Below, piece by piece: positions 1 to 64,000 of a stretch of DNA of 64,000 nucleotides. This DNA is from Eubacteriales bacterium (GTDB lineage Bacteria; Bacillota; Clostridia; Oscillospirales; CAG-382). The stretch spans positions 159,228 through 223,227 of the forward strand of contig JAQWDK010000001.1 of NCBI GenBank assembly GCA_028705495.1. The letters are read 5' to 3'. Position numbers and translations under genes: made by a program. Position 1 is the first letter of the stretch, and every line of letters begins with the position of its first letter. The notes beneath the pieces were generated by a model. The model saw only the letters and a list, made by a program, of their open reading frames with translations. It was not told where the DNA came from and did no database searches.

Positions 1-524
1 TGTTCGCGCTCACTTTGCTTTACTATTTTATAAAAATAATTGCACAAACTATCCATTATAATATTGCTCTTCAAGGGCGTTCTATGACCATTTCTGAAGC
101 GGCTGATTAAAGAGGAATCGACATTAAGCGCACGAGCAAGCCTAATGTTTGAAATAGCATACATATTCATAAGGATATTTAATTTATCGCTGAAGAAGCT
201 CCCAGTTATTTGATCGCGTTTTTTTGAATTATTTTGTTGCTTTTCCGTTTCTTCGATTAAATATAAAATCAGCTCGTCTGGCAGATTTTCATGATTTGAT
301 AATCCGCACTCTTGTAGGAGCTCTTCAAGTAAGTTGTGTTCTTTTGCATATCTTATTATGCCTTTGCAGCATAGTATTAGGTGCTTTGATTCTGGACTGG
401 GAATCCTCGCTCCTGAACGGAATCGGCTAATTGTAGACGGGTCAATTCCAGCACTTTTTGCAATATCAGCATTTGTGCAATTTAAGACACGCAAAATTAA
501 ATTGAATTTATCTGTAAACTTCAC
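1..524 (-). CDS. XRE-type HTH regulator, partial (C-terminal part lies outside window)
   Basis: The minus-strand frame is open from GTG at 524 to the window edge; it is absent from the ORF track because it has no stop in the window. The translation VKFTDKFNLILRVLNCTNADIAKSAGIDPSTISRFRSGARIP...ISNIRLARALNVDSSLISRFRNGHRTP shows two repeated HTH-like modules. Confidence 0.55.
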   Translation of the reverse strand, partial: MKFTDKFNLILRVLNCTNADIAKSAGIDPSTISRFRSGARIPSPESKHLILCCKGIIRYAKEHNLLEELLQECGLSNHENLPDELILYLIEETEKQQNNSKKRDQITGSFFSDKLNILMNMYAISNIRLARALNVDSSLISRFRNGHRTPLKSNIIMDSLCNYFYKIVKQSERE

Positions 525-582
525 TTTTATTTCACCGCCTTCTAATAATACCTTATGTTTGTATTATATAAAATGACTTATT

Positions 583-610
583 AAATGTCAATGACAAGAG
601 AAATGTCATT
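583..610. promoter_or_regulatory. Candidate operator: repeated AATGACA/TGTCATT half-sites
   Basis: A TGTCAATGACA palindrome (586-596) and AATGACA-N7-TGTCATT (590-610) lie in the gap between the divergent HTH gene and the 700..1254 ORF. Confidence 0.3.
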
Positions 611-699
611 ATATCTTTGTTATTAAAAATCATATATAGTAAAAATAGATAGAATGAGTTGCGCGGTTGCATACAAATATTTTGACGAGGTTTCTGAAA

Positions 700-1254
700 A
701 TGATTTACTCCGAAAAAGAGTTATCAGAGGAATTTGTGTGGGAAATCAAAGTTCCCATACTGAAAAACAGTTTTATATTAAAGCAATTAGGGTTTGCGGT
801 TGGTATCCCCTTTGGTTTGTTATTAGTTGTCTTAATTGTTGTGAAGGCATATAACGGGTTGTTGCTATTGGGATTAACATTTGGTTTAACTTTATTATTG
901 TTTTTCATTATTTTCAGAGGTACATATGATGTAAGGTATAAATTAGCCCATTCTAGTATCTCTTGTTTTACACAAAAGTCACAGCAGAAGCGTGTGAAGG
1001 TTCTTTCCATCCTTACTGTAGTTTTAGGACTGATAAAGAAAAACCCTACATCAACAGGAATAGGACTACTTTCATACAATAGTATTAAAGTTACAATCCC
1101 TTTTGAAAGGATAAGAAAAATAAAATATATTGAACCAAAAAGAACAATTATTGTTTATGGCGACTTTGCAGAAAATATAGCCGTTTTTTGCACAGAAGAG
1201 AATTATGCTTTTGTAGAAAGGTTTATAAAAACCAGAAGGAGCGAATTAGTGTAA
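700..1254 (+). CDS. Hypothetical membrane protein (2-3 TM)
   Basis: ORF track 667..1254; ATG at 700 follows a GAGG. Hydrophobic segments include GFAVGIPFGLLLVVLIVV and LLLLGLTFGLTLLLFFIIF. I recognise no family. Confidence 0.5.
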   Translation: MIYSEKELSEEFVWEIKVPILKNSFILKQLGFAVGIPFGLLLVVLIVVKAYNGLLLLGLTFGLTLLLFFIIFRGTYDVRYKLAHSSISCFTQKSQQKRVKVLSILTVVLGLIKKNPTSTGIGLLSYNSIKVTIPFERIRKIKYIEPKRTIIVYGDFAENIAVFCTEENYAFVERFIKTRRSELV

Positions 1255-1364
1255 AATTTAACTCAGACTAAGTTCAACGGCGTTGCATTCACACACCTCA
1301 AATTTAGTAAACTTAATTTCATGATTGTTTTGAGCAGCCGCTTCGCGGTAGATTGGAGACTAAT

Positions 1365-2192
1365 ATGAATTGTAATAAATGCGGATCAGAAATCCAAGGC
1401 GAGACAAAATTTTGCACTATTTGCGGGAACCCTATTGATAACAATCCTATTCAAAAAAAGCCTAAAAAGAGAGGATGTTTAATCGCATTACTAATTTTTC
1501 TCGGTATAGTCGCTGTTCTTATTACTTGCGTTGCGATTTTTTTACCTGGCTTTTTTAGACCGAAGGATTTAGGAATTAAAACAAGTAAAGAAGCATATGA
1601 GAGCGCCCTTGTAAAACTAAATTACGAGAAAGACGACGCACCAACTTCAGGTACTGCTGACGACTTTACATATATTTATGGGGATCTGAAAGAGGTTGAC
1701 ACTACTTTAAACAGTGAAGAGTTAACATCGTTTTTTAATTACAACAGACCGAAATACTATGCTTTAAAAGATGTTCAAATTCGAATTAATCCGGATAACA
1801 CTATGGAGTTTTCCGGTGCGATTGATACAGAATACTTTTTAAGCAATGTACTTGGCGGTGAGTATAGTGTAGAAGATATTGAGAAAAACTTTCCTCTCAT
1901 TAAAGCTATACCCGGGTCAGTTAATGTATATGCACAAATTTCCGGTGAAATAGTTGACAACAAATCAGCCGATTTTGCTTTTAGTAACATTGAAGTAATG
2001 GGAGTTGGTCTGCCTTCAGATATATATGAAACAGAAAACGCTAAAGATGAAATAAAAAGCCTTATTGATGGTTTTCTTGAAAGCACAACTGAAAAAACAG
2101 GTGGGACTTACGAGTCAATCAAAATAGAAGATGGAGAACTCAATATAAATGCAAATCTCCCGTCAATGTTAAAACGGGAAGCAAATGAATGA
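1365..2192 (+). CDS. Zinc-ribbon membrane protein
   Basis: MNCNKCGSEIQGETKFCTICGNPI (CxxC...CxxC) is followed by one TM (CLIALLIFLGIVAVLITCVAIFL). ATG at 1365 follows GGAG. Confidence 0.6.
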   Translation: MNCNKCGSEIQGETKFCTICGNPIDNNPIQKKPKKRGCLIALLIFLGIVAVLITCVAIFLPGFFRPKDLGIKTSKEAYESALVKLNYEKDDAPTSGTADDFTYIYGDLKEVDTTLNSEELTSFFNYNRPKYYALKDVQIRINPDNTMEFSGAIDTEYFLSNVLGGEYSVEDIEKNFPLIKAIPGSVNVYAQISGEIVDNKSADFAFSNIEVMGVGLPSDIYETENAKDEIKSLIDGFLESTTEKTGGTYESIKIEDGELNINANLPSMLKREANE

Positions 2193-2940
2193 TATGATTA
2201 CAAACTTTCGAGCTTTTTCATTTCCCCATATAGTTGGTCTTATTGTGCCTTTGATAATCGGACTGCTCTTAATTGGAATGAATAGACGAGCACCGATAGG
2301 TAAAAAGCGTATTGTTAATATTATTTTTGTTTGTATTCTTATAATAGTTCGCGGTTCTCGATATATCATGGATGTTTGGGTTGGCAACTTCGACATTTTT
2401 GATCTTTTCTCTCTGCAAATCTGCCACATAGATCTTATCCTGTTGATAATTTGTTTGATCAGACCTAATAAAGCTTTGTTTCATTTCGTTTTTTTAATTG
2501 GCATACCTATGGGATTAGCAGTAGCTCTTTTTCCAGGGAGTAATCATCCTGCTCCGGGGCTTCCCCGAGCAATTCTGTTCATCATGAGCCACATGATGTT
2601 GGTTGTTGGCGCAATTTATCTTGCGATTGTCGAAAAAATAGAGTTGAAACTTAAATATGTGCTTTCTATAATCGGAATTGCCAATGTTTTGATCTTTGTT
2701 CTTTACTTTATCAACAAAGCACTCGGAACAAACTTTCTTTATATCATGTATGCCCCAGAAGGAACGGTAATTGCAAAACTTGACGCATTATTCGGATGGC
2801 CCGGGTATGTATTAGCAATGGATACAATCGCTGTTACAGTGATTTTGCTTGTATTTATTGTTTATACAGTTGTTCTAAGATTATACGGTTATCAAAGACA
2901 TCTATTCAAAGAAAGAAGGAAAGATTATGATAATGTATAA
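2185..2940 (+). CDS. Polytopic membrane protein, YwaF/TIGR02206-like
   Basis: About 7 TM. The N-terminal FSFPHI and the W-x-G...FSLQICHIDLILL pattern resemble the YwaF-type family. The assignment is by eye only. Confidence 0.45.
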   Translation: MNDMITNFRAFSFPHIVGLIVPLIIGLLLIGMNRRAPIGKKRIVNIIFVCILIIVRGSRYIMDVWVGNFDIFDLFSLQICHIDLILLIICLIRPNKALFHFVFLIGIPMGLAVALFPGSNHPAPGLPRAILFIMSHMMLVVGAIYLAIVEKIELKLKYVLSIIGIANVLIFVLYFINKALGTNFLYIMYAPEGTVIAKLDALFGWPGYVLAMDTIAVTVILLVFIVYTVVLRLYGYQRHLFKERRKDYDNV

Positions 2941-3562
2941 AAAAGCATTTATGCTACTGTTCAGTTTATTTTTTCTAATGTTTATGGCGTCTTGCGGTAA
3001 TGCTGATTCTGTCACTTCGAAAAGCGTCGATACAAATGCGCCTGTGATTGAAAGCATAACACAGAAAAGCGGTACAGGCGGTGATATAATCGACATCTAT
3101 GTCAACTACGACGCGAGCAAGTATGGTAGGGACGATTTTTCCGTTTTGATTGACGGAGTAAAGGTTGAGCTTACAACAAAGTATCTGAGCGGTAAACAGT
3201 TCGAGTTTGCACTTCCGCTTAATCTCGAAGCAGGTAAAAAGTCTATTGCTGTGGAGCTTGGCGGAAAAAAGAGTAATGAAGTAGAGTATGAAATATTAAA
3301 GCCGGAAATTACGTCGATCGATCTTTCAGAGATAAGCTTCATGTATTACAATGAAGTTTCAGTGATAATCGGCGGAAACAATCTCGGATTTTCGAAGGAT
3401 AAAGTAAAAGTAACTTTAAATGAGAGGGAATTAGAAATCGAAACGGTTTATAAAACCGGAATAAAAGTAATCTTAGAAAAAGGAATTTCATCAGGCGATC
3501 TTGTGGTTTATGTAAACGGCAAGGAAATGAAAACCTTCCCGATTACCATAAGTGAATCATAA
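2927..3562 (+). CDS. Lipoprotein with IPT/TIG-like repeats
   Basis: Lipobox LMFMASCGN, then two Ig-like repeat segments (APVIESITQKSGTGGDIIDIYV..., KPEITSIDLSE...VIIGGNNLGF). Confidence 0.55.
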   Translation: MIMYKKAFMLLFSLFFLMFMASCGNADSVTSKSVDTNAPVIESITQKSGTGGDIIDIYVNYDASKYGRDDFSVLIDGVKVELTTKYLSGKQFEFALPLNLEAGKKSIAVELGGKKSNEVEYEILKPEITSIDLSEISFMYYNEVSVIIGGNNLGFSKDKVKVTLNERELEIETVYKTGIKVILEKGISSGDLVVYVNGKEMKTFPITISES

Positions 3563-3589
3563 TGAACGTTTTTGTGGGGAGGGTTATTA

Positions 3590-4270
3590 ATGTTTTGCCA
3601 GAACTGTGGTACGAAATTAAACGAAAGTGTATCTTTTTGCGAAAAATGTGGCGAAGCTGTTGCTCCTTTAACACACGAAGAACAACCTCGCGCAAATGGA
3701 CTGATGGGCTTTTCCTCTAAAATCAGCGATCCGGCGTATTCATCTTATAAAAAGAAGACTGTGGCTTGGGCGTTTATTTTTTCAGGCATACTTGCTATAA
3801 TCGCCGTAATTGCTTTCCCGATTTACGGAAACAAAAGCGGGGAAATAGAATGGCCTGATTCACTCTTTTACGGAATTGGCATCGGTGGTATGTTCTTGTT
3901 AATAGCACTGCTTCAAACATTGAAAAAAGGCTTGGATAAAACATGGGACGGCGAGGTCATATATAAAGACGCTTATACTGTAAGAGAGCGAAATGATAAC
4001 GGAAACCTACATTATCATAAAATGTATGTAATGAAAATTAGAAAAGATTCAGGTGGTACTAAAAAGCATAAATGGAGAGATATACCGGGTGTTTACGACT
4101 ATTACAATGTCGGTGATAGGGTTCGACATCACAAGGGTTTTTCATATTATGAAAAGTATGATAAATCACATGATAACCAGATAATGTGTGCGGCATGTAT
4201 GTCGTTTCTTGATATTGATAAGGATATCTGTCCGAGGTGCAAGTGTCCCTTATTAAAAAACAAGGTTTGA
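3590..4270 (+). CDS. Zinc-ribbon membrane protein
   Basis: MFCQNCGTKLNESVSFCEKCGEAV at the N-terminus, two TM segments, and a C-terminal CAACMSF...CPRCKC second ribbon. Confidence 0.6.
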   Translation: MFCQNCGTKLNESVSFCEKCGEAVAPLTHEEQPRANGLMGFSSKISDPAYSSYKKKTVAWAFIFSGILAIIAVIAFPIYGNKSGEIEWPDSLFYGIGIGGMFLLIALLQTLKKGLDKTWDGEVIYKDAYTVRERNDNGNLHYHKMYVMKIRKDSGGTKKHKWRDIPGVYDYYNVGDRVRHHKGFSYYEKYDKSHDNQIMCAACMSFLDIDKDICPRCKCPLLKNKV

Positions 4271-4332
4271 TTGGAGAAAAGACTGAAAGATAAACCTTTC
4301 AATCAGTAAGCTAGATAAGGGTGATCATAATA

Positions 4333-5688
4333 ATGAAACGCGGAGTATGTCTTCTTGCAGTATTTTTGCTTATTGTGCCATATTTAATGATTTATTCTTC
4401 AGCTGAAGCCGACGATGGTTATTGGACATTAAAAGAAACATTTGTTGACGAAGAAAATTCAAAGCTTGTCGACGATATTGCAAAAGAAAATGAGACTTAT
4501 ATTGCATATAGTTATAAAATTTATCCCGGCGGTGGAAGTATGTCCACGACTACGGATTGGTTCGGATCTACATATACTGTAAAAGCTGCTTTTTCGTTTA
4601 AGATACCGGAGAAAATCAAATCCGGAGAAAAGTTTAACATAGAGCTTAAAGTTTGGGATGACGGCTCTGATAACCCTGACGCTCATATCAGCCATAATAC
4701 TGGCGCAAACGCGTATGTTAAATATGGTGACAGTTGGTCAAGTATTGGTAGGGCCGGAGCATGGACGCAGGATTTCCAGCTTCGTGATAACCCACCTGCT
4801 TCAGCAATGAAAGCTGAAACAGTAACCGAGTTAACTGCACCCGGTAAAGAACAAGGATTTTGCATTTGGGTTGATATTATGGCAGGAAGTTCTCCGGGAG
4901 CTTTAAAAATATGTTATAACTACGAATATATCGATAACAGTACTTCGAAAACAACCGAATCAAAACCTAAAACAGAAGTTTCTAAAAATCCAGATCTTAA
5001 AGATGCAGGGTGTGTATTTTCAGACTTGGGAGGTCAGGTAGAAGTCCTTAATCCGATAGGTTATGACGAAAACGGAGAACCACAATATGACGAGGAAGAC
5101 TGGCATTTTGCAAAAATAGACGAGCCTCGCTATGTAGGAACAAAAATAAAGACCGGAAGCAATTACGCTGATAATAAAAGTATGGCTATTATCAGCTTTG
5201 CTGACATGTCCACTTTTGTTTTGCAAGAATCAACAACAATAGAATTAGTCAGTCCGACAAAAAAAGAAAGCAAAATCAAGCTTGCTATGGGTAATATATG
5301 GGCAAATGTAAAGAAGATGGTGAAGGACGGAACGATGGATGTCGAAATGAGCCAAGCAGTAGCAGGAATCAAGGGTACCATCTTCGTCTGTGAGGTAAAA
5401 TCCGATGGTACCTCGACATTAAAAGTTATAGAGGGAGAAGTGCAGTTTACTGAAAAAGCAACAGCAAAAACAGCTACGGTAAATGGCGGAGAAATGATTG
5501 CTGCAGGACCGCAAGCAGTTTCGTTAACAAAATTTGATATAAAAGCTGAGCACAAAAAGTGGTTAGAGTTCGATCCTAATCTTCCAATAACAAATAAAAA
5601 CAATATAGCAATGCTTGTGGTTTTGTCGGTTTCCGCTGCCGCTGTAATCGTTGTCTTGATTTTTGCTTTCCGGAAAAAATACAAGTAA
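4333..5688 (+). CDS. Secreted/anchored protein with FecR-like domain and C-terminal TM
   Basis: Signal-like N-terminus MKRGVCLLAVFLLIVPYLMIYSSAEA; FecR-type beta pattern AGIKGTIFVCEVKSDGTSTLKVIEGEVQF; C-terminal TM MLVVLSVSAAAVIVVLIFAF. Confidence 0.5.
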   Translation: MKRGVCLLAVFLLIVPYLMIYSSAEADDGYWTLKETFVDEENSKLVDDIAKENETYIAYSYKIYPGGGSMSTTTDWFGSTYTVKAAFSFKIPEKIKSGEKFNIELKVWDDGSDNPDAHISHNTGANAYVKYGDSWSSIGRAGAWTQDFQLRDNPPASAMKAETVTELTAPGKEQGFCIWVDIMAGSSPGALKICYNYEYIDNSTSKTTESKPKTEVSKNPDLKDAGCVFSDLGGQVEVLNPIGYDENGEPQYDEEDWHFAKIDEPRYVGTKIKTGSNYADNKSMAIISFADMSTFVLQESTTIELVSPTKKESKIKLAMGNIWANVKKMVKDGTMDVEMSQAVAGIKGTIFVCEVKSDGTSTLKVIEGEVQFTEKATAKTATVNGGEMIAAGPQAVSLTKFDIKAEHKKWLEFDPNLPITNKNNIAMLVVLSVSAAAVIVVLIFAFRKKYK

Positions 5689-5709
5689 GATCAGAAGAAG
5701 ACGATATTC

Positions 5710-5746
5710 AAACTCCGGTAAAGGGTTCAACCCAATACCGGAGTTT
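5710..5746 (+). terminator. Hairpin terminator candidate
   Basis: An 11-bp stem, aaactccggta (5710-5720) / taccggagttt (5736-5746), lies just after the 5688 stop. The T-tract is weak. Confidence 0.4.
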
Positions 5747-5763
5747 CTATTGGTAAAATATTG

Positions 5764-5791
5764 TTGACAAAACAAGTCTGAATGTTATAAT
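5764..5791 (+). promoter_or_regulatory. Sigma-A type promoter for the ABC operon
   Basis: TTGACA (5764-5769), a 16-nt spacer, then TGtTATAAT (extended -10, TATAAT 5786-5791). Confidence 0.5.
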
Positions 5792-5847
5792 CAAATATAG
5801 TATTAAAATTATCAGATTCTTTAAATACTCAGAAAGGAAGTACTACA

Positions 5848-6735
5848 ATGAGTGTTTTAACAGTAAACCAGTTAAGCCGTGATTATGGAAATGAGAGAGG
5901 GATATTTGATTTAACTTTCCAAGTAAAAGAAGGCGAGGCACTTGGTTTTTTAGGACCGAACGGTGCCGGGAAAACTACTACAATTCGTCATTTGATGGGA
6001 TTTTTAAGACCTGAAAAGGGAAGTTGTTCGATTAATGGCTTAGACTGTTGGAAACACCGGGCTACCATACAAAAAGATTTAGGGTATATTCCCGGGGAGA
6101 TATCCTTTTTTGATGATATGACTGGTAAGGAATTCTTGAACTTTTATTCAAGCTTTCGGAACTTGAAAACAACCAGTAGGATTAATGAATTAATTGACCG
6201 CTTTGATCTTAATACTCGCGGGAAGCTAAAGAAAATGAGCAAAGGTATGAAACAAAAAGTCGGGATTGTTGCAGCTTTTATACATGACCCACAAGTTTTG
6301 ATTTTAGATGAGCCTACCAGTGGACTCGACCCATTGATGCAAAACCGATTTATTGAACTGATTTTAGAAGAAAAGCAAAAGGGAAAAACAATCCTGATGT
6401 CATCCCATATGTTTGAAGAAGTTGAACGAACCTGCCATCGAGTTTGCATTATCAAAGAGGGTAAACTTGTCGCTGTTGATTCGGTTGATTCTTTAAAGGC
6501 ATCCCAAGCGAAAAAGTTTGTCATTACTTTTGAAAATGAAGAGATGGCAGCTGATTTTACGACGAAATGGGAAGAGTCTACATATAGATCAAATCAGGTA
6601 ACACTTATAGCCCGACAAAACATAAACGATATGATTGCTCTACTCAGTACATATTCTATAAGCAATATCACTTCGCCTGAACAAGGTTTAGAAGAAATCT
6701 TCTTGCAGTATTACGGAGGTAGTGAACATGCTTAA
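5848..6735 (+). CDS. ABC transporter ATP-binding protein
   Basis: Walker A GPNGAGKTT, signature-like MSKGMKQKV, Walker B VLILDEPTSGLD. Confidence 0.9.
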   Translation: MSVLTVNQLSRDYGNERGIFDLTFQVKEGEALGFLGPNGAGKTTTIRHLMGFLRPEKGSCSINGLDCWKHRATIQKDLGYIPGEISFFDDMTGKEFLNFYSSFRNLKTTSRINELIDRFDLNTRGKLKKMSKGMKQKVGIVAAFIHDPQVLILDEPTSGLDPLMQNRFIELILEEKQKGKTILMSSHMFEEVERTCHRVCIIKEGKLVAVDSVDSLKASQAKKFVITFENEEMAADFTTKWEESTYRSNQVTLIARQNINDMIALLSTYSISNITSPEQGLEEIFLQYYGGSEHA

Positions 6736-7528
6736 CATTACTTTATATAAGCGCGGAATGCGGGAAAACATAAAAATAATTCTTGCCTTCGCAGCCGTAC
6801 TTACAATGTATTTCACTATAATAGTAACAATGTTCGACCCTACTTTTGGTAGCGCACTAAGTGAGCTTGCGAAAGCTATGCCAGAATTAATGAATATGTT
6901 TGGAATGAATCCGTCTTCAAGCACACTTACTGGATTTATGTCAGCATACTTGTACGGATTCATTATGTTGATATTTCCTATGGTTTTCTCGATAATCTGT
7001 GCCAACCGACTTGTTGCACGTCATGTTGATAAAGGATCGATGGTCTATCTATTATCTGCCCCTGTAAAACGAAAAACCATAGTTTTTACGCAGATTAATG
7101 TACTTATCAGCGGAATATTCATCATCGTGTTATATGCAACTGCTTTAGGGATTGCCGCTTGCGAAAGCTCATTTCCCGGAGAACTTGACATACCGAAATT
7201 TATATTTCTTAATATTGGTGTTTTCGGATTACAGCTTTTAATAGGCGGTATTTGTTTTCTAAGCTCATGTATATTTAACGAAACGAAGTATAGCATCGCT
7301 TTTGGTGCCGGTATACCTGCATTGGCTTATGTGATTCAAATGCTTGCTAATAGCGGTGAAGAACTAAGTAATGCAAAGTATGCAACTTTTTTCACCTTGT
7401 TTAATTCGGACGGCATAATTGCAGGTGATACGGTAACTTATATACAAATACTTGTGCTTTTCTTGACCTCATTTATTTTATTTACAGCTTCTGTTATTAC
7501 ATTTACACGGAAAGATATGCCTATATAA
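6728..7528 (+). CDS. ABC-2 type transporter permease
   Basis: A six-TM protein that overlaps the stop of the ATPase gene (coupled). Confidence 0.7.
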   Translation: MLNITLYKRGMRENIKIILAFAAVLTMYFTIIVTMFDPTFGSALSELAKAMPELMNMFGMNPSSSTLTGFMSAYLYGFIMLIFPMVFSIICANRLVARHVDKGSMVYLLSAPVKRKTIVFTQINVLISGIFIIVLYATALGIAACESSFPGELDIPKFIFLNIGVFGLQLLIGGICFLSSCIFNETKYSIAFGAGIPALAYVIQMLANSGEELSNAKYATFFTLFNSDGIIAGDTVTYIQILVLFLTSFILFTASVITFTRKDMPI

Positions 7529-7539
7529 AATCGAGTGAT

Positions 7540-8610
7540 TCATCTTAGTTTCTTTAACTTTATTATTATCAAAACAACTGCTACCATTAGTACAACCCCG
7601 CCTGCAATGATCCAAGTTATATAACCATCTTTAGAGTTATTATCAGTGGTAACGTTAGACTCATTAATCGAATTGCCATTTGAAACGCTTCCGACGCTTT
7701 CAGCGATGTTTGATTCATCATTATTAGCGCTCTTAGATATCGGAATCAAGAACTGAGCATTTGCCGCCCACTCACCATTTGATATTTCTCTGCCACGCAC
7801 TAATATATAATCCTTATACACTTCTACAGAGTAACCTTGACTGCCGGGTGATTCAGAGTCAGCATCATTCCAAAGATATGCGACTGATGCGTTATTCAAA
7901 TAATTTGCACCTTTTCCGTTACCTGGTAGAAAAGGTTGGATAGAATCAAACTTCCAATGGGTATGCCCTGTAAAAAATAGCAGATTCGGATATTTATCAA
8001 ACAGTTTACGTATTTCAGAATCCTGCGTAACGCCGTGCCAGCTTTGGATTTTGGGATCAATCTTTGTAAGCGTGCCTGAGGTTGTATCTTTGAGAGGTTG
8101 ATGCATAAATACGAAAATTGCGTTTTCGCTTGCCGATGCCTTTTCAAGTGTCTCTTTCAGCCATTTTATTTGATCTGCTTTCAGGTTTGCATATCCACCT
8201 GTCTCATCCGCTTTCGATTGTGAGCCTAAAACAATGAAGGTATTGCCCTCAATCTCTACACTATAATAAGGTGCGGTTGCTCCTGTATATTGCTTAAACA
8301 AATCGACAAGACCGTCGTATGTCTCTCCCTTCCACAAATCGTGATTTCCGAGTGTTGAATATATGTTAGGTAAACCGTTCTTGTTTTTATCAACAATGCT
8401 TTTGAACTCTTTCCATTCTTCCTCATAACCATAATTCGTATTATCGCCGGTTATAAAAATTGCACGGCTATCAGGGTTTGCGTTTAAAATATCTTTTAGA
8501 GCCCTATCAAAATTTTTATTGTATGTATGAGAAGCGTCAGTTGTTATATGCGTATCAGATAAAACATTAAACGAATACAAAAGTTCTGAAGGATTGAGTA
8601 TCTCTAACAA
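7540..8610 (-). CDS. Calcineurin-like metallophosphoesterase with C-terminal TM anchor, probably 5'-truncated
   Basis: Motifs [18 protein letters not shown] and GHTH; C-terminal [20 protein letters not shown]. The only start is a TTG with no RBS and no signal peptide, 7 codons after an in-frame stop. Confidence 0.75.
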
Positions 8611-8710
8611 GATTGCTAAATGTGTAGGTTATGATGACCCTCTATACTTTAGTCGTGTCTTTTATAAAAACATAAATATCACCCCGAGCGATTATCGAAG
8701 GATGGAATAA
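8590..8710 (+). pseudogene. AraC-family regulator C-terminal fragment
   Basis: The plus-frame translation ...[39 protein letters not shown] (stop 8708-8710) is the last HTH of an AraC/XylS protein. Sequence upstream of it is occupied by the opposite-strand phosphoesterase gene. Confidence 0.6.
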
Positions 8711-8833
8711 TGACCGAAACAATTATTATTAATTATGGAGGGATTTAACTTTATAAAGTACTTGATTTAATAGTCAATGACCACTATAAACACGAAAAAT
8801 AGGAATTATTGACTATTAATTTAGCTATATATG

Positions 8834-8862
8834 TTGACATTTGGAATTGATGATGCTATACT
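8834..8862 (+). promoter_or_regulatory. Sigma-A type promoter
   Basis: TTGACA (8834-8839), a 17-nt spacer, then TGcTATACT (8854-8862), upstream of the 8907 ORF. Confidence 0.45.
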
Positions 8863-8906
8863 CAGATAAACATTTGTGTTAGTGGAAACCAAGGGAGAAA
8901 CCGTTC

Positions 8907-9536
8907 ATGAAAAGCGGCGACAATGTGCGACAAAGAGCTGACGGTCGATTTGAAGCCCGATTTCATAAGGGAAGAGACAAAAACGGACGGATAATTTACG
9001 GCTTTTGTTATGGAAAAACTTACGAAGAAGCTGTTTCGAATCGTGATCAAGCAATAGGTAAGCTCTCTGTTCCTGAAGACGGAGTTCGCCGAATGAATCT
9101 ACTGATACTCGGAGCCGGTGGTCAAGGCCGTGTTGTGAAAGAGGTTGCAGAAAGCCTCGGTGTGTTTGAAAAAATTAATTTTCTCGACGATGATTCTTCT
9201 AAACTTGATGTTATAGGAAAGCCCTCTGAATGCGCACGCTACCTCGGTGAATACCCGATTGCTATCCCGTCGGTTGGCAACTGCGAGCTGCGTCAAAAGT
9301 GGACTGAGATGTTGGCGAAAGCAGGTTTTATACTACCAACACTAATTTCTCCGAGTGCGACTATTTCGCCAACTGCAACAATTAGCTACGGCACCCTAAT
9401 CGAGCCAAAGGTGATTGTTGGTGCAAAAGCAAAAATCGAACATGGCTGCATCATAAGCTCAGGTGCGATAATTGAACGCGATGCTTGCGTTGAAGCCTAC
9501 ATACATATTGGTTACGGCGCGACCGTGAGGAAGTAG
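8907..9536 (+). CDS. Chimeric ORF: Arm/AP2-like DNA-binding segment fused to a C-terminally truncated NeuD/PglD-type hexapeptide acyltransferase
   Basis: Residues 1-62 (RQRADGRFEARFHKGRDKNGRIIYGFCYGKTYEEAV) look like an integrase arm-type domain. From the internal Met at 9093, MNLLILGAGGQGRVVKEVA plus hexapeptide repeats match the NeuD/PglD family. The ORF stops about 60 aa short of a normal LbH domain. Confidence 0.55.
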   Translation: MKSGDNVRQRADGRFEARFHKGRDKNGRIIYGFCYGKTYEEAVSNRDQAIGKLSVPEDGVRRMNLLILGAGGQGRVVKEVAESLGVFEKINFLDDDSSKLDVIGKPSECARYLGEYPIAIPSVGNCELRQKWTEMLAKAGFILPTLISPSATISPTATISYGTLIEPKVIVGAKAKIEHGCIISSGAIIERDACVEAYIHIGYGATVRK

Positions 9537-9731
9537 AAAAAATATTTACAAAACCACGCTGATGATTTCTATTAATTGTATAAAACAGACTAAACAATAA
9601 AGCAGAGAAGATAGTTGAATTAAATAGAGAGGGTTACATTATTGCTGTATTAATAGCTTGCAGACATAAAAGCAACTTCATTCCGCAGTAGTTTACTCCG
9701 GCGAAAGCCGTACATATATAAGGACGTAAAT

Positions 9732-9966
9732 ATGAGTTTTAAAGGTATAAACATAAAACCATTTTATAAAAAAGTATGGCTCAGCTCCCCGACGATGCAC
9801 GGCTCTGAGCTTGAATATATACCCGAAAATTTTCCTACAAATTGGACGAATCGTGTACAAAAATATAATCGAAATAGAGCGGTTAGTCGCTGACAGGGTG
9901 GGCTGTAGGTATGCAGTGGCTTTAACTTGTGCGACTGCCGCTCTTCATCTTGCAATATCAAATTAA
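9732..9966 (+). pseudogene. DegT/DnrJ/EryC1-type sugar aminotransferase fragment (frameshifted, truncated)
   Basis: Frame 1 gives MSFKGINIKPFYKKVWLSSPTMHGSELEYIPENFPTNW and stops at 9893. A second frame gives IIEIERLVADRVGCRYAVALTCATAALHLAISN* ending at 9966. Only about 80 of about 380 aa are present. Confidence 0.7.
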
Positions 9967-10440
9967 TCGCAAACTACAATAGAATCGCTTTTGTTGGGCT
10001 AATGTTGCTATTCGTCAAAATTGCTATACAACATATAGTATAAAACAAGGACGCTCACCACTATATGTTGTAAAAAGGTACGGAAACGGAAGAACGTTAA
10101 TCTAATATCTTATATTAGTTAATATTAGTTAAATAAATTGAAACTTTGTTTTGTGAAATATGACCAATGTATTAACAATTAACCATATGTTGACATTTTG
10201 TTGAAGCAATGTTGAAGATTTGAATGCTTCTGTTATGTAAACGAAAAAGCCTTATATATCAATGATATTTAAACATTTAACCCACATATCACACAGTTAT
10301 ATTAGCCGCTTTTTGACTAATTTTATTGCAAAAATATCAATATTAGTGATGAGGATATGTTCCTAACAAAAATAATATCTGTTATGTTATTATCTTTACC
10401 TCATCATAGTGTATATGCTTTAAAATCAAAGTTACATATA

Positions 10441-10481
10441 AAAACCCACAAAAAAAGAGCCACAGCATTAAGCTGCAGCCC
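10441..10481 (-). terminator. Rho-independent terminator (minus strand)
   Basis: The minus-strand RNA ggctgcagc-ttaat-gctgtggct pairs only with G-U wobbles on that strand and is followed by a T-run. It lies just downstream of the 10497 stop. Confidence 0.45.
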
Positions 10482-10496
10482 TAAAATAAAGTTGAG

Positions 10497-10832
10497 TTAA
10501 GCAGGACCAATATATTTTGTATGGAGTATAGGGTGCTTCGGAGCATCTGTGTAGGTAATTGAAGTGCACCTATATGTGCCGTCGGCATCAGTAATGATAC
10601 ATCCTGGCTCGAGAATAAGACGGCATTGCTGGATTTCACGCTTTGTCTTTTCCAGAGTGAATATTGTGTCCATGGTGTCCAAATCTCCGTCATAAATCGA
10701 GTAAGACTTCTTTGATGAGAAAGCTTTTTTAACAACCTCACGCTTTCCGCTTTTTATAGCAGTGCAATCCACCATGATAGATGTGTAGTCTGATTTATGA
10801 GACGTTGGCAAAATGGTTTGATGGTTTATCAT
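10497..10832 (-). CDS. Hypothetical protein
   Basis: A 111-aa ORF with a terminator downstream and GGAGGA before the ATG. I recognise no family. Confidence 0.45.
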   Translation of the reverse strand: MINHQTILPTSHKSDYTSIMVDCTAIKSGKREVVKKAFSSKKSYSIYDGDLDTMDTIFTLEKTKREIQQCRLILEPGCIITDADGTYRCTSITYTDAPKHPILHTKYIGPA

Positions 10833-11013
10833 TGGAGATCCTCCGTTTTTGATTTAATCATTCAAGCAATTACCTGTTATGAAAAATAATCGCCAAACAA
10901 TTATTTACGATTATATTATACTCATTTAACGACTACTAGTCAAGTTATAATAGGGGTTACTATAGATATATATGCTTATTTACTGACAATCTGACTGTTA
11001 ACGAGGTGACGAT

Positions 11014-11427
11014 GTGGCGACGTTTCATGAGAGACTAAAAGAGCTAAGAAAAGAAAAAGGACTTAACCAGGAAGAGCTGGCTGAAGCCTTGAATGTCACA
11101 AAGGGAACAGTATCGGTTTGGGAGAGAGGCGTAAGAAAACCAGACATTAAAACATTAGAAGAGACAGCCATATATTTTGAAGTTACAATGGCCTACCTTC
11201 TCGGAATTGATGATGCCCGTGATGAGACAGATCGTGTGGAATGGGGCGAAGATGCATTTGAGGAAGAAGAGCTTGAGGATATTGTTTTAATGCTTACAAG
11301 ACTCAGTCGATCTTCAAGGCGTATTATAGAAGGTACAATTAAAGCAGCTTATGATTTAGATAAAGAAAATGGTCAGCTTAAGCCTAAAGGAATTTTTGAT
11401 GTTTTGATCAAGAAACGAGTTGACTGA
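11014..11427 (+). CDS. XRE-family HTH transcriptional regulator
   Basis: RLKELRKEKGLNQEELAEALNVTKGTVSVWERGVRKP is the classic Cro/CI-type HTH. The start is GTG after GAGGTGA. Confidence 0.8.
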   Translation: MATFHERLKELRKEKGLNQEELAEALNVTKGTVSVWERGVRKPDIKTLEETAIYFEVTMAYLLGIDDARDETDRVEWGEDAFEEEELEDIVLMLTRLSRSSRRIIEGTIKAAYDLDKENGQLKPKGIFDVLIKKRVD

Positions 11428-11492
11428 CGAGTAGGATGAGCAAGTGTTTTGTATTACAAAGCTATTTTTGTTACTTTTTGACCGAAGTTTAC

Positions 11493-11816
11493 TATAAGTT
11501 ATTTAGACTAATATCAGTGAGGTTTTTTATGTACAAAGCTTTTTTCAAACGTTTTTTTGATATAGTCTTTTCTTTTTCTAGCATAGTCCTGCTGTCATGG
11601 TTGCTTATCTTTATATCATTAGCAATTATTATTGACGATCCGGGCCCTGTTATTTTCAAGCAGAGACGAGTAGGAAAAGGCAAGAAGCTGTTTATGATTT
11701 GGAAGTTTCGCAGCATGAAAATGAGCACTCCGCATGATTTACCAACACATATGCTCAAAAACCCTGAGCAGTACATAACAAAGGTTGGAAAGTTTTTGCG
11801 TAAGACTTCTCTTGCT
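11493..11816 (+). repeat. Diverged direct repeat, copy 1 (5' region of sugar-transferase gene plus about 35 nt of leader)
   Basis: Aligns colinearly with 12032-12356, with many scattered substitutions (roughly mid-80s % identity by eye, not computed). Confidence 0.8.
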
Positions 11817-11819
11817 TGA
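11529..11819 (+). pseudogene. Truncated duplicate of priming sugar phosphotransferase
   Basis: MYKAFFKRFFDIVFS...FMIWKFRSMKMSTPHDLPTHMLKNPEQYITKVGKFLRKTSLA* ends where the intact paralog continues LDELPQ. It lacks the catalytic C-terminal half. Confidence 0.75.
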
Positions 11820-12031
11820 GTAATAATAGGGACAAAAACCTGAAAAGCCTTATGTGTCAATGGTTTTCGAGCATTTTTATAGGTTCATAAAATCTCACAA
11901 ATGTATTTATGAGTCAATAATAGTCCTTGAAGGCGAGTGAACATCTATTTGAAAATCGTCAATTTACTGTTGTAGGCGTGAATCTAATGCGGTTGTTTTA
12001 TGTGAGAAAGAACGGTATAACCGATATTTTC

Positions 12032-12356
12032 GATAAGTTTATTAGACTAATATCAAAGAGGTATCTTTTATGTACAAAACTTTTTTTAAACGCTTTATTG
12101 ATATAGTCTTATCGTTCTCTGGTATTGTTCTGCTATCTTGGCTGCTTGTCCTTATATCTTTAGCAATCATAATTGACGATCCGGGGCCTGTCTTGTTCAA
12201 GCAAAAACGAGTAGGAAAAGGCAAGAAGCTGTTTAAAATCTGGAAGTTCCGTAGCATGAAAATGAGCACGCCACACGATGTACCAACACATATGCTTAAG
12301 AACCCTGAGCAATACATAACAAAAATAGGTAGGTTTTTGCGTAGGACTTCACTTGA
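12032..12356 (+). repeat. Diverged direct repeat, copy 2
   Basis: Partner of 11493-11816. It covers the leader and the first roughly 95 codons of the intact transferase gene. Confidence 0.8.
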
Positions 12357-12714
12357 CGAGCTGCCGCAAATTTTTAATATATTGACTGGCCAAATGAGCA
12401 TTATCGGGCCAAGGCCTGCATTATGGAATCAAGACGACCTCGTCGCCGAGCGCGATAAATATGGCGCGAACGATGTACGCCCCGGGCTGTCAGGCTGGGC
12501 TCAAATCAATGGTCGTGATGAGCTGGAGATACCAGTAAAAGCAAGACTAGACGGTGAGTATGTTTTCAAAATGAGCTTATCAATGGACTTAAAATGCTTC
12601 TGGGGCACAGTCGTTAAAGTGCTAAAACACGATGGTGTCGTAGAAGGCGGAACTGGTGTGTTGGAGAAACATGAAGTGAAGCCCGTCGAAGAAAAACAAG
12701 AGGTTTTTAAATGA
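12070..12714 (+). CDS. Small monotopic phosphoglycosyl (priming 'bacterial sugar') transferase, CapM/PglC-like
   Basis: One N-terminal TM; motifs FKIWKFRSMK, LRRTSLDELPQIFNIL, IIGPRP and PGLSGWAQING. Confidence 0.85.
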   Translation: MYKTFFKRFIDIVLSFSGIVLLSWLLVLISLAIIIDDPGPVLFKQKRVGKGKKLFKIWKFRSMKMSTPHDVPTHMLKNPEQYITKIGRFLRRTSLDELPQIFNILTGQMSIIGPRPALWNQDDLVAERDKYGANDVRPGLSGWAQINGRDELEIPVKARLDGEYVFKMSLSMDLKCFWGTVVKVLKHDGVVEGGTGVLEKHEVKPVEEKQEVFK

Positions 12715-13589
12715 AAAAAATTCTCATAACGGGAGCCAACAGCTATATTGGCACTTCGTTTGAAAATTACATAAAGACTAATCACCCCAGTGAATACCTA
12801 GTTGACACAATTGATATGGTAGATGGCACTTGGCGTGAAAAAAGCTTTACCGGATATGATACGGTGTTCCATGTAGCAGGGATAGCGCATTCAGATACAG
12901 GTAAAGTAAGTGATGAACGCAAGGCATTATATTATAAGGTTAACACAGAGCTAACGATTGAAACAGCAAAAAAAGCAAAAGCTGACGGTGTCAAGCAATT
13001 CATATTTATGAGTAGCGCAATCGTTTATGGAGACAGCGCACCAATAGGCAAACAAAAAGTAATAACAAAAGACACTGTTCCGAAACCGTCAAATTTTTAC
13101 GGTGACAGTAAGTTACAAGCAGAGAACGGCATATTGCCATTACAGAGTGATAGTTTTAATGTTGTAGTGCTACGTCCGCCAATGATTTATGGAAAAGGTT
13201 GTAAAGGAAATTACCAAGTACTTGTAAAGCTAGCTTTAAAACTTCCTGTTTTCCCTTATGTAAAAAACGAGCGTTCAATGCTTTATATAAAAAACTTGTG
13301 TGAGTTTGTGTGGCTTATGGTGGAAAATGACGAGCAAGGTATCTTTTGGCCACAAAATGCGGAGTACAGCAATACTTCTGAAATGGTCAAGATGATAGCC
13401 GAAGCACATGGCAAGAAAGTCAAGCTTGTTAAAGGTTTCACATGGTTATTCATTATAACGAGTCGTTTTACAGGCTTGGTCAACAAAGCTTTCGGGAATT
13501 TAACATACGATACAAATTTAAACTATAACATTATAAATTTATACAATCTAAAAAAGAGTATAGAGTTAACGGAGAGGCTTAATGGGTAA
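12711..13589 (+). CDS. NAD-dependent sugar epimerase/reductase (SDR), CapN-like
   Basis: Rossmann motif ILITGANSYIGTS and catalytic YGDSKLQAE (YxxxK). The start overlaps the upstream stop. Confidence 0.8.
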   Translation: MKKILITGANSYIGTSFENYIKTNHPSEYLVDTIDMVDGTWREKSFTGYDTVFHVAGIAHSDTGKVSDERKALYYKVNTELTIETAKKAKADGVKQFIFMSSAIVYGDSAPIGKQKVITKDTVPKPSNFYGDSKLQAENGILPLQSDSFNVVVLRPPMIYGKGCKGNYQVLVKLALKLPVFPYVKNERSMLYIKNLCEFVWLMVENDEQGIFWPQNAEYSNTSEMVKMIAEAHGKKVKLVKGFTWLFIITSRFTGLVNKAFGNLTYDTNLNYNIINLYNLKKSIELTERLNG

Positions 13590-14784
13590 GCACATTCTTG
13601 TTATTAGCCAGTATTTTTATCCAGAAACATTTCGTATAAACGATATCGCAAACGAGTGGGTTAAAAGAGGTTATAATGTTACTGTTTTAACTGGAATACC
13701 AAATTATCCTGAAGGCAAATTTTATAAAGACTATAGCTGTTTTAGAAATAACCGCGAGACATGGAATGGTATTGATATTATAAGAATACCGTTAATTCCA
13801 AGAGGAAACAACTCAATTAGTTTGGTACTTAACTATCTTTCGTTTGTAGTTTCAGGCTTCTTTTGGAAGTGCTTTACTCGAATTAAAGCTGATTTTGTGT
13901 TTATATTTGAAGTATCTCCTATGACCCAAGCATTGCCAGGTGTTTGGTATGCTAAGAAAAGAAAAATACCGTGCTATATATATGTGCAAGACCTTTGGCC
14001 AGAAAACGTTCAAATAGCTGCAGGGATTAACAACCAAAAAATACTTAACGCAATCGGTATAATGGTTGATTACATATATAAACGCTGCACGAAAATATTC
14101 GTTACGTCTCAAAGCTTTGCTAAAGCTGTAAAAGCGAGAGGCGTTGAAGAAGATAAAGTAATATACTGGCCACAATATGCTGAAGATTTTTATAAACCTA
14201 ATGCAGATAAATCAAAGCTGATACCTGATGACGGAATAATAAACATAACGTTTACAGGCAACATCGGAACAGCACAAGGATTAGATATTCTTCCTGAAAC
14301 TGCAGCGGAATTAAAGAGACAAGGTATCAGGGTAAAGTTTAATATAATTGGGGACGGAAGAAATAAAAAAAATCTGATAACACAAATTAATAAAAAGCAA
14401 GTTGATGATTATTTTAACTTGGTTGGCTGGCAACCGGCAGAGGACATCCCTTCGATTCTATCCGCAAGTGATGCAGCTTTTCTTTCTTTTGCCGACAACC
14501 CACTATACTCAATGACTATACCTGCTAAGTTACAATCTTATATGGCTTGTGGAATACCGATTATTGGCTCGGTATCTGGTGAGTCTGAAAAGATTATAAA
14601 TGAATCTAACTGCGGGATTGTTTGTCAGCTCGGCGATTACCATGCTCTTGCTAACGCTATTAAGCAGTTTATTGAGATAGGTCAAGAAACAAAACAGCAA
14701 ATGAGTAAAAATGCTGAATGCTATACAAAGCTCCATTTTAGCAAAGACAAACAGATAAATTTTATCGATGATTATTTTATATGA
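13582..14784 (+). CDS. GT4 glycosyltransferase, WbuB/CapL-like (candidate L-FucNAc transferase)
   Basis: The N-terminus ILVISQYFYPETFRINDIANEW is characteristic of the WbuB/WcaI-like group. At 400 aa it matches CapL in size. Confidence 0.75.
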   Translation: MGKHILVISQYFYPETFRINDIANEWVKRGYNVTVLTGIPNYPEGKFYKDYSCFRNNRETWNGIDIIRIPLIPRGNNSISLVLNYLSFVVSGFFWKCFTRIKADFVFIFEVSPMTQALPGVWYAKKRKIPCYIYVQDLWPENVQIAAGINNQKILNAIGIMVDYIYKRCTKIFVTSQSFAKAVKARGVEEDKVIYWPQYAEDFYKPNADKSKLIPDDGIINITFTGNIGTAQGLDILPETAAELKRQGIRVKFNIIGDGRNKKNLITQINKKQVDDYFNLVGWQPAEDIPSILSASDAAFLSFADNPLYSMTIPAKLQSYMACGIPIIGSVSGESEKIINESNCGIVCQLGDYHALANAIKQFIEIGQETKQQMSKNAECYTKLHFSKDKQINFIDDYFI

Positions 14785-14793
14785 GGTAAAAAT

Positions 14794-15945
14794 ATGGGAA
14801 GGTATTTAAATAATACAAAACGTGAGTTTCAAAGATGTGTAAATTGTGTGATGGACACGACCGATTCAAAAATCGTATTTGATGATAATGGCGTTTGCGA
14901 TTTTTGTAATGATTATAAAGAAAACATACTTCCCCATTGGAATCCATCAAATGATAATTCAGAGCTTGAAATAGTAGCTGAAAAGATAAGACAAGCTGGT
15001 AAAGGTAAAAAGTACGATTGTATAATAGGGCTTAGTGGCGGAGTTGATAGTTCATATCTTTGTTATATAGCTAAAATCAAAATGAAGTTACGCCCTTTGG
15101 TTTTCGTTGTTGATACTGGGTGGAATCTAAATGTAGCGGTTGAAAACATAGAGAAGATTGTAAAAAAACTGGATCTCGACATGTATACAGAAGTTGTAAA
15201 CTGGAATGAAATGAGAGATTTACAACTTGCATTTTTCAAAGCACAGGTTCCATATCAAGATTTACCTCAAGATCATGCGATTTTTGCTGCTCTATATAAT
15301 TATGCTGTAAAAAACGGTATTCAATATGTATTAACAGGTGCTAATAACTCAACAGAATGTATACGTCCTCCAGTTGAATGGGTTTATCAAAACGATATTA
15401 CATTTATCAAAGATGTACACAAGAAATTCGGAAAAATCAAACTAAAGACATTCCCTCTTTGCGGAATGATTAAATATCGACTTTTCTATCCATACATTAA
15501 CGGTATGAAGCGTGTAGCTCCGTTGAACATGGTTACTTATGATTATGATAAAGTAAAAGCTTTTTTACAGGACTATTTTGATTGGCATCCATATGAAAAT
15601 AAACATTACGAAAATGTCTTTACACGCTTTTACGAAGGTTATTATCTACCACATAAGTTCGGTTATGATAAGCGAAAATGCTATTTATCAAACATGATAT
15701 TAACGGAGAATATGACTCGTGATGAAGCTTTAAAGGAACTCGAAAAAAATCCTTATTCAAATGATTTGATACAAGAAGATAAAGAATACATTGCGAAAAA
15801 ACTTGGTGTATCAATTGATGAATTTGAAAATCTTATCAATGGAGAAAACAAAACTTTTGAAGATTATAAAAATTCTTTTAAAGTCATACAGTTCGGGACA
15901 AAAGTTTTAAGATCATTATCTATAGAGAAGAAAAAATTTAGATAA
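14794..15945 (+). CDS. N-acetyl sugar amidotransferase (PP-loop ATPase), WbpG/WbuX-like
   Basis: N-terminal Cys cluster CVNCVM...CDFC and PP-loop GLSGGVDSSY. It is followed by HisH/HisF paralogs. Confidence 0.8.
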   Translation: MGRYLNNTKREFQRCVNCVMDTTDSKIVFDDNGVCDFCNDYKENILPHWNPSNDNSELEIVAEKIRQAGKGKKYDCIIGLSGGVDSSYLCYIAKIKMKLRPLVFVVDTGWNLNVAVENIEKIVKKLDLDMYTEVVNWNEMRDLQLAFFKAQVPYQDLPQDHAIFAALYNYAVKNGIQYVLTGANNSTECIRPPVEWVYQNDITFIKDVHKKFGKIKLKTFPLCGMIKYRLFYPYINGMKRVAPLNMVTYDYDKVKAFLQDYFDWHPYENKHYENVFTRFYEGYYLPHKFGYDKRKCYLSNMILTENMTRDEALKELEKNPYSNDLIQEDKEYIAKKLGVSIDEFENLINGENKTFEDYKNSFKVIQFGTKVLRSLSIEKKKFR

Positions 15946-15961
15946 TAAGGATTATACAATT

Positions 15962-16588
15962 TTGACAGTTATTCTTGATTATGATATGGGTAACGTTTGT
16001 TCAATACAAAACATGTTAAAAAAAATTGGTGAGAAAGCTATTATTAGCCGTAACCCTGATATTATAACAAATGCAGACAAACTTATTTTGCCGGGTGTTG
16101 GCAGTTATGATATGGGAATGGAACAATTGAAACAATTTAATTTAATAGAACAAATAAAAATCCATGCTATTGATAAACAAAAACCTATACTTGGTATTTG
16201 TCTGGGTATGCAACTGTTGGGTAGAAGAAGTGAAGAAGGAAACAAGCAAGGATTAAGTTTGATACCATTTGATGTTGTGAAGTTTAACTTTGATTGTATT
16301 AATGTTGAAGAAAAAGGGTTAAAAATACCACACATGGGGTGGGATTATACACAAAATACATTTGATGATGTACTTACAGATAATCTCGACGAAAGACAGC
16401 GATACTATTTTGTCCATTCCTATTACGCAATGTGTGATGATACGGAGAATTCATTAATGTCATGTAAATATGGGTATCTATTTACTGCAGCAGTCAAAAA
16501 AGGTCGTATTTATGGGGTTCAATTTCATCCTGAAAAAAGCCATAACTTTGGGATGAAACTTCTTCAAAATTTTGTACAGAGGGTATAA
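15962..16588 (+). CDS. Glutamine amidotransferase, HisH paralog (WbuY-like)
   Basis: DYDMGNVCSI, nucleophile elbow GICLGMQLL, and VQFHPEKS. Confidence 0.85.
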   Translation: MTVILDYDMGNVCSIQNMLKKIGEKAIISRNPDIITNADKLILPGVGSYDMGMEQLKQFNLIEQIKIHAIDKQKPILGICLGMQLLGRRSEEGNKQGLSLIPFDVVKFNFDCINVEEKGLKIPHMGWDYTQNTFDDVLTDNLDERQRYYFVHSYYAMCDDTENSLMSCKYGYLFTAAVKKGRIYGVQFHPEKSHNFGMKLLQNFVQRV

Positions 16589-16590
16589 AA

Positions 16591-17379
16591 ATGTATCATA
16601 GACCTAGAATCATACCCCTTCTTTTAATTTCAAATCGTGATCTTGTAAAAACAATAAAATTTGCTAATCCACGATATATAGGTGACCCAATTAATTCAGT
16701 TAAGATTTTCAACGGTAAAGGTGTTGATGAACTTTGCGTACTTAATATAACTGCATCCAAAGAAAATAGAACACCCGATTTTGAATATTTAAAAGACATT
16801 GCCGGTGAAGCATTCATGCCACTTAGTTATGGTGGTGGAATTACTGATATAGAACAGATCAAAAAGATATTCCATATGGGGTATGAAAAAGTCGTAATAA
16901 ATACAGCGTTTTATTCCAAACCAAAACTTATCAATGAAGCAGCTCGATATGCAGGTAGTCAAAGTGTTGTTGTATCAATTGATGTTAAAACTGATATCTT
17001 CGGTAAAAAACGTTGCTTCTCAACAGATGGAACCATAAAAACAAAGCTTTTACCTATTGAGGCTGCACTGTTGGCTGAGACCCTTGGTGCAGGTGAATTA
17101 ATCGTAAATTCTGTAAATAATGATGGAGCTATGTGTGGATATGATATTGAACTTATAAGAAGTATAGCAGAAGCTGTTTCTATTCCAGTTACAGCTTGTG
17201 GTGGTGCTAAAGATATCACCGATCTTAAAAAAGTTTTAACTGAAGGTAAAGCGCATGCAGCTGCAGCTGGTAGTATGTTTGTATATTACGGAAGAGAAAA
17301 TGCTGTACTTATTACCGTTCCAAGTGAAAATGATTTAATAGATTCGGGATTTTATAGAAGAGAAGGGAGTCAGCAATAA
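16591..17379 (+). CDS. HisF-like cyclase-fold subunit (WbuZ-like)
   Basis: RIIPLLLISNRDLVKT and GAGELIVNSVNNDGAMCGYD are typical HisF/HisA barrel motifs. Confidence 0.85.
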   Translation: MYHRPRIIPLLLISNRDLVKTIKFANPRYIGDPINSVKIFNGKGVDELCVLNITASKENRTPDFEYLKDIAGEAFMPLSYGGGITDIEQIKKIFHMGYEKVVINTAFYSKPKLINEAARYAGSQSVVVSIDVKTDIFGKKRCFSTDGTIKTKLLPIEAALLAETLGAGELIVNSVNNDGAMCGYDIELIRSIAEAVSIPVTACGGAKDITDLKKVLTEGKAHAAAAGSMFVYYGRENAVLITVPSENDLIDSGFYRREGSQQ

Positions 17380-17404
17380 TTAAAAATTTATTGTTGGACA
17401 AAAA

Positions 17405-18496
17405 ATGAAGGTATGTATATTAAGTTTGGTTGAAATGAAACATATGGTAATGTCTTCTATTTATACTGATTATTTTCATCGTAATGGTATTCAATATGAT
17501 ATTGTATATTTAGACAGGTATAACTTAGAAGAAAATAGTAAAGCTCAGACAATATATCGTTGTATTTGCTCAAAGTACGGATTTTGGTCAAAGATATATG
17601 GATACATAAAATTTAAATTGTATGCTCAACAAATTTTACAAAAAAATAAATATGATTTTGTTGTTGTTTGGAACGAGTATACATCTGTTTTATTTTCGCA
17701 TTATTTAGTAAAACATTATCACCAAAAATATTCCGTTAATATACGAGATCTATTTAACGAAAAAAGTATTATTCGTAATCCAAAAATTCTTAATCCATTA
17801 TTAAAACAAGCTATAAAAAATTCGTTATTCGTGACAGTATCTTCTGGTAAATACATAGACTATCTTCCAAAATATAACAACTATCATTTTATTCATAGCA
17901 TAAACAGCGAAATACTTCCAAAAGCTAAATTATATTCGGTTCAAGGCAATATAAAGCCAATAAAAATTTTATACATTGGTAAGATAGGTTATTTAAATGA
18001 AGTGAAACGCCTGATTGATTGCTTGAAAAATGATGATAGATTTCTCATGAAGTTTGTTGGTATAGGCTCAGAAATAGTTAAGACTTATGCTGATGATTGT
18101 GGATGTAAGAACGTAGAGTTCGTTGGATCATTTGAGCGGCAAAAAACACTTGAATATCTTAACGAAGCCGATATAATATATAATCTTTATAACCCAACTA
18201 ACGCATGCGAACGGACTGCATTATCAAATAAACTCTACTATGCAGTATGTTTGAATGTTCCGATTCTTGTATTCAAGAATACATATATGTATGAAATTGC
18301 CGAAGAATGTGGCATTGCTTTTGCAGTTGATGGTAGGTTTGATAACTCATTGGGTAACGAACTTTACAGATGGTTTGAACAATTTGACAGGAAAAGTGCT
18401 CAAAAAAAATGTGAGTCTTTTTTAACAAAAGCTAAAGAAAGTAAGATTATATTTTACAACTACCTTGACAATAAGCTTTTGAAGGAGAAAAAATGA
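17405..18496 (+). CDS. Putative glycosyltransferase (GT-B, family unclear)
   Basis: The C-terminal half (KILYIGKIGYLNE...FVGSFERQKTLEYLNEADIIYNLY...SNKLYYAVCLNVPILV) looks like a GT4-type donor-binding domain. The call is supported by context. Confidence 0.5.
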   Translation: MKVCILSLVEMKHMVMSSIYTDYFHRNGIQYDIVYLDRYNLEENSKAQTIYRCICSKYGFWSKIYGYIKFKLYAQQILQKNKYDFVVVWNEYTSVLFSHYLVKHYHQKYSVNIRDLFNEKSIIRNPKILNPLLKQAIKNSLFVTVSSGKYIDYLPKYNNYHFIHSINSEILPKAKLYSVQGNIKPIKILYIGKIGYLNEVKRLIDCLKNDDRFLMKFVGIGSEIVKTYADDCGCKNVEFVGSFERQKTLEYLNEADIIYNLYNPTNACERTALSNKLYYAVCLNVPILVFKNTYMYEIAEECGIAFAVDGRFDNSLGNELYRWFEQFDRKSAQKKCESFLTKAKESKIIFYNYLDNKLLKEKK

Positions 18497-19713
18497 TTAA
18501 TGTAATTGGACTTGGTTATATAGGACTTCCTACAGCATTAATGCTGGCTACTCATGGTGTAGAAGTTATTGGAACAGACTACAATAGAGAGCTTATTGCA
18601 ACGCTTAACGCTGGTAAAACAACCTTCAAAGAAAAAGGGTTGGACGAGCTATTTTGTGCTGCGCTCAAGTCTGGCATAAGGTTTAACACTGAATATCAAG
18701 TTACAGACACATACATAATATCAGTTCCTACTCCATACGATAAATTCAGTAAAAAAGTTGATGCTAGTTATATAGTCGCTGCAGTAAAGAGTGTGTTGGA
18801 TATATGTCCAAAAGGAGCAACCATCATTATCGAGTCAACCGTTTCTCCTGGCACTATAGATAAATATATCCGCCCGGTGATCAAGTCGAACGGTTTTATA
18901 ATCGGTGAAGACATTAATCTTGTTCACGCCCCGGAGCGTATTATCCCTGGCAATATGGTTTATGAGTTGCTACACAACAACCGTACAATTGGCGCAGATG
19001 ACCGTGAGATTGGCGAGAAGATAAAAAAAATTTATGCATCTTTTTGCCAAGGGGAAATCGTTGTGACCGATATCCGCACAGCAGAAATGACAAAGGTCGT
19101 CGAAAACACCTACCGTGCTGTAAATATAGCTTTTGCCAACGAGCTTGCAAAGATCTGCCGTCAAGCCAGTATGAACGTTTACGAAATAATAAAAATTTGC
19201 AATATGCATCCACGCGTAAATATCCTTCAGCCTGGTCCTGGTGTCGGTGGTCATTGTATTTCTGTTGACCCGTGGTTTCTTGTAGGAGATTATCCTTCGC
19301 TTGCAAAGGTTATAGACGAATCAATGAAGACAAATGATGCAATGCCGGATTTCGTTCTTAACCGCATTTATGACATTATGAAAAAAAATAAAATGACAGA
19401 CATCAAACGGATCGGTTTGTATGGACTTACCTACAAAGAAAATGTCGATGATATGCGCGAATCACCCACTTTGCAACTTCTTGAGACTCAGGAACGCCAT
19501 CTTGCTGAACCATTAAAGGTGTATGACCCGTTTATCGAACATGATGTTGTAAAAAATCAATATCATGAATTGGACAAGTTTCTTGCCGATGTTGATCTTG
19601 TAGTTATTATGGTGAAACATAACGAAATTCGTCAAAACATGGACAAACTTAAAGGCAAACTTGTTCTTGACTGCCAAAATATTTGTGAATTACCCGGCGT
19701 GTATCATATTTAA
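18493..19713 (+). CDS. wecC: UDP-N-acetyl-D-mannosamine dehydrogenase-type nucleotide-sugar dehydrogenase
   Basis: INVIGLGYIGLPTALMLA Rossmann motif and catalytic-Cys region PGPGVGGHCISVDP. It is paired in the locus with a WecB-type epimerase. Confidence 0.75.
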   Translation: MINVIGLGYIGLPTALMLATHGVEVIGTDYNRELIATLNAGKTTFKEKGLDELFCAALKSGIRFNTEYQVTDTYIISVPTPYDKFSKKVDASYIVAAVKSVLDICPKGATIIIESTVSPGTIDKYIRPVIKSNGFIIGEDINLVHAPERIIPGNMVYELLHNNRTIGADDREIGEKIKKIYASFCQGEIVVTDIRTAEMTKVVENTYRAVNIAFANELAKICRQASMNVYEIIKICNMHPRVNILQPGPGVGGHCISVDPWFLVGDYPSLAKVIDESMKTNDAMPDFVLNRIYDIMKKNKMTDIKRIGLYGLTYKENVDDMRESPTLQLLETQERHLAEPLKVYDPFIEHDVVKNQYHELDKFLADVDLVVIMVKHNEIRQNMDKLKGKLVLDCQNICELPGVYHI

Positions 19714-19727
19714 GAGTAGGATTAATA

Positions 19728-21206
19728 ATGTCAGAATCATTATATAAAAAAGCTGTATCTAACACTGTAAAAATGCTGTTGTCTTCTGGAATTGTATTTG
19801 TTATCCAGTTCTTAACGATGATAATATTAGCGAGAATTTACAGTCCAGATGAATTTGGCTTATTAAGCAAGATTACTATTATAACAAGCTTTGCTGATGT
19901 ATTTTGTCAGCTTGGATTAGGCGCTGCCATTGTTCAAAAAAAAGAGTGTACAGAAAATGATTATAAAACAGTAGCATTTACATCAATAATCTTGGGAGCA
20001 ATAACGACGTGTATTGTAGGTTTATTTTCAGTGCCTATATCAGAAATGGTAAAAATTGAAAATTATTCCTTCTTAAAGCTAATCGCGCCGGCATTTTTGA
20101 TAATGTCTATTTCTGTGCTTCCGACAGCCAGGCTTCAAAAAGATATGCGCTTTAATATAATCGTTGCGAAAGATATCATTTCCTATCTTTGTTACGCTGT
20201 AACCTGTATCGTGCTTGGAATTTTTGGTTTGGGGATAGTTGGTCTGATATTAGGCTTATTGGCTAAGTATATTATTTCAACATTAATCATTATTGTCTAT
20301 GGCAAATATCCTTTATCTATGAAATTTTATCGTGCATCCTTTATGAGCATGTTCAAATTCGGAACAGGATTTTCATTGTGTAAAATATGTAGTGTGGCAA
20401 CAGATCAAAGTGATTATTATGCAATTGCCAGAACCTTAGATAATACCAATCTTGGATTGTATAATAAAGCGTTTCAATTAATATCAACACCGATTTCATT
20501 AATTGGACAAGGCATCGATCAAGTATTCTTTTCGTCTTTTTCGAAAATACAAAATGATGAAAAAAGGATCGGTGATTTATTTATAAGTGTTTCAGCTGTT
20601 ACGGGGTTGGTTTGTTCGATTGTATCTGTCTGCTTTTTCTATAGTTCGGGAATCATCGTAAATTTGTTATTCGGTAAAGAATGGATAAACGCAACTGTTC
20701 CAATATCAATACTCAGCCTTGCTATTTTTTGCAGATCTTCAATAAAAATAACTGATCCAATTATGCGAGCTAAGGGGTATGTTTATCCGCGTGCGTTATT
20801 TCATTGTATAAATACAATCCTTACAGTTTTCGCAGCTTTTTGCGGAAGTTCATATGGTTTACTTGGTATTTCGATTGGCGTTGTTATTGCCCAGATTATG
20901 AACTATTTTATCAATGTATTCTACATATCGCGTAAACTGCATATTGATATTGTTCGCTATATGCGGTCAACATTACCTTCAATGATTATTACAAGTATAG
21001 CCGGATTGATTGGGTATTCACTCGGAATAACGGATTCTATCTGGAATGGTGTATATAGCGCACCATGTTGGATTTTTATAATAGTAACTATTGTTATTGT
21101 GTTGGCTTTTTGCTTATTAATATATCGTACTTGTTTGGATAAACAGTCTAAAGACGAGGTAAACCGCTTTTATGCGACGCTAAAATCTATATTATTTAAA
21201 AATTAG
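19728..21206 (+). CDS. wzx: Wzx-type oligosaccharide flippase (MOP superfamily)
   Basis: A 492-aa protein with about 12-14 TM in a polysaccharide-locus context. Confidence 0.7.
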   Translation: MSESLYKKAVSNTVKMLLSSGIVFVIQFLTMIILARIYSPDEFGLLSKITIITSFADVFCQLGLGAAIVQKKECTENDYKTVAFTSIILGAITTCIVGLFSVPISEMVKIENYSFLKLIAPAFLIMSISVLPTARLQKDMRFNIIVAKDIISYLCYAVTCIVLGIFGLGIVGLILGLLAKYIISTLIIIVYGKYPLSMKFYRASFMSMFKFGTGFSLCKICSVATDQSDYYAIARTLDNTNLGLYNKAFQLISTPISLIGQGIDQVFFSSFSKIQNDEKRIGDLFISVSAVTGLVCSIVSVCFFYSSGIIVNLLFGKEWINATVPISILSLAIFCRSSIKITDPIMRAKGYVYPRALFHCINTILTVFAAFCGSSYGLLGISIGVVIAQIMNYFINVFYISRKLHIDIVRYMRSTLPSMIITSIAGLIGYSLGITDSIWNGVYSAPCWIFIIVTIVIVLAFCLLIYRTCLDKQSKDEVNRFYATLKSILFKN

Positions 21207-21233
21207 TAAAAAATAAATTAAAGAAGGTGCGAT

Positions 21234-22352
21234 GTGATTGACATTTTATATTATGCGGAAGAACTAAATGTCGGCGGTGTCGAAAACATGATGTTGCAAT
21301 GGGTTGAACATGTAGATTCAAATATTCATATTGATTTATTCGTAAGAGAAGTTATAGATGAAACAATGCGTAATCGTTTTACTGCGGTCGGGTGTGAAGT
21401 ATATGAAGCGAAGTGTTCAGTAAAGAATTTTGTAAAGAAAGCACATGAATTATCGAAAGTATTCAAGCAAAAAAAGTATGATATTATTCATATACACACT
21501 TCATTGGCGACAGACTTTCTTGTTCTTGCAATTGCTAAAAGATATGGCGTAAAACATCGAATTACTCACAGTCATAACGTGCCGATAATACCACGGTTTA
21601 TAACACGTTGGGCGGATAAAATATGTAAACCACTTCTTCGGCATTATACAACGGACTTTTTTGGCTGTAGCAAACAGGCGGCGATTGCTCTATTTGGTAA
21701 TAAGAAAAAATATATTGGTAAGTATACAGTTATCAAGAACGGTATCGATGTGGAACGATTCAAATTCTCTATGCAAAACAGAAATGATATACGTAAAGAG
21801 TTCCTTATTGCTGATGATGATTATGTAATTGGTTCTGTCGGTCGCCTTGATTTTCAAAAGAATTACGAATATTTATTGAGAATAGTCGCAGGTTTAAATC
21901 TTGAACAATGCAAATTAAAGGTATTGATTATCGGAGATGGGTATGAAAGAGAAGCATTGCAAGTATATGCAAAAGCTCATAACATTAATTTACTGTTACC
22001 AGGTAAACGAAATGATGTAAATAAAGTTTTAAGCTGCTTCGATCTATTTGTCCTTACAAGCAGATATGAAGGATTCCCAGTTGTAATGATGGAAGCACAG
22101 GCAAACGGATTGGATGGCGTGGTTTCCGAAGCGATACCGGAAGAAGCAATCTTTGGGGAGAACATAAGAAGAATTGATTTATCAAATGAAAAGCTTTGGC
22201 TTGATTATATTATTGAACATATCAATATCAAAAATAATGAATTTGAAAAACGTTCCAATAGGCATAAAGGTGTCATAAACGCTGGATATGAAATAAATAA
22301 TTGTGCAAAAACCATGATACAATTTTATTTTCAATTGAAAGAATTGAATTAA
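21234..22352 (+). CDS. GT4 (group 1) glycosyltransferase
   Basis: E-x7-E region SRYEGFPVVMMEAQANGL; GTG start. Confidence 0.75.
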   Translation: MIDILYYAEELNVGGVENMMLQWVEHVDSNIHIDLFVREVIDETMRNRFTAVGCEVYEAKCSVKNFVKKAHELSKVFKQKKYDIIHIHTSLATDFLVLAIAKRYGVKHRITHSHNVPIIPRFITRWADKICKPLLRHYTTDFFGCSKQAAIALFGNKKKYIGKYTVIKNGIDVERFKFSMQNRNDIRKEFLIADDDYVIGSVGRLDFQKNYEYLLRIVAGLNLEQCKLKVLIIGDGYEREALQVYAKAHNINLLLPGKRNDVNKVLSCFDLFVLTSRYEGFPVVMMEAQANGLDGVVSEAIPEEAIFGENIRRIDLSNEKLWLDYIIEHINIKNNEFEKRSNRHKGVINAGYEINNCAKTMIQFYFQLKELN

Positions 22353-22384
22353 TATTACATATATTAACAAGGATGATATTTCAT

Positions 22385-23746
22385 ATGAATGTAGTAATCG
22401 ATAGTACGGAAAAGAACAAGCGTAGCAACATTCTTGTAATAATGTTTTGCTCTATTACATGTGGTGCTCTATTCGCTTTAAAAAGCTCGCCATATGCATT
22501 GATAATATATGGAATAATTGCTATCATATCTCTTTTTAGTAAAAATAGATATATACCATTCATTATGATAGGCTCCAGTAATTACCTGCCAGCTGTATAT
22601 GGGATATCACCTCTTGTCTTCTGCACAATATTATTATTGCTAGTGTTAATGAAAGCCATGATCTTAAAAAGAAGCATTAGATTCGCCAAGTTTCCCACAT
22701 CATATCCCATACTGCTATTAATAATGATTGCTTGGAGTTTTATAACGGGAACAACTTACAATGATTTATCTTTTTTTGGAGATTTGATTACTATATCAAT
22801 ATTTGTTATAGTACTATATTTGCTCATGTCAAATTGTTCATTAATTACAGAATACATATTACGATATTTTGTCATTGGATTAGGAACTGGATTATTGTTT
22901 ACAGCCCTAATTAAAACTGGAATCGAGCGTTTTGTCAGTACACAACCTGATCGTTTAGCGATTGGAGAACGTGCTGATCCAAATTCAACGGCATTATTAT
23001 TCGCAATATTTTGTATATATATATTTATTAAGTTTTATGATAATTTGAGAAGCAAGAAACATTCTATATTATTCTACGGTATAGTGTTTGTTTTTGGTGT
23101 TACATGCTTGTTTTTGACTCAATCAAGGAGTGCAGCATTATGCCTCTTTATAACAATAGTATTATATATTCTTAATCGGAAAAAGAACATTGAAGATAGT
23201 TTTATGAGCTTCACTTTAAAATCAATTGCTTTAATATTATTTTTATTAGCAATATCACTTTTATTTACTACAGTTACAGAGTTAATTTTTGATTCATGGA
23301 ATGCGTTCTACTATAGACTTCAACATCCTGTATCTCAAGATGGCGAAAGAATATTTTTATTTAAAATGAGTGTAGAGACATTTTTGAAGAATCCATTTAT
23401 GGGTACAAGTTTAGACACTTTTAAATCAAATGTTGGTCACATACCACATAGTGCATTTAGTGATTATATGGTCACAAATGGAATAATTGGAGTGATATTT
23501 TATATATTCTTTTTTATCAGACCAATGTTGCATATTTTCCATATTAGGAAGAATAACAGAGTTAAACTTGAGTTTTATAGTTTTTTTGTGTGTGCACTTA
23601 ACATACTGTTTTATTCTGCATCAAACGAAAAAATAACGTTTTTCTTATTAATAATACTAATATTTTCATTGATTAACGATACTACAAAGGATGGTGATAT
23701 TGTAAGTGAAGAAATTGATCGTACTCCACGGAGCGACAAACTGTAA
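22385..23746 (+). CDS. wzy: Wzy-type polymerase / O-antigen ligase-family membrane protein
   Basis: About 10 TM, with the loop LFLTQSRSAALCLFI typical of the Wzy_C family. I prefer ATG 22385 (after AAGGA) to the track start 22301, which overlaps the previous gene by 52 nt. Confidence 0.6.
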   Translation: MNVVIDSTEKNKRSNILVIMFCSITCGALFALKSSPYALIIYGIIAIISLFSKNRYIPFIMIGSSNYLPAVYGISPLVFCTILLLLVLMKAMILKRSIRFAKFPTSYPILLLIMIAWSFITGTTYNDLSFFGDLITISIFVIVLYLLMSNCSLITEYILRYFVIGLGTGLLFTALIKTGIERFVSTQPDRLAIGERADPNSTALLFAIFCIYIFIKFYDNLRSKKHSILFYGIVFVFGVTCLFLTQSRSAALCLFITIVLYILNRKKNIEDSFMSFTLKSIALILFLLAISLLFTTVTELIFDSWNAFYYRLQHPVSQDGERIFLFKMSVETFLKNPFMGTSLDTFKSNVGHIPHSAFSDYMVTNGIIGVIFYIFFFIRPMLHIFHIRKNNRVKLEFYSFFVCALNILFYSASNEKITFFLLIILIFSLINDTTKDGDIVSEEIDRTPRSDKL

Positions 23747-24779
23747 ATCAAGTAATTATGGCGATTACTTATATGGCGAACTCATATATAAATACCTAAA
23801 AGAAAAAAGCTATAACGTCATATTCTATCAACCGTCTGATTTTTTTAAGAAGCATATACCAGGATACACCGGAATATGTGGTCGAAAAAATCCTGCCGCC
23901 GTTCTTTATGTCCCCGGAGGATATTTTGGTGAAGGACACAATGCAAGTTTCAGAGAAAATATCATACATTTTTTAAGATTCATGCCTCTTGGTATCTGGG
24001 CATCATTTCGACACACCCCAATGGCGGTCATTGGAGTAGGAGCCGGTCCCAATAATTGCAGATTATTAACATATGGAGTTAAAAGGATTTGTAATCATTC
24101 GGAGTTTGTGTCAGTCAGAGATAACATATCATATGAAGCAATAAAAGTTCTTTGTCCAAAGGCAAACCTGTATAACTGTTCAGATTTGATAGTTTCTTCA
24201 CTCCCATATTTGAGACAAAATAATACTAAACAAATATCTGAGATTATAAAAAGCAGGGGCAATAGAAAAATTCTGCTAATCCATTATAGTAATAACAGAC
24301 TTGCGTTGAGTCTGTTTGCTAAGGCTGCAAAAGCATTTATTAAATCTCATCCGGATTATTTTGTTGTTGTATCTTCTGATTCATGTCTTGAGAATGAATA
24401 CGAATTGTTTAGTCGTTTTAAAGAAATATTTGGTGAAGCCTGCGGACACTTTAACTATGATGATCCTGCAGAATTTACTGCACTTTTACAGCAAGCAGAT
24501 ATGGTATTGACATGTAAGTTGCATGTAGGTGTTGTTTCATGTTGCTACGGCAAATCTGTAATTGCCGCTGCATGCCATCCGGAAAAGACGAAGCGATTTT
24601 ATGAGCAAATCAGTACACCAGATCGTTGCGTATCACTATTTGAAACAACCACTGACGAATTAAGTCAACTTCTAGAAAAATTCTATTTAGCCCAGATAAG
24701 AATTCCTGATAGTTTAATTAATAAAGCCCAGATGTCATGGACACTACTTGATAATTTTTTGAATACATTGGATCGGTAA
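23706..24779 (+). CDS. Polysaccharide pyruvyl transferase-like protein
   Basis: The N-terminus LHGATNCKSSNYGDYLYGELIYKYL resembles the G-x-x-N-x-GD motif of the CsaB/WcaK family. GTG start overlapping the upstream gene. Confidence 0.5.
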   Translation: MKKLIVLHGATNCKSSNYGDYLYGELIYKYLKEKSYNVIFYQPSDFFKKHIPGYTGICGRKNPAAVLYVPGGYFGEGHNASFRENIIHFLRFMPLGIWASFRHTPMAVIGVGAGPNNCRLLTYGVKRICNHSEFVSVRDNISYEAIKVLCPKANLYNCSDLIVSSLPYLRQNNTKQISEIIKSRGNRKILLIHYSNNRLALSLFAKAAKAFIKSHPDYFVVVSSDSCLENEYELFSRFKEIFGEACGHFNYDDPAEFTALLQQADMVLTCKLHVGVVSCCYGKSVIAAACHPEKTKRFYEQISTPDRCVSLFETTTDELSQLLEKFYLAQIRIPDSLINKAQMSWTLLDNFLNTLDR

Positions 24780-24818
24780 AATGACAATCGAAAATCTAAA
24801 AACAAAAGAGGGATATAG

Positions 24819-25925
24819 ATGAAAACAGTAATGCTTGTCTTCGGAACACGTCCCGAAGCAATAAAAATGTGCCCGCTTGTTAATGAGTTGAAGACGCGTA
24901 AAAGTATTAAAACATTAGTTTGTGTTACAGGACAACATCGACAAATGTTAGACCAGGTACTTGAAACTTTTAACGTTGTGCCGGATTATGATTTATCAAT
25001 CATGAAGGACAAGCAGACTCTGTTCGATATAACCACTAATATTTTGAACCATATAAAAGAAGTACTTGAAATTGCTAAGCCTGATGTTGTTCTTGTTCAT
25101 GGTGATACATCAACAACTTTCGTAACGGCACTAGCTTGTTTCTATCTACAAATACCTGTGGGACACGTTGAGGCAGGTTTGCGTACATATAACATATATT
25201 CACCATACCCCGAAGAATTCAATCGACAAGCAGTAGGTATTGTCGCAAAATATAATTTTTCGCCTACAGAACTATCAAAGCAAAACCTTATTAATGAGGG
25301 AAAGAACCCAGATACCATATTCGTTACAGGAAACACTGCAATTGACGCATTGAAAACAACAGTAAAACAAAATTATACACATCCAGAATTAGAATGGGCA
25401 AAAGACAGTCGCCTTATTATGATTACAGCTCATCGTCGTGAAAATCTCGGTGAACCGATGCATAATATGTTCCGAGCAATTCGCAGAGTTATGGATGAGC
25501 ATCCGGATGTTAAAGCAATTTATCCAATTCACATGAATCCTGTTGTTCGTCAAGCTGCAGATATGGAACTTGGGGACTGTAATAGAATTCGAATTATCGA
25601 GCCTTTAGATGTGCTTGATTTTCACAACTTTTTAGCCCGTAGCTATATGATACTAACAGACTCCGGAGGAATACAAGAAGAAGCACCAAGTCTTGGTAAG
25701 CCTGTATTAGTTATGCGTGATACGACTGAACGTCCTGAAGGAATTAAAGCAGGAACATTAAAACTTGTTGGAACCGATGCGAAAATTATATATGAGAGCT
25801 TTAAAGAACTTCTTGAAAATAAGGAATCGTATGAAAAAATGAGCCATTCAAGCAATCCATATGGTGATGGTCTTGCTTGTAAACGAATTGCAGATATTTT
25901 GGAGGTAGGTCGTGTTACTTTTTAA
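24819..25925 (+). CDS. wecB: UDP-N-acetylglucosamine 2-epimerase (non-hydrolysing)
   Basis: VFGTRPEAIKMCPL, HVEAGLRT and TDSGGIQEEAPSLGKPVLVMRDTTERPE. Confidence 0.9.
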   Translation: MKTVMLVFGTRPEAIKMCPLVNELKTRKSIKTLVCVTGQHRQMLDQVLETFNVVPDYDLSIMKDKQTLFDITTNILNHIKEVLEIAKPDVVLVHGDTSTTFVTALACFYLQIPVGHVEAGLRTYNIYSPYPEEFNRQAVGIVAKYNFSPTELSKQNLINEGKNPDTIFVTGNTAIDALKTTVKQNYTHPELEWAKDSRLIMITAHRRENLGEPMHNMFRAIRRVMDEHPDVKAIYPIHMNPVVRQAADMELGDCNRIRIIEPLDVLDFHNFLARSYMILTDSGGIQEEAPSLGKPVLVMRDTTERPEGIKAGTLKLVGTDAKIIYESFKELLENKESYEKMSHSSNPYGDGLACKRIADILEVGRVTF

Positions 25926-26958
25926 AGAAAAAATTCTCATGATCACTGGTGGCACTGGTTCATTCGGTAATGCTGTGCTTAATCGTTTTTTACAAACAGA
26001 TATAAAGGAAATTCGCATACTCAGCCGCGACGAGAAGAAGCAGGATGATATGCGCCATGAGTATCAAGCGAAAATGCCAGAACTTTCGGGCAAAATAAAA
26101 TTCTTCATCGGTGATGTACGCGACTTAGCATCTGTTAAAAATGCTATGCACGGTGTCGACTACATATTCCATGCGGCAGCACTTAAACAGGTGCCCTCAT
26201 GTGAGTTTTTCCCTATGGAAGCCGTAAAGACGAACGTTATCGGCACAGATAATGTCCTGACCGCTGCTATTGACGAAGGTGTAAAGTCTGTTATATGCCT
26301 TTCAACTGATAAAGCTGCTTATCCTGTCAATGCTATGGGGACAAGCAAGGCGATGATGGAGAAGGTTATCGTTGCTAAATCTCGCACGGTTAACCCCGAC
26401 AAGACAAAAATCTGCTGTACACGCTACGGCAATGTGTTGTGTTCGCGTGGTAGCGTTGTTCCGCTGTGGATTGAGCAGATTAAATCTGGCAAGCCTATCA
26501 CAATTACCGACCCTAATATGACACGCTTCATTATGTCACTTGATGAGGCTGTTGACCTTGTCCTGTTCGCTTTCGAGAACGGTACAAGCGGTGATATTCT
26601 CGTACAGAAAGCTCCTGCTTGTACGATTGGAACACTGGCTCAAGCTGTTAAAGAGCTGTTTAACACAAAAGATGATATCAGGGTTATCGGCATCCGCCAC
26701 GGTGAGAAGATGTATGAAACACTTCTGACTAACGAGGAATGTTCTGGAGCGATTGACCTCGGAAGTTTCTACCGTGTTCCTTGTGACAAGCGCGACCTCA
26801 ACTACGATAAATATTTTAAAGACGGCGATATACAGCGTAATACATTGACCGAGTTTAACTCAAACAACACTGATTTGCTTAATGTCGAACAAGTCAAAGC
26901 AAAACTTCTTACTTTACGGTATGTCAGAGATGAAATAGCAACATGGGAGAATAAGTAA
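25912..26958 (+). CDS. fnlA: UDP-GlcNAc 4,6-dehydratase/5-epimerase (FnlA/CapE)
   Basis: ITGGTGSFGNAVLNRFL, the CLSTDKAAYPVNAMGTSKAM motif and YGNVLCSRGSVVPLW. At 348 aa it matches the FnlA/CapE family. Confidence 0.85.
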   Translation: MLLFKEKILMITGGTGSFGNAVLNRFLQTDIKEIRILSRDEKKQDDMRHEYQAKMPELSGKIKFFIGDVRDLASVKNAMHGVDYIFHAAALKQVPSCEFFPMEAVKTNVIGTDNVLTAAIDEGVKSVICLSTDKAAYPVNAMGTSKAMMEKVIVAKSRTVNPDKTKICCTRYGNVLCSRGSVVPLWIEQIKSGKPITITDPNMTRFIMSLDEAVDLVLFAFENGTSGDILVQKAPACTIGTLAQAVKELFNTKDDIRVIGIRHGEKMYETLLTNEECSGAIDLGSFYRVPCDKRDLNYDKYFKDGDIQRNTLTEFNSNNTDLLNVEQVKAKLLTLRYVRDEIATWENK

Positions 26959-28103
26959 TGAACATACTTATAACCGGGGCTAAGGGTTTTGTCGGCAAGA
27001 ACCTTGTCGCTTGGCTTAACAACATAAAAGAAGGGAGGGACAAAACCTTCTCTTTAAATACTGACCTTAATATATTCGAATATGATATAGACACAGACCC
27101 AACATTGCTTGACGAGTACTGCTGTTCGGCTGACTTTGTCTTTAACCTCGCCGGAGTGAACCGCCCTAAGGACCAGGGCGAATTCATGTCCGGCAATTTT
27201 GGCTTTGCTTCAACCTTGCTTGACACGCTCAAGAAGCATGGCAACTCATGCCCCGTTATGCTGTCATCTTCAACCCAGGCAGCGCTTGACAACCCCTATG
27301 GCCAGTCAAAAAAGGCAGGTGAGGACTTGTTCTTTGAGTATGCCAAAACAACAGGTGCTGAAGTTTTGGTCTACCGCTTTCCCAATGTGTTCGGTAAATG
27401 GTGCAAACCAAATTACAACAGCGCAGTAGCGACATTCTGCCACAACATAGCACACGACTTGCCGATCACCGTTAACGATCGCAGCGTTGTGATGAACCTT
27501 GTGTACATAGATGATGTGGTTACCGAGCTAATCAACGCGCTTGCAGGCAAGGCAAACAAAAGGGAAGACAACTTTTGCTATGTTCCAGTGGTGCATACAA
27601 TAACCCTCGGTGAGATCGTTGACCTTATTTATTCTTTCAAAGCCAGCCGTGACGACCATAGCGTACCGAATATGGCTGATGCATTTACAAAGAAACTTTA
27701 TGCAACATACCTTTCCTACCTACCGACGGACAAGTTTAGCTACCCCCTTAAGATGAACATCGACGAGCGCGGCAGTTTTACTGAAATCATCCGCACACCT
27801 GAACGTGGGCAGTTTAGCGTTAATATATCAAAACCTGGTATCACCAAGGGAAACCACTGGCACAACACTAAGAACGAGAAATTTCTTGTCGTCAGCGGCA
27901 GGGGAGTGATAAAATTTCGCAGAGTTGACAACGACGAAGTAATTGAGTATTATGTAAGCGGAGACAAGCTCGAAGTAGTTGACATCCCAACCGGATATAC
28001 TCACAACATCGAAAACCTCGGTGAAAGCGACATGGTAACGTTCATGTGGGCAAACGAGTGCTTTGATCCGAACAAGCCTGATACTTTTTTTGAGAAGGTG
28101 TAA
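26958..28103 (+). CDS. fnlB: UDP-2-acetamido-2,6-dideoxy-hexose reductase/epimerase (FnlB/CapF)
   Basis: N-terminal SDR ILITGAKGFVGKNL plus a C-terminal cupin (KGNHWHNTKNEKFLVVSG). The start shares the ATGA overlap with the fnlA stop. Confidence 0.85.
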   Translation: MNILITGAKGFVGKNLVAWLNNIKEGRDKTFSLNTDLNIFEYDIDTDPTLLDEYCCSADFVFNLAGVNRPKDQGEFMSGNFGFASTLLDTLKKHGNSCPVMLSSSTQAALDNPYGQSKKAGEDLFFEYAKTTGAEVLVYRFPNVFGKWCKPNYNSAVATFCHNIAHDLPITVNDRSVVMNLVYIDDVVTELINALAGKANKREDNFCYVPVVHTITLGEIVDLIYSFKASRDDHSVPNMADAFTKKLYATYLSYLPTDKFSYPLKMNIDERGSFTEIIRTPERGQFSVNISKPGITKGNHWHNTKNEKFLVVSGRGVIKFRRVDNDEVIEYYVSGDKLEVVDIPTGYTHNIENLGESDMVTFMWANECFDPNKPDTFFEKV

Positions 28104-28167
28104 AACCTAAGTATAACCTATCAAGTTTCTGATATTGTGTAAATATAACAACAAAGGGAGAGAAGTA

Positions 28168-29214
28168 ATGGACAAGATTGAGTCTTGTGTTATGAAAGAT
28201 GCGAAAATTTCTTTTTGTCCATCTATTGCATTAGAAGTGCTATGCTTCATACAGAAACAATCTCTCGATGATACAAAATGGATGGATAAAAGACAGATAG
28301 ATGAAATAAAAAACATCAACGAACAATTACCTGATTCATTTTCAAATCGGCGTATTGGTATGTCAACATTATCTTTGATTCTTAGCACATACACTGATAA
28401 CCATTTAGAGGATATTTCTATAGATGATTTAATAACTATTTTCAGAAAACCATCTGATATATCAAGTGTTGTAAGAAACCGAATTACCAATGAATATACC
28501 GCATCTTATGTTTACCCAACGCTGGAGTTGCTTTGCGATGGATGGGCAGATAAATATATTGAAAAAATATCTATAATGAAAGAAATCGGATTTGAACAGC
28601 AGTATAAAACTCGGATTCTTCCATTAGTTCAAAAAGAAATTGAAGAAAAAAGTCAGAATATAATAAAATACAATACAGTTAATCTGTTTAATCAAATTTC
28701 AATTCTAAAAAGTCAGCCTTTAGTTGAGAAGGTAAAAATATTTGTTTCTTTTTTCAGTTTTCCGACTGCATTCACACTTTATAAAGGTAATTTTCTGACA
28801 TGCTTTACTGCAAATGATACAGATTTTTTTAGCCTGATTGCACATGAACAAATGCACGGATTCGCATGTAGCGAAACAATTGAATTGTATAAGCAGTATG
28901 TTGCGCAGGATTCTTATCTTACTGAAATGCACAAGCATCTAATCGATGATATGCAGTCAGGAGATGAAGAAGAAATGGTAATGGCAGCAGAATACTATTT
29001 GTGCCTATTAGCAGGTAGTTACACAAAAGAAAAATTGCTGCAATACGCAAAAACACGGTATAACGGATATTGCCCAACCTCAGTTATCTTATTTCATTTA
29101 TTATCAGAAGAAGCGGAATTGCCATCAGATTATAATAAGTGGCTCATTAATAAATTTCAAACAAAACAACTTCCCCAAAATAATATTCCTGAATATTTAG
29201 ACCAGATAAGATAA
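28168..29214 (+). CDS. Unknown protein with HExxH metallopeptidase-like motif
   Basis: ATG 28168 follows GGGAGAG. There is a single IAHEQMHGF motif with a downstream acidic patch, GDEEEMVMAAEYY. I recognise no polysaccharide-enzyme motifs. Confidence 0.55.
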   Translation: MDKIESCVMKDAKISFCPSIALEVLCFIQKQSLDDTKWMDKRQIDEIKNINEQLPDSFSNRRIGMSTLSLILSTYTDNHLEDISIDDLITIFRKPSDISSVVRNRITNEYTASYVYPTLELLCDGWADKYIEKISIMKEIGFEQQYKTRILPLVQKEIEEKSQNIIKYNTVNLFNQISILKSQPLVEKVKIFVSFFSFPTAFTLYKGNFLTCFTANDTDFFSLIAHEQMHGFACSETIELYKQYVAQDSYLTEMHKHLIDDMQSGDEEEMVMAAEYYLCLLAGSYTKEKLLQYAKTRYNGYCPTSVILFHLLSEEAELPSDYNKWLINKFQTKQLPQNNIPEYLDQIR

Positions 29215-29239
29215 TCCAAGATGATTATCAAATAGATTG

Positions 29240-29292
29240 AAACGAGTGCTTTAATCCGAACAAACCAGATACGTATTTCGAAAAGGTGTAAA
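29240..29292 (+). pseudogene. Orphan second copy of the fnlB 3' end
   Basis: Its 53 nt align without gaps to 28052-28104, with 46/53 identical by my count. It encodes NECFNPNKPDTYFEKV* versus NECFDPNKPDTFFEKV* in fnlB. Confidence 0.8.
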
Positions 29293-29332
29293 TATTAGTA
29301 TATTATACTTCAATCACTACATTTGAGGAAAA

Positions 29333-31099
29333 ATGATGAAATACTTTGACTTCGTAAAGTTCACTTTATATAATGAATACTGGTATATAAACTGTTTAAC
29401 TAAAGGTAATTTTAATGATGAAGGCACTATTGTATCAAAATTCATCTTACCAAAGAAAAAGGAAAAAGAGTTCAAAAATCAATTAGGCAATTTCCATTAT
29501 AACAATCTTGGAATCATTCCGGACGAAATCCTTCAAAAAGTGTCAAGCTCTCTTCCAATTGAAGAGGTTATTGACTTTTTACATAATAATTATCTTGAAG
29601 TGCTAACCCTTATAGAAAAAACAAAGGTACATAATATTGCAGTTATAAGTAACTTTTCAGATGAAGTCTCAGAGTTATTAATGCAAATAGATAGAATTTG
29701 GATTTGCAATCCTGAACCTTTGACAGTGAACGAAAATGGTGAGCTTAAGGTAGTTTTTGACGCAAGCGCTGGGTATCAAACCTCACTTGTTTTCAAAAAT
29801 GCTGAGATATCTCAAGAAGTAAATTTTGAATTTGAAGATATTAATAGTTATGAATATTCAAAAGAAAATGAGTTTTATACCCTTGACATTGCAACTTCGA
29901 ATGATATTGTTACTATTAAATTTAGCGATGTTGAACGAGTTCAAGAGTTCTTTGATTACTCATCAAGTTTAATAAACCCCACTACGCCAAAAGATTTTTA
30001 TCCATGGACTATTGTTGCAAACATACTCAATGAACTTAAACTTCTTGAATCAAAATTTGGAGCAGAACGATTAAACAACAAAGAAAAGGTCTTCTTGCCT
30101 CTTGTTAATTTTGCCCCTATTATGTTTCAATATAGCCTCTTTGATATTGCTGAGCACGATCGCAATATTAAGAGTATTGAGTTTTTTGAAACTCTTGTCA
30201 AAGAGCACAATGTTGAATATCTAATACCGCTATTAAATCAACTTAAACAATGTACCGACAAGTCAAAATTATTACACCTTACTCGAAAAGTTAGTCTTGC
30301 GTTGTTTGATAAACGCTGCGAACCGTTATGGAGACGAATTTATCAAGACTTAAAAGACGCAGCTTCGGTGTACCCGTTAAAGAATGAAATTAATAAATAT
30401 GATCTCGAAACCGAACGCAAACGCATAACAAAATTTTTATTATCACAAGATTATACCGGGAAGTACCCCTTTTTTAAAAAGCTTACGTCTTTAAAAGGTA
30501 TAAAAATGCTTGCAAATCTAACTAACACATACTTTGTTGGACATGAAAAAAACATGGCTTCCTATATATTTTGTGAAGAAAGCTTCCTTTATGATGATAG
30601 ACTTTTTATCTCTTATCTTTGTGGTACAATCTTTTTAAAACCGAAACAATTAGATAAATTCGACCAACTTGATGCATATAGTGCATTTTTTGTTGACAAA
30701 GGTCGTAGATTTACTTCAATTGTTAGACAAAGTGTTTATGATTTTGATGATAATATGATTGTAAAACCAGACATTTCTATTGCTTTGATAGCAGCTAAAA
30801 AAGCAAGCGTGCAAAGATTGACAAAAGAAGAAAACAATAAAATAATGTCTGCAGATAATACCAGCATTTTAACAATTATAATAGCTTGTATGGTTTTTGG
30901 CAGCTTCCTTTTTGGTCTTGCAATGACAATCGCAATGATGGTTATAACATTTATTTTGGGAGTTACTGAAAACCAATCAATTGAATTAATTATGGAATTT
31001 ATTAAAACATTTCCTTGGCACTGGGTATTTTTAGGTTCAGGACTTCCATTCGGTATAATTTTAGGGATGTTTACGATTATAGCCAGGAAGAGAAAGTAG
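29333..31099 (+). CDS. Unknown 588-aa protein, large soluble N-region plus 2-3 C-terminal TM helices
   Basis: GAGGAAAAATG start context. The C-terminus is ILTIIIACMVFGSFLFGLAMTIAMMVITFILGV...WVFLGSGLPFGIILGMFTIIA. I recognise no family. Confidence 0.55.
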   Translation: MMKYFDFVKFTLYNEYWYINCLTKGNFNDEGTIVSKFILPKKKEKEFKNQLGNFHYNNLGIIPDEILQKVSSSLPIEEVIDFLHNNYLEVLTLIEKTKVHNIAVISNFSDEVSELLMQIDRIWICNPEPLTVNENGELKVVFDASAGYQTSLVFKNAEISQEVNFEFEDINSYEYSKENEFYTLDIATSNDIVTIKFSDVERVQEFFDYSSSLINPTTPKDFYPWTIVANILNELKLLESKFGAERLNNKEKVFLPLVNFAPIMFQYSLFDIAEHDRNIKSIEFFETLVKEHNVEYLIPLLNQLKQCTDKSKLLHLTRKVSLALFDKRCEPLWRRIYQDLKDAASVYPLKNEINKYDLETERKRITKFLLSQDYTGKYPFFKKLTSLKGIKMLANLTNTYFVGHEKNMASYIFCEESFLYDDRLFISYLCGTIFLKPKQLDKFDQLDAYSAFFVDKGRRFTSIVRQSVYDFDDNMIVKPDISIALIAAKKASVQRLTKEENNKIMSADNTSILTIIIACMVFGSFLFGLAMTIAMMVITFILGVTENQSIELIMEFIKTFPWHWVFLGSGLPFGIILGMFTIIARKRK

Positions 31100-31183
31100 C
31101 TAACTGTAAATATAACTGCATTGAGATAAGGTTTAAAAGACATAAAATTTACTATAATTAAAATAATTATTTAAGGGTAAAGC

Positions 31184-31843
31184 ATGAGAAAAAATAAAAA
31201 TAAATATAAATATAAATCCGCTCTTCCGGAACAAGTGCTCGATGAAATTACGCTGTATGTTAAAGCTGCTGCAGAAATTTACGGAGTTATTGCGATTAGC
31301 AAGCTTGCAGAAATAATAAATTCTCAAAATGAATATCAAGTTACGGAAGAAGATATAGAATTTGTATTTAATCGTGGAGAACATTTTTTCTGTTGTAATT
31401 ATGATAAAAATATAATTCACGAATCTTTAATGATAAATGACGATGACGAAGATTATTATAATATACTCACTAGGCAGGAGGACAAACCTTATAAAGTGCC
31501 AGAAAAGGATGAGTTTTTAAAATATTCAGACAATGATACAATACAAGTACCAGAAGCATTTAAAAAGCTGCGTAAATACCTTGTCGCCGAAGTTGAAATA
31601 ATGCGTGATTTTGCCGAAGAAATATGCGACGACTTATTTATTGGAATTAATTTTAATGATGAAGTTGAAAACATCATTGTCGAATTTTCAAGACGGGGAA
31701 TATACCCAACAGATGATCAAATGGAGTGTATAACTAAACTTTATTTCGAGTGTCGTGAAAAAATATCTCTCTGGGAAAACCGTGGCTATTCCTACGAGGA
31801 ACTAAATCAAATGGGGGTAAATATTGAATATGATGATGAATAG
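31184..31843 (+). CDS. Unknown acidic 219-aa protein
   Basis: A K-rich N-terminus followed by a strongly acidic body (INDDDEDYY, EYDDE*). The stop overlaps the fnlC start region. Confidence 0.5.
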   Translation: MRKNKNKYKYKSALPEQVLDEITLYVKAAAEIYGVIAISKLAEIINSQNEYQVTEEDIEFVFNRGEHFFCCNYDKNIIHESLMINDDDEDYYNILTRQEDKPYKVPEKDEFLKYSDNDTIQVPEAFKKLRKYLVAEVEIMRDFAEEICDDLFIGINFNDEVENIIVEFSRRGIYPTDDQMECITKLYFECREKISLWENRGYSYEELNQMGVNIEYDDE

Positions 31844-32978
31844 ACTTAAACTAATGACAATAATCGGCACAAGGCCTGAGATCATCCGCTTGTCCGAGAC
31901 TATAAAAAAATGTGATAAATATTTTAATCAAATTCTTGTGCATACGGGACAGAACTATGATTACGAGTTAAATCAGGTGTTTTTTGACGATCTCTCTCTG
32001 CGCGCCCCTGACTTTTTTCTAAATGCAGTCGGAGCTGATTTAGGTGAAACGATCGGCAATATAATCGCTAAATCATATAAGCTTATGGCCGAACAAAAAC
32101 CCGATGCGCTGCTTATTTTGGGAGACACGAATTCATGTCTGTCTGCAATTTCCGCAAAGAGGCTGCATATTCCAATATTCCACATGGAAGCAGGTAACCG
32201 CTGCTTTGACGAGTGCCTTCCGGAGGAAACCAACAGGCGAATAGTTGACCATATCGCTGACGTCAACCTCTGCTACAGCGAGCACGCAAGGCGTTATCTG
32301 AATGCAGAGGGTACTGCCAAGGAGCGCACCTATGTCACAGGTTCACCTATGGCGGAGGTGCTGCGCTCCAACCTCGATAAAATTAACTCGAGTACAATAC
32401 TTGACAAGTTAAAGCTTGAAAAAGGGAAGTACATTCTTCTTTCTGCTCACCGTGAGGAAAACATCGACACGGAAGCAAACTTTTTCAGCTTAATGAACGC
32501 AGTCAACGCAATGGCTGAGAAATATGATATGCCAATCCTGTACTCCTGCCATCCGAGAAGTGCAAATTATATCGAGAAACGTGGGTTTAAGTTTGATAAG
32601 CGTGTGATACAAAATAAGCCACTTGGATTCCATGATTATAACAATTTACAGATGAACGCTTTTGCTGTTGTCTCGGACAGCGGTACACTCCCGGAAGAGT
32701 CTAGTTTCTTCCTGTCTGTCGGAAATCCATTCCCAGCAGTTTGCATCCGTACCTCCACCGAACGCCCAGAAGCGCTCGACAAGGGCAACTTCATACTCGC
32801 AGGCATCACCATAGAACAAGTGCTGCAGGCAGTCGATATCGCAGTAGAGATGAACCGCAACGGCGACTACGGCATTCCTGTACCGGACTACACAGAAGAA
32901 AATGTGAGCACCAAGGTCGTGAAGATAATTCAATCATATACAGGTATCGTGGATAGGATGGTCTGGAGAAAATATTAG
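31824..32978 (+). CDS. fnlC: UDP-2-acetamido-2,6-dideoxy-L-talose 2-epimerase (FnlC/CapG)
   Basis: LMTIIGTRPEIIRLSETIKKCDKYFNQILVHTGQNYDYELNQVFF is the CapG/FnlC-type epimerase N-terminus. The true start is probably one of the ATGs at 31830-31836. Confidence 0.85.
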   Translation: MNMMMNRLKLMTIIGTRPEIIRLSETIKKCDKYFNQILVHTGQNYDYELNQVFFDDLSLRAPDFFLNAVGADLGETIGNIIAKSYKLMAEQKPDALLILGDTNSCLSAISAKRLHIPIFHMEAGNRCFDECLPEETNRRIVDHIADVNLCYSEHARRYLNAEGTAKERTYVTGSPMAEVLRSNLDKINSSTILDKLKLEKGKYILLSAHREENIDTEANFFSLMNAVNAMAEKYDMPILYSCHPRSANYIEKRGFKFDKRVIQNKPLGFHDYNNLQMNAFAVVSDSGTLPEESSFFLSVGNPFPAVCIRTSTERPEALDKGNFILAGITIEQVLQAVDIAVEMNRNGDYGIPVPDYTEENVSTKVVKIIQSYTGIVDRMVWRKY

Positions 32979-33266
32979 TAATGGTGTCATGATAGAATAC
33001 AAGTCTTGAGTAAGGATTGGTGTTAAAGATGGGGCATTGCTTTTTTTAATAATGTTATCTTATATTTAGTTATAAACGAGTTTTGATTGATGTATTATGA
33101 ATACCCAAATAAGGGTGCGTTTTCATTATATATTGCCTTTTAGGATTTTCTTTACCCAAATGAATTACTTACAATACTTGACATTGCTTGCAGTATAGGT
33201 TATTATATTCATAATGAATTAAGATACTTTTGCTTCATAGTAAAAGAAAGCTTTTAGGGTAAAGAA

Positions 33267-33656
33267 ATGAAAAAATATTTGACGATTGCGCTTCTAGCGA
33301 TTATACCAATGTTCTTAATGACCAAAGCGGATTCTATAAAATTTACAGCTGAAGTGACAGAACCTCCTTTGATATATAACGCTTATTTTCCTTTAAATAT
33401 TAATGTACACGATAGTACGGCAGACTTTGAAATCTATATTGATAAATGGTCTGGCTTCCTTAAAGAGAAGTGTCTTGTTATTAAACTGGAATCTGATTTG
33501 AGATTTTACTTCGATGGAGAAGAGACTGATACAGCAAGAATTTTCTTAGGGCAGTATACAGGTGAAAAATATGCGCTGAAAATAAAGGCTGTGGGCACAG
33601 ATGGTGTTCACGAGTTTACTACGCAAGTAAGTACAGAAGAACCGAGTTTAGATTAA
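33267..33656 (+). CDS. Small secreted protein, unknown
   Basis: Signal peptide MKKYLTIALLAIIPMFLMTKADS. Confidence 0.45.
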   Translation: MKKYLTIALLAIIPMFLMTKADSIKFTAEVTEPPLIYNAYFPLNINVHDSTADFEIYIDKWSGFLKEKCLVIKLESDLRFYFDGEETDTARIFLGQYTGEKYALKIKAVGTDGVHEFTTQVSTEEPSLD

Positions 33657-33794
33657 TATATGATGAGTTGAATATAACGATTGTCTCAACCAGAATTACC
33701 TAAGTTAATGATTTGGTTGAGAAAACAGAGAAAGAGTAATAGATCAATGTCTTAAATTCCAACCCCTATTATATACCGCTTATTAAATTAGTAA

Positions 33795-33850
33795 AATCCC
33801 GATAAGGTATAGTGTGCTAGCCATCGTGTTAGTTGTACCTTATCGGGATT
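33795..33850 (+). terminator. Hairpin terminator candidate
   Basis: A 15-bp stem, aatcccgataaggta (33795-33809) / taccttatcgggatt (33836-33850), followed by attttat. Confidence 0.5.
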
Positions 33851-33923
33851 ATTTTATATCTATCTCTTTATGCATTTATGTGGTTCTTTGTCTTTAGCAA
33901 ATAATAAACTTTTATAAAACAAC

Positions 33924-33952
33924 TTGACAGTTCATTTGTACACTGTTATAAT
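33924..33952 (+). promoter_or_regulatory. Sigma-A type promoter of helicase gene
   Basis: TTGACA (33924-33929), a 17-nt spacer, then TATAAT (33947-33952). Confidence 0.55.
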
Positions 33953-33965
33953 AAAAACACGCTCA

Positions 33966-33977
33966 GAACAAATGTTC
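33966..33977. promoter_or_regulatory. LexA (Cheo/SOS) box
   Basis: aGAACaaatGTTCt is a perfect GAAC-N4-GTTC that fits CGAACRNRYGTTYC. It lies 14 nt downstream of the -10. Confidence 0.6.
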
Positions 33978-34095
33978 TTGCTATTTATGAGTATAATAGA
34001 TAAACATATGAAATCATTATCATTGAGAGCTATTTACCGGAAAGCAATAAAAACGAACGAAAAAGAAGATGCTTTATTAGAAAGGATCACACTTC

Positions 34096-36279
34096 ATGCT
34101 TAATTTAGATGGCTTAAACGAAAAACAAATAGAGGCTGTAACATCAATAGATGGTTATTTTCGTGTTATTGCAGGTGCAGGATCAGGAAAAACAAAGGCA
34201 CTGACGCATCGTTATGCTTATCTCGTAGGCGAAGCAGGTATACCTCCACGCAATATTTTGTGTGTAACTTTTACGAATAAAGCGGCTTGTGAAATGAAAA
34301 AACGTGTCAAAGCTCTCGTTGGTAAAGACTGCGATACATCCTTAATAACAACCTATCACGGCTTTTGTGCAAGGGTATTACGAGAAGATATTAGCGGTTT
34401 GTTTTATCCGGAAAACTTCTTGATTCTTGATACACCTGACCAGAAGGTAATATTAAGTGAAATATACGACCGTCTTAATATAAGCCTCGATTTCGCATCA
34501 TATGAAGACATATGCTTGGCAATTGATATATATAAAGACGACCAGTCCTATGTTGATTATCTTGTTGATCCCAAAGCTGAAATACATCCCGAAAAAGCCA
34601 AAAGCCTTAAAGAAAAAATAATATTGAATTATTTAATAGGACAAAAAAAGATATTTGGGTTAGATTTTAACGACTTGATGTACTTTACATTTGCGCTCTT
34701 TAAGAAAAAACCGGAGATAAAACAAAAATGGCAGGAGCAGATACAATATATACTCGTTGATGAATTTCAAGACTGCTCGAAGCGTGAATATAGACTTATA
34801 AATATTTTAAGTGAAGTTAACAAAAATCTTTTTGTCGTTGGAGATCCCGATCAAACTATTTACGGCTGGCGTGGAGCTGACATGAAAATAATAATGGATT
34901 TCGATAAAAAGTATCCTAAAACTAAAACAATCATGTTAAACCAAAACTACCGCTCTACACCCGAAATAATCGCAACAGCAAATTCTCTTATTGCAAACAA
35001 CAAGATACGAATAGAAAAAGAGCTTTTTTCAAAGCTCGAACCTGGTGTGCTTCCAGAACATCTACATGCTACAGATGAAAAAAGCGAAGCCGAAGGTATA
35101 ATAAAAAGAATTAAAGCACTACTAAACGAAGGCTATAGATATAGTGATATTGCAATATTATATCGTGCTGCTTATGTATCAAGATTTATTGAGCAATATT
35201 TCACAAAAGAGGGAATACCGTTTGAGATATTCGGAAGCCTTAGGTTTTTTGAGCGCATGGAGATAAAAGATGCGCTTGCATTTCTACGGCTTGCCGCATT
35301 TGGTGATGATATATCATTTCTTCGCATTATAAACAAACCGAGAAGGCGAATGGGCAAGCCGAAGGTTGTTTATTTAAAAGAACTTGCGGCAGCTCATGGT
35401 GGCACGCTCTATGAAAATCTTAAAAATCATCTTGGTGATGAAATCTTTGCTAATACTGGTGCAGCTCAATTTGTTACTTTGATTGAAGAACTTCGTGCCA
35501 AAGTAGACAGCGTAAATCCATCAGTTCTATTACAATTAGCGTTATTGAAATCGGGTTACGAAGAATTTATACGCAAAGACGGAGATATGGACAGACTTGA
35601 TAACATCGCCGAACTTAAACGCACGGTTGAAGTATACCAAGAAAACTACGGAGAATTTTTGCCACTCAAAGTCTTTTTACAACAGATAGCGGTAGGGTTT
35701 GATAATGAAGCAGACGATAAACGCAACTTTATTAAGCTGATGACGATACATGCGGCTAAAGGTCTTGAGTTTCCAGCTGTCTTCGTTTGTGGTATGACCG
35801 AAGGCATCTTTCCGTCAAGCAGGACAATAGAAGAATGGTTCCAAGCCGGGCTTGAAGAAGAGCGTAGGTTATTCTATGTTGCAATCACTAGGGCAAAAAA
35901 CAAACTCTACCTAACAGAATCAGAAGGTATCGGAGCTAATAATCAAAAAACACCGTCACGATTTCTTTTTGAAATAAATGAGAATTTATATACCAGAACT
36001 GGCCGTATACCTGAAGAACTTATTCGAAAAACGAAGAAGAAGGCTGGTATATCCAATAAAGCGGAAACGCAAACCTATCAAGTTGGCAGTTCGGTTTTAC
36101 ATCCGTTGTTTGGTGAAGGTATCATCGAGAGCATTGATGACAAATATAAAGTTTATAATGTAAGGTTTAAGAAAAATGGTGCGATTAAATCTATTAGATT
36201 TGATTATGTTGGATTGTCTCAAATAAATAATGACACATCTAGTAGATTAGAGGAATCATTTTTAAATTTCAATCTTTGA
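34096..36279 (+). CDS. UvrD/PcrA/Rep-family SF1 DNA helicase
   Basis: Walker A AGAGSGKTKALTHR, VDEFQDCS, TIHAAKGLEF and LFYVAITRAKNKLYL. The C-terminal SVLHPLFGEGIIESID...YNVRF is a Tudor-like tail. Confidence 0.9.
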   Translation: MLNLDGLNEKQIEAVTSIDGYFRVIAGAGSGKTKALTHRYAYLVGEAGIPPRNILCVTFTNKAACEMKKRVKALVGKDCDTSLITTYHGFCARVLREDISGLFYPENFLILDTPDQKVILSEIYDRLNISLDFASYEDICLAIDIYKDDQSYVDYLVDPKAEIHPEKAKSLKEKIILNYLIGQKKIFGLDFNDLMYFTFALFKKKPEIKQKWQEQIQYILVDEFQDCSKREYRLINILSEVNKNLFVVGDPDQTIYGWRGADMKIIMDFDKKYPKTKTIMLNQNYRSTPEIIATANSLIANNKIRIEKELFSKLEPGVLPEHLHATDEKSEAEGIIKRIKALLNEGYRYSDIAILYRAAYVSRFIEQYFTKEGIPFEIFGSLRFFERMEIKDALAFLRLAAFGDDISFLRIINKPRRRMGKPKVVYLKELAAAHGGTLYENLKNHLGDEIFANTGAAQFVTLIEELRAKVDSVNPSVLLQLALLKSGYEEFIRKDGDMDRLDNIAELKRTVEVYQENYGEFLPLKVFLQQIAVGFDNEADDKRNFIKLMTIHAAKGLEFPAVFVCGMTEGIFPSSRTIEEWFQAGLEEERRLFYVAITRAKNKLYLTESEGIGANNQKTPSRFLFEINENLYTRTGRIPEELIRKTKKKAGISNKAETQTYQVGSSVLHPLFGEGIIESIDDKYKVYNVRFKKNGAIKSIRFDYVGLSQINNDTSSRLEESFLNFNL

Positions 36280-36415
36280 AACTTTAAGAAGAGATTGATA
36301 TAGCTGACTTTAATTAGATATACTCCTCATAGCAGATATAATCGTAGTGTGTTTGTTATAAAAAAACTTCGAAGTTCAAAACGTAGATATACATCTGCCA
36401 CGCACAATAGAGGAA

Positions 36416-37525
36416 TCAATTTTCTTGATATACATTAGATGCCTCATCCGGTTTTAGATAGGCATACAAATAGTGATCAAATAAATAAAACTCCGTTTCT
36501 TTATACGGATATTGTCGGTCGTATGAACCAATATTTTGAGCATTACCGATTTTATCAATTCTCAAATTTGCACGTCGAAATGTTTGTGGCACGGTCAATT
36601 GTTTGTACATGGAATAGTTGAAAGAATCTGAAATAGAAATATGATTGCAAATATCGGATAACTCTTTTTCAGGAGAGTAGAGTGCAAATAGGGCCAAATT
36701 AACGCCAATCGAATATGCAAAAATATCGTTTTCTACTTGCTTTGAGTAGTAAGTAAGGCCTGACAATCCTTTTTTCATGCATGCTAACATAACTAATTGA
36801 GAAATAATATATTCAGATTTGAATACTCGATTTGATTCTTTAACTTTGAAAGATGTTGCAAGTGACAATAGAAATAACTTGAAGATGCTTTTACGATTTA
36901 CATCTGAATATTTTTTTGACCAGCAAAAATCTCTAAAGTTTACTGCTAAGTTTAAAATCTGTTGTGTGTTATCCAAAGTCACTGGAGATACATTAAACAT
37001 ATGGTCAGCAGGTCTGCCCATCTCCATCCAGCAGACATATGAAGAAGTTCCTAAATACAAGCAGGGAAGCCCCAGAATACTAAAACGTTCTGACTTTACT
37101 ATTGAACGTTTTGAAAAAGGAATATGTAGCATTTCTTTACCTTTATAATCAGTGATTTTCTCATTGCAACGTGCTCTGAAAAACTGGACGTCTTGTTCGC
37201 ATAAATATGTACAAAAGGAAATGCTATTGTTTATGTGTGACACTGCTAAGCGACTATCACAAACTTCCAATATTAGTTCATCCATTTGATGTTGGGCTTC
37301 AAAAATATAGCCGCAGTAATACTGATCGACAGCAAATAGTAGCACACTTCTGTATTTCTTTACTTCTTCCACATAATGGTCCTCTGCATTAACTTCTATG
37401 AGAGCATCCTCCAACTTTTGAAAAATTTCTTTTAATGCCCCCCTATATTCGTTGTCTTTGCTGATTATAATTGGAGTGTAAAAAAGGTTATGTTTTTCCC
37501 AGAATCGATCAATCCAGTCACACAT
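36416..37525 (-). CDS. RES-domain protein with unassigned N- and C-terminal regions
   Basis: FFRARC (about aa 115) and SERFSILGLPCLYLGTSSYVCWMEMGRP...NVSPV fit the R-E-S core pattern of RES toxins. About 110 N-terminal and about 100 C-terminal residues are unassigned. Confidence 0.6.
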   Translation of the reverse strand: MCDWIDRFWEKHNLFYTPIIISKDNEYRGALKEIFQKLEDALIEVNAEDHYVEEVKKYRSVLLFAVDQYYCGYIFEAQHQMDELILEVCDSRLAVSHINNSISFCTYLCEQDVQFFRARCNEKITDYKGKEMLHIPFSKRSIVKSERFSILGLPCLYLGTSSYVCWMEMGRPADHMFNVSPVTLDNTQQILNLAVNFRDFCWSKKYSDVNRKSIFKLFLLSLATSFKVKESNRVFKSEYIISQLVMLACMKKGLSGLTYYSKQVENDIFAYSIGVNLALFALYSPEKELSDICNHISISDSFNYSMYKQLTVPQTFRRANLRIDKIGNAQNIGSYDRQYPYKETEFYLFDHYLYAYLKPDEASNVYQEN

Positions 37526-37618
37526 ATTTTCCTCCTATTCTAAAAAACGGCGTTCTTTCGAAAGTACAGTAATAGTAATTAAACTTATCTCAATTGCTAC
37601 CATATGCTTGTCCACCAA

Positions 37619-37846
37619 CTAAACAAACTGCGAAGTTTGTATCATATCAAAATGAATAAAAGCTTCTTTTATATTAGCTTGCTTGTCTACGGGACAAGGA
37701 TGTGTTCGGTAATTTACGGAATAACGATTTGGAGATACTTTGGGTTGTAGACCACAAACTTCCTTCATGTGTGCGATCCAACAAGTTTTCGGTGAATAGC
37801 CGTATACATCTTTAATATATTCTTGAATTTGTTTATATGTAGCCAC
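37619..37846 (-). CDS. Small 75-aa protein, unknown (possible partner/antitoxin of RES protein)
   Basis: MATYKQIQEYIKDVYGYSPKTCWIAHMKEVCGL... has GGAGGG before the ATG and sits directly upstream of the RES gene on the same strand. Confidence 0.45.
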   Translation of the reverse strand: MATYKQIQEYIKDVYGYSPKTCWIAHMKEVCGLQPKVSPNRYSVNYRTHPCPVDKQANIKEAFIHFDMIQTSQFV

Positions 37847-37902
37847 TTGGCACCCTCCTTAAGTGTTTAAACATAATGAGAAGTCTATAAATCTTTTATC
37901 AA

Positions 37903-38823
37903 CTAAATCTTACTCATCTTTTGAACTTCATTTGCAATCTGATCTTCTTTTTTTTGATGTGTAAATTGCCTATACTTGTAGAACCAATCTGGTATCAGAA
38001 AGGAGTTTTCTCTACTTTCTTGGATTTTGTGTTGCAATGAGACAAGTTCAACATTTAATTTTTCTAAATTGCTTCCGATAAATTTCCGTTCTACTACTTC
38101 ACAACTTTTTTCCAACTCGCTTAAACGTTTAATATCTCCATTAGCATTAATGTAATTTGTAAAACAATAATCCGCGATTGGGACAAACCACGAGATAACG
38201 CAAATAAATTTAATCAAAGTTGGATTTATTAATAAAAAAACTATTAGCAACACGATAGATATGGCTATTAGGAAAATAATTTGAAAGATTTTATATTCAT
38301 GTCGCAATATTTTATCCCAACGAACGTTTTCTCTCTGACAATGAAAAACTTGTTGTTCTGCAGAGAGTGACGAATAGTCACTATACCAGTTAACAATCTC
38401 ATCGAACGCTGATTTGTCTACCTCACTCACAGCGTCTGCTATATTTGAACGAGTAAGTAAATGCCCCCACTCACTGATATTATTGCCAAGTATACCAGAA
38501 TACAAAATAACATCAAAGTACTGCTGAACTGCAGCTGCATGTTTTTTGTGTTTGTTGATAAACAGATCAATATATTTTGAAGTTATGAGCAATAACACAG
38601 CCAGGAGGAAAGAAACGGCTGTAAGCCAATCAATATTAAGCCAAGAGGATAAAACTGAAATAATCGCAAAAAGAAATGTCACCAAACTTTTGAATGCTGC
38701 TGCCTTCTTTGCTAAACTATACTCTCCACGTTGGGCTAAGAGACATTTCAGCAACAGCTCATCATTCTGTTGTTTAAAAATACTTTTATTCATATTTTGG
38801 GAAGTCGCTTCCAAGTATCTCAC
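37903..38823 (-). CDS. Four-TM effector-like protein (S-4TM/SLATT-type)
   Basis: Two TM pairs: FKSLVTFLFAIISVLSSWL / LTAVSFLLAVLLLITSKYI and IFQIIFLIAISIVLLIVFLLI / LIKFICVISWFVPIADYCF. A coiled C-terminus follows. The start (38823, or ATG 38793) overlaps the stop of the NTase gene. Confidence 0.55.
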   Translation of the reverse strand: MRYLEATSQNMNKSIFKQQNDELLLKCLLAQRGEYSLAKKAAAFKSLVTFLFAIISVLSSWLNIDWLTAVSFLLAVLLLITSKYIDLFINKHKKHAAAVQQYFDVILYSGILGNNISEWGHLLTRSNIADAVSEVDKSAFDEIVNWYSDYSSLSAEQQVFHCQRENVRWDKILRHEYKIFQIIFLIAISIVLLIVFLLINPTLIKFICVISWFVPIADYCFTNYINANGDIKRLSELEKSCEVVERKFIGSNLEKLNVELVSLQHKIQESRENSFLIPDWFYKYRQFTHQKKEDQIANEVQKMSKI

Positions 38824-39787
38824 CCCATTTATTTATTGCCTTTTTTTCATCTTTCTCAGTGATTTCTGCATTTGACGCTTCACAAGCTTTCTCATAATCT
38901 GTTTGTGCCTTGGCTTTTATCGCATATCTATCGAGAATCTCAAGTGTGTTAATGTCTCCTTGAATTTCTTTCATATCATAAACCGATGCAGTAATATGAT
39001 CGGCAATGTATTTCAAGGTTTCCTTGAATCTAAGATCGATCCACTTGTTTAATTCAACTTGAGCATCTGCATAGTTTATAATTATCGTTTCTAGAAGGTA
39101 TGAAGGAATTGTTTTTGCGTTTTTTACTTTGTTCCATTTCTTGCAAAGACGAATTAATTCTAACAACCGACCATCTTTACTTTGGTTTGTACTAGTAATA
39201 TGAGCTTTATCTTTATCGGGGGCAGTTTTCATCCAATTTCCACTACCATTAGGAATAAGATAATACTCTCTACCGTCACTTTCAGCTACAGTATGAAAAC
39301 ATGGAACTATATCAAAAGACCAATCATATGATTTCAAGTTTAGTATAATTGCTTCGCCGTTTCTTCTGATTTCAGAACGTGAATATTCACGTACATTTTC
39401 CAGCTTCTTCTTAAACCTGTTTGCAACTGCTATACTATTTAAAGTTCCATCGCTTCGAGTGCAATCTTTTTGTGCCACATTTGTAGTACTCGCAGTAATT
39501 CTCACATCGTTCCATATATCGTAAGAATTATAAGTTCCTCCATTAGCAGCAATTCCGATCATCAGGTCAATATCGTCAAGTTCTCTACATTTTGTTTTCC
39601 TTGCGAAGGAACCAAAATGCACATTAAAGCCATCATACAAATCGAAGAAGCCATCCTTATCATCAAATTCTGATATATTGTCAAGCAAATTGTCCCTACT
39701 ATCCCTTGCTGCAGATACTACAGTCGTGTCAAGATTTACGACATCACACATAAATTCACAAAATGCATTATTTACTGTTTTTGCCAC
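38786..39787 (-). CDS. SMODS/CD-NTase-like nucleotidyltransferase
   Basis: Pol-beta NTase signature HFGSFARKTKCRELDDIDLMIG (GS...DxD), third acidic WSFDIVPCF, and LIRLCKKWNK...IPSYLLETIIINY helical region typical of cGAS/DncV-like enzymes. Confidence 0.7.
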   Translation of the reverse strand: MAKTVNNAFCEFMCDVVNLDTTVVSAARDSRDNLLDNISEFDDKDGFFDLYDGFNVHFGSFARKTKCRELDDIDLMIGIAANGGTYNSYDIWNDVRITASTTNVAQKDCTRSDGTLNSIAVANRFKKKLENVREYSRSEIRRNGEAIILNLKSYDWSFDIVPCFHTVAESDGREYYLIPNGSGNWMKTAPDKDKAHITSTNQSKDGRLLELIRLCKKWNKVKNAKTIPSYLLETIIINYADAQVELNKWIDLRFKETLKYIADHITASVYDMKEIQGDINTLEILDRYAIKAKAQTDYEKACEASNAEITEKDEKKAINKWGEILGSDFPKYE

Positions 39788-40205
39788 TCGTATTACCTCC
39801 TAAAACTTTTCATTATTGCTATAACAAGCACTTTATTTCAATTAAAGTAAGTATAACACATAATTACATATATCGACAATAGTTAATATGCATTAAAATT
39901 CATGCAAATAATTGTATATATTTACAGTAAAACATTACATACTTAACATTATTACACTCTGATACAGAATGTATTTGATTTGTTTAATGATGATGGAAAT
40001 TTGATATAAATTAACGACATTAAAATTTTAATTTGATGCGTTGGAGAGTGAAATTAATAATAACTAAATATTTTTTGTCTGTCTTCTTGACAGAGAGTAA
40101 AATCACCTTTGGTAGCTTTTATTATGTTTAATTATATAATAAAAAATGCATAAATGCTTGATTTTCACCACATAATATAATATAATGATATTAAGAGGTG
40201 AAAAT

Positions 40206-40787
40206 ATGATAAAGACAACTGCAATTTTATTGGAAGAATTAAAGCAATATGCAAATCCGGCAAGCAAACTATCTCGTATGGTTAAAAATGGCGAATATAT
40301 TCAAATAGTAAAAGGTCTGTATGAAACAGATCCTACTACTCCCGAATATCTGCTTGCTGGAAGCATTTATGGCCCCTCATATTTATCTTTTGAATTTGCG
40401 TTAGCCTATCATAGTATGATCCCGGAGGCGGTATATACTTTTACTTCTGCGACCTACGATAAGAAAAAAAAGAAAAAGTATGAAACACCCTTTGGCACCT
40501 TCACATACAGAGATGTACCAGCTGAGGTTTATTCGCTTGGTGTATTAATAGTTCGTGATGGCGATTACTCATATCAGATTGCATCGCCGGAAAAAGCGTT
40601 ATGTGACACACTTTACACAAAAAATCCAGTTGCTAACCAAAAGGAGCTGCAAAGCCTTTTATTTGAAGATATGCGAATTGACGAAATCGAATTTAGTAAA
40701 TTGAAGCTTGAAGATATTTTATTGCTGGAACAAAGGTACCGTAGCACTAATGTCCAAAAACTATGCAAACTGATGCGGAGGCTCTGA
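40206..40787 (+). CDS. abiEi: AbiEi-family type IV antitoxin
   Basis: The N-terminal wHTH-like segment LLEELKQYANPASKLSRMVKNGEYIQIVKGLYE lies immediately upstream of AbiEii. ATG 40206 follows AGAGGTGA. Confidence 0.7.
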   Translation: MIKTTAILLEELKQYANPASKLSRMVKNGEYIQIVKGLYETDPTTPEYLLAGSIYGPSYLSFEFALAYHSMIPEAVYTFTSATYDKKKKKKYETPFGTFTYRDVPAEVYSLGVLIVRDGDYSYQIASPEKALCDTLYTKNPVANQKELQSLLFEDMRIDEIEFSKLKLEDILLLEQRYRSTNVQKLCKLMRRL

Positions 40788-40788
40788 T

Positions 40789-41652
40789 ATGAATACTATA
40801 ATCGAACAAATGCTAAAATCATATAATACACAAAACTTGTATGATAAAAAGAATACCATGAAGGAAGTCATGCAAGAAATTGTTCTTTGTGGTCTGAGTC
40901 GAGCAGGATTTTTCAAAAAAGCTGCTTTTTATGGTGGTACTGCGCTTCGGGTGTTTCATGGGCTTGATCGTTTTTCCGAAGACCTTGATTTTTCGCTTGT
41001 AAAAGTTGACGAAATTTTTAATATAAAGGAATATTTTCCGACCCTCGAAAGAGAAGTAAATGCATATGGGCTTAACATGACAATAACCGAGAAAGAAAAA
41101 ACGAAGGAAACTAATATTCAATCAGCTTTTCTAAAAGGAAATACAAAAGAACATCTGCTTATGTTTTATTCAGATAGTGCTATACCAGGCGTGGCAGTAA
41201 ATGATGCAATAAAAATTAAGTTTGAGGTTGATATAAATCCACCAGATTTCGCAACGTTTGAACATAAATATCGGTTGTTACCCGTACCTTATGAAATTAA
41301 GCTTTATGATGTTCCAGCATTATTTGCAGGTAAGATTCACGCAGTTATCTGTAGAGCATGGCAGAATCGCATTAAGGGAAGAGACCTTTACGATTATATT
41401 TTTTATCTTTCGCGTAAGGCTGCTGTTAATCAAAAACACTTGAGGGAGAGATTGTTACAGTCCGGCTTTATCACTAATGAAACAGTGTGCTCGTTAGATG
41501 AAATAAAAGAAATGCTTTTCAAAAGGTTTAACTCCATAGATTATGAACAAGCAAAAAGTGATGTAGAGCCGTTTATTCGCGATACATCTGTGTTAAATGT
41601 TTGGAGTGCTGAGTTTTTTAAACAAATAACAAATGCCTTAACCTCGAAGTAA
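40789..41652 (+). CDS. abiEii: AbiEii/AbiGii nucleotidyltransferase toxin
   Basis: AFYGGTALRVFHGLDRFSEDLDFSL is the hallmark of this family (DUF1814). Confidence 0.85.
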   Translation: MNTIIEQMLKSYNTQNLYDKKNTMKEVMQEIVLCGLSRAGFFKKAAFYGGTALRVFHGLDRFSEDLDFSLVKVDEIFNIKEYFPTLEREVNAYGLNMTITEKEKTKETNIQSAFLKGNTKEHLLMFYSDSAIPGVAVNDAIKIKFEVDINPPDFATFEHKYRLLPVPYEIKLYDVPALFAGKIHAVICRAWQNRIKGRDLYDYIFYLSRKAAVNQKHLRERLLQSGFITNETVCSLDEIKEMLFKRFNSIDYEQAKSDVEPFIRDTSVLNVWSAEFFKQITNALTSK

Positions 41653-41794
41653 TTGCACATTTGGATTTGATAAGAAATGTAAATTGTAAAAAGTAATAAC
41701 CTTCTGTTCTTCATCAGTAAGTTTCCTAAAACAAAAAGCTGTATAAGCTTATGACTATTAAACCCGACGAGTAAAAATCATAGAGCAGAACGCA

Positions 41795-42049
41795 TTAATC
41801 GTTCTGCTCTATCTCAAGTCCCGCAAAAAATTCATCAAATTGACAGTTATAGATTTCCTTCAACGCTAATATTACACTAACTTTAACATTCAGTTCTCCG
41901 GCTTCATATTTCGCATAAGCGCTTCTTGCTATATCACAACCTCTTCGCTGCAGCTCAGCACAAAGCTTTTCCTGAGAAAGACCGTTTTTAATGCGCAGAT
42001 CACGTAGATTATCACCAATGATACGGTCTTGCCTTATTTTCTGTATCAT
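41795..42049 (-). CDS. XRE-family HTH regulator
   Basis: LRDLRIKNGLSQEKLCAELQRRGCDIARSAYAKYEAG. ATG 42049 follows AAGGAG, so it is shorter than the track ORF. Confidence 0.8.
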   Translation of the reverse strand: MIQKIRQDRIIGDNLRDLRIKNGLSQEKLCAELQRRGCDIARSAYAKYEAGELNVKVSVILALKEIYNCQFDEFFAGLEIEQND

Positions 42050-42065
42050 ATATTTTAGCTCCTTG

Positions 42066-42138
42066 TTGACCAGTATTGGTTGCAACTTCTAATATTATAT
42101 GGTATAATCGAGCAAAATATTGACCGCTATATTGGTCA
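42066..42138. promoter_or_regulatory. Divergent promoter region with repeated TTGACC...TTGGT motifs
   Basis: TTGACCagtaTTGGT (42066-42080) and TTGACCgctataTTGGTCA (42120-42138; TGACC/GGTCA inverted repeat) flank a TATAAT at 42103-42108. Confidence 0.3.
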
Positions 42139-42159
42139 GAATCAAAGGAGGCACTTATT

Positions 42160-42393
42160 ATGATAAGAAAAATTGATGAATTAGGCAGAATTGTTCTTCC
42201 GGCGGAAATGAGAACTAAGCTTCATTTAGAAAAAGAGGATGCAGTAAACATTGATTGTGTTGATGATAAAATTATTTTATCCAAAGCAAAAGCAACTTGT
42301 GTCATCTGTCATTCATCAGAAAATGAACTGCTTTCAGTAGATCATGAGCTTGTTTGTTCTGAATGCATTCAAAAAATAAAATCATTATGGTAA
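42160..42393 (+). CDS. AbrB/MazE/SpoVT-type DNA-binding protein with C-terminal zinc ribbon
   Basis: IDELGRIVLPAEMRTKLHL is the swapped-hairpin motif. The C-terminus is CVICHS...CSECIQ. Confidence 0.75.
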   Translation: MIRKIDELGRIVLPAEMRTKLHLEKEDAVNIDCVDDKIILSKAKATCVICHSSENELLSVDHELVCSECIQKIKSLW

Positions 42394-42399
42394 AAATAA

Positions 42400-42437
42400 G
42401 AAGCAAGACTGTAGCGATAGTCTTGCTTCTTGTTTGT
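42400..42437 (+). terminator. Rho-independent terminator
   Basis: gaagcaagact (42400-42410) / agtcttgcttc (42419-42429), followed by ttgtttgtg. Confidence 0.55.
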
Positions 42438-42668
42438 GCGCTCAGCATGATATGAATAAATGCAGTAGCTTCCGCTTTTTATTAATTCGGAGTTTTAACA
42501 CCGCTTACTCTCATAACTATCATTTTTCTATAAATTTTTATAAGGTTTCTTATAAGTGTAAACACATACCACTATTTCGTCAAAAATATTCAGAAGTATC
42601 AATATAATTACCAATAAAGTAGTATTAACAAAGTGCGTATAATTGCCGTACCTTTTTTATAATAACCT

Positions 42669-42697
42669 ATTGACAAGGAACGCATGTTCGTGTATAA
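42669..42697 (+). promoter_or_regulatory. Sigma-A type promoter of LexA-like gene
   Basis: TTGACA (42669-42674), a 17-nt spacer, then TATAAT (42692-42697). Confidence 0.6.
42677..42688. promoter_or_regulatory. LexA (Cheo/SOS) box inside promoter spacer
   Basis: gGAACgcatGTTCg is a perfect GAAC-N4-GTTC between the -35 and -10, which is the geometry expected for autoregulation. Confidence 0.65.
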
Positions 42698-42740
42698 TGT
42701 GAATGAACTTAATGTTCAAGTATTACTGAGAGGTGCTTAA

Positions 42741-43385
42741 ATGCGTATTATCGATGAAGATAGATTAAAGAATACACTCGACTTTATTCTTGACTATCAA
42801 AAGACAGAAGGGAAGACGCCGACTTATCGTCAAATTCAACATAGTTGTAACTATACTTCATTAGGTACAGTTGCGGCAGATGTTGCAAGGTTGAAAAAGC
42901 GTAATCTTATCGATTCGGATAGTAGCACCGGCTGGAACAGTATCAAAATTCCATCACAGCTTGCTTCAGGTAATACCCACAATACATTGGTTGTTGGTTC
43001 CGTCCGGTGTGGCGAACCTTCGCATGCACTTGAAAACATCGAAGCATCTGTTGCACTACCTGATGCTATTTTCGGATGCGCTGACCATGTTATCCTCCAC
43101 GCTGTAGGCCCCAGCATGATAAAACGTGGTATATTCGATGGTGATCTGCTTGTTGTCAGGCGGCAATGTGTTGCTGAGTTTGGACAGACAGTTATAGCAA
43201 TACTTGATGGTGACTCCACTTGCAAGATATATGCTTCAAGAAATGGGGTCCCCTTTTTGAAAGCTGCGAATGATACTGTAGATAACCGTGGAAAGCGAGT
43301 TTATGATGTACATCCTAAAACCGAATGGACTATTTACGGTGTTGTGGATTTCGTTATACACGCTCCTGTTCGAGACGAACTTTAA
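42741..43385 (+). CDS. LexA-like S24 self-cleaving repressor
   Basis: N-terminal wHTH (TPTYRQIQHSCNYTSLGTVAADVARLKKRNLI); cleavage-site region VRCGEP (Cys-Gly instead of Ala-Gly); Ser GPSMIKRGI; Lys TCKIY. Confidence 0.85.
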   Translation: MRIIDEDRLKNTLDFILDYQKTEGKTPTYRQIQHSCNYTSLGTVAADVARLKKRNLIDSDSSTGWNSIKIPSQLASGNTHNTLVVGSVRCGEPSHALENIEASVALPDAIFGCADHVILHAVGPSMIKRGIFDGDLLVVRRQCVAEFGQTVIAILDGDSTCKIYASRNGVPFLKAANDTVDNRGKRVYDVHPKTEWTIYGVVDFVIHAPVRDEL

Positions 43386-43417
43386 GATTTATATTTATGG
43401 TGAGGGGAGAATTATAA

Positions 43418-43642
43418 TTGAAATGGATTCCGATTAAAGAAAGATTGCCGGAACCAAATGAGCAGTTAATTGTCAGTTACAATAACGGAAGAATAAACAT
43501 TCTTATTCAATGGTGGGCAGATGGTCAGAAGCCAATCTATTCAAATTGGGATGATGATTCGGACAAGTACCCTGTGATTACAGTGACAGCGTGGATGCCC
43601 TTAATAGAACCATATATCGAAAGCGGAGCCTCCAGCTTATAA
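43418..43642 (+). CDS. DUF551-like phage-type small protein
   Basis: KWIPIKERLPEPNEQLIV...VTAWMPL matches the DUF551 pattern common in phages. TTG start. Confidence 0.55.
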   Translation: MKWIPIKERLPEPNEQLIVSYNNGRINILIQWWADGQKPIYSNWDDDSDKYPVITVTAWMPLIEPYIESGASSL

Positions 43643-43661
43643 ACCGAAAGGATGGCATTGC

Positions 43662-43853
43662 ATGGAAAATTGCATGGTTCACACCCCAGAAGCACACATA
43701 GCAGTCGCAGAAGTGTATGCAGATAACGGGGTTGTGTTTATGAAATTTAAAAAGCCAAAATCACAACTTTACGAAGTGATGACATTAGATAGCTTTCTTG
43801 CACAAGTTTATCAGACATTAGAAAAATCATATTACGAGCGATCACTCAGATGA
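43662..43853 (+). CDS. Hypothetical small protein
   Basis: A 63-aa ORF followed by a strong terminator. Confidence 0.4.
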   Translation: MENCMVHTPEAHIAVAEVYADNGVVFMKFKKPKSQLYEVMTLDSFLAQVYQTLEKSYYERSLR

Positions 43854-43943
43854 GTAGAGAGTCCGAACGATTGTTGCGAGACTCTCACTGCTGATAGATA
43901 ACATAAGAATTATTACTCAAAACGAGCCAAACCAAGCGAGTTT

Positions 43944-43996
43944 AGCCGGGAGAGTTCTATAGGTTAGTTAACCTATGGAATTCCCCGGCTTTTATT
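43944..43996 (+). terminator. Rho-independent terminator
   Basis: Long stem agccgggagagttctataggtta / taacctatggaattccccggct, then ttttatt. Confidence 0.6.
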
Positions 43997-44018
43997 ATGT
44001 TGAAAGGAATTTAAAATT

Positions 44019-44216
44019 ATGGATGTTAAGAAGAGCTGTGATATCAGCAGTATAAGAATTGATCTATCAGAAGACGAATTACACGATGCTTGTCGGGTTT
44101 ATAATACAATTAGAACAATAACACGAGCAGGATTCGATGCTGAAATAAAGCAGGTTAAAGGAACGTTGAAAATTTTAGCGGTAAAGAAAAGTATAGCCAA
44201 AGAGATTAAAATATAA
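44019..44216 (+). CDS. Hypothetical small protein
   Basis: A 65-aa ORF followed by a strong terminator. Confidence 0.4.
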   Translation: MDVKKSCDISSIRIDLSEDELHDACRVYNTIRTITRAGFDAEIKQVKGTLKILAVKKSIAKEIKI

Positions 44217-44253
44217 TATTTCCACTGATGAATTGGCATTGGTGAAGAACCAA

Positions 44254-44305
44254 GAGGGGTTAGTAAGTTGCAACAACGCAACTTACTAACCCCTTTCTTT
44301 TATTT
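44254..44305 (+). terminator. Rho-independent terminator
   Basis: aggggttagtaagttgc-aacaa-cgcaacttactaacccct, followed by ttcttttattt. Confidence 0.7.
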
Positions 44306-44607
44306 ATAAACAAATATCAAACCTGAATGCATGCGGGCAAAGGATATTTCACAAACAGACACTTGCAAATTAGAAGCAAGTTATGTTTTTGGATACCCTC
44401 AGTTTCGTGTGCCCATTTTCAGGCTAGAGAACTGTGCGTATCTCTATACTAGGTCTGTTTTTTGTGTCGAACCTTTGCTCATGTATCGGGAGACAGGAAC
44501 CCCGATGAAAATTATGTGGCAATGCTATTTTGCTAAATACCCCTAACTCCATTTGACTTTTCAAAAGCGAACATCATTGAAATTTCAATATTTAAGGAGT
44601 TAAAGAC

Positions 44608-45087
44608 ATGAGTTGGAACTACACAACTGAAAGAAATAAGTTTGAAAGAGAATGGGTGAAAAACGAAGCTATTTATCGGAAAGAAGGAATGAGCGATGAT
44701 CAGATAGCTGAGATAAGGTTATTTGACGAAAAAATATTTAACAGCAATCGGACGTATGCAAGACATGTTCAATCGCTTACATCTTCCGATTTTGAAAAAA
44801 GAATAAGTGATGATGTTGAAAGCACATTGCTAGATCAATTTAAAAACAAGTTATCTGTCACGATAGATGACGATTATCGAAGCTTTTCACGATATTGGTG
44901 GATTGAAGAAATTGAAAATGAAAAACTTGCGAAACAGATAAAACACATGAACAAGAAAGATATTGAAATTCTCACCTTAATAGTCGTGGACGAGAAAACG
45001 CATAAAGAAATTGCTTCGATGTTGGGTATCAGCGTAAGAACAATTGAACGCAAGCAGGCAGCTTTCAGAAAAATTTTGACTTTCTAA
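44608..45087 (+). CDS. Sigma-70 region-4-like HTH protein (mobile-element regulator type)
   Basis: C-terminal DIEILTLIVVDEKTHKEIASMLGISVRTIERKQAAFRKIL. Confidence 0.6.
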   Translation: MSWNYTTERNKFEREWVKNEAIYRKEGMSDDQIAEIRLFDEKIFNSNRTYARHVQSLTSSDFEKRISDDVESTLLDQFKNKLSVTIDDDYRSFSRYWWIEEIENEKLAKQIKHMNKKDIEILTLIVVDEKTHKEIASMLGISVRTIERKQAAFRKILTF

Positions 45088-45450
45088 AAAAAGTTTGAAA
45101 AACGTGTCGGGTTTTTGCCATTCTCGTTGCCTACCAATTGAGGATATAAAATTTCCCGAATACATTGACAACTAAATATACATTCAACAAGTACATTACT
45201 TGTGTTTGGAGAAATCCAAAGCTGTTATTGTAAGCGCGCCAGGACTCCATTTGGACGAGCGATTAAGCTTATACAATGAAAACCAAATTGCTTTTGGTGG
45301 TGGCGATGATAAACGCAAGGGATAATGATACTTCTCTACGGAGCTGGCGGAGAACCCGGCAGAGGTGAAAGTCCTATGAGTTCGATTAGCAGTCGAACGC
45401 TTGTTGATTTCCTTTTATGCATTTGGGGGACGTGGTCGAATTAAGTGCAA

Positions 45451-45486
45451 CCATCTAAGCACAAGATGATTCTTGTGTTTAGATGG
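45451..45486. promoter_or_regulatory. 16-bp inverted repeat upstream of parA
   Basis: ccatctaagcacaaga-tgat-tcttgtgtttagatgg has 16 pairs with one G-T. It ends 24 nt before the AGGAGG of parA. Confidence 0.35.
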
Positions 45487-45522
45487 ATCGTAAGATTCAA
45501 ATTTGACGAAAGGAGGAAACCG

Positions 45523-46350
45523 ATGAGCAAATGCAAGGTGATTGCCATTGCAAACCAAAAAGGTGGTGTAGGAAAAACTACTACAGCGATGAACTTAGGT
45601 GTTGGATTGAGTAAGAAAGGAAAACGAGTTCTTCTTGTCGATGCCGATCCACAGGGTAGTTTGTCTATCAGTCTCGGAATTAAAAATCCTGACAATCTCG
45701 ATGTAACATTATCTACTGTGCTTCAGGATAATATGAACGAAACTGAAAATCAAGCCGAATACGGAATTATTCATCAATCTGAGGGAGTCGATTTATTACC
45801 AGCTAATATCGAACTCTCTGCTTTTGAGGTAGGACTGATTAATTCGATGAGTCGTGAGTACGTGATGAAAAATTATTTATCTAGCATCAAAAAGAACTAC
45901 GACTATGTTTTAATTGATTGTATGCCTTCCCTTGGTGTAGTGACAATCAACACTCTTGTAGCAGCCGACTCAGTTATCATTCCATCACAACCAAGCTTTT
46001 TATCTACCAAAGGTATTAACCAGCTTGTACGCTCGATTGCGAGGGTAAGAAAACAAATTAATCCGAACTTACAGATTGACGGAGTTCTTTTTACAATGGT
46101 AGACAGTAGAACTATTAATGCGAAATCTATCATTTCTTCAATGAGGACTTCCGGTTATCCCATTCGGGTTTTTGAGTCGGAAATACCGAAGTCGGTAAAA
46201 GCGGCTGAGAGTAATCTTGAAGGAAAAAGTATCTTTTCTCACAACAAAGACGGTAAAGTTGCGGTAGCTTACGAAGCGTTAACAAAGGAGGTGTTAGGAC
46301 TTGACGAGCGCCAAAGAGATCGAGTTAGGACTTCGGGATGCGTTAGATGA
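45523..46350 (+). CDS. parA: ParA/Soj-family partition ATPase
   Basis: KVIAIANQKGGVGKTTT is the deviant Walker A. ATG 45523 follows AGGAGG; the track start at 45445 is upstream of the RBS. Confidence 0.9.
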   Translation: MSKCKVIAIANQKGGVGKTTTAMNLGVGLSKKGKRVLLVDADPQGSLSISLGIKNPDNLDVTLSTVLQDNMNETENQAEYGIIHQSEGVDLLPANIELSAFEVGLINSMSREYVMKNYLSSIKKNYDYVLIDCMPSLGVVTINTLVAADSVIIPSQPSFLSTKGINQLVRSIARVRKQINPNLQIDGVLFTMVDSRTINAKSIISSMRTSGYPIRVFESEIPKSVKAAESNLEGKSIFSHNKDGKVAVAYEALTKEVLGLDERQRDRVRTSGCVR

Positions 46351-47251
46351 ACTCTTTATGGATGATGCTGGTAAAAAAGAGAGCCGGCTTCCAAAAATCT
46401 ACGACATCTCATTAAACGAAATTGATGACTTTCCCGATCATCCATTTAAAGTACGGCTTGATGAAGATATGGAGCATTTGGTGGAAAGCATTAAAGAGCG
46501 AGGTCTTATCACCCCTATCACACTGCGTAAAAAAGAGGACGGACGATATGAAATTGTATCGGGACATCGCCGCAGAAAAGCGTGTGAGATTGCAGGACTT
46601 CAAACGGTAAGAGCAGAAATCAAGGAGCTTAACCGTGATGATGCTATTATATTAATGGTTGAAAGCAACTTGCAGAGGTCTGTTATATTGCCCAGTGAAA
46701 AAGCATATGCGTATAAAATGCGACTCGATGCCATGAAACGACAAGGGCAGCGAACAGATTTAACTTCTTCTCCACTGGATAATAAGTTAAAAGGCGTTAC
46801 TGTTGCGCAGAAGATCGGTGACGAAACTGGTGATAGTCAACCACAAATCTATCGTTATGTTCGCTTGACAAATCTTGTTCCTGAGATATTGGATTTAGTT
46901 GACGAGGGCAAAATTGCACTTCGGCCTGCTGTGGAACTGTCATATCTCAAAGAAGAAGAACAGACAGCTGTTGTTGAAGCGATTAAGTGCGATGATTGCA
47001 CGCCATCACACGCACAGACCATTAAAATGAGGAAGTTTTCATCGGATGGCAGGCTCTCGGAAGATGTAATTGATTCAATTATGAGTGAGCAGAAGCCGAA
47101 TCAGTTTGAAAAGATCAGCTTCAAATATGACAACATACGAAAATTTATACCGCTTTCTATACCGTACAAAGATACCGAGCAATATATCCTAAAAGCTCTC
47201 GAACACTACCAGCGATACAGAGAGCGTCGGAAGAACGAGCAGACAAGATAA
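46301..47251 (+). CDS. parB: ParB/Spo0J-family protein
   Basis: ITPITLRKKEDGRYEIVSGHRRRKACEIAGL (the GxRR box) plus an HTH region. It overlaps the end of parA. Confidence 0.85.
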   Translation: MTSAKEIELGLRDALDELFMDDAGKKESRLPKIYDISLNEIDDFPDHPFKVRLDEDMEHLVESIKERGLITPITLRKKEDGRYEIVSGHRRRKACEIAGLQTVRAEIKELNRDDAIILMVESNLQRSVILPSEKAYAYKMRLDAMKRQGQRTDLTSSPLDNKLKGVTVAQKIGDETGDSQPQIYRYVRLTNLVPEILDLVDEGKIALRPAVELSYLKEEEQTAVVEAIKCDDCTPSHAQTIKMRKFSSDGRLSEDVIDSIMSEQKPNQFEKISFKYDNIRKFIPLSIPYKDTEQYILKALEHYQRYRERRKNEQTR

Positions 47252-47313
47252 TTTGTTTGCTCTGTTTTATTTATAAAACAAAATACAAATAAAAAACAAA
47301 GGAAATTTTATCA

Positions 47314-47649
47314 ATGAAATATGTAGTTAAAATTCGTAAAACTTATACAAATCGTGGTGCGTTGAAGGCTATTGCCAGCGTTACCATAGACGAAGCTTAT
47401 GTCGTTCACGGTGTAAAGGTTATTGAAACCGATAAGGGTAGATTTATAGCTATGCCGGGTGAAGCCCAGAAAGATAAGGATGGCAAAGCTACTCGCCGTG
47501 ATGTGTTCCATCCCATAAATGCAAAGGCACGTGGAAAGCTCGAAGCTGTCGTACTCAAAGCCTACGATGAGGAAATCAACAAGGCAAATACTGAGCCTGC
47601 CGAAACCGAAGCAACCCCCGTATCCCCCGAAACATCCGAAAACAACTAA
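47314..47649 (+). CDS. spoVG: SpoVG-family protein
   Basis: LKAIASVTIDEAYVVHGVKVIETDKGRFIAMP and DVFHPINAKAR match SpoVG. A Pro/Glu/Thr-rich tail follows. Confidence 0.8.
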   Translation: MKYVVKIRKTYTNRGALKAIASVTIDEAYVVHGVKVIETDKGRFIAMPGEAQKDKDGKATRRDVFHPINAKARGKLEAVVLKAYDEEINKANTEPAETEATPVSPETSENN

Positions 47650-47675
47650 TAAAAGAAAAAATGAGGTAATTCAAT

Positions 47676-47909
47676 ATGAAGAAGTTTTTCAAGAAAATTG
47701 CAAAAAAGTTCAACAATGCAGCTATCGCTGTTCAGTCCACAGTTTCCAACATCAAAGCAGAAGGCTATGTAGATTCTGGTGTAAAAATCCTTATCGCCGT
47801 AGTCATTGGTGCTTTGCTCCTCGGTGGTCTTTATGTTCTGTTCAATACAACTATCATACCAACTGTGACTTCTAAGATCACTGGTCTTTTTAGCTACACC
47901 GGTAAGTAA
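47676..47909 (+). CDS. Candidate major pilin (class III-type leader, hydrophobic core)
   Basis: A 77-aa protein. The basic leader ends ...NIKAEGYVDSG and is followed by the hydrophobic helix VKILIAVVIGALLLGGLYVLF. It shares the EGY motif with the two minor-pilin-like ORFs. Confidence 0.4.
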   Translation: MKKFFKKIAKKFNNAAIAVQSTVSNIKAEGYVDSGVKILIAVVIGALLLGGLYVLFNTTIIPTVTSKITGLFSYTGK

Positions 47910-47986
47910 TCTGATTCCAAATCGACCTAATGGGCAGGATGTCTAATCATCTTGCCCCAAATTCTATATTACAGGAGGCAATCGCA

Positions 47987-48955
47987 ATGAGCGACTTATC
48001 ACAACTTATTATTGACGAAGAATTTGAAAGAGTCATTCCTCCCCTTGAAGACGATGAATTCAAACAACTGAGAAACAATATCTTGCAGGATGGTGAGGTA
48101 TATCATCCCATTACGGTCTGGAACAACATTATTGTGGACGGACATCACCGCTACAAGATATTAAAGGAGCATCCGGAAATAAGCTTTCGAATTTGTGAAA
48201 AACACTTTGAAAATCGTTTTGAAGCAGTTTCTTGGATATGCTTAAATCAACTCGGTCGCAGAAACCTTTCAAACATACAAAAGGTCGCTCTTATGGGGCG
48301 TAGATTTCGTTCTGAAAAAGAATCGCACGGTGCAAGTGACGGGTTCAGAGGGAATAAATTTACGGCATCTTTAGTAACGCATCAAAATGATGCGTTACCA
48401 GAGGATAGCCATATAACAGCAAACAGAATAGCTTTTGAAATGGGGGTTGCGAGACCAACAGTTGAGCGAGCTGAAAAATTTGTTGACGGTTTAGATGCAG
48501 CTGAAGAAGTTTGTCCTGGTATAACAAGAGAAATTATGTCCGGTAAAATTAACCCAAGGCAATCCGATGTGGCAGCTATCGCTAAGGTACCGATTGAAAA
48601 GCGAATAGAACTTGCAGAAAGTTTACGTGCTTATGACAGGAAACTTTCAGATGATCAAAAAAAAGAAAGAAAACAAAAGATGGAGTTAAAACGTTCGATC
48701 GAAAAACTCGATGCAATGCACACGAACCCCAACAACCCAAAGGTTTCTGCAGAAAGTATGCTGAACAGCTTACGATCCGATGTTACAAGAGCAACACAAA
48801 CAATGGAATTCTACTTTCGTGAGTTTCCTGAAATACTTACAGAACAACAATATAGAAGCGAGGTGCAAAATGCACTCAATATAATGAAAGATTATATTAA
48901 AAACTTGGAGGAACAATTATATGCTAAACACTTTATATCGAATGCAGGAAATTAA
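47987..48955 (+). CDS. ParB N-terminal (sulfiredoxin-fold) domain protein
   Basis: YHPITVWNNIIVDGHHRYKILKEH. ATG 47987 follows AGGAGG. Confidence 0.7.
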   Translation: MSDLSQLIIDEEFERVIPPLEDDEFKQLRNNILQDGEVYHPITVWNNIIVDGHHRYKILKEHPEISFRICEKHFENRFEAVSWICLNQLGRRNLSNIQKVALMGRRFRSEKESHGASDGFRGNKFTASLVTHQNDALPEDSHITANRIAFEMGVARPTVERAEKFVDGLDAAEEVCPGITREIMSGKINPRQSDVAAIAKVPIEKRIELAESLRAYDRKLSDDQKKERKQKMELKRSIEKLDAMHTNPNNPKVSAESMLNSLRSDVTRATQTMEFYFREFPEILTEQQYRSEVQNALNIMKDYIKNLEEQLYAKHFISNAGN

Positions 48956-49676
48956 TAGCACAGAATTAAATGTTGACCGGGATCTATACCAAAGAAAGAA
49001 GCACATGGACAAGGTATCACGTATCGTTTCTGTATGGGACGAGCGAATTGCTAATGAACCAAAGGTTAGTTACCGCAACGGAAAATTCCATGTGTTCGAT
49101 GGTCAACATACCATTCTCGCTCGTGAAGCACTCAACAATGATAAGCCGGTAGATATTCTTTGTAAAGTTTATACCGGACTTTCTGCACATGATGAAGCAT
49201 TGCTCTTTGCACTACAAATGGGTATATCTTCAAAGCCGAGTTCTGGTGAACGACTTCGTGCAAATATTTTCGGTGAAGAAGCCGAAGCAATTGCATTTTG
49301 TAAGGCAACAACAATTGCCGGTTTGAATATTGATTTGAGGGGTGTCAGACATAAGGGACACCTCGGCTGTGTAAGTACCGCTTTAAAAGCATACAGAGCA
49401 CTTGGCGAAGAACAGTATATTAAAGCAATGCAAATCATTTTTGATGCATGGGGTGGAAAATCTGATTCATTGCGCTTCGAAATCGTAAAAGCGGTAACAG
49501 AGTTTGTCGAGCTAACCGGAGACGATTTTGAGCGAGATAAGCTTGTAAAGAAGCTGAGTGCTATAAGCCCGATGACAATCCGTGATAAAATCAATTCAGA
49601 TACCGAAACACCTTCAAATAAAAAATACGCCTATCAGATTATGAAGGTACTAAGAGGAAGAAGTAAGGCGGCATAA
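48921..49676 (+). CDS. ParB/Srx-fold protein with DGQHT motif
   Basis: NGKFHVFDGQHTILAREAL resembles the DGQHR/DndB-ParB-like motif. It overlaps the upstream gene. Confidence 0.5.
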   Translation: MLNTLYRMQEINSTELNVDRDLYQRKKHMDKVSRIVSVWDERIANEPKVSYRNGKFHVFDGQHTILAREALNNDKPVDILCKVYTGLSAHDEALLFALQMGISSKPSSGERLRANIFGEEAEAIAFCKATTIAGLNIDLRGVRHKGHLGCVSTALKAYRALGEEQYIKAMQIIFDAWGGKSDSLRFEIVKAVTEFVELTGDDFERDKLVKKLSAISPMTIRDKINSDTETPSNKKYAYQIMKVLRGRSKAA

Positions 49677-49677
49677 G

Positions 49678-50325
49678 GTGGTGACGAATATGATGATCCG
49701 ACCTATAACTCCGTGGATATTAACCTCATCTGAGAACTTACAAACAGATTGGTGGATTATCCTTTTACTTATAATTGTATCAGGATTTGCGGCGATGTTT
49801 CTCGGCTTTGCAAGCTCTAAGAAGTTTTTTGATGATAAACGCAAGACAGGACTATTATTCACAGGAATTGCTGTATCAATGTCGATCATTTTAATCTGTT
49901 TTTTTGGATGTGCTATGAGTACAATTAAGGGTATCGTTTTATCCCTTATACTCTTAGTATCTTCCTATTCTGATATTAAACGCAGAGAGGTAGAAGATTA
50001 CCTTTCATTAATGGTTGTTCTCACAGCTTTCATAGGAATTGAAATCTCACAAATCCCATTCGCAATCCTGTCCGCTATTATTGTAAGTATCCCTACTATC
50101 TTAGTTTGCATTTTATGTGAAGGCAAAACTATAGGCGGTGCAGATATTAAACTAACAGCTGCTTGTGCTATGGTTATTGGAGTTTGGGGTGGATTAATAG
50201 GATTGATGATAGGATTAACGCTCAGCATTATCGTAAATCTGGTGATTCAGAATAAAGATAAAGAAGAAACATTTCCTCTTATACCTTACCTTGCTACCGG
50301 GTTTATGGTGGCATATTTCATTTAA
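49678..50325 (+). CDS. A24-family prepilin peptidase (TadV/CpaA-like)
   Basis: A polytopic protein with the two catalytic Asp contexts, SSYSDIKRREVEDY and GGADIKLTAAC. Confidence 0.75.
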   Translation: MVTNMMIRPITPWILTSSENLQTDWWIILLLIIVSGFAAMFLGFASSKKFFDDKRKTGLLFTGIAVSMSIILICFFGCAMSTIKGIVLSLILLVSSYSDIKRREVEDYLSLMVVLTAFIGIEISQIPFAILSAIIVSIPTILVCILCEGKTIGGADIKLTAACAMVIGVWGGLIGLMIGLTLSIIVNLVIQNKDKEETFPLIPYLATGFMVAYFI

Positions 50326-50340
50326 GGAGAAAAAACCAAA

Positions 50341-51066
50341 GTGAAAAACAGAACAATAATCGGCATTATATGTATGGCTTTTGCCATTGCAATCACTTTC
50401 CTTGTTGCTCCGCTTGTAACTCGAATGGCGAGTGATAGCATTACGGTGTTGTGTGTTGCAGAAGATTTGAAACAGGGCGTGCAGATTACAGAGGTTGACA
50501 TTACCGCCGTTGAAGCAAAAAAGGGAAGCACGCCAGAAGGTGCAATTACAGAAAAAGCACAGATTATCGGCAGATACGCAACCTCCAATCTTTTTGCGGG
50601 TGACTTCTATACAGCATCTAAGCTGAAGAACGAAGCAAATACTGCTTCTGATGTATTTGCTTTACTTGATGGTTCGCAAGTTGCTATCAGCTTTACAATC
50701 GGAAACTTCGCCGCAGGCCTTTCGGGCAAGTTAGAAAACGGCGATATTATTAGTATTATCATAACCGAAAAGGGCAATGACAAGACTTTTATCCCTGAAT
50801 TACTTAAGTATGTAAGAGTAATTACTACAACAACTAGTGGCGGTATTGATAAGGAATCGGTGGTTTTCAATGACGACGGAACTTATGACCTTCCCACAAC
50901 CGTAACAGTTCTTGTAACACCCGAACAGGCACAAGTTATTGCCTGTTATGAAGATAGTACTAAGATGCAAACCGCTCTTGTTTATCGTGGAGATAAGGAG
51001 AAAGCTCAGAAGTTCCTTGATAAGCAAACTGAATACTTATTGAAAGGAGAAACTACCAGTGAATAA
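50341..51066 (+). CDS. CpaB/RcpC-like Flp pilus assembly protein (SAF domain)
   Basis: An N-terminal TM, then ITVLCVAEDLKQGVQITEVDI, a SAF-like segment. Confidence 0.65.
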   Translation: MKNRTIIGIICMAFAIAITFLVAPLVTRMASDSITVLCVAEDLKQGVQITEVDITAVEAKKGSTPEGAITEKAQIIGRYATSNLFAGDFYTASKLKNEANTASDVFALLDGSQVAISFTIGNFAAGLSGKLENGDIISIIITEKGNDKTFIPELLKYVRVITTTTSGGIDKESVVFNDDGTYDLPTTVTVLVTPEQAQVIACYEDSTKMQTALVYRGDKEKAQKFLDKQTEYLLKGETTSE

Positions 51067-51772
51067 AATGATTGCTGTTTGCGGCTCTCCAAATAGCGGA
51101 AAGACATCTATTGCATTAAAACTTGCTCAGGAGATCTACTACTCTGAGCAGAAACCAGTGTTATTCGTTTCTCCCGACATTACAACACCTTCAATGGGGC
51201 TTCTATTTCCCAATAGTAAAGAATCGGATTTGTATTCTATGGGTGTGGCACTAGATAAAACTGACATTTACCGTGAAGATGTTTTGAAACAGTCTGTTAC
51301 TGTAAAGACGATGAAAAACTTCGCATTGATGGGATATAAGCTGACGGAAAACGAGTACAGCTATCCGAAGCCTACCGAAGATAAAGTTAAAGAATTTATA
51401 AGAGCTATGAGAGAAATTGCGGAATATATCGTGGTGGACTGCACCTGTGATAAAAATGATCTTGTTTCTACTATGTCTATGTCTGCTTCTGATACGCTTA
51501 TTCAGCTTGTAACTCCCGATATTAAGTGCCTGACATATTATTCTTCGCAGACTGTCCCAATACACGATAACAAAGTACTTGTTATGAATATCAGGGACAA
51601 TGACTTGTATCTCCCTACCGAAGAAGTTAAGTCGCATTTTAAAGAGGTCAAGTTCGTTCTTCCATACAGTCGACCTCTTAAACAGCAAGGCATTACCGGT
51701 TCGCTTTTGAAAAGACTTTCTGATGGTAAATTTTACGCAAAGCTTTTAGAACTTGCCGAGGTGGTTATTTGA
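51059..51772 (+). CDS. ParA/MinD-like ATPase (TadZ/CpaE-like)
   Basis: P-loop MIAVCGSPNSGKTSIALKLA, positioned before the CpaF-type ATPase. Confidence 0.6.
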   Translation: MNKMIAVCGSPNSGKTSIALKLAQEIYYSEQKPVLFVSPDITTPSMGLLFPNSKESDLYSMGVALDKTDIYREDVLKQSVTVKTMKNFALMGYKLTENEYSYPKPTEDKVKEFIRAMREIAEYIVVDCTCDKNDLVSTMSMSASDTLIQLVTPDIKCLTYYSSQTVPIHDNKVLVMNIRDNDLYLPTEEVKSHFKEVKFVLPYSRPLKQQGITGSLLKRLSDGKFYAKLLELAEVVI

Positions 51773-53097
51773 TGGAAACAAACGACAAAATAATCTCTGT
51801 TCTATTGTCTGTACAAGAATATATTTCCCGAAACTATGCGGCATCACTCACCGATCCAAGCAAGTTTAAGCAAATCAAGCCATATATCGAAAAGTTCCTT
51901 CGAGATCATTCTTTGTCGGTCAGCGGTATGACGAATAAACAGCTTGTAGATAAGCTTTATAGCGAAATGGCGGAATACTCTGTGCTGACACAGTATCTCG
52001 GACGTGATGAGCTTGAAGAAATCAATGTAAACGGCTGGAACGACATTGCTATCACTTACATAGATGGTCACATAGAAAAAGCAGCAGAGCATTTTTATTC
52101 TCCGCAACACGCTGTAGATATTGTAAAGCGACTTTTGCATCATTCGGGAATGATTATCGACAACGCAACCCCAATGTCACAGGGACATTTGCCGGGCAAC
52201 ACACGTATTACAGCGCTGAAAGAACCAATTGTTGACGAAGAAAGAGGTATAAGCGTTTCTATTCGTCTTTTGCATCCAAGCAGAGTAAACCGTGCCGAAC
52301 TTGTAAAAGGAAGTAACGCAACACAAAAAATGATTGATTTTCTCTGTATGTGTATGAGGTATGGTGTTTCTTTCGTTGTGGCGGGTGCTACTTCTTCGGG
52401 GAAGACAACACTCTTAAACGCCCTTTTAACTTCTGTCCCCGACAACAAGCGTATCTTCACCATCGAAAGTGGATCAAGAGAACTTTCGCTTGTGCGAGTA
52501 ATGGATGGAAAAGTTACGAACAATGTGGTTCATACACTATCTCGTCCTTCAGATAACCTTGCCTATGACATTTCACAAGAGGACTTAGTGGTGGCATCTT
52601 TACGTTTTAACCCTGATATTGTATGCGTGGGTGAAATGAGAGATGTTGAAGCCTATTCAGCAGTAGAAGCAAGTCTTACCGGACACACGGTTGTGTCAAC
52701 GATTCACGCATATGCAGCAGAGTCAGCTCATATGAGATTGGCACTGCTTTGTCAAAAGCGGTTTCCCATTAACTTTGATACATCCCTTATGCAGGCAGGA
52801 CAGGCATTTCCCATCGTTGTCTATGTACATAAGTTGGAAGATAACACACGAAAGATTATGGATATTTCTGAGTGTATTATATCGGACGGCGGTAAAAAGC
52901 AGTATCGAACTCTATTCCGTTATAAAATAACCGAAAATAAAATTGAAGAAGATCACATTAAAATTGTCGGACACTTTGAACAGCTTGAAATTATAAGTGA
53001 TGGACTAAAACAAAAGCTTATGCAATCAGGGGTACCGCAGAGTACGCTTAATAAATTTCTTACGAAAGGAGTTGATTACGATTGCTCTTTTCAATAA
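51769..53097 (+). CDS. cpaF: CpaF/TadA-type secretion ATPase
   Basis: Walker A AGATSSGKTTLLNAL, VGEMRDVEA, and His box GHTVVSTIHA. Confidence 0.9.
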   Translation: MMETNDKIISVLLSVQEYISRNYAASLTDPSKFKQIKPYIEKFLRDHSLSVSGMTNKQLVDKLYSEMAEYSVLTQYLGRDELEEINVNGWNDIAITYIDGHIEKAAEHFYSPQHAVDIVKRLLHHSGMIIDNATPMSQGHLPGNTRITALKEPIVDEERGISVSIRLLHPSRVNRAELVKGSNATQKMIDFLCMCMRYGVSFVVAGATSSGKTTLLNALLTSVPDNKRIFTIESGSRELSLVRVMDGKVTNNVVHTLSRPSDNLAYDISQEDLVVASLRFNPDIVCVGEMRDVEAYSAVEASLTGHTVVSTIHAYAAESAHMRLALLCQKRFPINFDTSLMQAGQAFPIVVYVHKLEDNTRKIMDISECIISDGGKKQYRTLFRYKITENKIEEDHIKIVGHFEQLEIISDGLKQKLMQSGVPQSTLNKFLTKGVDYDCSFQ

Positions 53098-54005
53098 TTT
53101 CTTCGGTATTGCTTATCATAAGCATTGCGTTTCTTTTCGGTCTTACTTCTGAAAGAATTACTGACGATATGATGGCGGTACTCAAACCTAATGACACACT
53201 TAAAAATAAAACCAAAAACCTTCGTGAGAAAAAGAAAAAGCACTCCCTGTACAGAGCACTTGTCAGATTGAGAACAGCACTTAGTGTTACGGGAAAATCA
53301 AGGCAATTTATAATTGTCTTCTGTGCTTCTATTGGTTTTTTTGTAGCAGGTGTTTTGATTTCGATTCTCTTAAACAATATCTATCTTATGCCGGCGTTGT
53401 CAGTGGCTTTTGCACTTCTTCCATTCTTCTATACCACAAACACGTTTTCGTATTATGAGAATTATATCAAAGAGGAGCTTGAAACAACGCTGTCTATTAT
53501 AACTACTTCCTATGTTCGCAGTGATGATATACTGACTGCGGTAAAAGAAAATCTGCAATATATCCATCCTCCCCTGAACGATGCATTCCGTTCCTTTTTA
53601 GGTGAAGCGACTATTGTATCTTCTAATACCAAACAGGCACTTAATAATTTGAAAGACAAAGTGGATGATGAAATCTTTGTAGAATGGTGCGAAACACTTA
53701 TTCAATGCCAAGATGACCGAACTCTGAAAGATACTCTGCAATCGATTGTTGTGAAGCTTACCGATGTTCGTCTTATCAACAGTGAACTAAAAACAATGCT
53801 TTCATCTGCAAGGAGCGAGTATTGGGTTATGGTGGCTCTTGTTGTCGGCAACATTCCGCTTCTATACCTTTTGAACAAGGAATGGTATCAGACACTTATG
53901 TACACCACACATGGCAAGATAGTGCTTGGCATCTGTGGCTTAGTAATTCTTGTAACGGCTCTGTTTATGATGAAATTCACAAAGCCGATAAACTATAAAA
54001 GATAG
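53082..54005 (+). CDS. TadB-like platform protein (T2SS-F family)
   Basis: An N-terminal TM, a central soluble helical region and C-terminal TMs. It follows the ATPase and overlaps its stop. Confidence 0.6.
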   Translation: MLFSIISSVLLIISIAFLFGLTSERITDDMMAVLKPNDTLKNKTKNLREKKKKHSLYRALVRLRTALSVTGKSRQFIIVFCASIGFFVAGVLISILLNNIYLMPALSVAFALLPFFYTTNTFSYYENYIKEELETTLSIITTSYVRSDDILTAVKENLQYIHPPLNDAFRSFLGEATIVSSNTKQALNNLKDKVDDEIFVEWCETLIQCQDDRTLKDTLQSIVVKLTDVRLINSELKTMLSSARSEYWVMVALVVGNIPLLYLLNKEWYQTLMYTTHGKIVLGICGLVILVTALFMMKFTKPINYKR

Positions 54006-54019
54006 GAGGTGCTTTTAAT

Positions 54020-54889
54020 TTGTTACAGGCAATAATCGGTGTGCTTTGCGGTATTGGGCTGTTCTTTGTCATTTTAGATTTGAAGCATATTCCTTATGTT
54101 AAGACTTCAAAGGCTGTGAAAAACATTTCAAAGAAAAATAAAGACAAAACAAGCTCCCTTGATATTTGGCTCAAAGGCATTGCCACTGGGCTGTCCAAAA
54201 AGATCAAGCTTAACGAATTCAAACGTTCTCAGCTTGAAAGCGACTTGAAAACCGCACAAATGGACATTACCCCTGAAATGTTCAAAGCAAATGCGGTTGT
54301 AAAAGCCGGTATCATCGGTATTCTTGCTATCCCCGTAGCATATATATTCCCGCTATTTTGTCCGGTGGTTCTCTTTATGGCAGTATTCCTTTATTCCCAT
54401 GAATCTAAGAGCGTGAGTATGCGTATAAAGGATAAGCGAAGAAAGATAGAGTATGAATTGTTGAGATTAGCGTTCAATGTTGAAAAGACACTCAAACACA
54501 ACCGTGATGTGCTCTATATGCTCGAAAATTATTCTAAACACGCAGGTGCTGAGATGAAGTCCGAGCTTGAAATTGCCATTGCAGATATGAAGTCCGGCAA
54601 CTACGAAGCCGCACTAACACGGCTTGAAAGCCGTGTGGGTTCGGCCCTTATGAGTGATGTCTGCCGTGGTCTTATCGGTATTCTCCGTGGCGATAATACT
54701 GAAATGTATTGGGCGTCTCTTATTATAAAGTTCAAAGATATTCAAAGACAACAGCTTCGCTTAGAAGCACAAAAAATGCCGAGAAAAGTTAAACGACTTT
54801 CAATGTGCTTGCTTGTTAGCTTTATGCTTATCTATGTAGTCGTCATCATCACTCAAATTATGAGTTCTGTCGGTGTACTTTTCGCCTAA
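54020..54889 (+). CDS. TadC-like platform protein (T2SS-F family)
   Basis: Same topology as the previous gene; the two form a paired TadB/TadC arrangement. Confidence 0.6.
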   Translation: MLQAIIGVLCGIGLFFVILDLKHIPYVKTSKAVKNISKKNKDKTSSLDIWLKGIATGLSKKIKLNEFKRSQLESDLKTAQMDITPEMFKANAVVKAGIIGILAIPVAYIFPLFCPVVLFMAVFLYSHESKSVSMRIKDKRRKIEYELLRLAFNVEKTLKHNRDVLYMLENYSKHAGAEMKSELEIAIADMKSGNYEAALTRLESRVGSALMSDVCRGLIGILRGDNTEMYWASLIIKFKDIQRQQLRLEAQKMPRKVKRLSMCLLVSFMLIYVVVIITQIMSSVGVLFA

Positions 54890-54902
54890 TTGGAGGTGCG
54901 TT

Positions 54903-55310
54903 ATGAATAGAATTTGGAATAAAAAAGGCGAAGGTTATATCGACACCTGTGTAATGGTGGTCGTGTTTGTCATGATATTGGTAGTTGCTATAAATATCTT
55001 TTCTTTTATCACACTGAAAGTAGATATGGATGAAATTGCTGACGAGTTAATTGAAACAGCGGCATTTACAGGCGAGTTCGGTGATAATTTTTGGAAACGA
55101 AATGAAGAATTGCAAGCTATGTATTTTTATTACGATGTAGATTATTCTGCAGAAGAATACTTTAACTCTGCACTTGAACGGGTTCAGCTTGGAGATACAA
55201 TGACAGTCACCATTATTATTGACACCTATATCAAAGGACTTGGTATTTTCAAAATACCTGTTACGCTCCAGGTAACAAAAACACAGATCTCGGAAAAGTA
55301 TTGGAAGTAA
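54903..55310 (+). CDS. Minor pilin / TadE-like protein
   Basis: MNRIWNKKGEGYIDTCVMVVVFVMILVVAINIF is a short basic leader, the EGY motif and a hydrophobic helix. ATG follows GGAGGTG. Confidence 0.5.
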   Translation: MNRIWNKKGEGYIDTCVMVVVFVMILVVAINIFSFITLKVDMDEIADELIETAAFTGEFGDNFWKRNEELQAMYFYYDVDYSAEEYFNSALERVQLGDTMTVTIIIDTYIKGLGIFKIPVTLQVTKTQISEKYWK

Positions 55311-55322
55311 AGGCGGTGCGTG

Positions 55323-55799
55323 ATGAATTTACTAAATAAAAAGGGCGAAGGCTATGTCTTTCCCTGTGTGATGATAGTCATTGTTTGCTTTATTCTTTCG
55401 GTACTAATTTATTTTATTTGTACCGTTTCGATGATACGAAATATAAAGGAAAACTGTAAGACTGTTTTTGACAGTTATATCACAAAGCAGTCCATTGAAA
55501 TTTATAACTCCGTGAAGCAAGGAAATGATGATATTTCCTACTTGGATCAGGAAGAATTCCTTACCGACTTTTGCAGATTTTGCACATTGGAAAGTAAAAG
55601 CGGACTATTATATAATTATGATAGTGAAAGAAATCTTAACTACTATATGACAACCCCGTATATCTCTTTTATTGAAGCAAGCTCATTAAAAATGAAAGTA
55701 ACTTTTACTTTATATGTGCCAATCCGCTTCAACGGCGCATGGATAACGACAGCTGTTATTCCGGTAGAAATAAAATCATCGTTTATGGAAAGGTACTAA
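55323..55799 (+). CDS. Minor pilin / TadE-like protein
   Basis: MNLLNKKGEGYVFPCVMIVIVCFILSVLIYF has the same leader architecture. Confidence 0.5.
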   Translation: MNLLNKKGEGYVFPCVMIVIVCFILSVLIYFICTVSMIRNIKENCKTVFDSYITKQSIEIYNSVKQGNDDISYLDQEEFLTDFCRFCTLESKSGLLYNYDSERNLNYYMTTPYISFIEASSLKMKVTFTLYVPIRFNGAWITTAVIPVEIKSSFMERY

Positions 55800-55810
55800 A
55801 GGAGGAACCA

Positions 55811-56548
55811 ATGAAATTATTAAAAAACAAAAATGTACTTATTGGCGGTAGCGTAACGTTACTTCTCGTAATTGCAATCGTTGTAGCGTGTATCTGTATT
55901 CCAAGTAAAGATACAGAACCTGCTGTTATTCTCGATGAAAGCACAAAACAAACTTCGGACACAATGGTAGGTATTACGGATACTTCTCAAATAACTAAGC
56001 CTGAATCCTCAGAAACCGAGAAAGACATTTCAGAAGTTTCTAACGGCGGTTCTATACTGACTCCAGATGAAAGCAAAGACGAAGCTTCTACACCCGATGA
56101 AACAAGGGGTGAAAAGGCAAAAGAGCCTGCAACTCCAGTTCAGGACAAAACGATTGACATTCCGGAACTCGAAGAATCATCAAGCGCAGTTGTTGTAATC
56201 GGTGACGGTGGCGAGGCAGAACCTTATGATTGCGGAGTTTCCGGACATCATTGCGACGGTCCTGAAACACACGCAAACATTCAAAACCTGGAACTTGAAG
56301 GGTGCCCGAATTGCGGTTCTCATTCCTGTCTAAGCTTCTATGCAACTGACGAATGGGGTAACACTTGCTATACACCGAGTAAGTGTCCGAGTTACAACAT
56401 AGAGAAAGATCCACTTCATTTTTGTCAAGCCTGTGGCAAAAAGAACGGTGATGGTACAAACGGAACTTGTTGTATCTTTGTTGTTGATACAACTTGTCCC
56501 CTTTGTGGTAAATCAGTAGAAGCTTGGTCTTGCCATACTTGCGACTAA
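55811..56548 (+). CDS. Membrane-anchored Cys-rich protein
   Basis: ATG follows AAAGGAGG. It has an N-terminal TM, an acidic/Ser-Thr-Pro linker and a C-terminal region with many CxxC pairs (CPNCGSHSC, CQACGKK, CPLCGK, CHTC). Confidence 0.55.
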   Translation: MKLLKNKNVLIGGSVTLLLVIAIVVACICIPSKDTEPAVILDESTKQTSDTMVGITDTSQITKPESSETEKDISEVSNGGSILTPDESKDEASTPDETRGEKAKEPATPVQDKTIDIPELEESSSAVVVIGDGGEAEPYDCGVSGHHCDGPETHANIQNLELEGCPNCGSHSCLSFYATDEWGNTCYTPSKCPSYNIEKDPLHFCQACGKKNGDGTNGTCCIFVVDTTCPLCGKSVEAWSCHTCD

Positions 56549-56627
56549 AATAGAATATCTCGCTAAGAAAGCTTGACTAAAATAGTTAAGTTTTCTTTTT
56601 GTAAAAAATTAGAGAAAGGATGCGTTT

Positions 56628-59543
56628 ATGAAACAGAAAACAATAAAGATATTTGCTTTTCTAATTGGACTTTTCATTCTACTTTCTGTCTGTTACGTTT
56701 CCGTTTTTGCCCTTGAATGGGATGGAAGCTCAACGGGCGGTGGCGGTGCAGGCGTTTCCGCCGATGTGCGTGGCTTTTCTATAAGAACAACTGGTGATAA
56801 TGTTATCGGTTACCGATTTTCTATCGTAAATAAAAGCGGAGCAAATAAAGTTTCTAAAGTAATTGATGTATTTCGCAACAATTATTACGGTAATTACGCT
56901 TACACTTATGCATATAAGTTTAGCACAAAGTATAATAAGAAGCAACTAATAAACTATCAGAACAGCGGCTTTAAAACATCAAGAAATTCTACAAACTGTT
57001 ATAAGGAAGCAGATATGGGCTTTATAACATCGCTTCCAATAGCAAGCGGTATGTCTACTTGGCAGCAATATGCAGGAAATCTTAATAGTGTACTGTCAAA
57101 GTTAGGCGCAGGGACATTATCTTCACTAAAAAACGGTGATAAGATTATTGTTGAACCACTTTATGATGTAATGCTTGAAACGGTATATCATGCTCCAACA
57201 GTCACCGAGCTTGCCCTTTACGGGAAATATTTTTTAGGTTCAAATAATGACGGAGGTGCAAGCTCAACAGCATCGAGCTGGGGATTTATTGCAGCATATA
57301 CAAACAGGCATTATCCCAATGAATTATACACTCCCGATGGTCAAGGACTTTGGACTTCGGTAACAGCACTCCAAAAGCGAGCAACTTTCTATACGATAAT
57401 TAACTCCGGTTACGGTGTTGGTATCGCTTATATCGAAACAAAGTCTGACTTTTCACCGAACTTGACAGTACAAAAATGTGAAGCTTGGCCTGGTACTACA
57501 AGTACACGAAATAGCAATCACTACGGTGTCAGCACAGGAGACAGCTTTGCAACTTGGATTTACGGATATAGTTATCCCAGATCAGGTGATTCTATTTGGT
57601 ATGCGTTGTATTTCCCAGCTGAAACAGAAAATTGTTATGTAAAGCAAACGGTTTGGGTGGTCGGTGGTGGTTCAACTTCCCGTAATGTTTGGTCTAATTC
57701 CAACACTTGGTATGATGTAGCTTTGAGTCCGACAACGATTACTTCATCACAGAGTTATATCACAGTTAAGGTAAGAGTAGACTGGCTTGATTCAAATGGT
57801 GTAGTACAGAAATACGGTGCAGAAAAGACCTTCTATATCCCGATCAAACCGCTTATCTACCGAAACAAAGTAACAATGTACGATTATGTAGGAAATGTAG
57901 CAGCATATGACAGCACAAGCGGAAGCAGTGGTAAAGTTTATGTCGGCCAAAAGACCTACACCGATTACACCTACACTTCCGGCAACTCTTGGGGTTCATC
58001 AAACAACTTAAATGGTGTTATGTTAAAGTGGTCGGGAAACGAATGGGTGCAAGATATTAGCTTAATTGATGCTGCTGTAAATAAGAATGGAGCTATACTC
58101 AGTTCAAGTAGCTCACAAACGTTGACAAGCAATATAGGAAATTTTAGAGTTACAGACGACAGCAGTTCGGGTTCCAACATCATCAGATATAAAATGACGA
58201 CAGCTTGGGCAAGCGATGCAATCAACACAATTGAATCTAGTTATTTTACTATACCCGTTGTAAAAGCTGATGTCCAGTTAGCAAAAATCTATCTTGTTGA
58301 TAAAGATGGCTATTATATAGAAGAACAAGATTTGATGGTCGGTCAAGAGGTCACGGTTCAATATAAATATTACAACAATACAGAATGTCAAATTTATGTT
58401 GAAGGCTTTGATGATATGAATAATAGTTTGGGTATATATGCGATGAGACCCTACTCGTATATCTATGTCTATGGACGAACATTTACTGTTCCTGACTCTC
58501 GAACTTACAGCATTTGGGGTGGTGTTTATCTTGAAGGAGCTGGCTGGAATAAAACTGATTGGGAATCTAACGGTACAAACAATACTATGACTCTTACCTG
58601 TAAGGTCAATCATCCTGTAACCATTCAATGTATTTCTGCTAATGCAGCTTACAGAGAAGGAACCGATGTTATAACGAGTTTTTGGGTTAAGAGTGCAAAC
58701 GGCTTAGCATATACTCCGAGTTCTAATCTCAATATCAGAATTAGAATTTATAACAACTCTGGAACACCCATTAAGACAATAACAAAGACTCAGGTTCTCA
58801 TTCCATCAGATGATAAGAACTTGATTTATATTAAATGGTCTGTTCCACATGCTACAGGTGGCACCGTAAAAATAATAGCTGATGTGCTTAATAATGGAGT
58901 TTATTTTAACGAGGTAACAAAAGTCTATTCTACAACAACCTATACAGAAAGCCAAACGCCTGATACACAGTTTGAAAAGATAGCTCCGGCGGAATTTACG
59001 ACGTTAAGCTTCTCTACAAATACAAACAGTGTTGCAACATGGTATGAATACGCTTATGAGTCAGGATCGTTTGTCAAGAGACAGTATGGTTACGGCTTAT
59101 ATTTCAGAGAAGCGAAGATCGAACCAGCTACCGGGGTAACACACAAAAAGGTAAACGGAAAATGGTATATGAAGTCTGGGTATGGGATCTCTTTGACTTC
59201 AAGGAAAGATTCAACTGTTACGGTCAGCGGTTATCTTACTCCTTCAGCTAATGCATATACCTCAGCACAGTATTTTACAGCCGTGTTACCCGAATACATG
59301 TACAGTACGGAATCAGGCAAATGTACAACCCTTGTTGAGTCAGGCTCTACGGTGTCTTTCTCGACATTTGGGACTTATGGAAAGGTGCATTTTACACCGC
59401 TTTGGTTCCCTGATCAATATTATACGGTAGGAGTAATCTACTCCGATTGTTGGACGCCTTCTGGTATGCTAACAGTTAAAGGAGCCACAAACAGTATTAC
59501 CATTGATGGTTCAGCTTACGATGACCATTATATCGGTCACTAA
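56628..59543 (+). CDS. Large secreted protein (971 aa), candidate pilus-associated adhesin
   Basis: Signal peptide MKQKTIKIFAFLIGLFILLSVCYVSVFA. The body is beta-rich and Ser/Thr/Tyr-rich. There is no LPXTG or C-terminal TM. Confidence 0.6.
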   Translation: MKQKTIKIFAFLIGLFILLSVCYVSVFALEWDGSSTGGGGAGVSADVRGFSIRTTGDNVIGYRFSIVNKSGANKVSKVIDVFRNNYYGNYAYTYAYKFSTKYNKKQLINYQNSGFKTSRNSTNCYKEADMGFITSLPIASGMSTWQQYAGNLNSVLSKLGAGTLSSLKNGDKIIVEPLYDVMLETVYHAPTVTELALYGKYFLGSNNDGGASSTASSWGFIAAYTNRHYPNELYTPDGQGLWTSVTALQKRATFYTIINSGYGVGIAYIETKSDFSPNLTVQKCEAWPGTTSTRNSNHYGVSTGDSFATWIYGYSYPRSGDSIWYALYFPAETENCYVKQTVWVVGGGSTSRNVWSNSNTWYDVALSPTTITSSQSYITVKVRVDWLDSNGVVQKYGAEKTFYIPIKPLIYRNKVTMYDYVGNVAAYDSTSGSSGKVYVGQKTYTDYTYTSGNSWGSSNNLNGVMLKWSGNEWVQDISLIDAAVNKNGAILSSSSSQTLTSNIGNFRVTDDSSSGSNIIRYKMTTAWASDAINTIESSYFTIPVVKADVQLAKIYLVDKDGYYIEEQDLMVGQEVTVQYKYYNNTECQIYVEGFDDMNNSLGIYAMRPYSYIYVYGRTFTVPDSRTYSIWGGVYLEGAGWNKTDWESNGTNNTMTLTCKVNHPVTIQCISANAAYREGTDVITSFWVKSANGLAYTPSSNLNIRIRIYNNSGTPIKTITKTQVLIPSDDKNLIYIKWSVPHATGGTVKIIADVLNNGVYFNEVTKVYSTTTYTESQTPDTQFEKIAPAEFTTLSFSTNTNSVATWYEYAYESGSFVKRQYGYGLYFREAKIEPATGVTHKKVNGKWYMKSGYGISLTSRKDSTVTVSGYLTPSANAYTSAQYFTAVLPEYMYSTESGKCTTLVESGSTVSFSTFGTYGKVHFTPLWFPDQYYTVGVIYSDCWTPSGMLTVKGATNSITIDGSAYDDHYIGH

Positions 59544-59567
59544 AAAACAAGAGAATAAGAAATAAAA

Positions 59568-59607
59568 AACAGTTAGCGGCGGTGTGAAAGCATCGCCGCT
59601 AACTGTT
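59568..59607. terminator. Perfect 14-bp hairpin; A-tract upstream, no T-tract downstream
   Basis: aacagttagcggcg (59568-59581) / cgccgctaactgtt (59594-59607). On the minus strand it would read as a canonical intrinsic terminator. Confidence 0.4.
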
Positions 59608-59622
59608 GCGAATGGAGTTTAT

Positions 59623-60234
59623 ATGGACGAAGAAAAAAGGTATGCCGACACCTATGAGATTATCCACTCTTTCAAAATCGGAAGAACGGAAGTTGTCATC
59701 GGTGAGGATCAAAAAAAAACCGAAAATCAGTATATTGTTGCCAACTACGAAGATAACGGAATCATCGGCAGGTATTTTGATGTTGTAGGAAGTGAAGATT
59801 ATGCAGAAATTGTAGCCATTTATTCAACGAGAATTACCATTGAAGCAACGAAAGTCCGTGATGAAAACGAGGTTAAAATTGCAGGCTATGACAGTACGCT
59901 TATCGGTCTTGATAGGTGCGATAAAACTACTTGGGAGGACGATATTTACGACAAAATCATTGTTATCAAGCCCACTTCCCTGAGAAGAGAGTTTCGCACT
60001 CCTTTGCACCAATTAAAAGTCGTAACTGGCGGTTTCGGTGCCTCTGCAAAATCCAGAGGTCAGTCAGTTTTTTGCAAAGACTTGTTTACCAGCAAGGTTA
60101 CAAGATATGACCGCACTGATGTTCTCGGCACCATTGAAAAAGATAATCTTCCGATGTGGGCAAAAACATTTATAAAAGAAAACGAGAAAAAGATTGAGAT
60201 AAAGAAGTCTCCGACTTCGAGGGTGGAGCGATGA
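59623..60234 (+). CDS. Hypothetical protein (element-associated)
   Basis: ATG 59623 follows AATGGAG. The track start at 59584 lies inside the hairpin. Confidence 0.5.
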   Translation: MDEEKRYADTYEIIHSFKIGRTEVVIGEDQKKTENQYIVANYEDNGIIGRYFDVVGSEDYAEIVAIYSTRITIEATKVRDENEVKIAGYDSTLIGLDRCDKTTWEDDIYDKIIVIKPTSLRREFRTPLHQLKVVTGGFGASAKSRGQSVFCKDLFTSKVTRYDRTDVLGTIEKDNLPMWAKTFIKENEKKIEIKKSPTSRVER

Positions 60235-60282
60235 ATGTAAAAAGTGAGGTGAACCGAAATGTACGAAGACGAATTCAACGAA

Positions 60283-60420
60283 TATGAAAACAACGGCGAA
60301 GACTGTATCATAAGGTTCACCAAAGAACAATATGATGAAATCGTGACTCTTGCCTTAGATTGCGGTTTGAGTGTCAAAGAGCTTATTTTTCATCGATTAT
60401 TCGGTAGCATGGAATTGTAA
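60283..60420 (+). CDS. Possible 45-aa ribbon-helix-helix-like protein
   Basis: MKTTAKDCIIRFTKEQYDEIVTLALDCGLSVKELIFHRL has the beta-strand/helix/helix pattern of MobC/CopG-type proteins. It is below the ORF-track size cut-off. Confidence 0.3.
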   Translation, partial: YENNGEDCIIRFTKEQYDEIVTLALDCGLSVKELIFHRLFGSMEL

Positions 60421-60428
60421 AGGAGCAG

Positions 60429-61382
60429 ATGCAAATGGAATTACGAGCAATGACACCCACAGAGCGTATGTATATATATGCTCAAAGTTCGCAAATCAGC
60501 AGACAGACGGGACTGATCGGACACCTTCGTGCCGATATGGATACTGACGGTCAAGGCTTTTTCTCCACTTGGTTTGATTACCGCAAAGACCTTAAAACAG
60601 ACTCGTTTAAGACAGAGTTTGACGAGGTTATGGATGCTTGCCGATTTAGTGACAAATACGGGCACATGCTTGGTGATAGAGAGCTGATGAAGCGGTATTG
60701 TTGCGATCATCCTGATGCCGGGTTTGAAGGTAGCTGCACCACTATATACGGCTTCCGCATAGATACGGATAACTTTGCTTATCTGTTACGGCTAAACCCT
60801 CAAAAGGGTGATTATAACCTGTACTGCTACTGCTACCGTAGAGATTGGCTTGACAGCCATCTGCAAAAAGCCGAGCGAGGTATTCTCTTTATTACCCCAA
60901 ATTATGATGAGAAGTTTCGTATTTTAGACGGAGATAAAGTTCGTGTGACTTATTATGACGGCGAAACCAAAGACTACACTTGTAGATATATCGACGATTA
61001 TCACGTGGAGGTCGGAGATAACCTTTATCATATTTGCGAGCTTGCCGAGCGTATGGAGCAAAACGGAAACAAGGTTATACCTCTTCGTTCTTCTTTGCCT
61101 GAACAGTGCTATTCCACGCTTGCCACATCAAAGGAAATTATCATCTTAAAGCGTGGCGAATCAGGATATTACAGAACGGATATTGAGTATCAGAACCAAG
61201 AGGAATCGAGAAAAATCGTTGATGCTTGCAACGCAGAGCTTGGCGTTACGAAAGCACAAGAGGAAGCAATGAAAGCCGGTTCGATGTTCGGCTTTGAAGT
61301 TCCCGGCGCTGATCCTAAAAACTACAACGATAACGGAAAGCCACTGAAGCTGAAACATAAAGACAGAGATGATGTTAGATGA
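60429..61382 (+). CDS. Hypothetical protein (element-associated)
   Basis: A 317-aa ORF. I cannot name a family with confidence. Confidence 0.5.
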   Translation: MQMELRAMTPTERMYIYAQSSQISRQTGLIGHLRADMDTDGQGFFSTWFDYRKDLKTDSFKTEFDEVMDACRFSDKYGHMLGDRELMKRYCCDHPDAGFEGSCTTIYGFRIDTDNFAYLLRLNPQKGDYNLYCYCYRRDWLDSHLQKAERGILFITPNYDEKFRILDGDKVRVTYYDGETKDYTCRYIDDYHVEVGDNLYHICELAERMEQNGNKVIPLRSSLPEQCYSTLATSKEIIILKRGESGYYRTDIEYQNQEESRKIVDACNAELGVTKAQEEAMKAGSMFGFEVPGADPKNYNDNGKPLKLKHKDRDDVR

Positions 61383-61525
61383 TTGACACTTGTGTTTGCT
61401 ATGGTGAAATTGTATCGGAAGGCAGAATGGTATGCCCAAAATGCGAAACCTCTGACGAAAGGAGCGATGTTGATGTCGAAGAAAAAATACGTGATCTGGA
61501 GCAACGCAGATCTAAATGTCAATGA
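61379..61525 (+). CDS. Possible 48-aa zinc-ribbon protein
   Basis: MIDTCVCYGEIVSEGRMVCPKCE... Its ATG shares an ATGA overlap with the upstream stop. It overlaps the next gene's start. Confidence 0.3.
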   Translation: MIDTCVCYGEIVSEGRMVCPKCETSDERSDVDVEEKIRDLEQRRSKCQ

Positions 61526-62048
61526 AGAATGGATAGATGCTTACAAGGAGCATCTTGAAATCAATGACCGAAAAATTCCTAAAGAAATTTTCGATGATGA
61601 TGTTTACGAATTTATGTATGATACCAATTCGGATTACCTTGACGATGAGCGTAGCAATCTGAACATTCAGCTAACCCGTCCTATTATTGTAATCGGAGAT
61701 TTAGGACTGTGGAATGGTCGAAGGATGGGATACAAAGAAATCTCAAGCGGAAATATCCGGGATTGTCTTTATTCCGAATGTGACTACAACACTTGGTATA
61801 TCGACAAACAGGGCGATCTTTGTTGTGAAGCGATCCATCACGACGGAACAAACTTTTACACCTACCGAGCCATTCGCACCGATGCAACCGAAGCTCAAAT
61901 TGAGAACCTGAAAGACAAGCTTTACCATGGGACGGCAACAAGGTCGGACATTACCCGTAGTACTGTCCGTCTTGGTGATGAAATCGGTAAGGCTTACGGT
62001 TGGGAGATCAGTGGAAGAAAACCTGCTGAAAAAAGCTGTGCAAGATAG
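61473..62048 (+). CDS. Hypothetical protein (element-associated)
   Basis: ATG 61473 (MSKKKYVIWSN...) follows AAAGGAG, so it is shorter than the track ORF. Confidence 0.5.
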   Translation: MSKKKYVIWSNADLNVNEEWIDAYKEHLEINDRKIPKEIFDDDVYEFMYDTNSDYLDDERSNLNIQLTRPIIVIGDLGLWNGRRMGYKEISSGNIRDCLYSECDYNTWYIDKQGDLCCEAIHHDGTNFYTYRAIRTDATEAQIENLKDKLYHGTATRSDITRSTVRLGDEIGKAYGWEISGRKPAEKSCAR

Positions 62049-62096
62049 AGGGGCTAAGTTTTTAAAGATAAATTTTCTATCATGAAGTTTTTTTAC

Positions 62097-62121
62097 TTCG
62101 CGCCGGGTAGAATGGCGCGAA
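62097..62121. other. GC-rich hairpin in AT-rich intergenic gap
   Basis: ttcgcgcc-gggtagaat-ggcgcgaa has an 8-bp stem. Confidence 0.25.
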
Positions 62122-62181
62122 TCGCAAAGGACGCGACCGAAACAAGTTTACAACTTAACATTGAAAGGAATGGTCATATAA

Positions 62182-64000
62182 TTGGCAAATAAACTGCAAA
62201 TAACAACGGCAGTATGCGAGGAACAAATGCATGAAGTCTGCCAAAATGCAGATAGTTGGATGCGTTTCCTGACAACTGCCGCTAACAACTACAAGTACCG
62301 TTTCAAAGACCAGATTTTGATTTATGCTCAGAAACCTAATGCAACCGCTTGTGCTGAAATCGAGACTTGGAACAAGCTCGGTCGATGGATAAACAAAGGC
62401 ACACGAGGCATTGCGCTTCTTATTGACTGTGATGTTCAGTACCGATTGCGACACGTATTCGATATTGCAGATACCAATAGTTATTACGGAAACAATGTGA
62501 TGCTTTGGCTGATGAATGAGCGATACGAAAGTATGGTTACAGAAGCTCTTATCAACAGCTTTGGCGAGATTGAAAGTGACAGGCACTTTACTGAGGTTCT
62601 TATCAGTACTGCTGAAAATGTAGTAATGGACAATATTCCCGATTACCTTGAACAACTAAAAGCTGCAAAAGGGACGAGTTTTTTAAGTGACCTTGACGAT
62701 TTTAATATTGAAGTGGTTTTCAAGAAAACGCTTGTAAACAGCGTTGCTTTCATGTTGATTGAGCGTTGCGGTTTTGAAGGAAAAGAGTTCTTTGGTCACG
62801 ATGCTTTTTCCGAATTGTATCAGTTCTGTTCTTCTGAAACAGTTTCTGTTTTGGGCGGTGCCGCAAGCGACATTTCCGAAATGGTTTTGCGTGAAATAGC
62901 CGAAACGGTAAAGATTGCAGAGCGACAGGAGAAATCGACAAATTACACATTTGCAAATCCTCCCTCAAAAAAGGATAATATAATCACAAATAAAGAAAGC
63001 GAAAGGAGCGGACAAAATGAATATCACTTACACGAATCAGGGAGATTACCAGATACCCGACCTGACAGTACCCGAAAGCCCGAATGGAATTGGGAAGTAT
63101 GGGATGCTACGCCGGACATTTCTCAGAGACCACAAGGACGGTCTTTACACCGGGATGCTGATGACGAACAAGCTGAACGATCACCTTCAGGTGATAGACA
63201 GACAGGCAACCGAGATGATGGAGGAGCTGACAGCGAGACTGTCGAAGCTTCAGGGAGTGAGCGAGAAGCTCAAGGGCGAGGACCAGATGCGTTGGGTTCA
63301 GTTAATGAACAACATTCGCAATCAAGCCGAAGAAACAGTCCTAAAGGAGATAGTTTACCGTTAAGCGGTTTTACCGATTATTTCCGAACTGAGGTTGACT
63401 ATTTTCACGAAGATGCAGAAAAAAACGAGTTAATACGAAACTGCCCACAACTAAATGACCACAGAGTAGAGATTGCCACATTCTTTAAGTCGCAAAGCGA
63501 CAACAAAGAGCGTGGCAACTTCTTACGGTCGTTTTTCGATGAGAAGCCATATCAGACTACGCTTTCAAACGGTTTGGGTACAGGCTTTAAGGCATACAGC
63601 GACTGTATTCATTTGTGGTGTGGAGTAAGCTTTGATACAAGAGAAAAAGATGCTATTTACCGTTGGGAACACCTTGCTAACCGTGTCTACGGAATGATGC
63701 TGATTCGAGAGTGGCTGGAAGAAAACGAACCTGTTCTCCTTACTGAAGATGAACAGATACAGTTTATAGAGAATAACAGTAAACTAAAAAGTCAGGAATT
63801 TTCAATACCACAGGAAGCCATTGACTATGTGCTGATAAAAGGAAGCGGTATTTCGCAAGGTAAATTCCGTATTTACGAGCAGATTTCCAAGAAAGAAACC
63901 ACAGATAAGAATATAGATTTTTTAAAAGGTGAATACGGCATGGGTGGCAGTAGTGATGCAATTCCTGGTACAGGTTATTGGGTAAACTACGATGCTAAAG
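62182..64000 (+). CDS. Large open frame, partial: ArdC-N-like ssDNA-binding domain followed by polyvalent-protein-type domains (runs off window)
   Basis: There is no stop from TTG 62182 to 64000; I checked each codon to 63369. WMRFLTTAANNYKYRFKDQILIYAQKPNATACAEIETWNKLGRWINKGTRGIALL resembles ArdC N-terminal domains. The frame is not in the ORF track because it has no stop in the window. Confidence 0.6.
   Translation, partial: MANKLQITTAVCEEQMHEVCQNADSWMRFLTTAANNYKYRFKDQILIYAQKPNATACAEIETWNKLGRWINKGTRGIALLIDCDVQYRLRHVFDIADTNSYYGNNVMLWLMNERYESMVTEALINSFGEIESDRHFTEVLISTAENVVMDNIPDYLEQLKAAKGTSFLSDLDDFNIEVVFKKTLVNSVAFMLIERCGFEGKEFFGHDAFSELYQFCSSETVSVLGGAASDISEMVLREIAETVKIAERQEKSTNYTFANPPSKKDNIITNKESERSGQNEYHLHESGRLPDTRPDSTRKPEWNWEVWDATPDISQRPQGRSLHRDADDEQAERSPSGDRQTGNRDDGGADSETVEASGSEREAQGRGPDALGSVNEQHSQSSRRNSPKGDSLPLSGFTDYFRTEVDYFHEDAEKNELIRNCPQLNDHRVEIATFFKSQSDNKERGNFLRSFFDEKPYQTTLSNGLGTGFKAYSDCIHLWCGVSFDTREKDAIYRWEHLANRVYGMMLIREWLEENEPVLLTEDEQIQFIENNSKLKSQEFSIPQEAIDYVLIKGSGISQGKFRIYEQISKKETTDKNIDFLKGEYGMGGSSDAIPGTGYWVNYDAK
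63017..63364 (+). CDS. tnpV: TnpV-family transposon-associated protein
   Basis: MNITYTNQGDYQIPDLTVPE...IGKYGMLRRTFLRDHKDGLY...MRWVQLMNNIRNQAEETVLKEIVYR matches the TnpV pattern known from Tn4451-type elements. It has its own RBS (GAAAGGAG) and is visibly GC-richer than its flanks. Confidence 0.8.
   Translation: MNITYTNQGDYQIPDLTVPESPNGIGKYGMLRRTFLRDHKDGLYTGMLMTNKLNDHLQVIDRQATEMMEELTARLSKLQGVSEKLKGEDQMRWVQLMNNIRNQAEETVLKEIVYR

Follow-up and report, generated by a model that had tools for sequence, protein, structure and literature searches.

The 3.7-kb interval between fnlB and fnlC in the capsule operon of an Eubacteriales MAG is best read as a variable slot in a mosaic operon, filled piecemeal by three unrelated, selected genes and not by a three-gene system (a reading to which we give a probability of roughly 0.7). 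In the 64,000-nt stretch of DNA that was analyzed (here called the window), three plus-strand ORFs, ORF1 to ORF3, part fnlA and fnlB from fnlC (Table 1), and an earlier note on this DNA had placed these co-directional ORFs correctly. Their histories are separate: a block made of fnlB, ORF1, and a relic of the fnlB 3′ end is shared with two metagenome contigs (L092 and L093), the ORF3–fnlC pair is shared with three others (L010, L096, and L097), and ORF2 occupies the fnlB–fnlC position only in the present genome. The trio is thus not one module.

Table 1. Features in and around the fnlB–fnlC interval (positions counted from the first nucleotide of the window)
Feature	Position	Strand	Description and basis
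fnlA-like	25912..26958	+	UDP-GlcNAc 4,6-dehydratase/5-epimerase type; Pfam Polysacc_synt_2 1e-106; TIGR04130; GC3 0.44
fnlB-like	26958..28103	+	CapF/WbjC-type reductase with C-terminal cupin-like domain; NF047837; Polysacc_synt_C; GC3 0.54
53-nt direct repeat, copy 1	28052..28104	+	Functional fnlB 3′ end (last 16 codons and stop); repeat search; blastn E = 1.2e-12
ORF1	28168..29214	+	Predicted cytoplasmic, zincin-like; invariant HExxH...G-x-EE...AAxY motif; uncharacterised family
53-nt direct repeat, copy 2	29240..29292	+	Non-coding fnlB 3′-end relic (NECFNPNKPDTYFEKV*), recombination scar behind ORF1; repeat search; tblastn
ORF2	29333..31099	+	DUF3878 family; predicted large cytoplasmic part (helical and two beta-rich regions) and 2–3 C-terminal transmembrane helices
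ORF3	31184..31843	+	Small acidic protein, predicted cytoplasmic; stand-alone homologue of the SEC-C-motif protein N-terminal domain; upstream partner of fnlC
ORF3 stop (TAG)/fnlC start (ATG), 8-nt overlap	31836..31843	+	Probable translational-coupling junction; window reads ATGAATAG
fnlC-like	31836..32978	+	Non-hydrolysing UDP-GlcNAc 2-epimerase family; Epimerase_2; TIGR00236; GC3 0.50
Terminator-like hairpin	33102..33117	+	First on this strand after fnlB; likely operon end; consensus scan only

Locus layout and variability of the fnlB–fnlC junction

The flanking genes point to a pathway of the UDP-L-FucNAc type, with the exact product predicted from the enzyme families. The FnlA-like protein has TIGR04130 (FnlA) as its top NCBIfam match (528.8 bits against an equivalog cutoff of 730; the runner-up, PseB, scores 315 bits), and the FnlB-like protein gives a full-length alignment to NF047837 (403 bits against a cutoff of 500) and a match to Pfam Polysacc_synt_C (2.5e-51). 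The FnlC-like protein matches Pfam Epimerase_2 (2.3e-79), lies above the TIGR00236 threshold for the 2-epimerase type (218 bits versus a cutoff of 210), and shares 75 to 90% identity with the protein encoded after fnlB in related loci. Elsewhere, the operon holds a Bac_transf initiating transferase, GT1/GT4 transferases, a Polysacc_synt_3 flippase, and a pyruvyl transferase.

For ORF1, mechanical ORF calling begins at TTG 28135, but a Shine-Dalgarno-like AAAGGGAGAG precedes ATG 28168 and no such site precedes the TTG; therefore, 28168 is the better start, in agreement with the earlier note. Such sites also lie upstream of ORF2 (ATG 29333) and ORF3 (ATG 31184). For fnlC, the mechanical ORF begins at TTG 31824, and N-terminal alignment with relatives (MNRLKLMTIIGTRPE versus MSKLNLMT...) moves the start to ATG 31836; the overlap between the last ORF and the start region of fnlC, already reported in the earlier note, thereby becomes one of 8 nt (the ORF3 stop occupies 31841 to 31843). 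Judged by their sequences, the three ORFs are real genes, because each has homologues and because ORF1 and ORF3 are under purifying selection (dN/dS of 0.24 for ORF1, measured against L092, and of ~0.2 for ORF3). A consensus scan found no plus-strand terminator-like site between 26431 and 33102, and read-through from the capsule operon probably carries transcription across ORF1 to ORF3, since fnlC, its last gene, is reached only through them; that they ride on operon transcription is, in this sense, plausible.

Contiguity of fnlB and fnlC is the norm, in keeping with the two contiguous gene sets that the earlier note cites, given that the gap measures ≤20 nt in 54 of 75 related loci. It exceeds 150 nt in 11 of the 75, and 10 of these 11 gaps enclose an ORF that encodes 60 aa or more. 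In a Pfam scan, representative inserts proved to be VanZ, Acyl_transf_3, NTP_transf_5, an FdtA-like cupin, and an AAA_21+RloB pair. An NTP_transf_5 gene also separates fnlA from fnlB in six of the closest relatives. Relatives of ORF1, ORF2, and ORF3 are absent from all 80 related fnl loci, and in Pfam and NCBIfam the three matched no family of glycosyltransferases, polymerases, flippases, or sugar-modifying enzymes, as had been anticipated by eye.

The earlier note took the trio for a single passenger module (a peptidase, a membrane protein, and an acidic partner) that rides on operon transcription and could serve defense, immunity, or capsule modulation, a proposal that we now consider very improbable. 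Its attractions are that the ORFs run in one direction at short spacing, uninterrupted by any terminator-like site, that ORF1 is zincin-like, and that the AAA_21+RloB pair, which is defense-like, sits at this same fnlB|fnlC junction in another species (L080), so that defense-type passengers can land there. Against it, no two of the three families were found on one contig outside the present organism among the homologue contexts examined, a sample of few, mostly short contigs with just 7 and 4 close clusters for the ORF2 and ORF3 families, so this lack of synteny is based on small numbers. Absent co-occurrence in these contexts, which the earlier note had itself named beforehand as evidence against a module, largely refutes the proposal. 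Moreover, the sister lineage L092 combines ORF1 with another gene at the position of ORF2, and in the clade of L010, L096, and L097, ORF3 is accompanied by APH and/or VanZ where ORF1 and ORF2 would be; the only recurring pairs are fnlB–ORF1 and ORF3–fnlC. Nor is the slot a defense system: searches with ORF1 to ORF3 returned zero PADLOC-DB families at E ≤ 0.1 and no PHROG matches, and no relatives of ORF3 were found in viral contigs.

Base composition also speaks against a module. The cassette of three ORFs had been judged more AT-rich than the fnl genes, and its GC content is indeed lower (0.31 to 0.32 versus 0.43 to 0.46), but it is the fnl genes that deviate: GC3 is 0.25 to 0.27 in the cassette, 0.26 to 0.30 in neighboring genes of the window, and 0.44 to 0.54 in the fnl genes. 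The cassette thus shares the host-like background, from which the fnl genes stand apart. The GC3 of fnl genes in other genomes follows local GC. The compositional step is shared by lineages with saturated synonymous sites (L010); therefore, it cannot simply be taken for a recent import of fnl genes.

The fnlB–ORF1 block and the zincin-like ORF1

ORF1 is bracketed by the two copies of a 53-nt direct repeat, which are identical at 46 of 53 nt (87%). The first copy ends the functional fnlB, and the second, lying behind ORF1, matches FnlB residues 366 to 381 (tblastn E = 8e-6). The fnlB–ORF1–relic block recurs in L092 and L093 with 88.5% nucleotide identity over 27456 to 29277; the relic is present but truncated in both contigs, and collinearity with the window stops inside it, at 29277. 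The event that attached ORF1 to the end of fnlB would have left the relic behind ORF1, giving a block common to the sister lineage; we infer the order of the recombination events from sequence.

The ORF1 product is a zincin-like protein, most likely a metallopeptidase or metallohydrolase, with zinc binding or catalysis predicted from its motifs. HEQMH occupies residues 226 to 230, and GDEEEMVMAAEYY follows at 265 to 277, placing the acidic patch 35 residues past the second histidine and not ~45, as first given; in other respects, the gluzincin-like signature described in the earlier note stands. H226, E227, and H230 are invariant across 23 sequences, as is the downstream acidic helix, in which the equally invariant G265, E267, and E268 lie at the start of a model helix (268 to 282), a candidate site for the third zinc ligand (Glu). 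The family extends to 177 clusters: HExxH is kept in 97 of 100 full-length members, the downstream EE-motif pattern is matched by 85 of 100 representatives, and distant members include PDZ domain fusions. Profile and fold searches for peptidase homology yielded no significant match: Pfam and NCBIfam returned none, a PDB profile search returned nothing relevant, and the AF2 model (pLDDT 92.8) found no significant fold match among PDB or viral structures (Foldseek best E of 0.38 and 1.1, respectively; TM < 0.25). Matches to M13, M1, and M61 peptidases are weak, those to M13 being sub-threshold in 5 of 23 members (best E = 0.02).

Like the gluzincins (clan MA; M1, M13, and M61), ORF1 appears to carry a helix-borne HExxH after a small beta-sheet and, ~35 residues on, a helix with invariant Glu residues (EExxxAAEY), and the PDZ fusions of some family members are also seen in M61 peptidases; LF/MtfA-type enzymes are gluzincins comparable to ORF1 as well. 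Unlike gluzincins, ORF1 has a helical N-terminal part of ~200 residues without counterpart, and it lacks a sequence match in Pfam, NCBIfam, or PDB. Its relatives at 50 to 75% identity stand alone in unrelated contexts, with no capsule genes nearby.

ORF2 and the ORF3–fnlC pair

ORF2 belongs to Pfam DUF3878 (PF12994), with a score of 49.5 bits over residues 151 to 385 (gathering threshold 27); its homologues are annotated likewise, and it retains the conserved columns of the family. It differs from the DUF3878 model in having additional N-terminal and C-terminal regions beyond it, the latter with hydrophobic segments at 504 to 547 and 564 to 584 that bear out the C-terminal transmembrane helices seen in the earlier reading and by which the protein would be membrane anchored. 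DUF3878 has no known function, and no mention of it was found in the literature searched. A structure search with the AF2 model (pLDDT 75.5) gave no significant fold match. One domain shows a fold likeness (E = 0.045, 115 columns) to a chain of the PT7-PIM7 toxin/immunity complex, as a defense module might, although this match (8owu) is local, below significance, and to a toxin or immunity chain. Homologues of ORF2 adjoin DUF6273/Hen1/Pnkp, PCMT, pseudouridine synthase, or DUF6320 genes, all of them unrelated contexts.

ORF3 is strongly acidic, as previously stated (pI 4.45, net charge −23), and has no Pfam match. It resembles SEC-C-motif proteins (~370 to 460 aa, from anaerobe metagenomes), with a near full-length match to their N-terminal domain at 25 to 37% identity (tblastn E = 1e-9 to 1e-17 over ~190 to 200 residues for full-length matches among 23 loci; blastp E down to 3e-18 against the long forms) and with the common motifs DKPRYIPEKDEFLKY and R[IL]WEN[NR]GY. 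In the long relatives, SEC-C follows the shared domain (E = 2e-10), whereas ORF3 and its fnlC-linked relatives end just before this zinc-binding, Cys-rich motif (PF02810) and are without the C-terminal domain. The long forms, unlike ORF3, are not beside fnl genes.

Homologues of ORF3 (55 to 57% identity) lie directly 5′ of fnlC in L010 (fnlB–APH–VanZ–ORF3 homologue–fnlC) and in L096 and L097 (VanZ–ORF3 homologue–fnlC). All three read ATGAGTAA at the junction, which is again an 8-nt overlap, and fnlC is directly downstream in 4 of 4 stand-alone members of the ORF3 subfamily with visible downstream context. Of the three genes, ORF3 alone recurs as an overlapping partner of fnlC. The stop/start overlap occurs in two diverged clades, so ORF3, which is a stand-alone version of the SEC-C-protein N-terminal domain, and fnlC probably form a conserved, translationally coupled pair in which fnlC would be translated by termination-reinitiation.

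The recurrence of ORF1 beside fnlB and of ORF3 beside fnlC in other lineages could reflect a functional tie to the pathway and not neutral filling. A stronger claim would give ORF3, and possibly ORF1, a genuine accessory role in the L-FucNAc branch, with ORF3, for example, binding or regulating FnlC or setting its stoichiometry through coupled translation, and ORF1 processing a capsule-assembly protein. The identical overlap in two clades whose proteins are just 56% identical, the constant presence of fnlC next to stand-alone ORF3 genes, the position of ORF1 in L092 and L093, and the low dN/dS of both genes favor such a role. We nevertheless think it unlikely: the 54 contiguous loci and the characterised systems, which function with adjacent fnlB and fnlC (PMC5774825), are without ORF3, the L096 copy of ORF3 has an in-frame stop, the distant relatives of ORF3 (23 loci) are SEC-C-motif proteins without fnl neighbors, and relatives of ORF1 at 50 to 75% identity lie away from capsule genes.

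At the other extreme, ORF1 to ORF3 might be functionless hitch-hikers or decaying remnants between recombination tracts, ORF3 being the 5′ part of a SEC-C gene truncated on joining fnlC. The end of ORF3 at the very point where longer relatives run on into the SEC-C motif, the stop codon in L096, and the fnlB relic as a sign of imprecise recombination at the locus are consistent with decay, but the three reading frames are intact, each with its Shine-Dalgarno-like site, ORF1 and ORF3 have remained under purifying selection over substantial divergence, the catalytic-type motif of ORF1 is invariant, and ORF2 keeps its family columns, making decay highly unlikely. We therefore favor a variable slot whose occupants arrived separately and were selected.

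Comparison with known polysaccharide loci

Sets of fnlABC, capEFG, or wbjBCD genes for UDP-L-FucNAc occur in capsule and O-antigen loci of S. pneumoniae, E. coli, S. aureus, P. aeruginosa, and A. baumannii (PMC5774825). The present locus resembles them in having the same three enzyme families in the same order within a Wzx-type polysaccharide operon, but it differs in that fnlB and fnlC are 3.7 kb apart, that a second fnlB 3′ end persists as a relic in the gap, and that GC3 of the fnl genes is twice that of the remaining operon. Its occupants (an HExxH family, DUF3878, and a SEC-C-associated N-terminal domain) are unlike the usual families of polysaccharide loci, and no sugar-related activity is predicted for them. 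In its overall design, the locus is like mosaic capsule and O-antigen loci, in which accessory genes (VanZ-like, O-acyltransferase, NTP_transf_5, and WbuC/FdtA-like cupin) lie amid pathway genes and recombination scars are to be expected.

Operon content and base composition

By Pfam and NCBIfam gene content, the polysaccharide operon encodes a Bac_transf initiating transferase, GT1/GT4 transferases, a UDP-sugar dehydrogenase, a Polysacc_synt_3 flippase, and a HisH/HisF-like pair. Its 3′ part runs, in order, pyruvyl transferase, wecB, fnlA-like, and fnlB-like, and the fnlC-like gene follows 3.7 kb past fnlB. ORF calling places three same-direction ORFs in this interval, as the earlier note had described, each with a Shine-Dalgarno-like site ahead of its ATG. 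The protein features reported there were also recovered: ORF1 carries HEQMH at residues 226 to 230 and GDEEEMVMAAEYY at residues 265 to 277, ORF2 has hydrophobic segments at residues 504 to 547 and 564 to 584, and ORF3 is acidic (pI 4.45). A consensus scan returned no terminator-like site on the + strand from 26431 to 33102, the latter being the first after fnlC, and Rfam gave no RNA match in 23000 to 37000 at E ≤ 1. A protein search retrieved exact copies of ORF1 and ORF3 (NCBI tags PHY15_02320 and PHY15_02310, respectively).

Features of the operon and its surroundings (window coordinates; each of the three ORFs begins at its ATG), with third-position GC (GC3)
Feature	Coordinates	Strand	GC3
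Polysaccharide operon	about 12070 to 32978	+	
383-aa protein, HisH-like and HisF-like genes	14794-17379		
Pyruvyl transferase			0.29
wecB	24819-25925		0.26
fnlA-like	25912-26958	+	0.44
fnlB-like	26958-28103	+	0.54
ORF1	28168-29214	+	0.26
fnlB relic (noncoding)	29240-29292		
ORF2	29333-31099	+	0.27
D7 repeat, copy at ORF3 start	31159-31193		
ORF3	31184-31843	+	0.25
ORF3 stop/fnlC start overlap	31836-31843		
fnlC-like			0.50
D7 repeat, copy at start of 129-aa ORF	33241-33275		
129-aa ORF	33267-33656		
UvrD/PcrA-type helicase	34096-36279		0.29

Farther upstream in the operon, a 383-aa protein without a Pfam match precedes genes for a HisH-like glutamine amidotransferase and a HisF-like cyclase. 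We take this set to resemble a WbuX/Y/Z-type set making acetimidoyl sugars such as L-FucNAm, in which case the L-FucNAc from the fnl genes may undergo further modification. Past the operon, a 129-aa ORF with a signal-peptide-like N terminus and no family match shares a 35-nt repeat (D7; 71% identity) with the start of ORF3, probably merely a similar ribosome-binding context. The helicase beyond it scores strongly in PADLOC against the models for GajB and for DRT-associated helicases (1e-102 to 1e-104), which also match generic UvrD helicases.

The cassette had been singled out as AT-rich relative to the fnl genes. That difference is real, but the inference drawn from it is inverted: the three ORFs are host-like, with GC3 values close to those of wecB, the pyruvyl transferase, and the downstream helicase, and it is the fnl genes that are the outliers. 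In 30 related loci, the GC3 of fnl genes tracks local GC (for example, 0.25 to 0.30 where the flanks are at 33% GC), and the high values here are thus not intrinsic to these genes. The wecB gene is a canonical second copy (TIGR00236, 512 bits) that overlaps the GC-rich fnlA start; given its host-like GC3, the operon holds two 2-epimerases of different compositional origin. The same GC3 step occurs in L092, a contig carrying fnlB and ORF1 (0.56 and 0.29), and in L010, which carries an ORF3 homologue (fnlB 0.50, ORF3-like 0.25). Because both have it, we offer the step as description only and claim no dated event such as a recent fnl import.

Variable content at the fnlB–fnlC junction

Among 75 related loci having both fnlB and fnlC, the gap between these genes is ≤20 nt in 54, 21 to 150 nt in 10, and larger in 11, and 10 of the 11 larger gaps contain an ORF of ≥60 aa. 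Pfam scans of representative inserts identified VanZ (L035, and L019 together with a second gene), an O-acyltransferase (L027), NTP_transf_5 plus an acyltransferase (L014), and an FdtA-like cupin (L074, with near-identical ORFs in L048 and L073); by eye only, L070 and L079 resemble the VanZ loci, and the L019 insert is NTP_transf_5-like. In a Proteiniphilum MAG, from another phylum, the junction (L080:11165-13235) holds an AAA_21 ATPase (446 aa) and an RloB-like protein (213 aa). Pairs of this type are often linked to abortive infection or defence, and this one shows that the slot can hold true passengers. Six of the closest relatives (L013, L015, L018, L023, L024, and L026) carry an ORF of about 335 to 395 aa between fnlA and fnlB (at about 8800 to 10000), which in L018, the one of the six scanned, is NTP_transf_5 (PF14907). 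Interruption of the fnl cluster is therefore recurrent in this group, and the unusual feature of the window is the content of the slot rather than the interruption. A recurrent insertion point at fnlB|fnlC (and at fnlA|fnlB in close relatives) in Clostridia bears on how capsule loci in metagenomic data are annotated and typed.

The earlier note proposed that the trio forms a single passenger module of peptidase, membrane protein, and acidic partner, possibly with a role in defence or immunity. Its tight, co-directional layout invites such a reading, but nowhere else among the homologue contexts and fnl loci surveyed do the three genes turn up together. All three families are small: from 5.8 billion proteins, word-indexed searches drew 24 clusters of ORF1 homologues, 7 of ORF2 homologues, and 4 of ORF3 homologues. 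Homologues of ORF1 (40 to 75% identity) are solitary among unrelated genes in the four contexts examined (SASP/cupin/DinB-type polymerase; serine recombinases/HTH/sigma factor; GH2/SOD; DUF4253), and those of ORF2 lie beside DUF6273 with Hen1/Pnkp, PCMT, a pseudouridine synthase, or DUF6320. No relative of any of the three was found by tblastn in 80 FnlB-fetched loci (one genome per species), none of the three proteins is matched in PADLOC or PHROGs, viral contigs contain no ORF3 relatives, and the sole Pfam or NCBIfam match is DUF3878 in ORF2. As an occupant of the fnlB|fnlC slot, ORF2 appears only in the window. The single-module proposal thus fails, and a three-gene defence or immunity system is highly improbable.

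The reading we favor, with a probability of roughly 0.7, is that a mosaic capsule operon has a variable slot at this interval: no fewer than two or three separate events would have filled in the cassette, which would be read through by capsule-operon transcription, with translation of fnlC coupled to that of ORF3. The genes of unrecognized function would then be the occupants of a recombination slot. The main value of the result is corrective: tempting as it is to see a hidden system in tightly spaced, co-directional genes of this sort in a capsule operon, they need not form one. The result has no bearing on any long-standing open question.

The ORF1 block, the ORF1 family, and ORF2

Between ORF1 and ORF2 lies a noncoding 53-nt copy of the last 16 codons and stop of fnlB (28052 to 28104), identical to it at 46 of 53 positions. 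Across 10.5 kb, no direct repeat ranks above this relic (blastn E = 1.2e-12), and neither the cassette nor the stretch downstream of fnlC yielded further fnl fragments. The 3′ half of fnlB (92% aa identity) recurs in two independent ENA metagenome contigs (L092 and L093), followed there by 63 nt of spacer, a homologue of ORF1 (86% aa identity), and the beginning of the relic, all collinear with the window over 27456 to 29277 at 88.5% nucleotide identity. Collinearity stops within the relic, after which another gene replaces ORF2. The shared fnlB-ORF1-relic segment therefore represents one inherited block, with the relic as a recombination breakpoint. The replacing gene (L092:1944-2114) starts MRENLKLIWSFAKNFKLRFIILYFCILTTTF and by eye only resembles an ABC exporter membrane domain; its 57-residue fragment has no match in Pfam.

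Between the window and the L092 lineage, ORF1 has a dN/dS of 0.24, indicative of purifying selection. Over 27456 to 29214, dS is 0.88 in fnlB and 0.26 in the adjoining ORF1, which suggests either further fnlB exchange or a compositional artefact. We first read the relic as derived from a different fnlB allele, since five of its seven differences are synonymous. That reading is weakened by the L092 relic, which is identical to the window's resident fnlB end at 32 of 33 positions, and synonymous changes in the functional fnlB copy could yield the same pattern.

Searched in full with HMMER, a set of 1.84 billion representatives yields 177 clusters at 50% identity for the ORF1 family. HExxH is conserved in 97 of the 100 full-length sequences, and the search pattern for the EE motif downstream of it also fits 85; H226, E227, H230, G265, E267, E268, A273, A274, and Y276 are invariant in 23 sequences. 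Of 10 distant members scanned, 4 carry a C-terminal PDZ domain and retain the motif. The AlphaFold model (pLDDT 92.8, pTM 0.90) has short beta-strands ahead of the HExxH helix. Foldseek returned nothing significant for it in PDB (best E = 0.38) or BFVD, and the weak matches, enriched for M1 and M61 gluzincins, are taken as a hint only. Pfam M13 is matched below threshold by five family members, and a PDB sequence/profile search (profile A1) found nothing meaningful. ORF1 fits no catalogued family; we predict that it acts as a metallohydrolase of the zincin type and is most likely a peptidase. With a moderately large, HExxH-bearing membership and a structure that is predicted with confidence but resembles no solved one significantly, the family is a reasonable structural and enzymatic target.

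In one member, P0152 (576 aa), the ORF1-like domain has lost HExxH and is fused to an ECF sigma factor (Sigma70_r2 and r4), and an ORF1 homologue in L004 is followed by a sigma-70-like gene; the family may have a regulatory (anti-sigma-like) branch.

ORF2 passes the Pfam threshold for DUF3878, on which a literature search found no papers. Its model (pLDDT 75.5) comprises helical regions, two beta-rich regions, and C-terminal membrane helices, with no significant fold match in Foldseek and no meaningful sequence or profile match in PDB. A local match to chains D/E of 8owu (PT7-PIM7), the one notable Foldseek hit, was rejected as evidence on its E-value of 0.045 and is kept as a lead only.

ORF3 and its pairing with fnlC

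Three contigs place an ORF3 homologue directly ahead of fnlC. L010 (ORF3 homologue at 55%) reads FnlB-type C-terminal half (83% aa identity; Pfam Polysacc_synt_C), APH, VanZ, ORF3 homologue, and the fnlC start, in which the contig ends (MSKLNLMTVIGTRPEIIR); L096 and L097 read VanZ, ORF3 homologue, fnlC. All three share with the window an 8-nt overlap of the ORF3 stop with the fnlC start (ATGAGTAA in the contigs, ATGAATAG in the window). The ORF3-fnlC pair is therefore conserved in two clades with only 56% identity between their ORF3 proteins (dN/dS about 0.2). The overlap has the geometry expected for termination-reinitiation coupling and offers a case in which the putative coupling of a sugar-nucleotide epimerase to a small cistron upstream can be put to the test. 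In L096, the ORF3-like gene (705-1352) is interrupted in frame by a stop after codon 47, which points to either a pseudogene or an error in assembly. A pseudogene there would suit the view that the trio consists of functionless remnants, a view that is very hard to square with the low dN/dS of both ORF1 and ORF3.

Compared with L097, the window's fnlC is 80 to 82% identical in nucleotide sequence over the first 120 nt and 59 to 65% thereafter, versus 73 to 81% throughout against loci without ORF3. This hints at a breakpoint inside fnlC, although the comparison is confounded by conservation of the N terminus.

A metagenome scan found ORF3 relatives in 24 loci, one of them the fnlC-linked L097. 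In the other 23, none of which has fnl neighbors, the relatives (25 to 37% identity) form the N-terminal domain of proteins of about 370 to 460 aa; a SEC-C motif (PF02810, E = 2e-10) follows this domain in all three long relatives scanned, one of which also has a Rho_N domain. A PDB search with ORF3 (profile A4) returned nothing meaningful.

The conserved pairing could mean that ORF3, perhaps along with ORF1, serves the pathway as a genuine accessory factor; with long-form ORF3 relatives lying away from fnl genes and ORF1 homologues solitary, we regard this as doubtful. Improbable, too, is a further-reaching version, in which the stand-alone ORF3 subfamily is an undescribed FnlC-dedicated factor and the ORF1 family a new structural class of zincin hydrolase. 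ORF3 would then be a small acidic derivative of the SEC-C-motif N-domain, translationally coupled to fnlC, and would tune or partner the last UDP-L-FucNAc step in a clade of gut and fermenter Clostridia.

The variable slot remains our preferred reading. Unlike the SEC-C-motif proteins, ORF3 stands alone and stops just ahead of the motif. As a whole, the locus offers nothing categorically new and is a recombinant capsule locus of a known kind, to which the putative ORF3-fnlC coupling and the ORF1 family add new details.

Follow-up and report, generated by a model that had tools for sequence, protein, structure and literature searches.

Type IV filaments of the Tad/Flp class (type IVc), known from the tad loci of Aggregatibacter and Bifidobacterium breve and the cpa locus of Caulobacter, are encoded by single compact operons that combine a CpaF-type ATPase, a CpaB/RcpC protein, an A24 prepilin peptidase without a methyltransferase domain and two single-domain platform proteins with a very small pilin lacking a globular head. 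Other type IV pili are element-encoded. Those of IncI R64 and IncI2 TP114 (thin pilus) and of PAPI-1 lie beside VirB4/VirD4-type genes and have exchangeable adhesin parts, and these pili are thought to bind recipients (PMC12857230; PMC9045228); they are type IVb pili of diderm bacteria, with secretins and PilV shufflons. In thaumarchaeal integrative-conjugative elements, known from genomics only, VirB4 and VirD4 are accompanied by ParB, pilins, a prepilin peptidase, TadC and FlaI/PilT ATPases, and the host cell has no outer membrane (Krupovic et al. 2019; PMC6563490). On pCF10, donor and recipient are joined by the aggregation substance PrgB, an element-encoded, wall-anchored surface protein with Ig-like domains. 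We found no published description of a Tad-like pilus module such as the one presented here.

The window (the whole stretch of DNA analysed, 64,000 nucleotides from an Eubacteriales bacterium) carries at positions 47676-59543 a compact gene set, all on the + strand and with intergenic gaps of -35 to +79 nt (Table 1), which bears out the overlapping or tight spacing noticed in the initial annotation. The reading frames of all 13 module genes are intact, as are those of the backbone genes. The order SpoVG, pilin, peptidase, CpaB, NTPase, CpaF, TadB, TadC, DUF4320, second minor pilin, Cys-rich protein and large protein was found in 80 species-level genomes of Clostridia from several families, hence the arrangement exceeds chance; the survey of gene order that had been proposed also retrieved it from Firmicutes plasmids. 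In most of the 80 loci the SpoVG gene lies directly 5' of the pilin gene. The best explanation of the locus is a self-contained type IV filament machine, very divergent and of Tad/archaeal lineage, that forms a fixed module of a clostridial conjugative element family. It shares the above features of Tad/Flp systems but differs from these by its occurrence inside conjugative elements. In contrast to the pili of R64/TP114 and PAPI-1 it is of the Tad/archaeal type, belongs to a monoderm and is known from genes alone, whereas the thaumarchaeal elements are archaeal and not syntenic with the module, which has bacterial CpaF-like proteins and a strongly conserved order. Its earlier description as a complete Tad/Flp set was overstated as regards Flp, TadE and TadZ membership.

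Two genes of the window's set, encoding the 341-aa and the DUF6551 protein, are missing from 80 out of 80 related loci, the former also from the two sister copies of the element (B and C, see below); they are a local insertion, outside the conserved module. Both had been counted in the set as ParB-type genes. A ParB fold was not recovered for the 341-aa protein, since comparison with Pfam and PDB gave no match, and the DUF6551 domain is known fused to ParB-CTPase folds (10.1101/2025.10.10.680097).

Table 1. Features of the pilus locus and its flanks, in window positions.
Feature	Position	Strand	Evidence
ParA partition ATPase	45445..46350	+	Pfam AAA_31 3e-60, CbiA
ParB partition protein	46301..47251	+	Pfam ParB_N 5e-17, HTH_ParB
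SpoVG-like protein	47314..47649	+	Pfam SpoVG 6e-25; first gene ahead of pilin
Major prepilin candidate, DUF6133, 77 aa	47676..47909	+	Pfam DUF6133 4e-22
341-aa protein	47930..48955	+	no Pfam or PDB match
DUF6551 protein	48921..49676	+	Pfam DUF6551 4e-75
A24 prepilin peptidase, TadV/FlaK-like	49678..50325	+	Pfam Peptidase_A24 9e-10
CpaB/RcpC-like protein, N-terminal anchor and SAF	50341..51066	+	Pfam RcpC 3e-10, SAF 1.5e-7
P-loop NTPase at TadZ/CpaE position	51059..51772	+	weak AAA_31 1e-4
CpaF/TadA-type secretion ATPase (putative pilus motor)	51769..53097	+	Pfam T2SSE 9e-31
Putative TadB-like polytopic platform protein	53082..54005	+	topology; weak profile match to TadC-like family
Putative TadC/GspF-like platform protein	54020..54889	+	AF2 model and Foldseek
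Minor prepilin 1 (predicted), DUF4320	54873..55310	+	Pfam DUF4320 5e-28; leader KKG↓EGYID
Minor prepilin 2 (predicted), no family	55320..55799	+	leader KKG↓EGYVF-PC; one TM segment
Membrane-anchored Cys/His-rich protein	55811..56548	+	one N-terminal TM segment, 17 Cys, three CxxC pairs
971-aa secreted multi-beta-sandwich protein, DUF8194/DUF8195	56628..59543	+	homologue domains; AF2 model
Three conserved backbone genes, 216/317/221 aa	59584..62048	+	no Pfam match
2617-aa polyvalent protein, start	62182..64000	+	extends past window
TnpV-family frame, nested in polyvalent ORF	63017-63364		5e-41

Three prepilin-like families share a leader [KR][KR][GA]↓[ED]-x-Y-[VI] (arrow, predicted cleavage site) that differs from the Flp motif. 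The DUF6133 pilin has a basic leader with A↓EGYVDSGVK followed by a single hydrophobic helix, its one TM segment, and A↓E[GAT]YVD[ST]GV occurs in 64 of its 65 homologues. The corresponding motif is [KR][KR][GA]↓EGY[IV]D in minor prepilin 1 (63/63 homologues), whose likely start is the ATG at 54903, and [GA]↓[ED]GY[IV]..C in minor prepilin 2 (59/62), for which a Pfam search gave no match. A cut after [GA] would place Asp at +5 in both the DUF6133 pilin and DUF4320. The DUF6133 pilin was rejected as a Flp member, its family being DUF6133 and its leader A↓E-x-Y-V-D rather than G↓xxxxEY. Where Tad/Flp systems have TadE/F/G, the module has DUF4320 and an unnamed family; TadE models matched neither minor prepilin, so what stands of the 'TadE-like' minor pilins of the initial annotation is the leader motif of a pilin. 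The A24 peptidase has five hydrophobic segments, a weak match to FlaK and no methyltransferase domain. Both catalytic Asp are present, D99 and G153-G-A-D156-x-K158 being at least 95% conserved among 47 sequences.

The first assignments of this peptidase, of the CpaB/SAF protein and of CpaF agree with Pfam (Table 1). The CpaB/RcpC-like protein also matches TIGR03177 (pilus_cpaB) at 3e-18, under the family cut-off. For the CpaF-type ATPase the top PDB match is Caulobacter CpaF (2.4e-29), above archaeal GspE2/FlaI and VirB11. Its score of 129 bits against TIGR03819, the second-best NCBIfam score, is far under the cut-off of 373 bits and it is therefore no member of this 'TadA family conjugal transfer-associated ATPase', a likewise TadA-like and likewise uncharacterised family from an actinobacterial helicase/secretion neighbourhood, from which its curators suspected a conjugal role. 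No separate retraction ATPase was found in the module. The NTPase that follows CpaB is probably a MinD/ParA-like P-loop protein, as suggested by profile matches to PDB structures of MinD (1g3q, 2.8e-4) and ParA (3ea0, 0.008). Its Walker A motif is classical (GSPNSGKT, with G9, P11, G14 and K15 conserved) and not deviant, which sets it apart from Tad/Flp systems and led to its rejection as a TadZ member; of the label 'TadZ-like' the P-loop part was retained.

The TadB-like protein has four hydrophobic segments, and its family aligns with the TadC-like family (hhalign, E 0.0011, 133 columns), which points to a platform protein; T2SSF was unmatched in the 25 family members checked. For the TadC-like protein itself Pfam gave no match, and T2SSF matches 3 of 30 family members (best E 0.046); homologues are labelled 'secretion protein F', FlaJ or TadC in the sources. 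Its AF2 model has a pLDDT of 71.5 (80-90 in the cytoplasmic domain). With this domain Foldseek matched only PilC 2whn, OutF 5nbg, EpsF 3c1q/2vmb and SpoIIIAB, at probabilities of 0.97-0.99 and E-values of 0.1-0.9, which suggests a TadC/GspF-like platform protein that meets T2SSF at the fold level only. The pair of platform proteins initially named is thus backed by a predicted fold for TadC and by topology and profile for TadB, and not by Pfam T2SSF. Unlike Tad/Flp systems the module has no secretin, nor was one found in the whole genome, as expected since the host is a monoderm.

Compared with Tad/Flp the module adds a Cys-rich protein and a giant DUF8194/8195 protein. The gene for the former is kept 3' of minor prepilin 2 in most loci, both sister copies (B and C) included, and 12 Cys and 4 His are at least 95% conserved (27 sequences). 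Homologues of the latter, 971-aa protein contain PF26614 and PF26615, and some also PF26613 or surface-protein repeats such as the Listeria-Bacteroides repeats. Its AF2 model (pLDDT 85.2) is mainly beta, behind an N-terminal hydrophobic signal, and Foldseek matched it to macroglobulin/Ig-domain arrays, the Ig-like domains of PrgB among other beta-sandwich arrays, which makes it a candidate adhesin. It differs from PrgB in having no LPXTG-type ending (C-terminus ...DDHYIGH) and in being paired with a filament machine, not with sortase anchoring. In copy C a pilin is fused to BspA-type leucine-rich repeats.

We propose, with a probability of roughly 0.55, that the module is a donor-encoded mating or recipient-capture pilus. 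The A24 peptidase would cut the shared leader of the DUF6133 major pilin and the two minor pilins, whose new N-terminus would then start with an acidic residue (+1) and have an invariant Asp at +5. The CpaF-type ATPase would polymerise the pilins across the cell wall on the TadB/TadC-like platform, working with the CpaB-like protein and the MinD-like NTPase, and the minor pilins may act as tip primers. The variable 971-aa protein would form the adhesive surface, which leucine-rich-repeat pilin fusions may provide in sister copies. The pilus would catch a recipient, retraction or plain tethering would keep it against the donor, and the VirB4/VirD4 system of the element would then move relaxase-bound DNA. 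A pilus for DNA uptake or another recipient-side function (competence-like import), rather than for donor-side contact, is most improbable. Type IV filaments including Tad-type ones do drive uptake in some bacteria, and archaeal Ups/Ced couples pili with DNA import (PMC8513845; PMC11823120), but no ComEA- or ComEC-like gene was found within the module, the element already has an export-type relaxase/T4CP system, and it has no obvious gain from a host that imports foreign DNA.

The proposed mating pilus is encoded within the element backbone, between partition genes and relaxase/T4SS genes and in the same orientation. The ParA gene is kept 5' of the module in many related loci, and homologues of the 216/317/221-aa genes come after the gene for the 971-aa protein in both sister copies and in many of the loci. 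The polyvalent protein has SNF2, ResIII and Eco57I-type methylase domains. The flanking ParA, ParB, SpoVG and TnpV were correctly recognised at the outset, and ArdC-N is weak (E 0.02). Extension downstream, set beforehand as the test against a fixed island without nearby transfer genes, gave on the same strand genes for a relaxase (MobA/VirD2) and its NikA-like accessory protein, for a coupling protein (VirD4/TraG), for PrgI/VirB3 and VirB4, and for a protein with weak likeness to TrbC/VirB2. Relaxase, coupling protein, PrgI and VirB4 lie 20-33 kb 3' of the module. The element also encodes a VirB6-like gene. This corroborates the first suggestion, that the Tad-like apparatus is encoded by an element and sits on a mobile backbone; an integrase and att site or repeats were searched for in the window's element copy and not found. 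This absence, the toxin and AAA_14 genes inserted within the T4SS block, an interrupted coupling-protein gene, and hipBA and chromosomal-looking genes after VirB4, where the right end looks truncated, could mark the window's copy as a decaying, non-functional remnant. We consider this very unlikely, since the coupling-protein gene is interrupted in frame by a group II intron without an ORF and not disrupted by decay, the reading frames are intact and the catalytic and motif residues are retained.

The host is a Gram-positive anaerobe, and its genome (2.55 Mb) contains three syntenic element copies with protein identities of 45-80%, each with the whole module. Since these diverged copies each pair a pilus machine with DNA-transfer genes, they suggest that many clostridial elements may use a pilus to catch partners; if true, monoderm bacteria would have a counterpart of their own to the type IV pili of R64/TP114 and PAPI-1 and to the archaeal ICE pilus modules. 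Within the host family the module is patchy (8 of 101 genomes), and CpaF identities of 71-81% across 80 genomes of several clostridial families are consistent with horizontal spread. The module moves from one clostridial family to another and is also plasmid-borne, in Firmicutes directly 5' of VirD4/VirB4. VirB4 was found 3' of the module on the same strand in 6/6 long contigs of the host family and in 20/24 further genomes. Five of these 20 have an unrelated 624-aa VirB4 at 11.6 kb from the module, which therefore travels between different T4SS backbones, and the linked VirB4 genes are of at least two unrelated lineages.

Such tight linkage to VirB4 would also fit a filament machine that is a structural part of the transfer apparatus, be it a short pseudopilus or piston opening the thick wall or a chimeric conduit formed with VirB4/VirD4. 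The latter was proposed for PAPI-1, and a review describes VirB4/VirD4 acting together with a type IV pilus in PAPI-1 and with a type VII system in pRAW (PMC12857230); moreover, neither a peptidoglycan hydrolase nor a VirB8-like gene could be recognised near VirB4 in the window's copy. This is nonetheless quite unlikely: related plasmids with the module encode a full Gram-positive T4SS, including VirB6-like proteins and hydrolases of the C40, NlpC/P60 or M23 type, the element itself has VirB6-like, PrgI and VirB2-like genes, and the adhesin-type accessory proteins indicate an external filament.

For the mating pilus, gene context favours a transfer-linked role over colonisation. Since Tad pili elsewhere serve surface adhesion, linkage alone cannot tell whether the pilus promotes transfer or is cargo of use to the host. 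A horizontally moved pilus for adhesion, aggregation or biofilm, benefiting the host cell by attachment to surfaces or particles and having no specific role in DNA transfer, is unlikely, though it would resemble the colonisation and adhesion organelles of Aggregatibacter, Caulobacter and Bifidobacterium (PMC12786226), and of all type IV filament systems Tad loci are those most often transferred and most often carried on plasmids (PMC6668835). DUF4320 is missing in 5 of 11 host-family genomes with this VirB4 type (all five short contigs), hence the module may be dispensable. However, toxin-antitoxin and defence genes occupy variable cargo slots whereas the pilus module lies in the backbone, it is kept with the different VirB4 lineages and on compact plasmids, and host benefit poorly explains three diverged copies, one per element, in a single genome of this size. 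The hosts are found in landfill, wastewater, gut and rumen, which makes a host-tissue target unlikely.

The pilus genes belong to the transfer region of a conjugative element. When the sequence was extended downstream for a relaxase, a coupling protein, a VirB4 and an integrase, the first three were found on the same strand as the module, which supports the element-encoded Tad-like apparatus proposed in the initial annotation; no integrase was found. The order downstream of the module, all on its strand, is three conserved unknown genes, a 2617-aa methylase/SNF2 polyvalent protein, YodL, a NikA-like protein, a MobA/VirD2 relaxase, an ArdC-N-like protein, a VirD4/TraG coupling protein, a weak TrbC/VirB2-like protein, a polytopic VirB6-like protein, PrgI/VirB3 and VirB4. 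The relaxase, preceded by the NikA-like protein, has a MobA/VirD2 nuclease domain (1.5e-36); the coupling protein matches T4SS-DNA_transf (5e-46) and TraG-D_C; and the 804-aa VirB4, preceded by PrgI, combines P-loop_TraG, DUF87 and AAA_10. The most economical reading of the module, to which we assign a probability of roughly 0.55, is that of a contact pilus encoded by the donor, which would serve mating-pair formation and have exchangeable adhesive parts.

Coordinates of the features of the pilus module and the elements (G000, the genome; C1, C6 and C40, its contigs; L005 and L099, local numbering of other stretches; window numbering where so stated)
Feature	Position	Strand	Remark
DUF6133 pilin candidate	window 47676-47909	+	Pfam DUF6133 alone
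341-aa protein	window 47930-48955	+	
DUF6551 protein	window, within 47930-49676	+	Pfam; between pilin and peptidase
Prepilin peptidase	window 49678-50325	+	
CpaB/RcpC protein	window 50341-51066	+	
NTPase at TadZ position	window 51059-51772	+	
ATPase	window 51769-53097	+	
TadB-like protein	window 53082-54005	+	
TadC-like protein	window 54020-54889	+	
DUF4320 minor prepilin	window 54873-55310	+	
Second minor prepilin	window 55320-55799	+	
Cys-rich protein	window 55811-56548	+	
971-aa protein	window 56628-59543	+	
TnpV frame	window 63017-63364		nested out of frame in the 2617-aa polyvalent ORF
Group II intron	L005:2698-3468 = G000:C6:240925-241695		~17.7 kb past window end
TrbC/VirB2-pilin match (weak)	L005:3896-4243		E 1.4e-4; T4SS block; relatives annotated DUF3852
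Polytopic 278-aa protein	L005:4307-5143		counterpart of TrbL/VirB6-like genes of related plasmids
Inserted genes	L005:5364-9152		between VirB6-like gene and PrgI
Element copy A	window	+	
Element copy B	G000:C6:99433-132726 (~99-133 kb)	-	
Element copy C	G000:C40:81500-123000	+	
DUF6133-LRR fusion	L099:16514-17398 = G000:C40:82514-83398		copy C
Distant CpaB/CpaF pair	G000:C1:606-3673		15-kb contig

In copy A an ORF-less group II intron of 771 nt (Rfam group-II-D1D4-5, 177 bits; domain V/VI, Intron_gpII, 53 bits) lies in frame within the coupling-protein gene, at residue 464/465; the gene is continuous in the two other copies of the element in this genome. This interruption is no decay lesion; that the module is a dead remnant is a less economical reading than a contact pilus. 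The tnpV flank reported by the initial annotation is confirmed (Pfam TnpV, 5e-41), and copies B and C carry nested frames at the same position, 44-54% identical to that of the window. Upstream lie AbiE, an AbrB/MazE-like gene, a LexA-like repressor and a sigma-70 region-4 protein. Beyond VirB4 the genes change strand, with hipBA and a V-ATPase-like operon following; because of this change, and since no integrase occurs in or beside the element, the right end of copy A may be truncated. Searches for a serine or tyrosine recombinase inside the three copies, for flanking repeats of at least 12 nt around copy C, for a DNA match of the flank in the only same-genus genome and for near-identical DNA in plasmids found none of these. 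The run of T4SS genes is interrupted by a HipA_C-like gene, an AAA_14/DUF4143 ATPase and a ParE toxin, and two further AAA_14/DUF4143 genes follow the polyvalent protein.

The module itself is confirmed as a co-directional, tightly spaced set, with gaps of -35 to +79 nt, and its ATPase, prepilin peptidase and CpaB genes are what the initial annotation took them for. The CpaF/TadA ATPase matches T2SSE (9e-31, Pfam), and its closest solved structure is Caulobacter CpaF (2.4e-29, residues 31-404); archaeal GspE2/FlaI ranks behind it, and VirB11 far lower. An identification of this ATPase as the VirB11 of the T4SS was rejected, since CpaF and FlaI score better and a dedicated peptidase and three substrate-like proteins are present. 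The A24 prepilin peptidase (Peptidase_A24, 9e-10, at residues 86-186 of 215) has no methyltransferase domain, as in the TadV/FppA type, and keeps its two catalytic Asp residues, with D99 and GGAD156xK conserved in 47 homologues; its sole NCBIfam match is a weak one to FlaK. The CpaB/SAF protein exceeds the Pfam cut-offs for both RcpC (2.6e-10) and SAF (1.5e-7), and with 66 bits stays under the cut-off of 71 for TIGR03177.

Other assignments had to be revised. The supposed TadZ is a single-domain P-loop NTPase of 237 aa, distantly MinD/ParA-like (weak AAA_31 match in Pfam, weak MinD matches), with a classical Walker A motif (G9-x-P11-x-x-G14-K15) that lacks the signature Lys, whereas canonical TadZ/CpaE combines a receiver-like domain at the N-terminus with a deviant Walker A, neither of which is found here. 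The two supposed TadE-like minor pilins gave no match to Pfam TadE; one belongs to DUF4320 and the other to an unassigned family, and both share the leader of the module pilin. No ParB signature was detectable in the 341-aa protein, for which a ParB fold had been proposed. This gene and the DUF6551 gene are missing in copies B and C as well as in 80/80 related loci, and are an insertion specific to copy A inside the pilus operon. As a whole, the module matches Tad/Flp systems in its CpaF/TadA ATPase, TadV-type A24 peptidase and CpaB/RcpC, but not in the Flp pilin, TadE/TadF/TadG, TadZ/CpaE or the RcpA/CpaC secretin.

Module genes without a family in the local Pfam copy were examined by structure models, fold search, profile comparison and motifs. 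For the TadC-like protein, an AlphaFold model based on 28 homologues reached a mean pLDDT of 71.5, with 80-90 in the cytoplasmic domain, and a PDB fold search with this domain returned as top matches solely the cytoplasmic domains of PilC, OutF, EpsF and SpoIIIAB (probability 0.97-0.99, TM-score on target 0.56-0.70, E 0.1-0.9). Pfam T2SSF matches 3/30 members of its family. At the level of the modelled fold it is thus a probable GspF-type platform protein. The TadB-like protein has the same size and topology, its family shows a weak profile-profile match to that of the TadC-like protein in the same domain (E 0.0011), and none of its members matches T2SSF in Pfam. Attempts to place both platform-like proteins in T2SSF at the sequence level failed; it was the fold search that helped, for the TadC-like protein.

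To compare leaders, homologues of the three prepilin-like families were taken from 80 related loci. The pilin, the DUF4320 protein and the protein that follows it all carry a basic stretch, then G/A, E/D, a small residue, Y, V/I and about 20 hydrophobic residues, in which G/A, E/D and Y are invariant (64/65 for the pilin, 63/63 for DUF4320 and 59/62 for the second minor prepilin). In the pilin the motif reads A|E[GAT]YVD[ST]GV in 64/65 homologues, the bar marking the predicted cut. Cleavage probably occurs after the G/A, because this position is invariant while the residue before Tyr varies (G, A, T), and because it gives the pilin and DUF4320 an invariant Asp at +5, comparable to Glu5 of classical type IV pilins. 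A cut behind the Gly of E-G-Y is less likely, given the same variability. The leader differs from the Flp-family motif, G|xxxxEY, which the module pilin does not match, and resembles archaeal class III signal peptides.

The gene order recurs widely, on Firmicutes plasmids as well as in genomes of Clostridia. A pattern search with one genome per species found 321 ATPase relatives, the best 80 of which are 71-81% identical to that of the window and come from several clostridial families. Essentially all of these best 80 loci long enough to show it share, by tblastn, the order [ParA-ParB]-SpoVG-pilin-peptidase-CpaB-NTPase-CpaF-TadB-TadC-DUF4320-pilin2-Cys-large protein-three unknowns-polyvalent protein. 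Within the host family DUF4320 occurs in 8/101 genomes and 6/15 genera, often in multiple copies, and where contigs are long enough VirB4 follows on the same strand, 23-34 kb downstream (6/6 cases). Among 24 further genomes reached via the loci, 15 have the window-type VirB4 27-34 kb downstream and five a different VirB4 of 624 aa at 11.6 kb; in the remaining four, three elements run off the contig and one copy is degraded, in a genome without VirB4. On Terrisporobacter pTPHSE1 (48.9 kb), an Oscillospiraceae plasmid, Clostridioides plasmids and further metagenome contigs the module stands directly upstream of VirD4, VirB6-like, VirB3-like, VirB4 and a cell-wall hydrolase. For Clostridioides difficile, the analysis covered a single plasmid stretch, itself a search hit. 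The module is therefore a cassette that accompanies several T4SS backbones; to read it as an integral part of the conduit is less economical than to read it as a contact pilus. Linkage to VirB4 is not claimed as obligatory, since 5/11 host-family genomes with the window-type VirB4 lack DUF4320, all five on short contigs.

The genome holds three paralogous conjugative elements, together about 130 kb of its 2.55 Mb. Copies B and C are syntenic with copy A from ParA to VirB4, with protein identities of 45-80% and 35-80% respectively, and copy C has its Tad module before ParAB rather than after. All three keep the pilin or pilins, peptidase, CpaB, NTPase, CpaF, TadB/C-like proteins, DUF4320, second minor pilin, Cys-rich protein and the protein of about 975 aa. 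Pilin genes number two in copy B and three in copy C, the third encoding 294 aa with an N-terminal DUF6133 prepilin and C-terminal BspA-type leucine-rich repeats (LRR_5), a domain composition that identifies it as a putative pilin-adhesin fusion. A fourth, distant CpaB/CpaF pair, with 27-29% identity to the window proteins, may belong to a chromosomal Tad locus of another type.

The 971-aa protein has a hydrophobic N-terminal signal and consists, in a model with a pLDDT of 85, of one alpha/beta domain and, after it, many beta-sandwich domains. Its homologues match DUF8194 and DUF8195, two recent Pfam families, and in some cases DUF8193 as well; inserted Listeria-Bacteroides repeats occur in some of them. 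By sequence no relative was found in the PDB, and the fold matches are generic Ig/macroglobulin-domain arrays, among them the Ig-like region of PrgB, a conjugative adhesin, so no enzymatic role can be assigned. The Cys-rich protein has one N-terminal anchor, with twelve Cys and four His conserved. Both diverge faster than the ATPase (28-65% versus 71-81% identity). That the apparatus is adhesion cargo is again less economical than the contact pilus with exchangeable adhesive parts. As a side observation, Cys124 and His188 in the N-terminal alpha/beta domain of the 971-aa protein (about residues 50-270) are invariant in 56 homologues and might form a hydrolase-type active site; this domain alone gave no fold or family match.

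In the textbook view, Gram-positive conjugation needs no pilus and depends on adhesins anchored in the wall or on chance contact, and clostridial conjugative elements are very abundant. A conserved, element-private type IV filament module would offer a concrete, testable answer to how recipients are found in gut, rumen and waste communities. It would also open a way to study the host range of elements by which resistance and defence genes spread among anaerobes. Pilus genes within the transfer region of an element are also the arrangement of the R64/TP114 thin pilus and of PAPI-1. DNA uptake by the filament is a less economical reading than a contact pilus. A December 2025 review of T4SS diversity names IncI plasmids and PAPI-1 as the only cases of partnership with a type IV pilus and pRAW for one with a type VII system, and nowhere mentions Tad (PMC12857230). 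A survey of type IV filaments reports Tad systems in Clostridia as frequently transferred and draws no link to conjugation (PMC6668835), and a C. difficile genome paper does no more than list genes of this kind on a contig suspected to be a plasmid (PMC5337907). The closest parallel in the literature comes from thaumarchaeal ICEs, in which VirB4/VirD4 occur together with TadC, FlaI, a prepilin peptidase and pilins (PMC6563490). Apart from incidental gene lists and this archaeal parallel, no description of a Tad-type module in Gram-positive conjugative elements was found in the open full-text literature. New, as judged from gene content, is a putative type IV pilus of Tad/archaeal type coupled to conjugation in monoderm bacteria; such coupling is already known elsewhere.

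More tentatively, and with the odds somewhat against the proposal as a whole, a large class of monoderm (clostridial) conjugative elements might each encode a Tad-type pilus for mating. It would be the first Gram-positive conjugative pilus, and efficient transfer would depend on it, at any rate in liquid or in dilute communities; the exchangeable adhesin parts (the DUF8194/8195 giant protein and pilin-LRR fusions) would set the recipient range, and the non-canonical leader [KR][KR][GA]|[ED]xY[VI] would define a private peptidase-substrate pair. The module occurs in hundreds of species-level genomes, tied to several unrelated VirB4 lineages, and widens the sequence space of type IV filaments by a new pilin family, a leader motif and accessory proteins.

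The window corresponds to G000:C6:159228-223227; the contig measures 313 kb and the genome is 97% complete. A whole-genome search for Secretin (RcpA/CpaC) gave no match, while the same search found it in six diderm genomes used as control, which makes the initial annotation's premise of a Gram-positive host reasonable; in a monoderm the absence of a secretin is expected. The DNA derives from landfill metagenomes, and the sequencing runs that contain the stretch include no RNA run. In the run that holds it best, the depth of read-derived (Logan) contigs is even over chromosomal flank and element, at about 29-32. The nearest relatives of the module genes carry the labels Acutalibacteraceae, Lachnospiraceae, Oscillospiraceae, Ruminococcaceae and Christensenella.

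Follow-up and report, generated by a model that had tools for sequence, protein, structure and literature searches.

Near the end of the 64,000-nucleotide stretch analysed here (the window), an open reading frame on the forward strand begins with a TTG at 62182 and reaches position 64000 without a stop codon. The 606 codons that an earlier note on this DNA had read as uninterrupted are indeed open, and extension along the contig carries the frame on to window coordinate 70035 (G000:C6:221409-229262), making a gene of 2617 codons in all. Its likely translation start spans 62163–62184, with the Shine-Dalgarno-like element GAAAGGAA at 62163–62170 and the TTG at 62182–62184; a stop codon in the same frame directly precedes 62182, and the first Met of homologous proteins aligns at the position of this TTG (e.g. 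MANK.., MAAKY..). Public data contain 2587 homologous giant proteins. Searching the full protein against Pfam revealed an Eco57I-like methylase (residues ~1137–1297), an SNF2/ResIII domain (1790–1987) and a Helicase_C domain (2241–2314), in agreement with the suggestion in the earlier note that the downstream part carries domains of giant polyvalent element proteins. Polyvalent proteins of conjugative elements are giant multidomain proteins that bring together anti-restriction and DNA-processing domains (Iyer et al, 2017; PMC5512222), and the protein described here has in common with them an ArdC-like anti-restriction module and a methylase–helicase dyad. As the methylase, SNF2/ResIII and Helicase_C domains are joined to an ArdC-like N-terminal domain within 2617 residues, we annotate the gene as encoding a predicted polyvalent protein of an integrative conjugative element. 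A NikA-like neighbor, with a weak match, is present in the element context.

The N-terminal domain (residues 1–256, 62182–62949) was modeled by AF2 with a pLDDT of ~90. The resemblance to ArdC-N that had been attributed to roughly the first 270 codons held up weakly at the level of structure and stayed below the cut-off as a Pfam assignment. The ArdcN profile (PF08401) matched residues 27–80 only, with 17.2 bits (E 0.006) for a cut-off of 22.6, and the best Foldseek matches of the AF2 model in the PDB were to ArdC of R388 (6i89 and 6sna; probability 1.0, E 6e-3, TM 0.38–0.40). The HExxH motif of the ArdC metalloprotease is absent from residues 1–278, and no invariant His or Glu was found among the conserved columns of this domain in our alignment A2.

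A second complete gene, tnpV, lies on the same strand at 63017–63364 (115 codons plus TAA), and is read in frame +1 with respect to the giant gene. Its assignment to the TnpV family, already made from the sequence in the earlier note, is confirmed by a match to PF14198 over profile positions 1–111 of 111 (139.6 bits for a cut-off of 27, E 5e-41), and it also matched phrog_24764 (E 3e-38); no TnpV model was matched in the NCBIfam search. The ribosome binding site proposed for it corresponds to GAAAGGAG at 63001–63008, 8 nt upstream of the ATG, where the long frame reads E-R-S. Nearly all of the 48 nested copies that we compared retain GAAAGGA(G/A) 7–10 nt upstream of the tnpV ATG, and the long-frame residues E274 and R275, encoded within this Shine-Dalgarno sequence, are nearly invariant in alignment A2. 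The AF2 model of TnpV shows a beta-hairpin plus helices with a pLDDT of 87. An Xis-like role has been proposed for TnpV, which our searches did not support, since no Foldseek match of the model in the PDB was better than E 5, the matches listed were to unrelated proteins, and a profile search of PDB sequences gave no match. In a scan of 61900–64000, predicted promoters and terminators were as frequent as in shuffled sequence, and we therefore do not claim a promoter or terminator for tnpV; an Rfam scan of 60000–64000 returned nothing at E ≤ 0.1.

The two same-strand frames coincide over giant-gene codons 279–395 (63016–63366), and the whole tnpV overlap falls inside a linker that is predicted to be disordered, based on composition and an AF2 pLDDT of ~30 (residues 257–410, 62950–63411). 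Two features noticed previously were borne out over this segment: the GC content rises to 0.50–0.55 between 63000 and 63400 compared with ~0.40 in the flanks, and the long frame translates into a low-complexity, Arg/Asp/Ser/Gly-rich string. Across tnpV, 73% of the long-frame residues are R, D, S, G, E, P, Q or T and 12% are hydrophobic, versus 44% and 34% in the remainder of the giant protein. The first folded domain past the linker, an alpha/beta domain (residues 411–514, 63412–63723; AF2 pLDDT ~85), has no nearby start codon of its own. Downstream of the overlap, the first in-frame start codon is found 69 codons on, at codon 464, matching the gap of about 70 codons reported earlier.

This arrangement is not restricted to a single locus. 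The source genome holds three nested copies, whose TnpVs are 42–46% identical and each of which lies within an open long frame (2476, 2617, and 2782 codons), together with a fourth, stand-alone tnpV that has stops in both other frames. We detected the N-terminal domain in 68 of 400 Clostridia genomes (56 of 217 genera), nearly always within open frames of 2000–3900 codons. At 30 N-domain loci from Clostridia, tnpV was located directly downstream in 29, always in frame +1, and the long frame was open in 28; 18 of 20 distant relatives had the nested arrangement as well. We also took an HMM-based sample covering 401 Bacillota genomes. The alternative frame was open in 17 of its tnpV copies, each of which has the N-terminal domain upstream, and contained stops in 18, all of which lack this domain upstream. 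Altogether, we count about 70 related elements in which both readings are intact; they span the Firmicutes, with members in Clostridia, one of them in the cultivable Coprococcus catus VPI-C6-61, and also on plasmids of Bacilli, of which we examined a Virgibacillus plasmid. Further plasmid hits came from Clostridium botulinum, C. perfringens, and the Bacillus cereus group (B. cereus, B. thuringiensis, B. wiedmannii). A stop was seen in only one nested copy (L048), where one C>T change, synonymous in tnpV (CCC>CCT), creates a TGA in the long frame. Only two relatives in the sampled N-domain family have no tnpV (L078 and L084), and these look like independent losses.

The open long frame across tnpV is not fortuitous, as shown by codon permutation, by the counts at stop-prone sites, and by the split in the HMM-based sample. 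In the window copy, none of the 36 tnpV codons starting with AA, AG, or GA follows a codon with T in its third position, while T occupies 19 of the 79 other third positions. Shuffling, which the earlier note had proposed as a way of estimating the chance of a stop-free off-frame, showed that such openness is rare: when synonymous codons of tnpV were permuted, the long frame was open in 0.14% of 20000 trials (p = 0.0014), and when tnpV was resampled with the codon usage of the giant gene itself, it was open in 0 of 20000. The 48 nested copies have 1792 stop-prone sites between them, and at none of these was a stop-making T found (T accounts for 16% of their other third positions), compared with 243 of 987 in 27 stand-alone tnpV genes, which contain 2–16 such stops each; as the nested class is defined partly by openness, this comparison is to that extent circular. 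Using the upstream N-terminal domain as an independent criterion lifts the circularity for the 30-locus, distant-relative, and HMM-based samples only.

The substitution pattern was strongly asymmetric between the two readings. We classified 649 substitutions from 14 independent close pairs. Changes that are synonymous in TnpV and nonsynonymous in the linker occurred at 2.17 times expectation, whereas the reverse class (nonsynonymous in TnpV, synonymous in the linker) and changes nonsynonymous in both occurred at 0.60 and 0.63 times expectation, respectively. TnpV-synonymous changes overall reached 2.2–3.1 times expectation in these pairs. Linker amino acid identity between relatives was 0.236 versus a null value of 0.214. 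These values show purifying selection on the TnpV reading; in the linker reading, hardly anything but freedom from stops is constrained.

Several other explanations for this architecture were considered. That a sequencing or assembly indel in the source contig fused separate genes, as one alternative in the earlier note had it, is an a priori possibility to which we assign next to no probability and which we reject, since the same frame relation recurs in three diverged copies within the genome and in about 70 copies from dozens of independent assemblies, isolates, and plasmids. It also appears very unlikely that only one of the readings is functional, tnpV being an untranslated relic or, conversely, the long frame not being read through and its flanks being separate proteins. 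The annotations that we saw for five public records would fit such a situation, as each shows just one of the two genes, but a relic would display neither frame-specific purifying selection (0.6 versus 2.2) nor full-length HMM matches at 40% identity with a conserved Shine-Dalgarno sequence and ATG. An unread long frame, in turn, would be expected to have gathered stops at some of the 1792 stop-prone sites, and the downstream part lacks a start codon of its own. The related proposal of three originally separate genes that lost their stop and start signals can be discarded for similar reasons, because both frames are kept in about 70 diverged copies and TnpV is under purifying selection.

A different possibility is that a programmed +1 frameshift, or transcriptional slippage, yields an N-domain–TnpV fusion of ~392 residues in which TnpV serves as an alternative C-terminus, instead of or besides an independent protein. 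Such products would resemble the ~25 in-frame N-domain–TnpV proteins of 391–399 aa that we found among the best 120 short N-domain matches in public protein sets, and the internal Shine-Dalgarno sequence could in principle stimulate shifting. However, the junctions of these proteins are scattered (before the Shine-Dalgarno sequence, or near TnpV residue 22, 45, 50, or 60), even among near-identical elements, and at the sole locus checked the giant gene is split into four ORFs. We therefore rejected the database proteins as evidence for frameshifting, as they look like sporadic indels or pseudogenes. In addition, the sequence between the Shine-Dalgarno element and the ATG varies and contains no conserved slippery sequence, consistent with the absence of a slippery heptamer reported earlier, and stand-alone TnpVs begin at a Met equivalent to the nested start. 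Taken together, this leaves the fusion only a slim chance, and we reject a programmed frameshift.

We consider it very probable that 63016–63366 encodes two proteins on the same strand under asymmetric selection, with TnpV arising from internal initiation, and a conserved gene within a gene is very well supported by the sequence comparisons. Frame 0 would be translated as one long unit, consisting of the ArdC-like N-terminal domain, a disordered linker of ~150 residues, and the methylase–SNF2 helicase body. Frame +1 would give TnpV, a compact folded protein of 115 residues; ribosomes most likely initiate it independently, at the internal Shine-Dalgarno sequence and ATG that belong to tnpV itself. 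Selection acts differently on the two readings, conserving the amino acids of TnpV and requiring of the linker only that it be stop-free and hydrophilic. The stop-free requirement has the consequence that tnpV codons placed before AA-, AG-, or GA-initial codons never end in T, which raises GC3. That both proteins are produced we infer from conservation alone. The biological reason for embedding tnpV is speculative; the arrangement could serve to co-express TnpV with the establishment protein from one mRNA. A more tentative idea is that TnpV might be an obligate partner of the giant protein, with embedding enforcing co-inheritance and co-expression.

How the nested state originated is a separate matter. 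Of the first alternative raised in the earlier note, namely that tnpV was inserted into the linker of a polyvalent protein and that only a stop-free insertion survived, the truly overlapping genes and a long frame kept stop-free by selection were retained in our analysis. The insertion of tnpV into a pre-existing linker was not supported, since the nested state was seen across all of the N-domain family that we sampled, but for two apparent losses. TnpV proteins of PF14198 are known from the mobile elements Tn4451/Tn4453 and Tn6104–6106, where their genes stand alone and have large serine recombinases and Mob relaxases as neighbors (PMC3158075). The window TnpV belongs to the same family, with a full-length HMM match, and is likewise located in a mobile element, close to DNA-transfer functions; unlike its nested gene with an open frame, Tn4451-type free tnpV genes contain 2–16 stops in the equivalent alternative frame. 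We can envisage, as a tentative and rather unlikely scenario, that the TnpV family originated when the disordered linker of the polyvalent protein was overprinted, and that free-standing Tn4451-type genes are escapes from nesting. Such an origin would fit the nested state throughout the N-domain family, the presence of three stand-alone copies inside the nested clade of the TnpV tree, and a linker reading that is not itself constrained in sequence. A single unrooted branch lies between the main stand-alone clade and the nested clade, in a tree that was rooted at its midpoint only, with no outgroup, and the opposite direction of origin would be equally compatible with the TnpV trees. We also searched the 10 kb flanks of stand-alone tnpV loci for separate N-domain or helicase genes, because these would point to a three-gene ancestor, and found none. 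Inspected by eye, not with Pfam, the neighbors of stand-alone tnpV genes included Mob relaxases, serine recombinases, and sigma factors.

Nesting of tnpV is a new case of the already known class of same-strand nested genes, with a complete inner ORF, both frames kept, purifying selection, and own initiation signals, all as judged from sequence. To our knowledge, few bacterial gene pairs on one strand are both long and fully nested and also well supported by evolutionary evidence. In phage lambda, Rz1 is a complete +1-frame gene that lies wholly inside Rz on the same strand; the two genes are read from separate starts and give functional products. The tnpV locus has in common with Rz/Rz1 a complete same-strand gene in the +1 frame of a larger one. 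However, the two spanins are known to work together in one machine and their host gene is small, whereas here the host is a multidomain gene of 2617 codons and the overlap falls in a disordered linker whose sequence is unconstrained. In Bacillus subtilis, comS is a small regulatory gene situated out of frame in the giant multidomain gene srfAB, with an internal start on the same mRNA. It shares with tnpV the nesting of a small gene out of frame within a giant multidomain Firmicute gene, but comS has 46 codons, a narrow taxonomic range, and an overlap with a folded enzymatic domain, whereas tnpV, with 115 codons, comes from a Pfam family whose genes also occur on their own and is nested in both Clostridia and Bacilli. 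The locus offers a clean natural case of asymmetric dual coding, in which a folded protein is set against a disordered linker that needs to be stop-free only, and it bears a simple codon signature, the lack of T before AA-, AG-, or GA-initial codons.

We found no account of tnpV within a polyvalent-protein gene in the searchable literature. The nested tnpV also falls outside the published description of polyvalent proteins, since Iyer et al (2017; PMC5512222) make no mention of TnpV, overlapping, frameshift, or linker. With roughly one in six Clostridia genomes (68/400) and plasmids of Bacilli concerned, the arrangement also bears on annotation. In Prodigal-type calls and in some PGAP records, the giant gene is present without tnpV; in other PGAP records, a "TnpV protein" is kept and the giant gene is missing from the gene table that we saw. 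The two genes appear together in none of the five public annotations checked. If this small sample of records is typical, TnpV counts and the annotation of polyvalent proteins in mobile elements of gut microbes may be biased. Finally, nesting connects TnpV, which is widespread and uncharacterized, with the module that serves establishment and anti-restriction in conjugative elements, and this provides a concrete lead to its function.

The frame that opens at TTG 62182 stays open as far as the window end, and in the contig carrying the window (G000:C6) the complete ORF comprises 2617 codons, reaching window coordinate 70035. Within it, tnpV (63017–63364, plus strand) occupies the +1 frame, covering codons 279–395 of the giant gene, and is preceded by GAAAGGAG, which sits 8 nt upstream of its ATG; its product matches PF14198 over the full length (E 5e-41). 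GC climbs to 0.50–0.55 across the overlap, where the long frame reads as 73% R/D/S/G/E/P/Q/T and 12% hydrophobic residues, and for 69 codons downstream of the overlap the same frame offers no start codon. The raw observations of the earlier note (open long frame, +1 tnpV, ribosome-binding site, GC rise, low-complexity linker and start-less stretch) were all borne out.

The giant protein carries Pfam matches to an Eco57I-like methylase (residues ~1137–1297), SNF2/ResIII (residues 1790–1987) and Helicase_C (residues 2241–2314). An AlphaFold2 model of residues 1–520, built from a 20-sequence alignment, comprised a confident N-terminal (N) domain (residues 1–256, pLDDT ~90), a low-confidence linker (residues 257–410, pLDDT ~30) that wholly contains tnpV, and a second confident domain (residues 411–514). 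The N domain had been labelled ArdC-N-like. Foldseek top matches of the model in the PDB were indeed ArdC of plasmid R388 (6i89, 6sna; probability 1.0, E 6e-3, TM 0.38–0.40), but the Pfam ArdcN match (residues 27–80, E 0.006–0.03) was below the cut-off, and the HExxH protease motif of ArdC is missing from residues 1–278. Given the weak Pfam match and the Foldseek hits, the label is plausible, without clean family membership. For many homologues of the giant protein, precomputed matches include PF01624 (MutS_I) as well as three new families, PF28553 (WH_1), PF28554 (DUF8437) and PF28555 (Helicase_dom), none of which our local Pfam copy reported for the window's protein.

The source genome (G000) contains four tnpV copies, three of them between an upstream N-domain homologue and a downstream helicase homologue. 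Besides the window copy, these lie in diverged giant genes outside the window, at G000:C6:110608–118038 (minus strand, 2476 codons) and G000:C40:98842–107190 (2782 codons), and the genome thus holds three related conjugative elements. The three nested TnpVs share 42–46% identity, and the long frame is open in all three; the fourth tnpV (C35:26302–26637) is free-standing, with stops in both other frames. A pattern scan covering a single genome for each species gave 35 tnpV loci. The four closest, including that of Coprococcus catus, were nested in ORFs of 2389–2801 codons; the others were free-standing, and no N-domain or helicase gene was found within 10 kb of them.

Searched for by itself in 400 Clostridia genomes, the N domain turned up in 68 of them, from 56 of 217 genera, and the frames that held it were almost always open over 2000–3900 codons. 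Among the 30 loci listed by this search, tnpV lay directly downstream in 29, always in the +1 frame, and the long frame was open across it in 28. The exception (L048) carries a single C>T change, CCC>CCT, which is synonymous in tnpV and creates a TGA in the long frame. The one listed locus without tnpV (L060) has a giant gene truncated by an integrase-bearing insertion. Among distant relatives, whose N domains are 25–36% identical, 18 of 20 have a nested TnpV homologue. In L078 (G303:C68) and L084 (G132:C2), the N domain is connected with the domain after it by an ordinary short linker, with no +1 ORF and no tnpV; the N-domain tree places these two loci on either side of its deepest split, which suggests two independent tnpV losses. 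An HMM-based survey sampled 401 Bacillota genomes and gave 35 full-length tnpV copies, of which 17 had no stop in the alternative frame, all with an N domain upstream; the other 18 had 3–14 stops, none with an N domain upstream. The nested arrangement was also found on Bacilli plasmids (Cohnella, Virgibacillus). With residues 1–620 as the query, a protein search gave 2587 giant homologues, and the best 120 of these covered at least 85% of the query region, linker included (at least 95% in all but one).

Any tnpV codon that ends in T and is directly followed by one starting with AA, AG or GA puts a stop into the long frame. The window tnpV has 36 such stop-prone positions, none preceded by T, whereas T occupies 19 of its 79 other third positions. 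When synonymous codons were shuffled within this gene, 0.14% of 20000 trials kept the long frame free of stops; when codons were resampled from the codon usage of the giant gene, 0 of 20000 did. Across 48 nested copies, T preceded 0 of 1792 stop-prone sites, although it filled 16% of the remaining third positions; the corresponding count for 27 free copies was 243 of 987, or 2–16 stops per gene. GC3 was 0.63 in nested and 0.47 in free copies, which accounts for the GC bump over the overlap. Between nested copies whose TnpVs are less than 60% identical (mean 39%), identity in the linker frame was 0.236, versus 0.214 under a null in which synonymous codons were resampled without creating stops. 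The observed/expected ratio, taken over 649 substitutions in 14 close pairs that are phylogenetically independent, was 2.17 for changes synonymous in TnpV and nonsynonymous in the linker, 0.60 for the converse, and 0.63 for changes nonsynonymous in both. By these measures TnpV is under purifying selection, the linker amino-acid sequence is close to neutral, and staying open is the one strong requirement that the long frame faces here. The "ER" and "EQ" that hardly vary in the linker alignment are by-products of the tnpV Shine–Dalgarno (SD) sequence and the conserved TnpV MNN motif.

Judged from sequence, the overlap is a real, conserved dual-coding segment, unusually well supported among nested pairs, and a same-strand nested gene pair is the best-supported reading. 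Rz/Rz1 and comS/srfAB are its nearest known counterparts. Ribosomes initiating at 62182 would stay in frame 0 through the segment and make the linker, while separate ribosomes would start at the internal SD and ATG to produce TnpV; an SD of the form GAAAGGA(G/A), 7–10 nt ahead of an ATG, is kept in nearly all nested copies. Alternatively, a programmed frameshift could join the N domain to TnpV, as might be read from about 25 database proteins of 391–399 aa in which the two are fused in frame. However, these proteins switch frame at differing places, one lies in a giant gene that is split into four ORFs, and, in line with the earlier note's failure to see a slippery heptamer, we found no conserved slippery sequence, so a frameshift is unlikely. 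Three near-identical fusions from different assemblies (P0131, P0139 and P0145) switch at three different positions, which could reflect either indels that arose repeatedly in one element or errors of assembly.

As to the origin of the pair, TnpV trees, for which only midpoint rooting was available, separate a clade holding most free copies from a clade of nested copies. The nested clade also includes three free copies, so at least some escapes from the nested to the free state took place. Possibly tnpV was captured by read-through; it is also possible that it was born by overprinting on the linker. The TnpV papers examined describe a gene standing free in Tn4451-like elements, with a product postulated to be Xis-like (PMC3158075). 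The AlphaFold2 model of TnpV is confident (pLDDT 87), with a beta-hairpin followed by helices. Foldseek against the PDB gave nothing better than E 5, the listed matches being unrelated proteins, and a profile search of PDB sequences gave no match, so neither supports an Xis-like role.

Scans of 61900–64000 for promoters and terminators and of 60000–64000 for Rfam families yielded nothing above chance. In a sigma-70-like match at 62155–62182 (11 of 12 positions; TTAACA and TATAAT, 16-nt spacer), the −10 box shares its last base with the TTG start codon; if true, the match would count against 62182 as the start, but it is probably due to chance, since such sites are as numerous in shuffled sequence. 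A stem-loop at 62098–62122 (8–9-bp GC-rich stem, TTCGCGCC...GGCGCGAA), about 60 nt upstream of the giant-gene start and not followed by a T-run, may be without meaning, as its fold z-score is just −1.6. Ahead of the giant gene, the three larger ORFs (59584–62048) had no Pfam match, and a 53-codon ORF (60259–60420) weakly resembled NikA, a relaxosome accessory protein (E 2e-4, below the cut-off).

The polyvalent-protein paper (PMC5512222) does not use the words TnpV, overlapping, frameshift or linker. Each public record examined, CAYBJM010000006.1 among them, shows just one gene of the overlapping pair. An NCBI MAG record calls a 2791-aa gene and not the nested tnpV, and PGAP calls only "SNF2-related protein" on the Virgibacillus plasmid (NZ_CP033047.1). 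On the Cohnella (NZ_CP051681.1) and Monoglobus (NZ_OY725736.1) plasmids, PGAP calls "TnpV protein"; the PLSDB gene table, where pseudogenes are left out, lacks the giant ORF, although the frame is open across tnpV. In the Cohnella record, a minus-strand "hypothetical protein", probably spurious, is annotated over the N domain.
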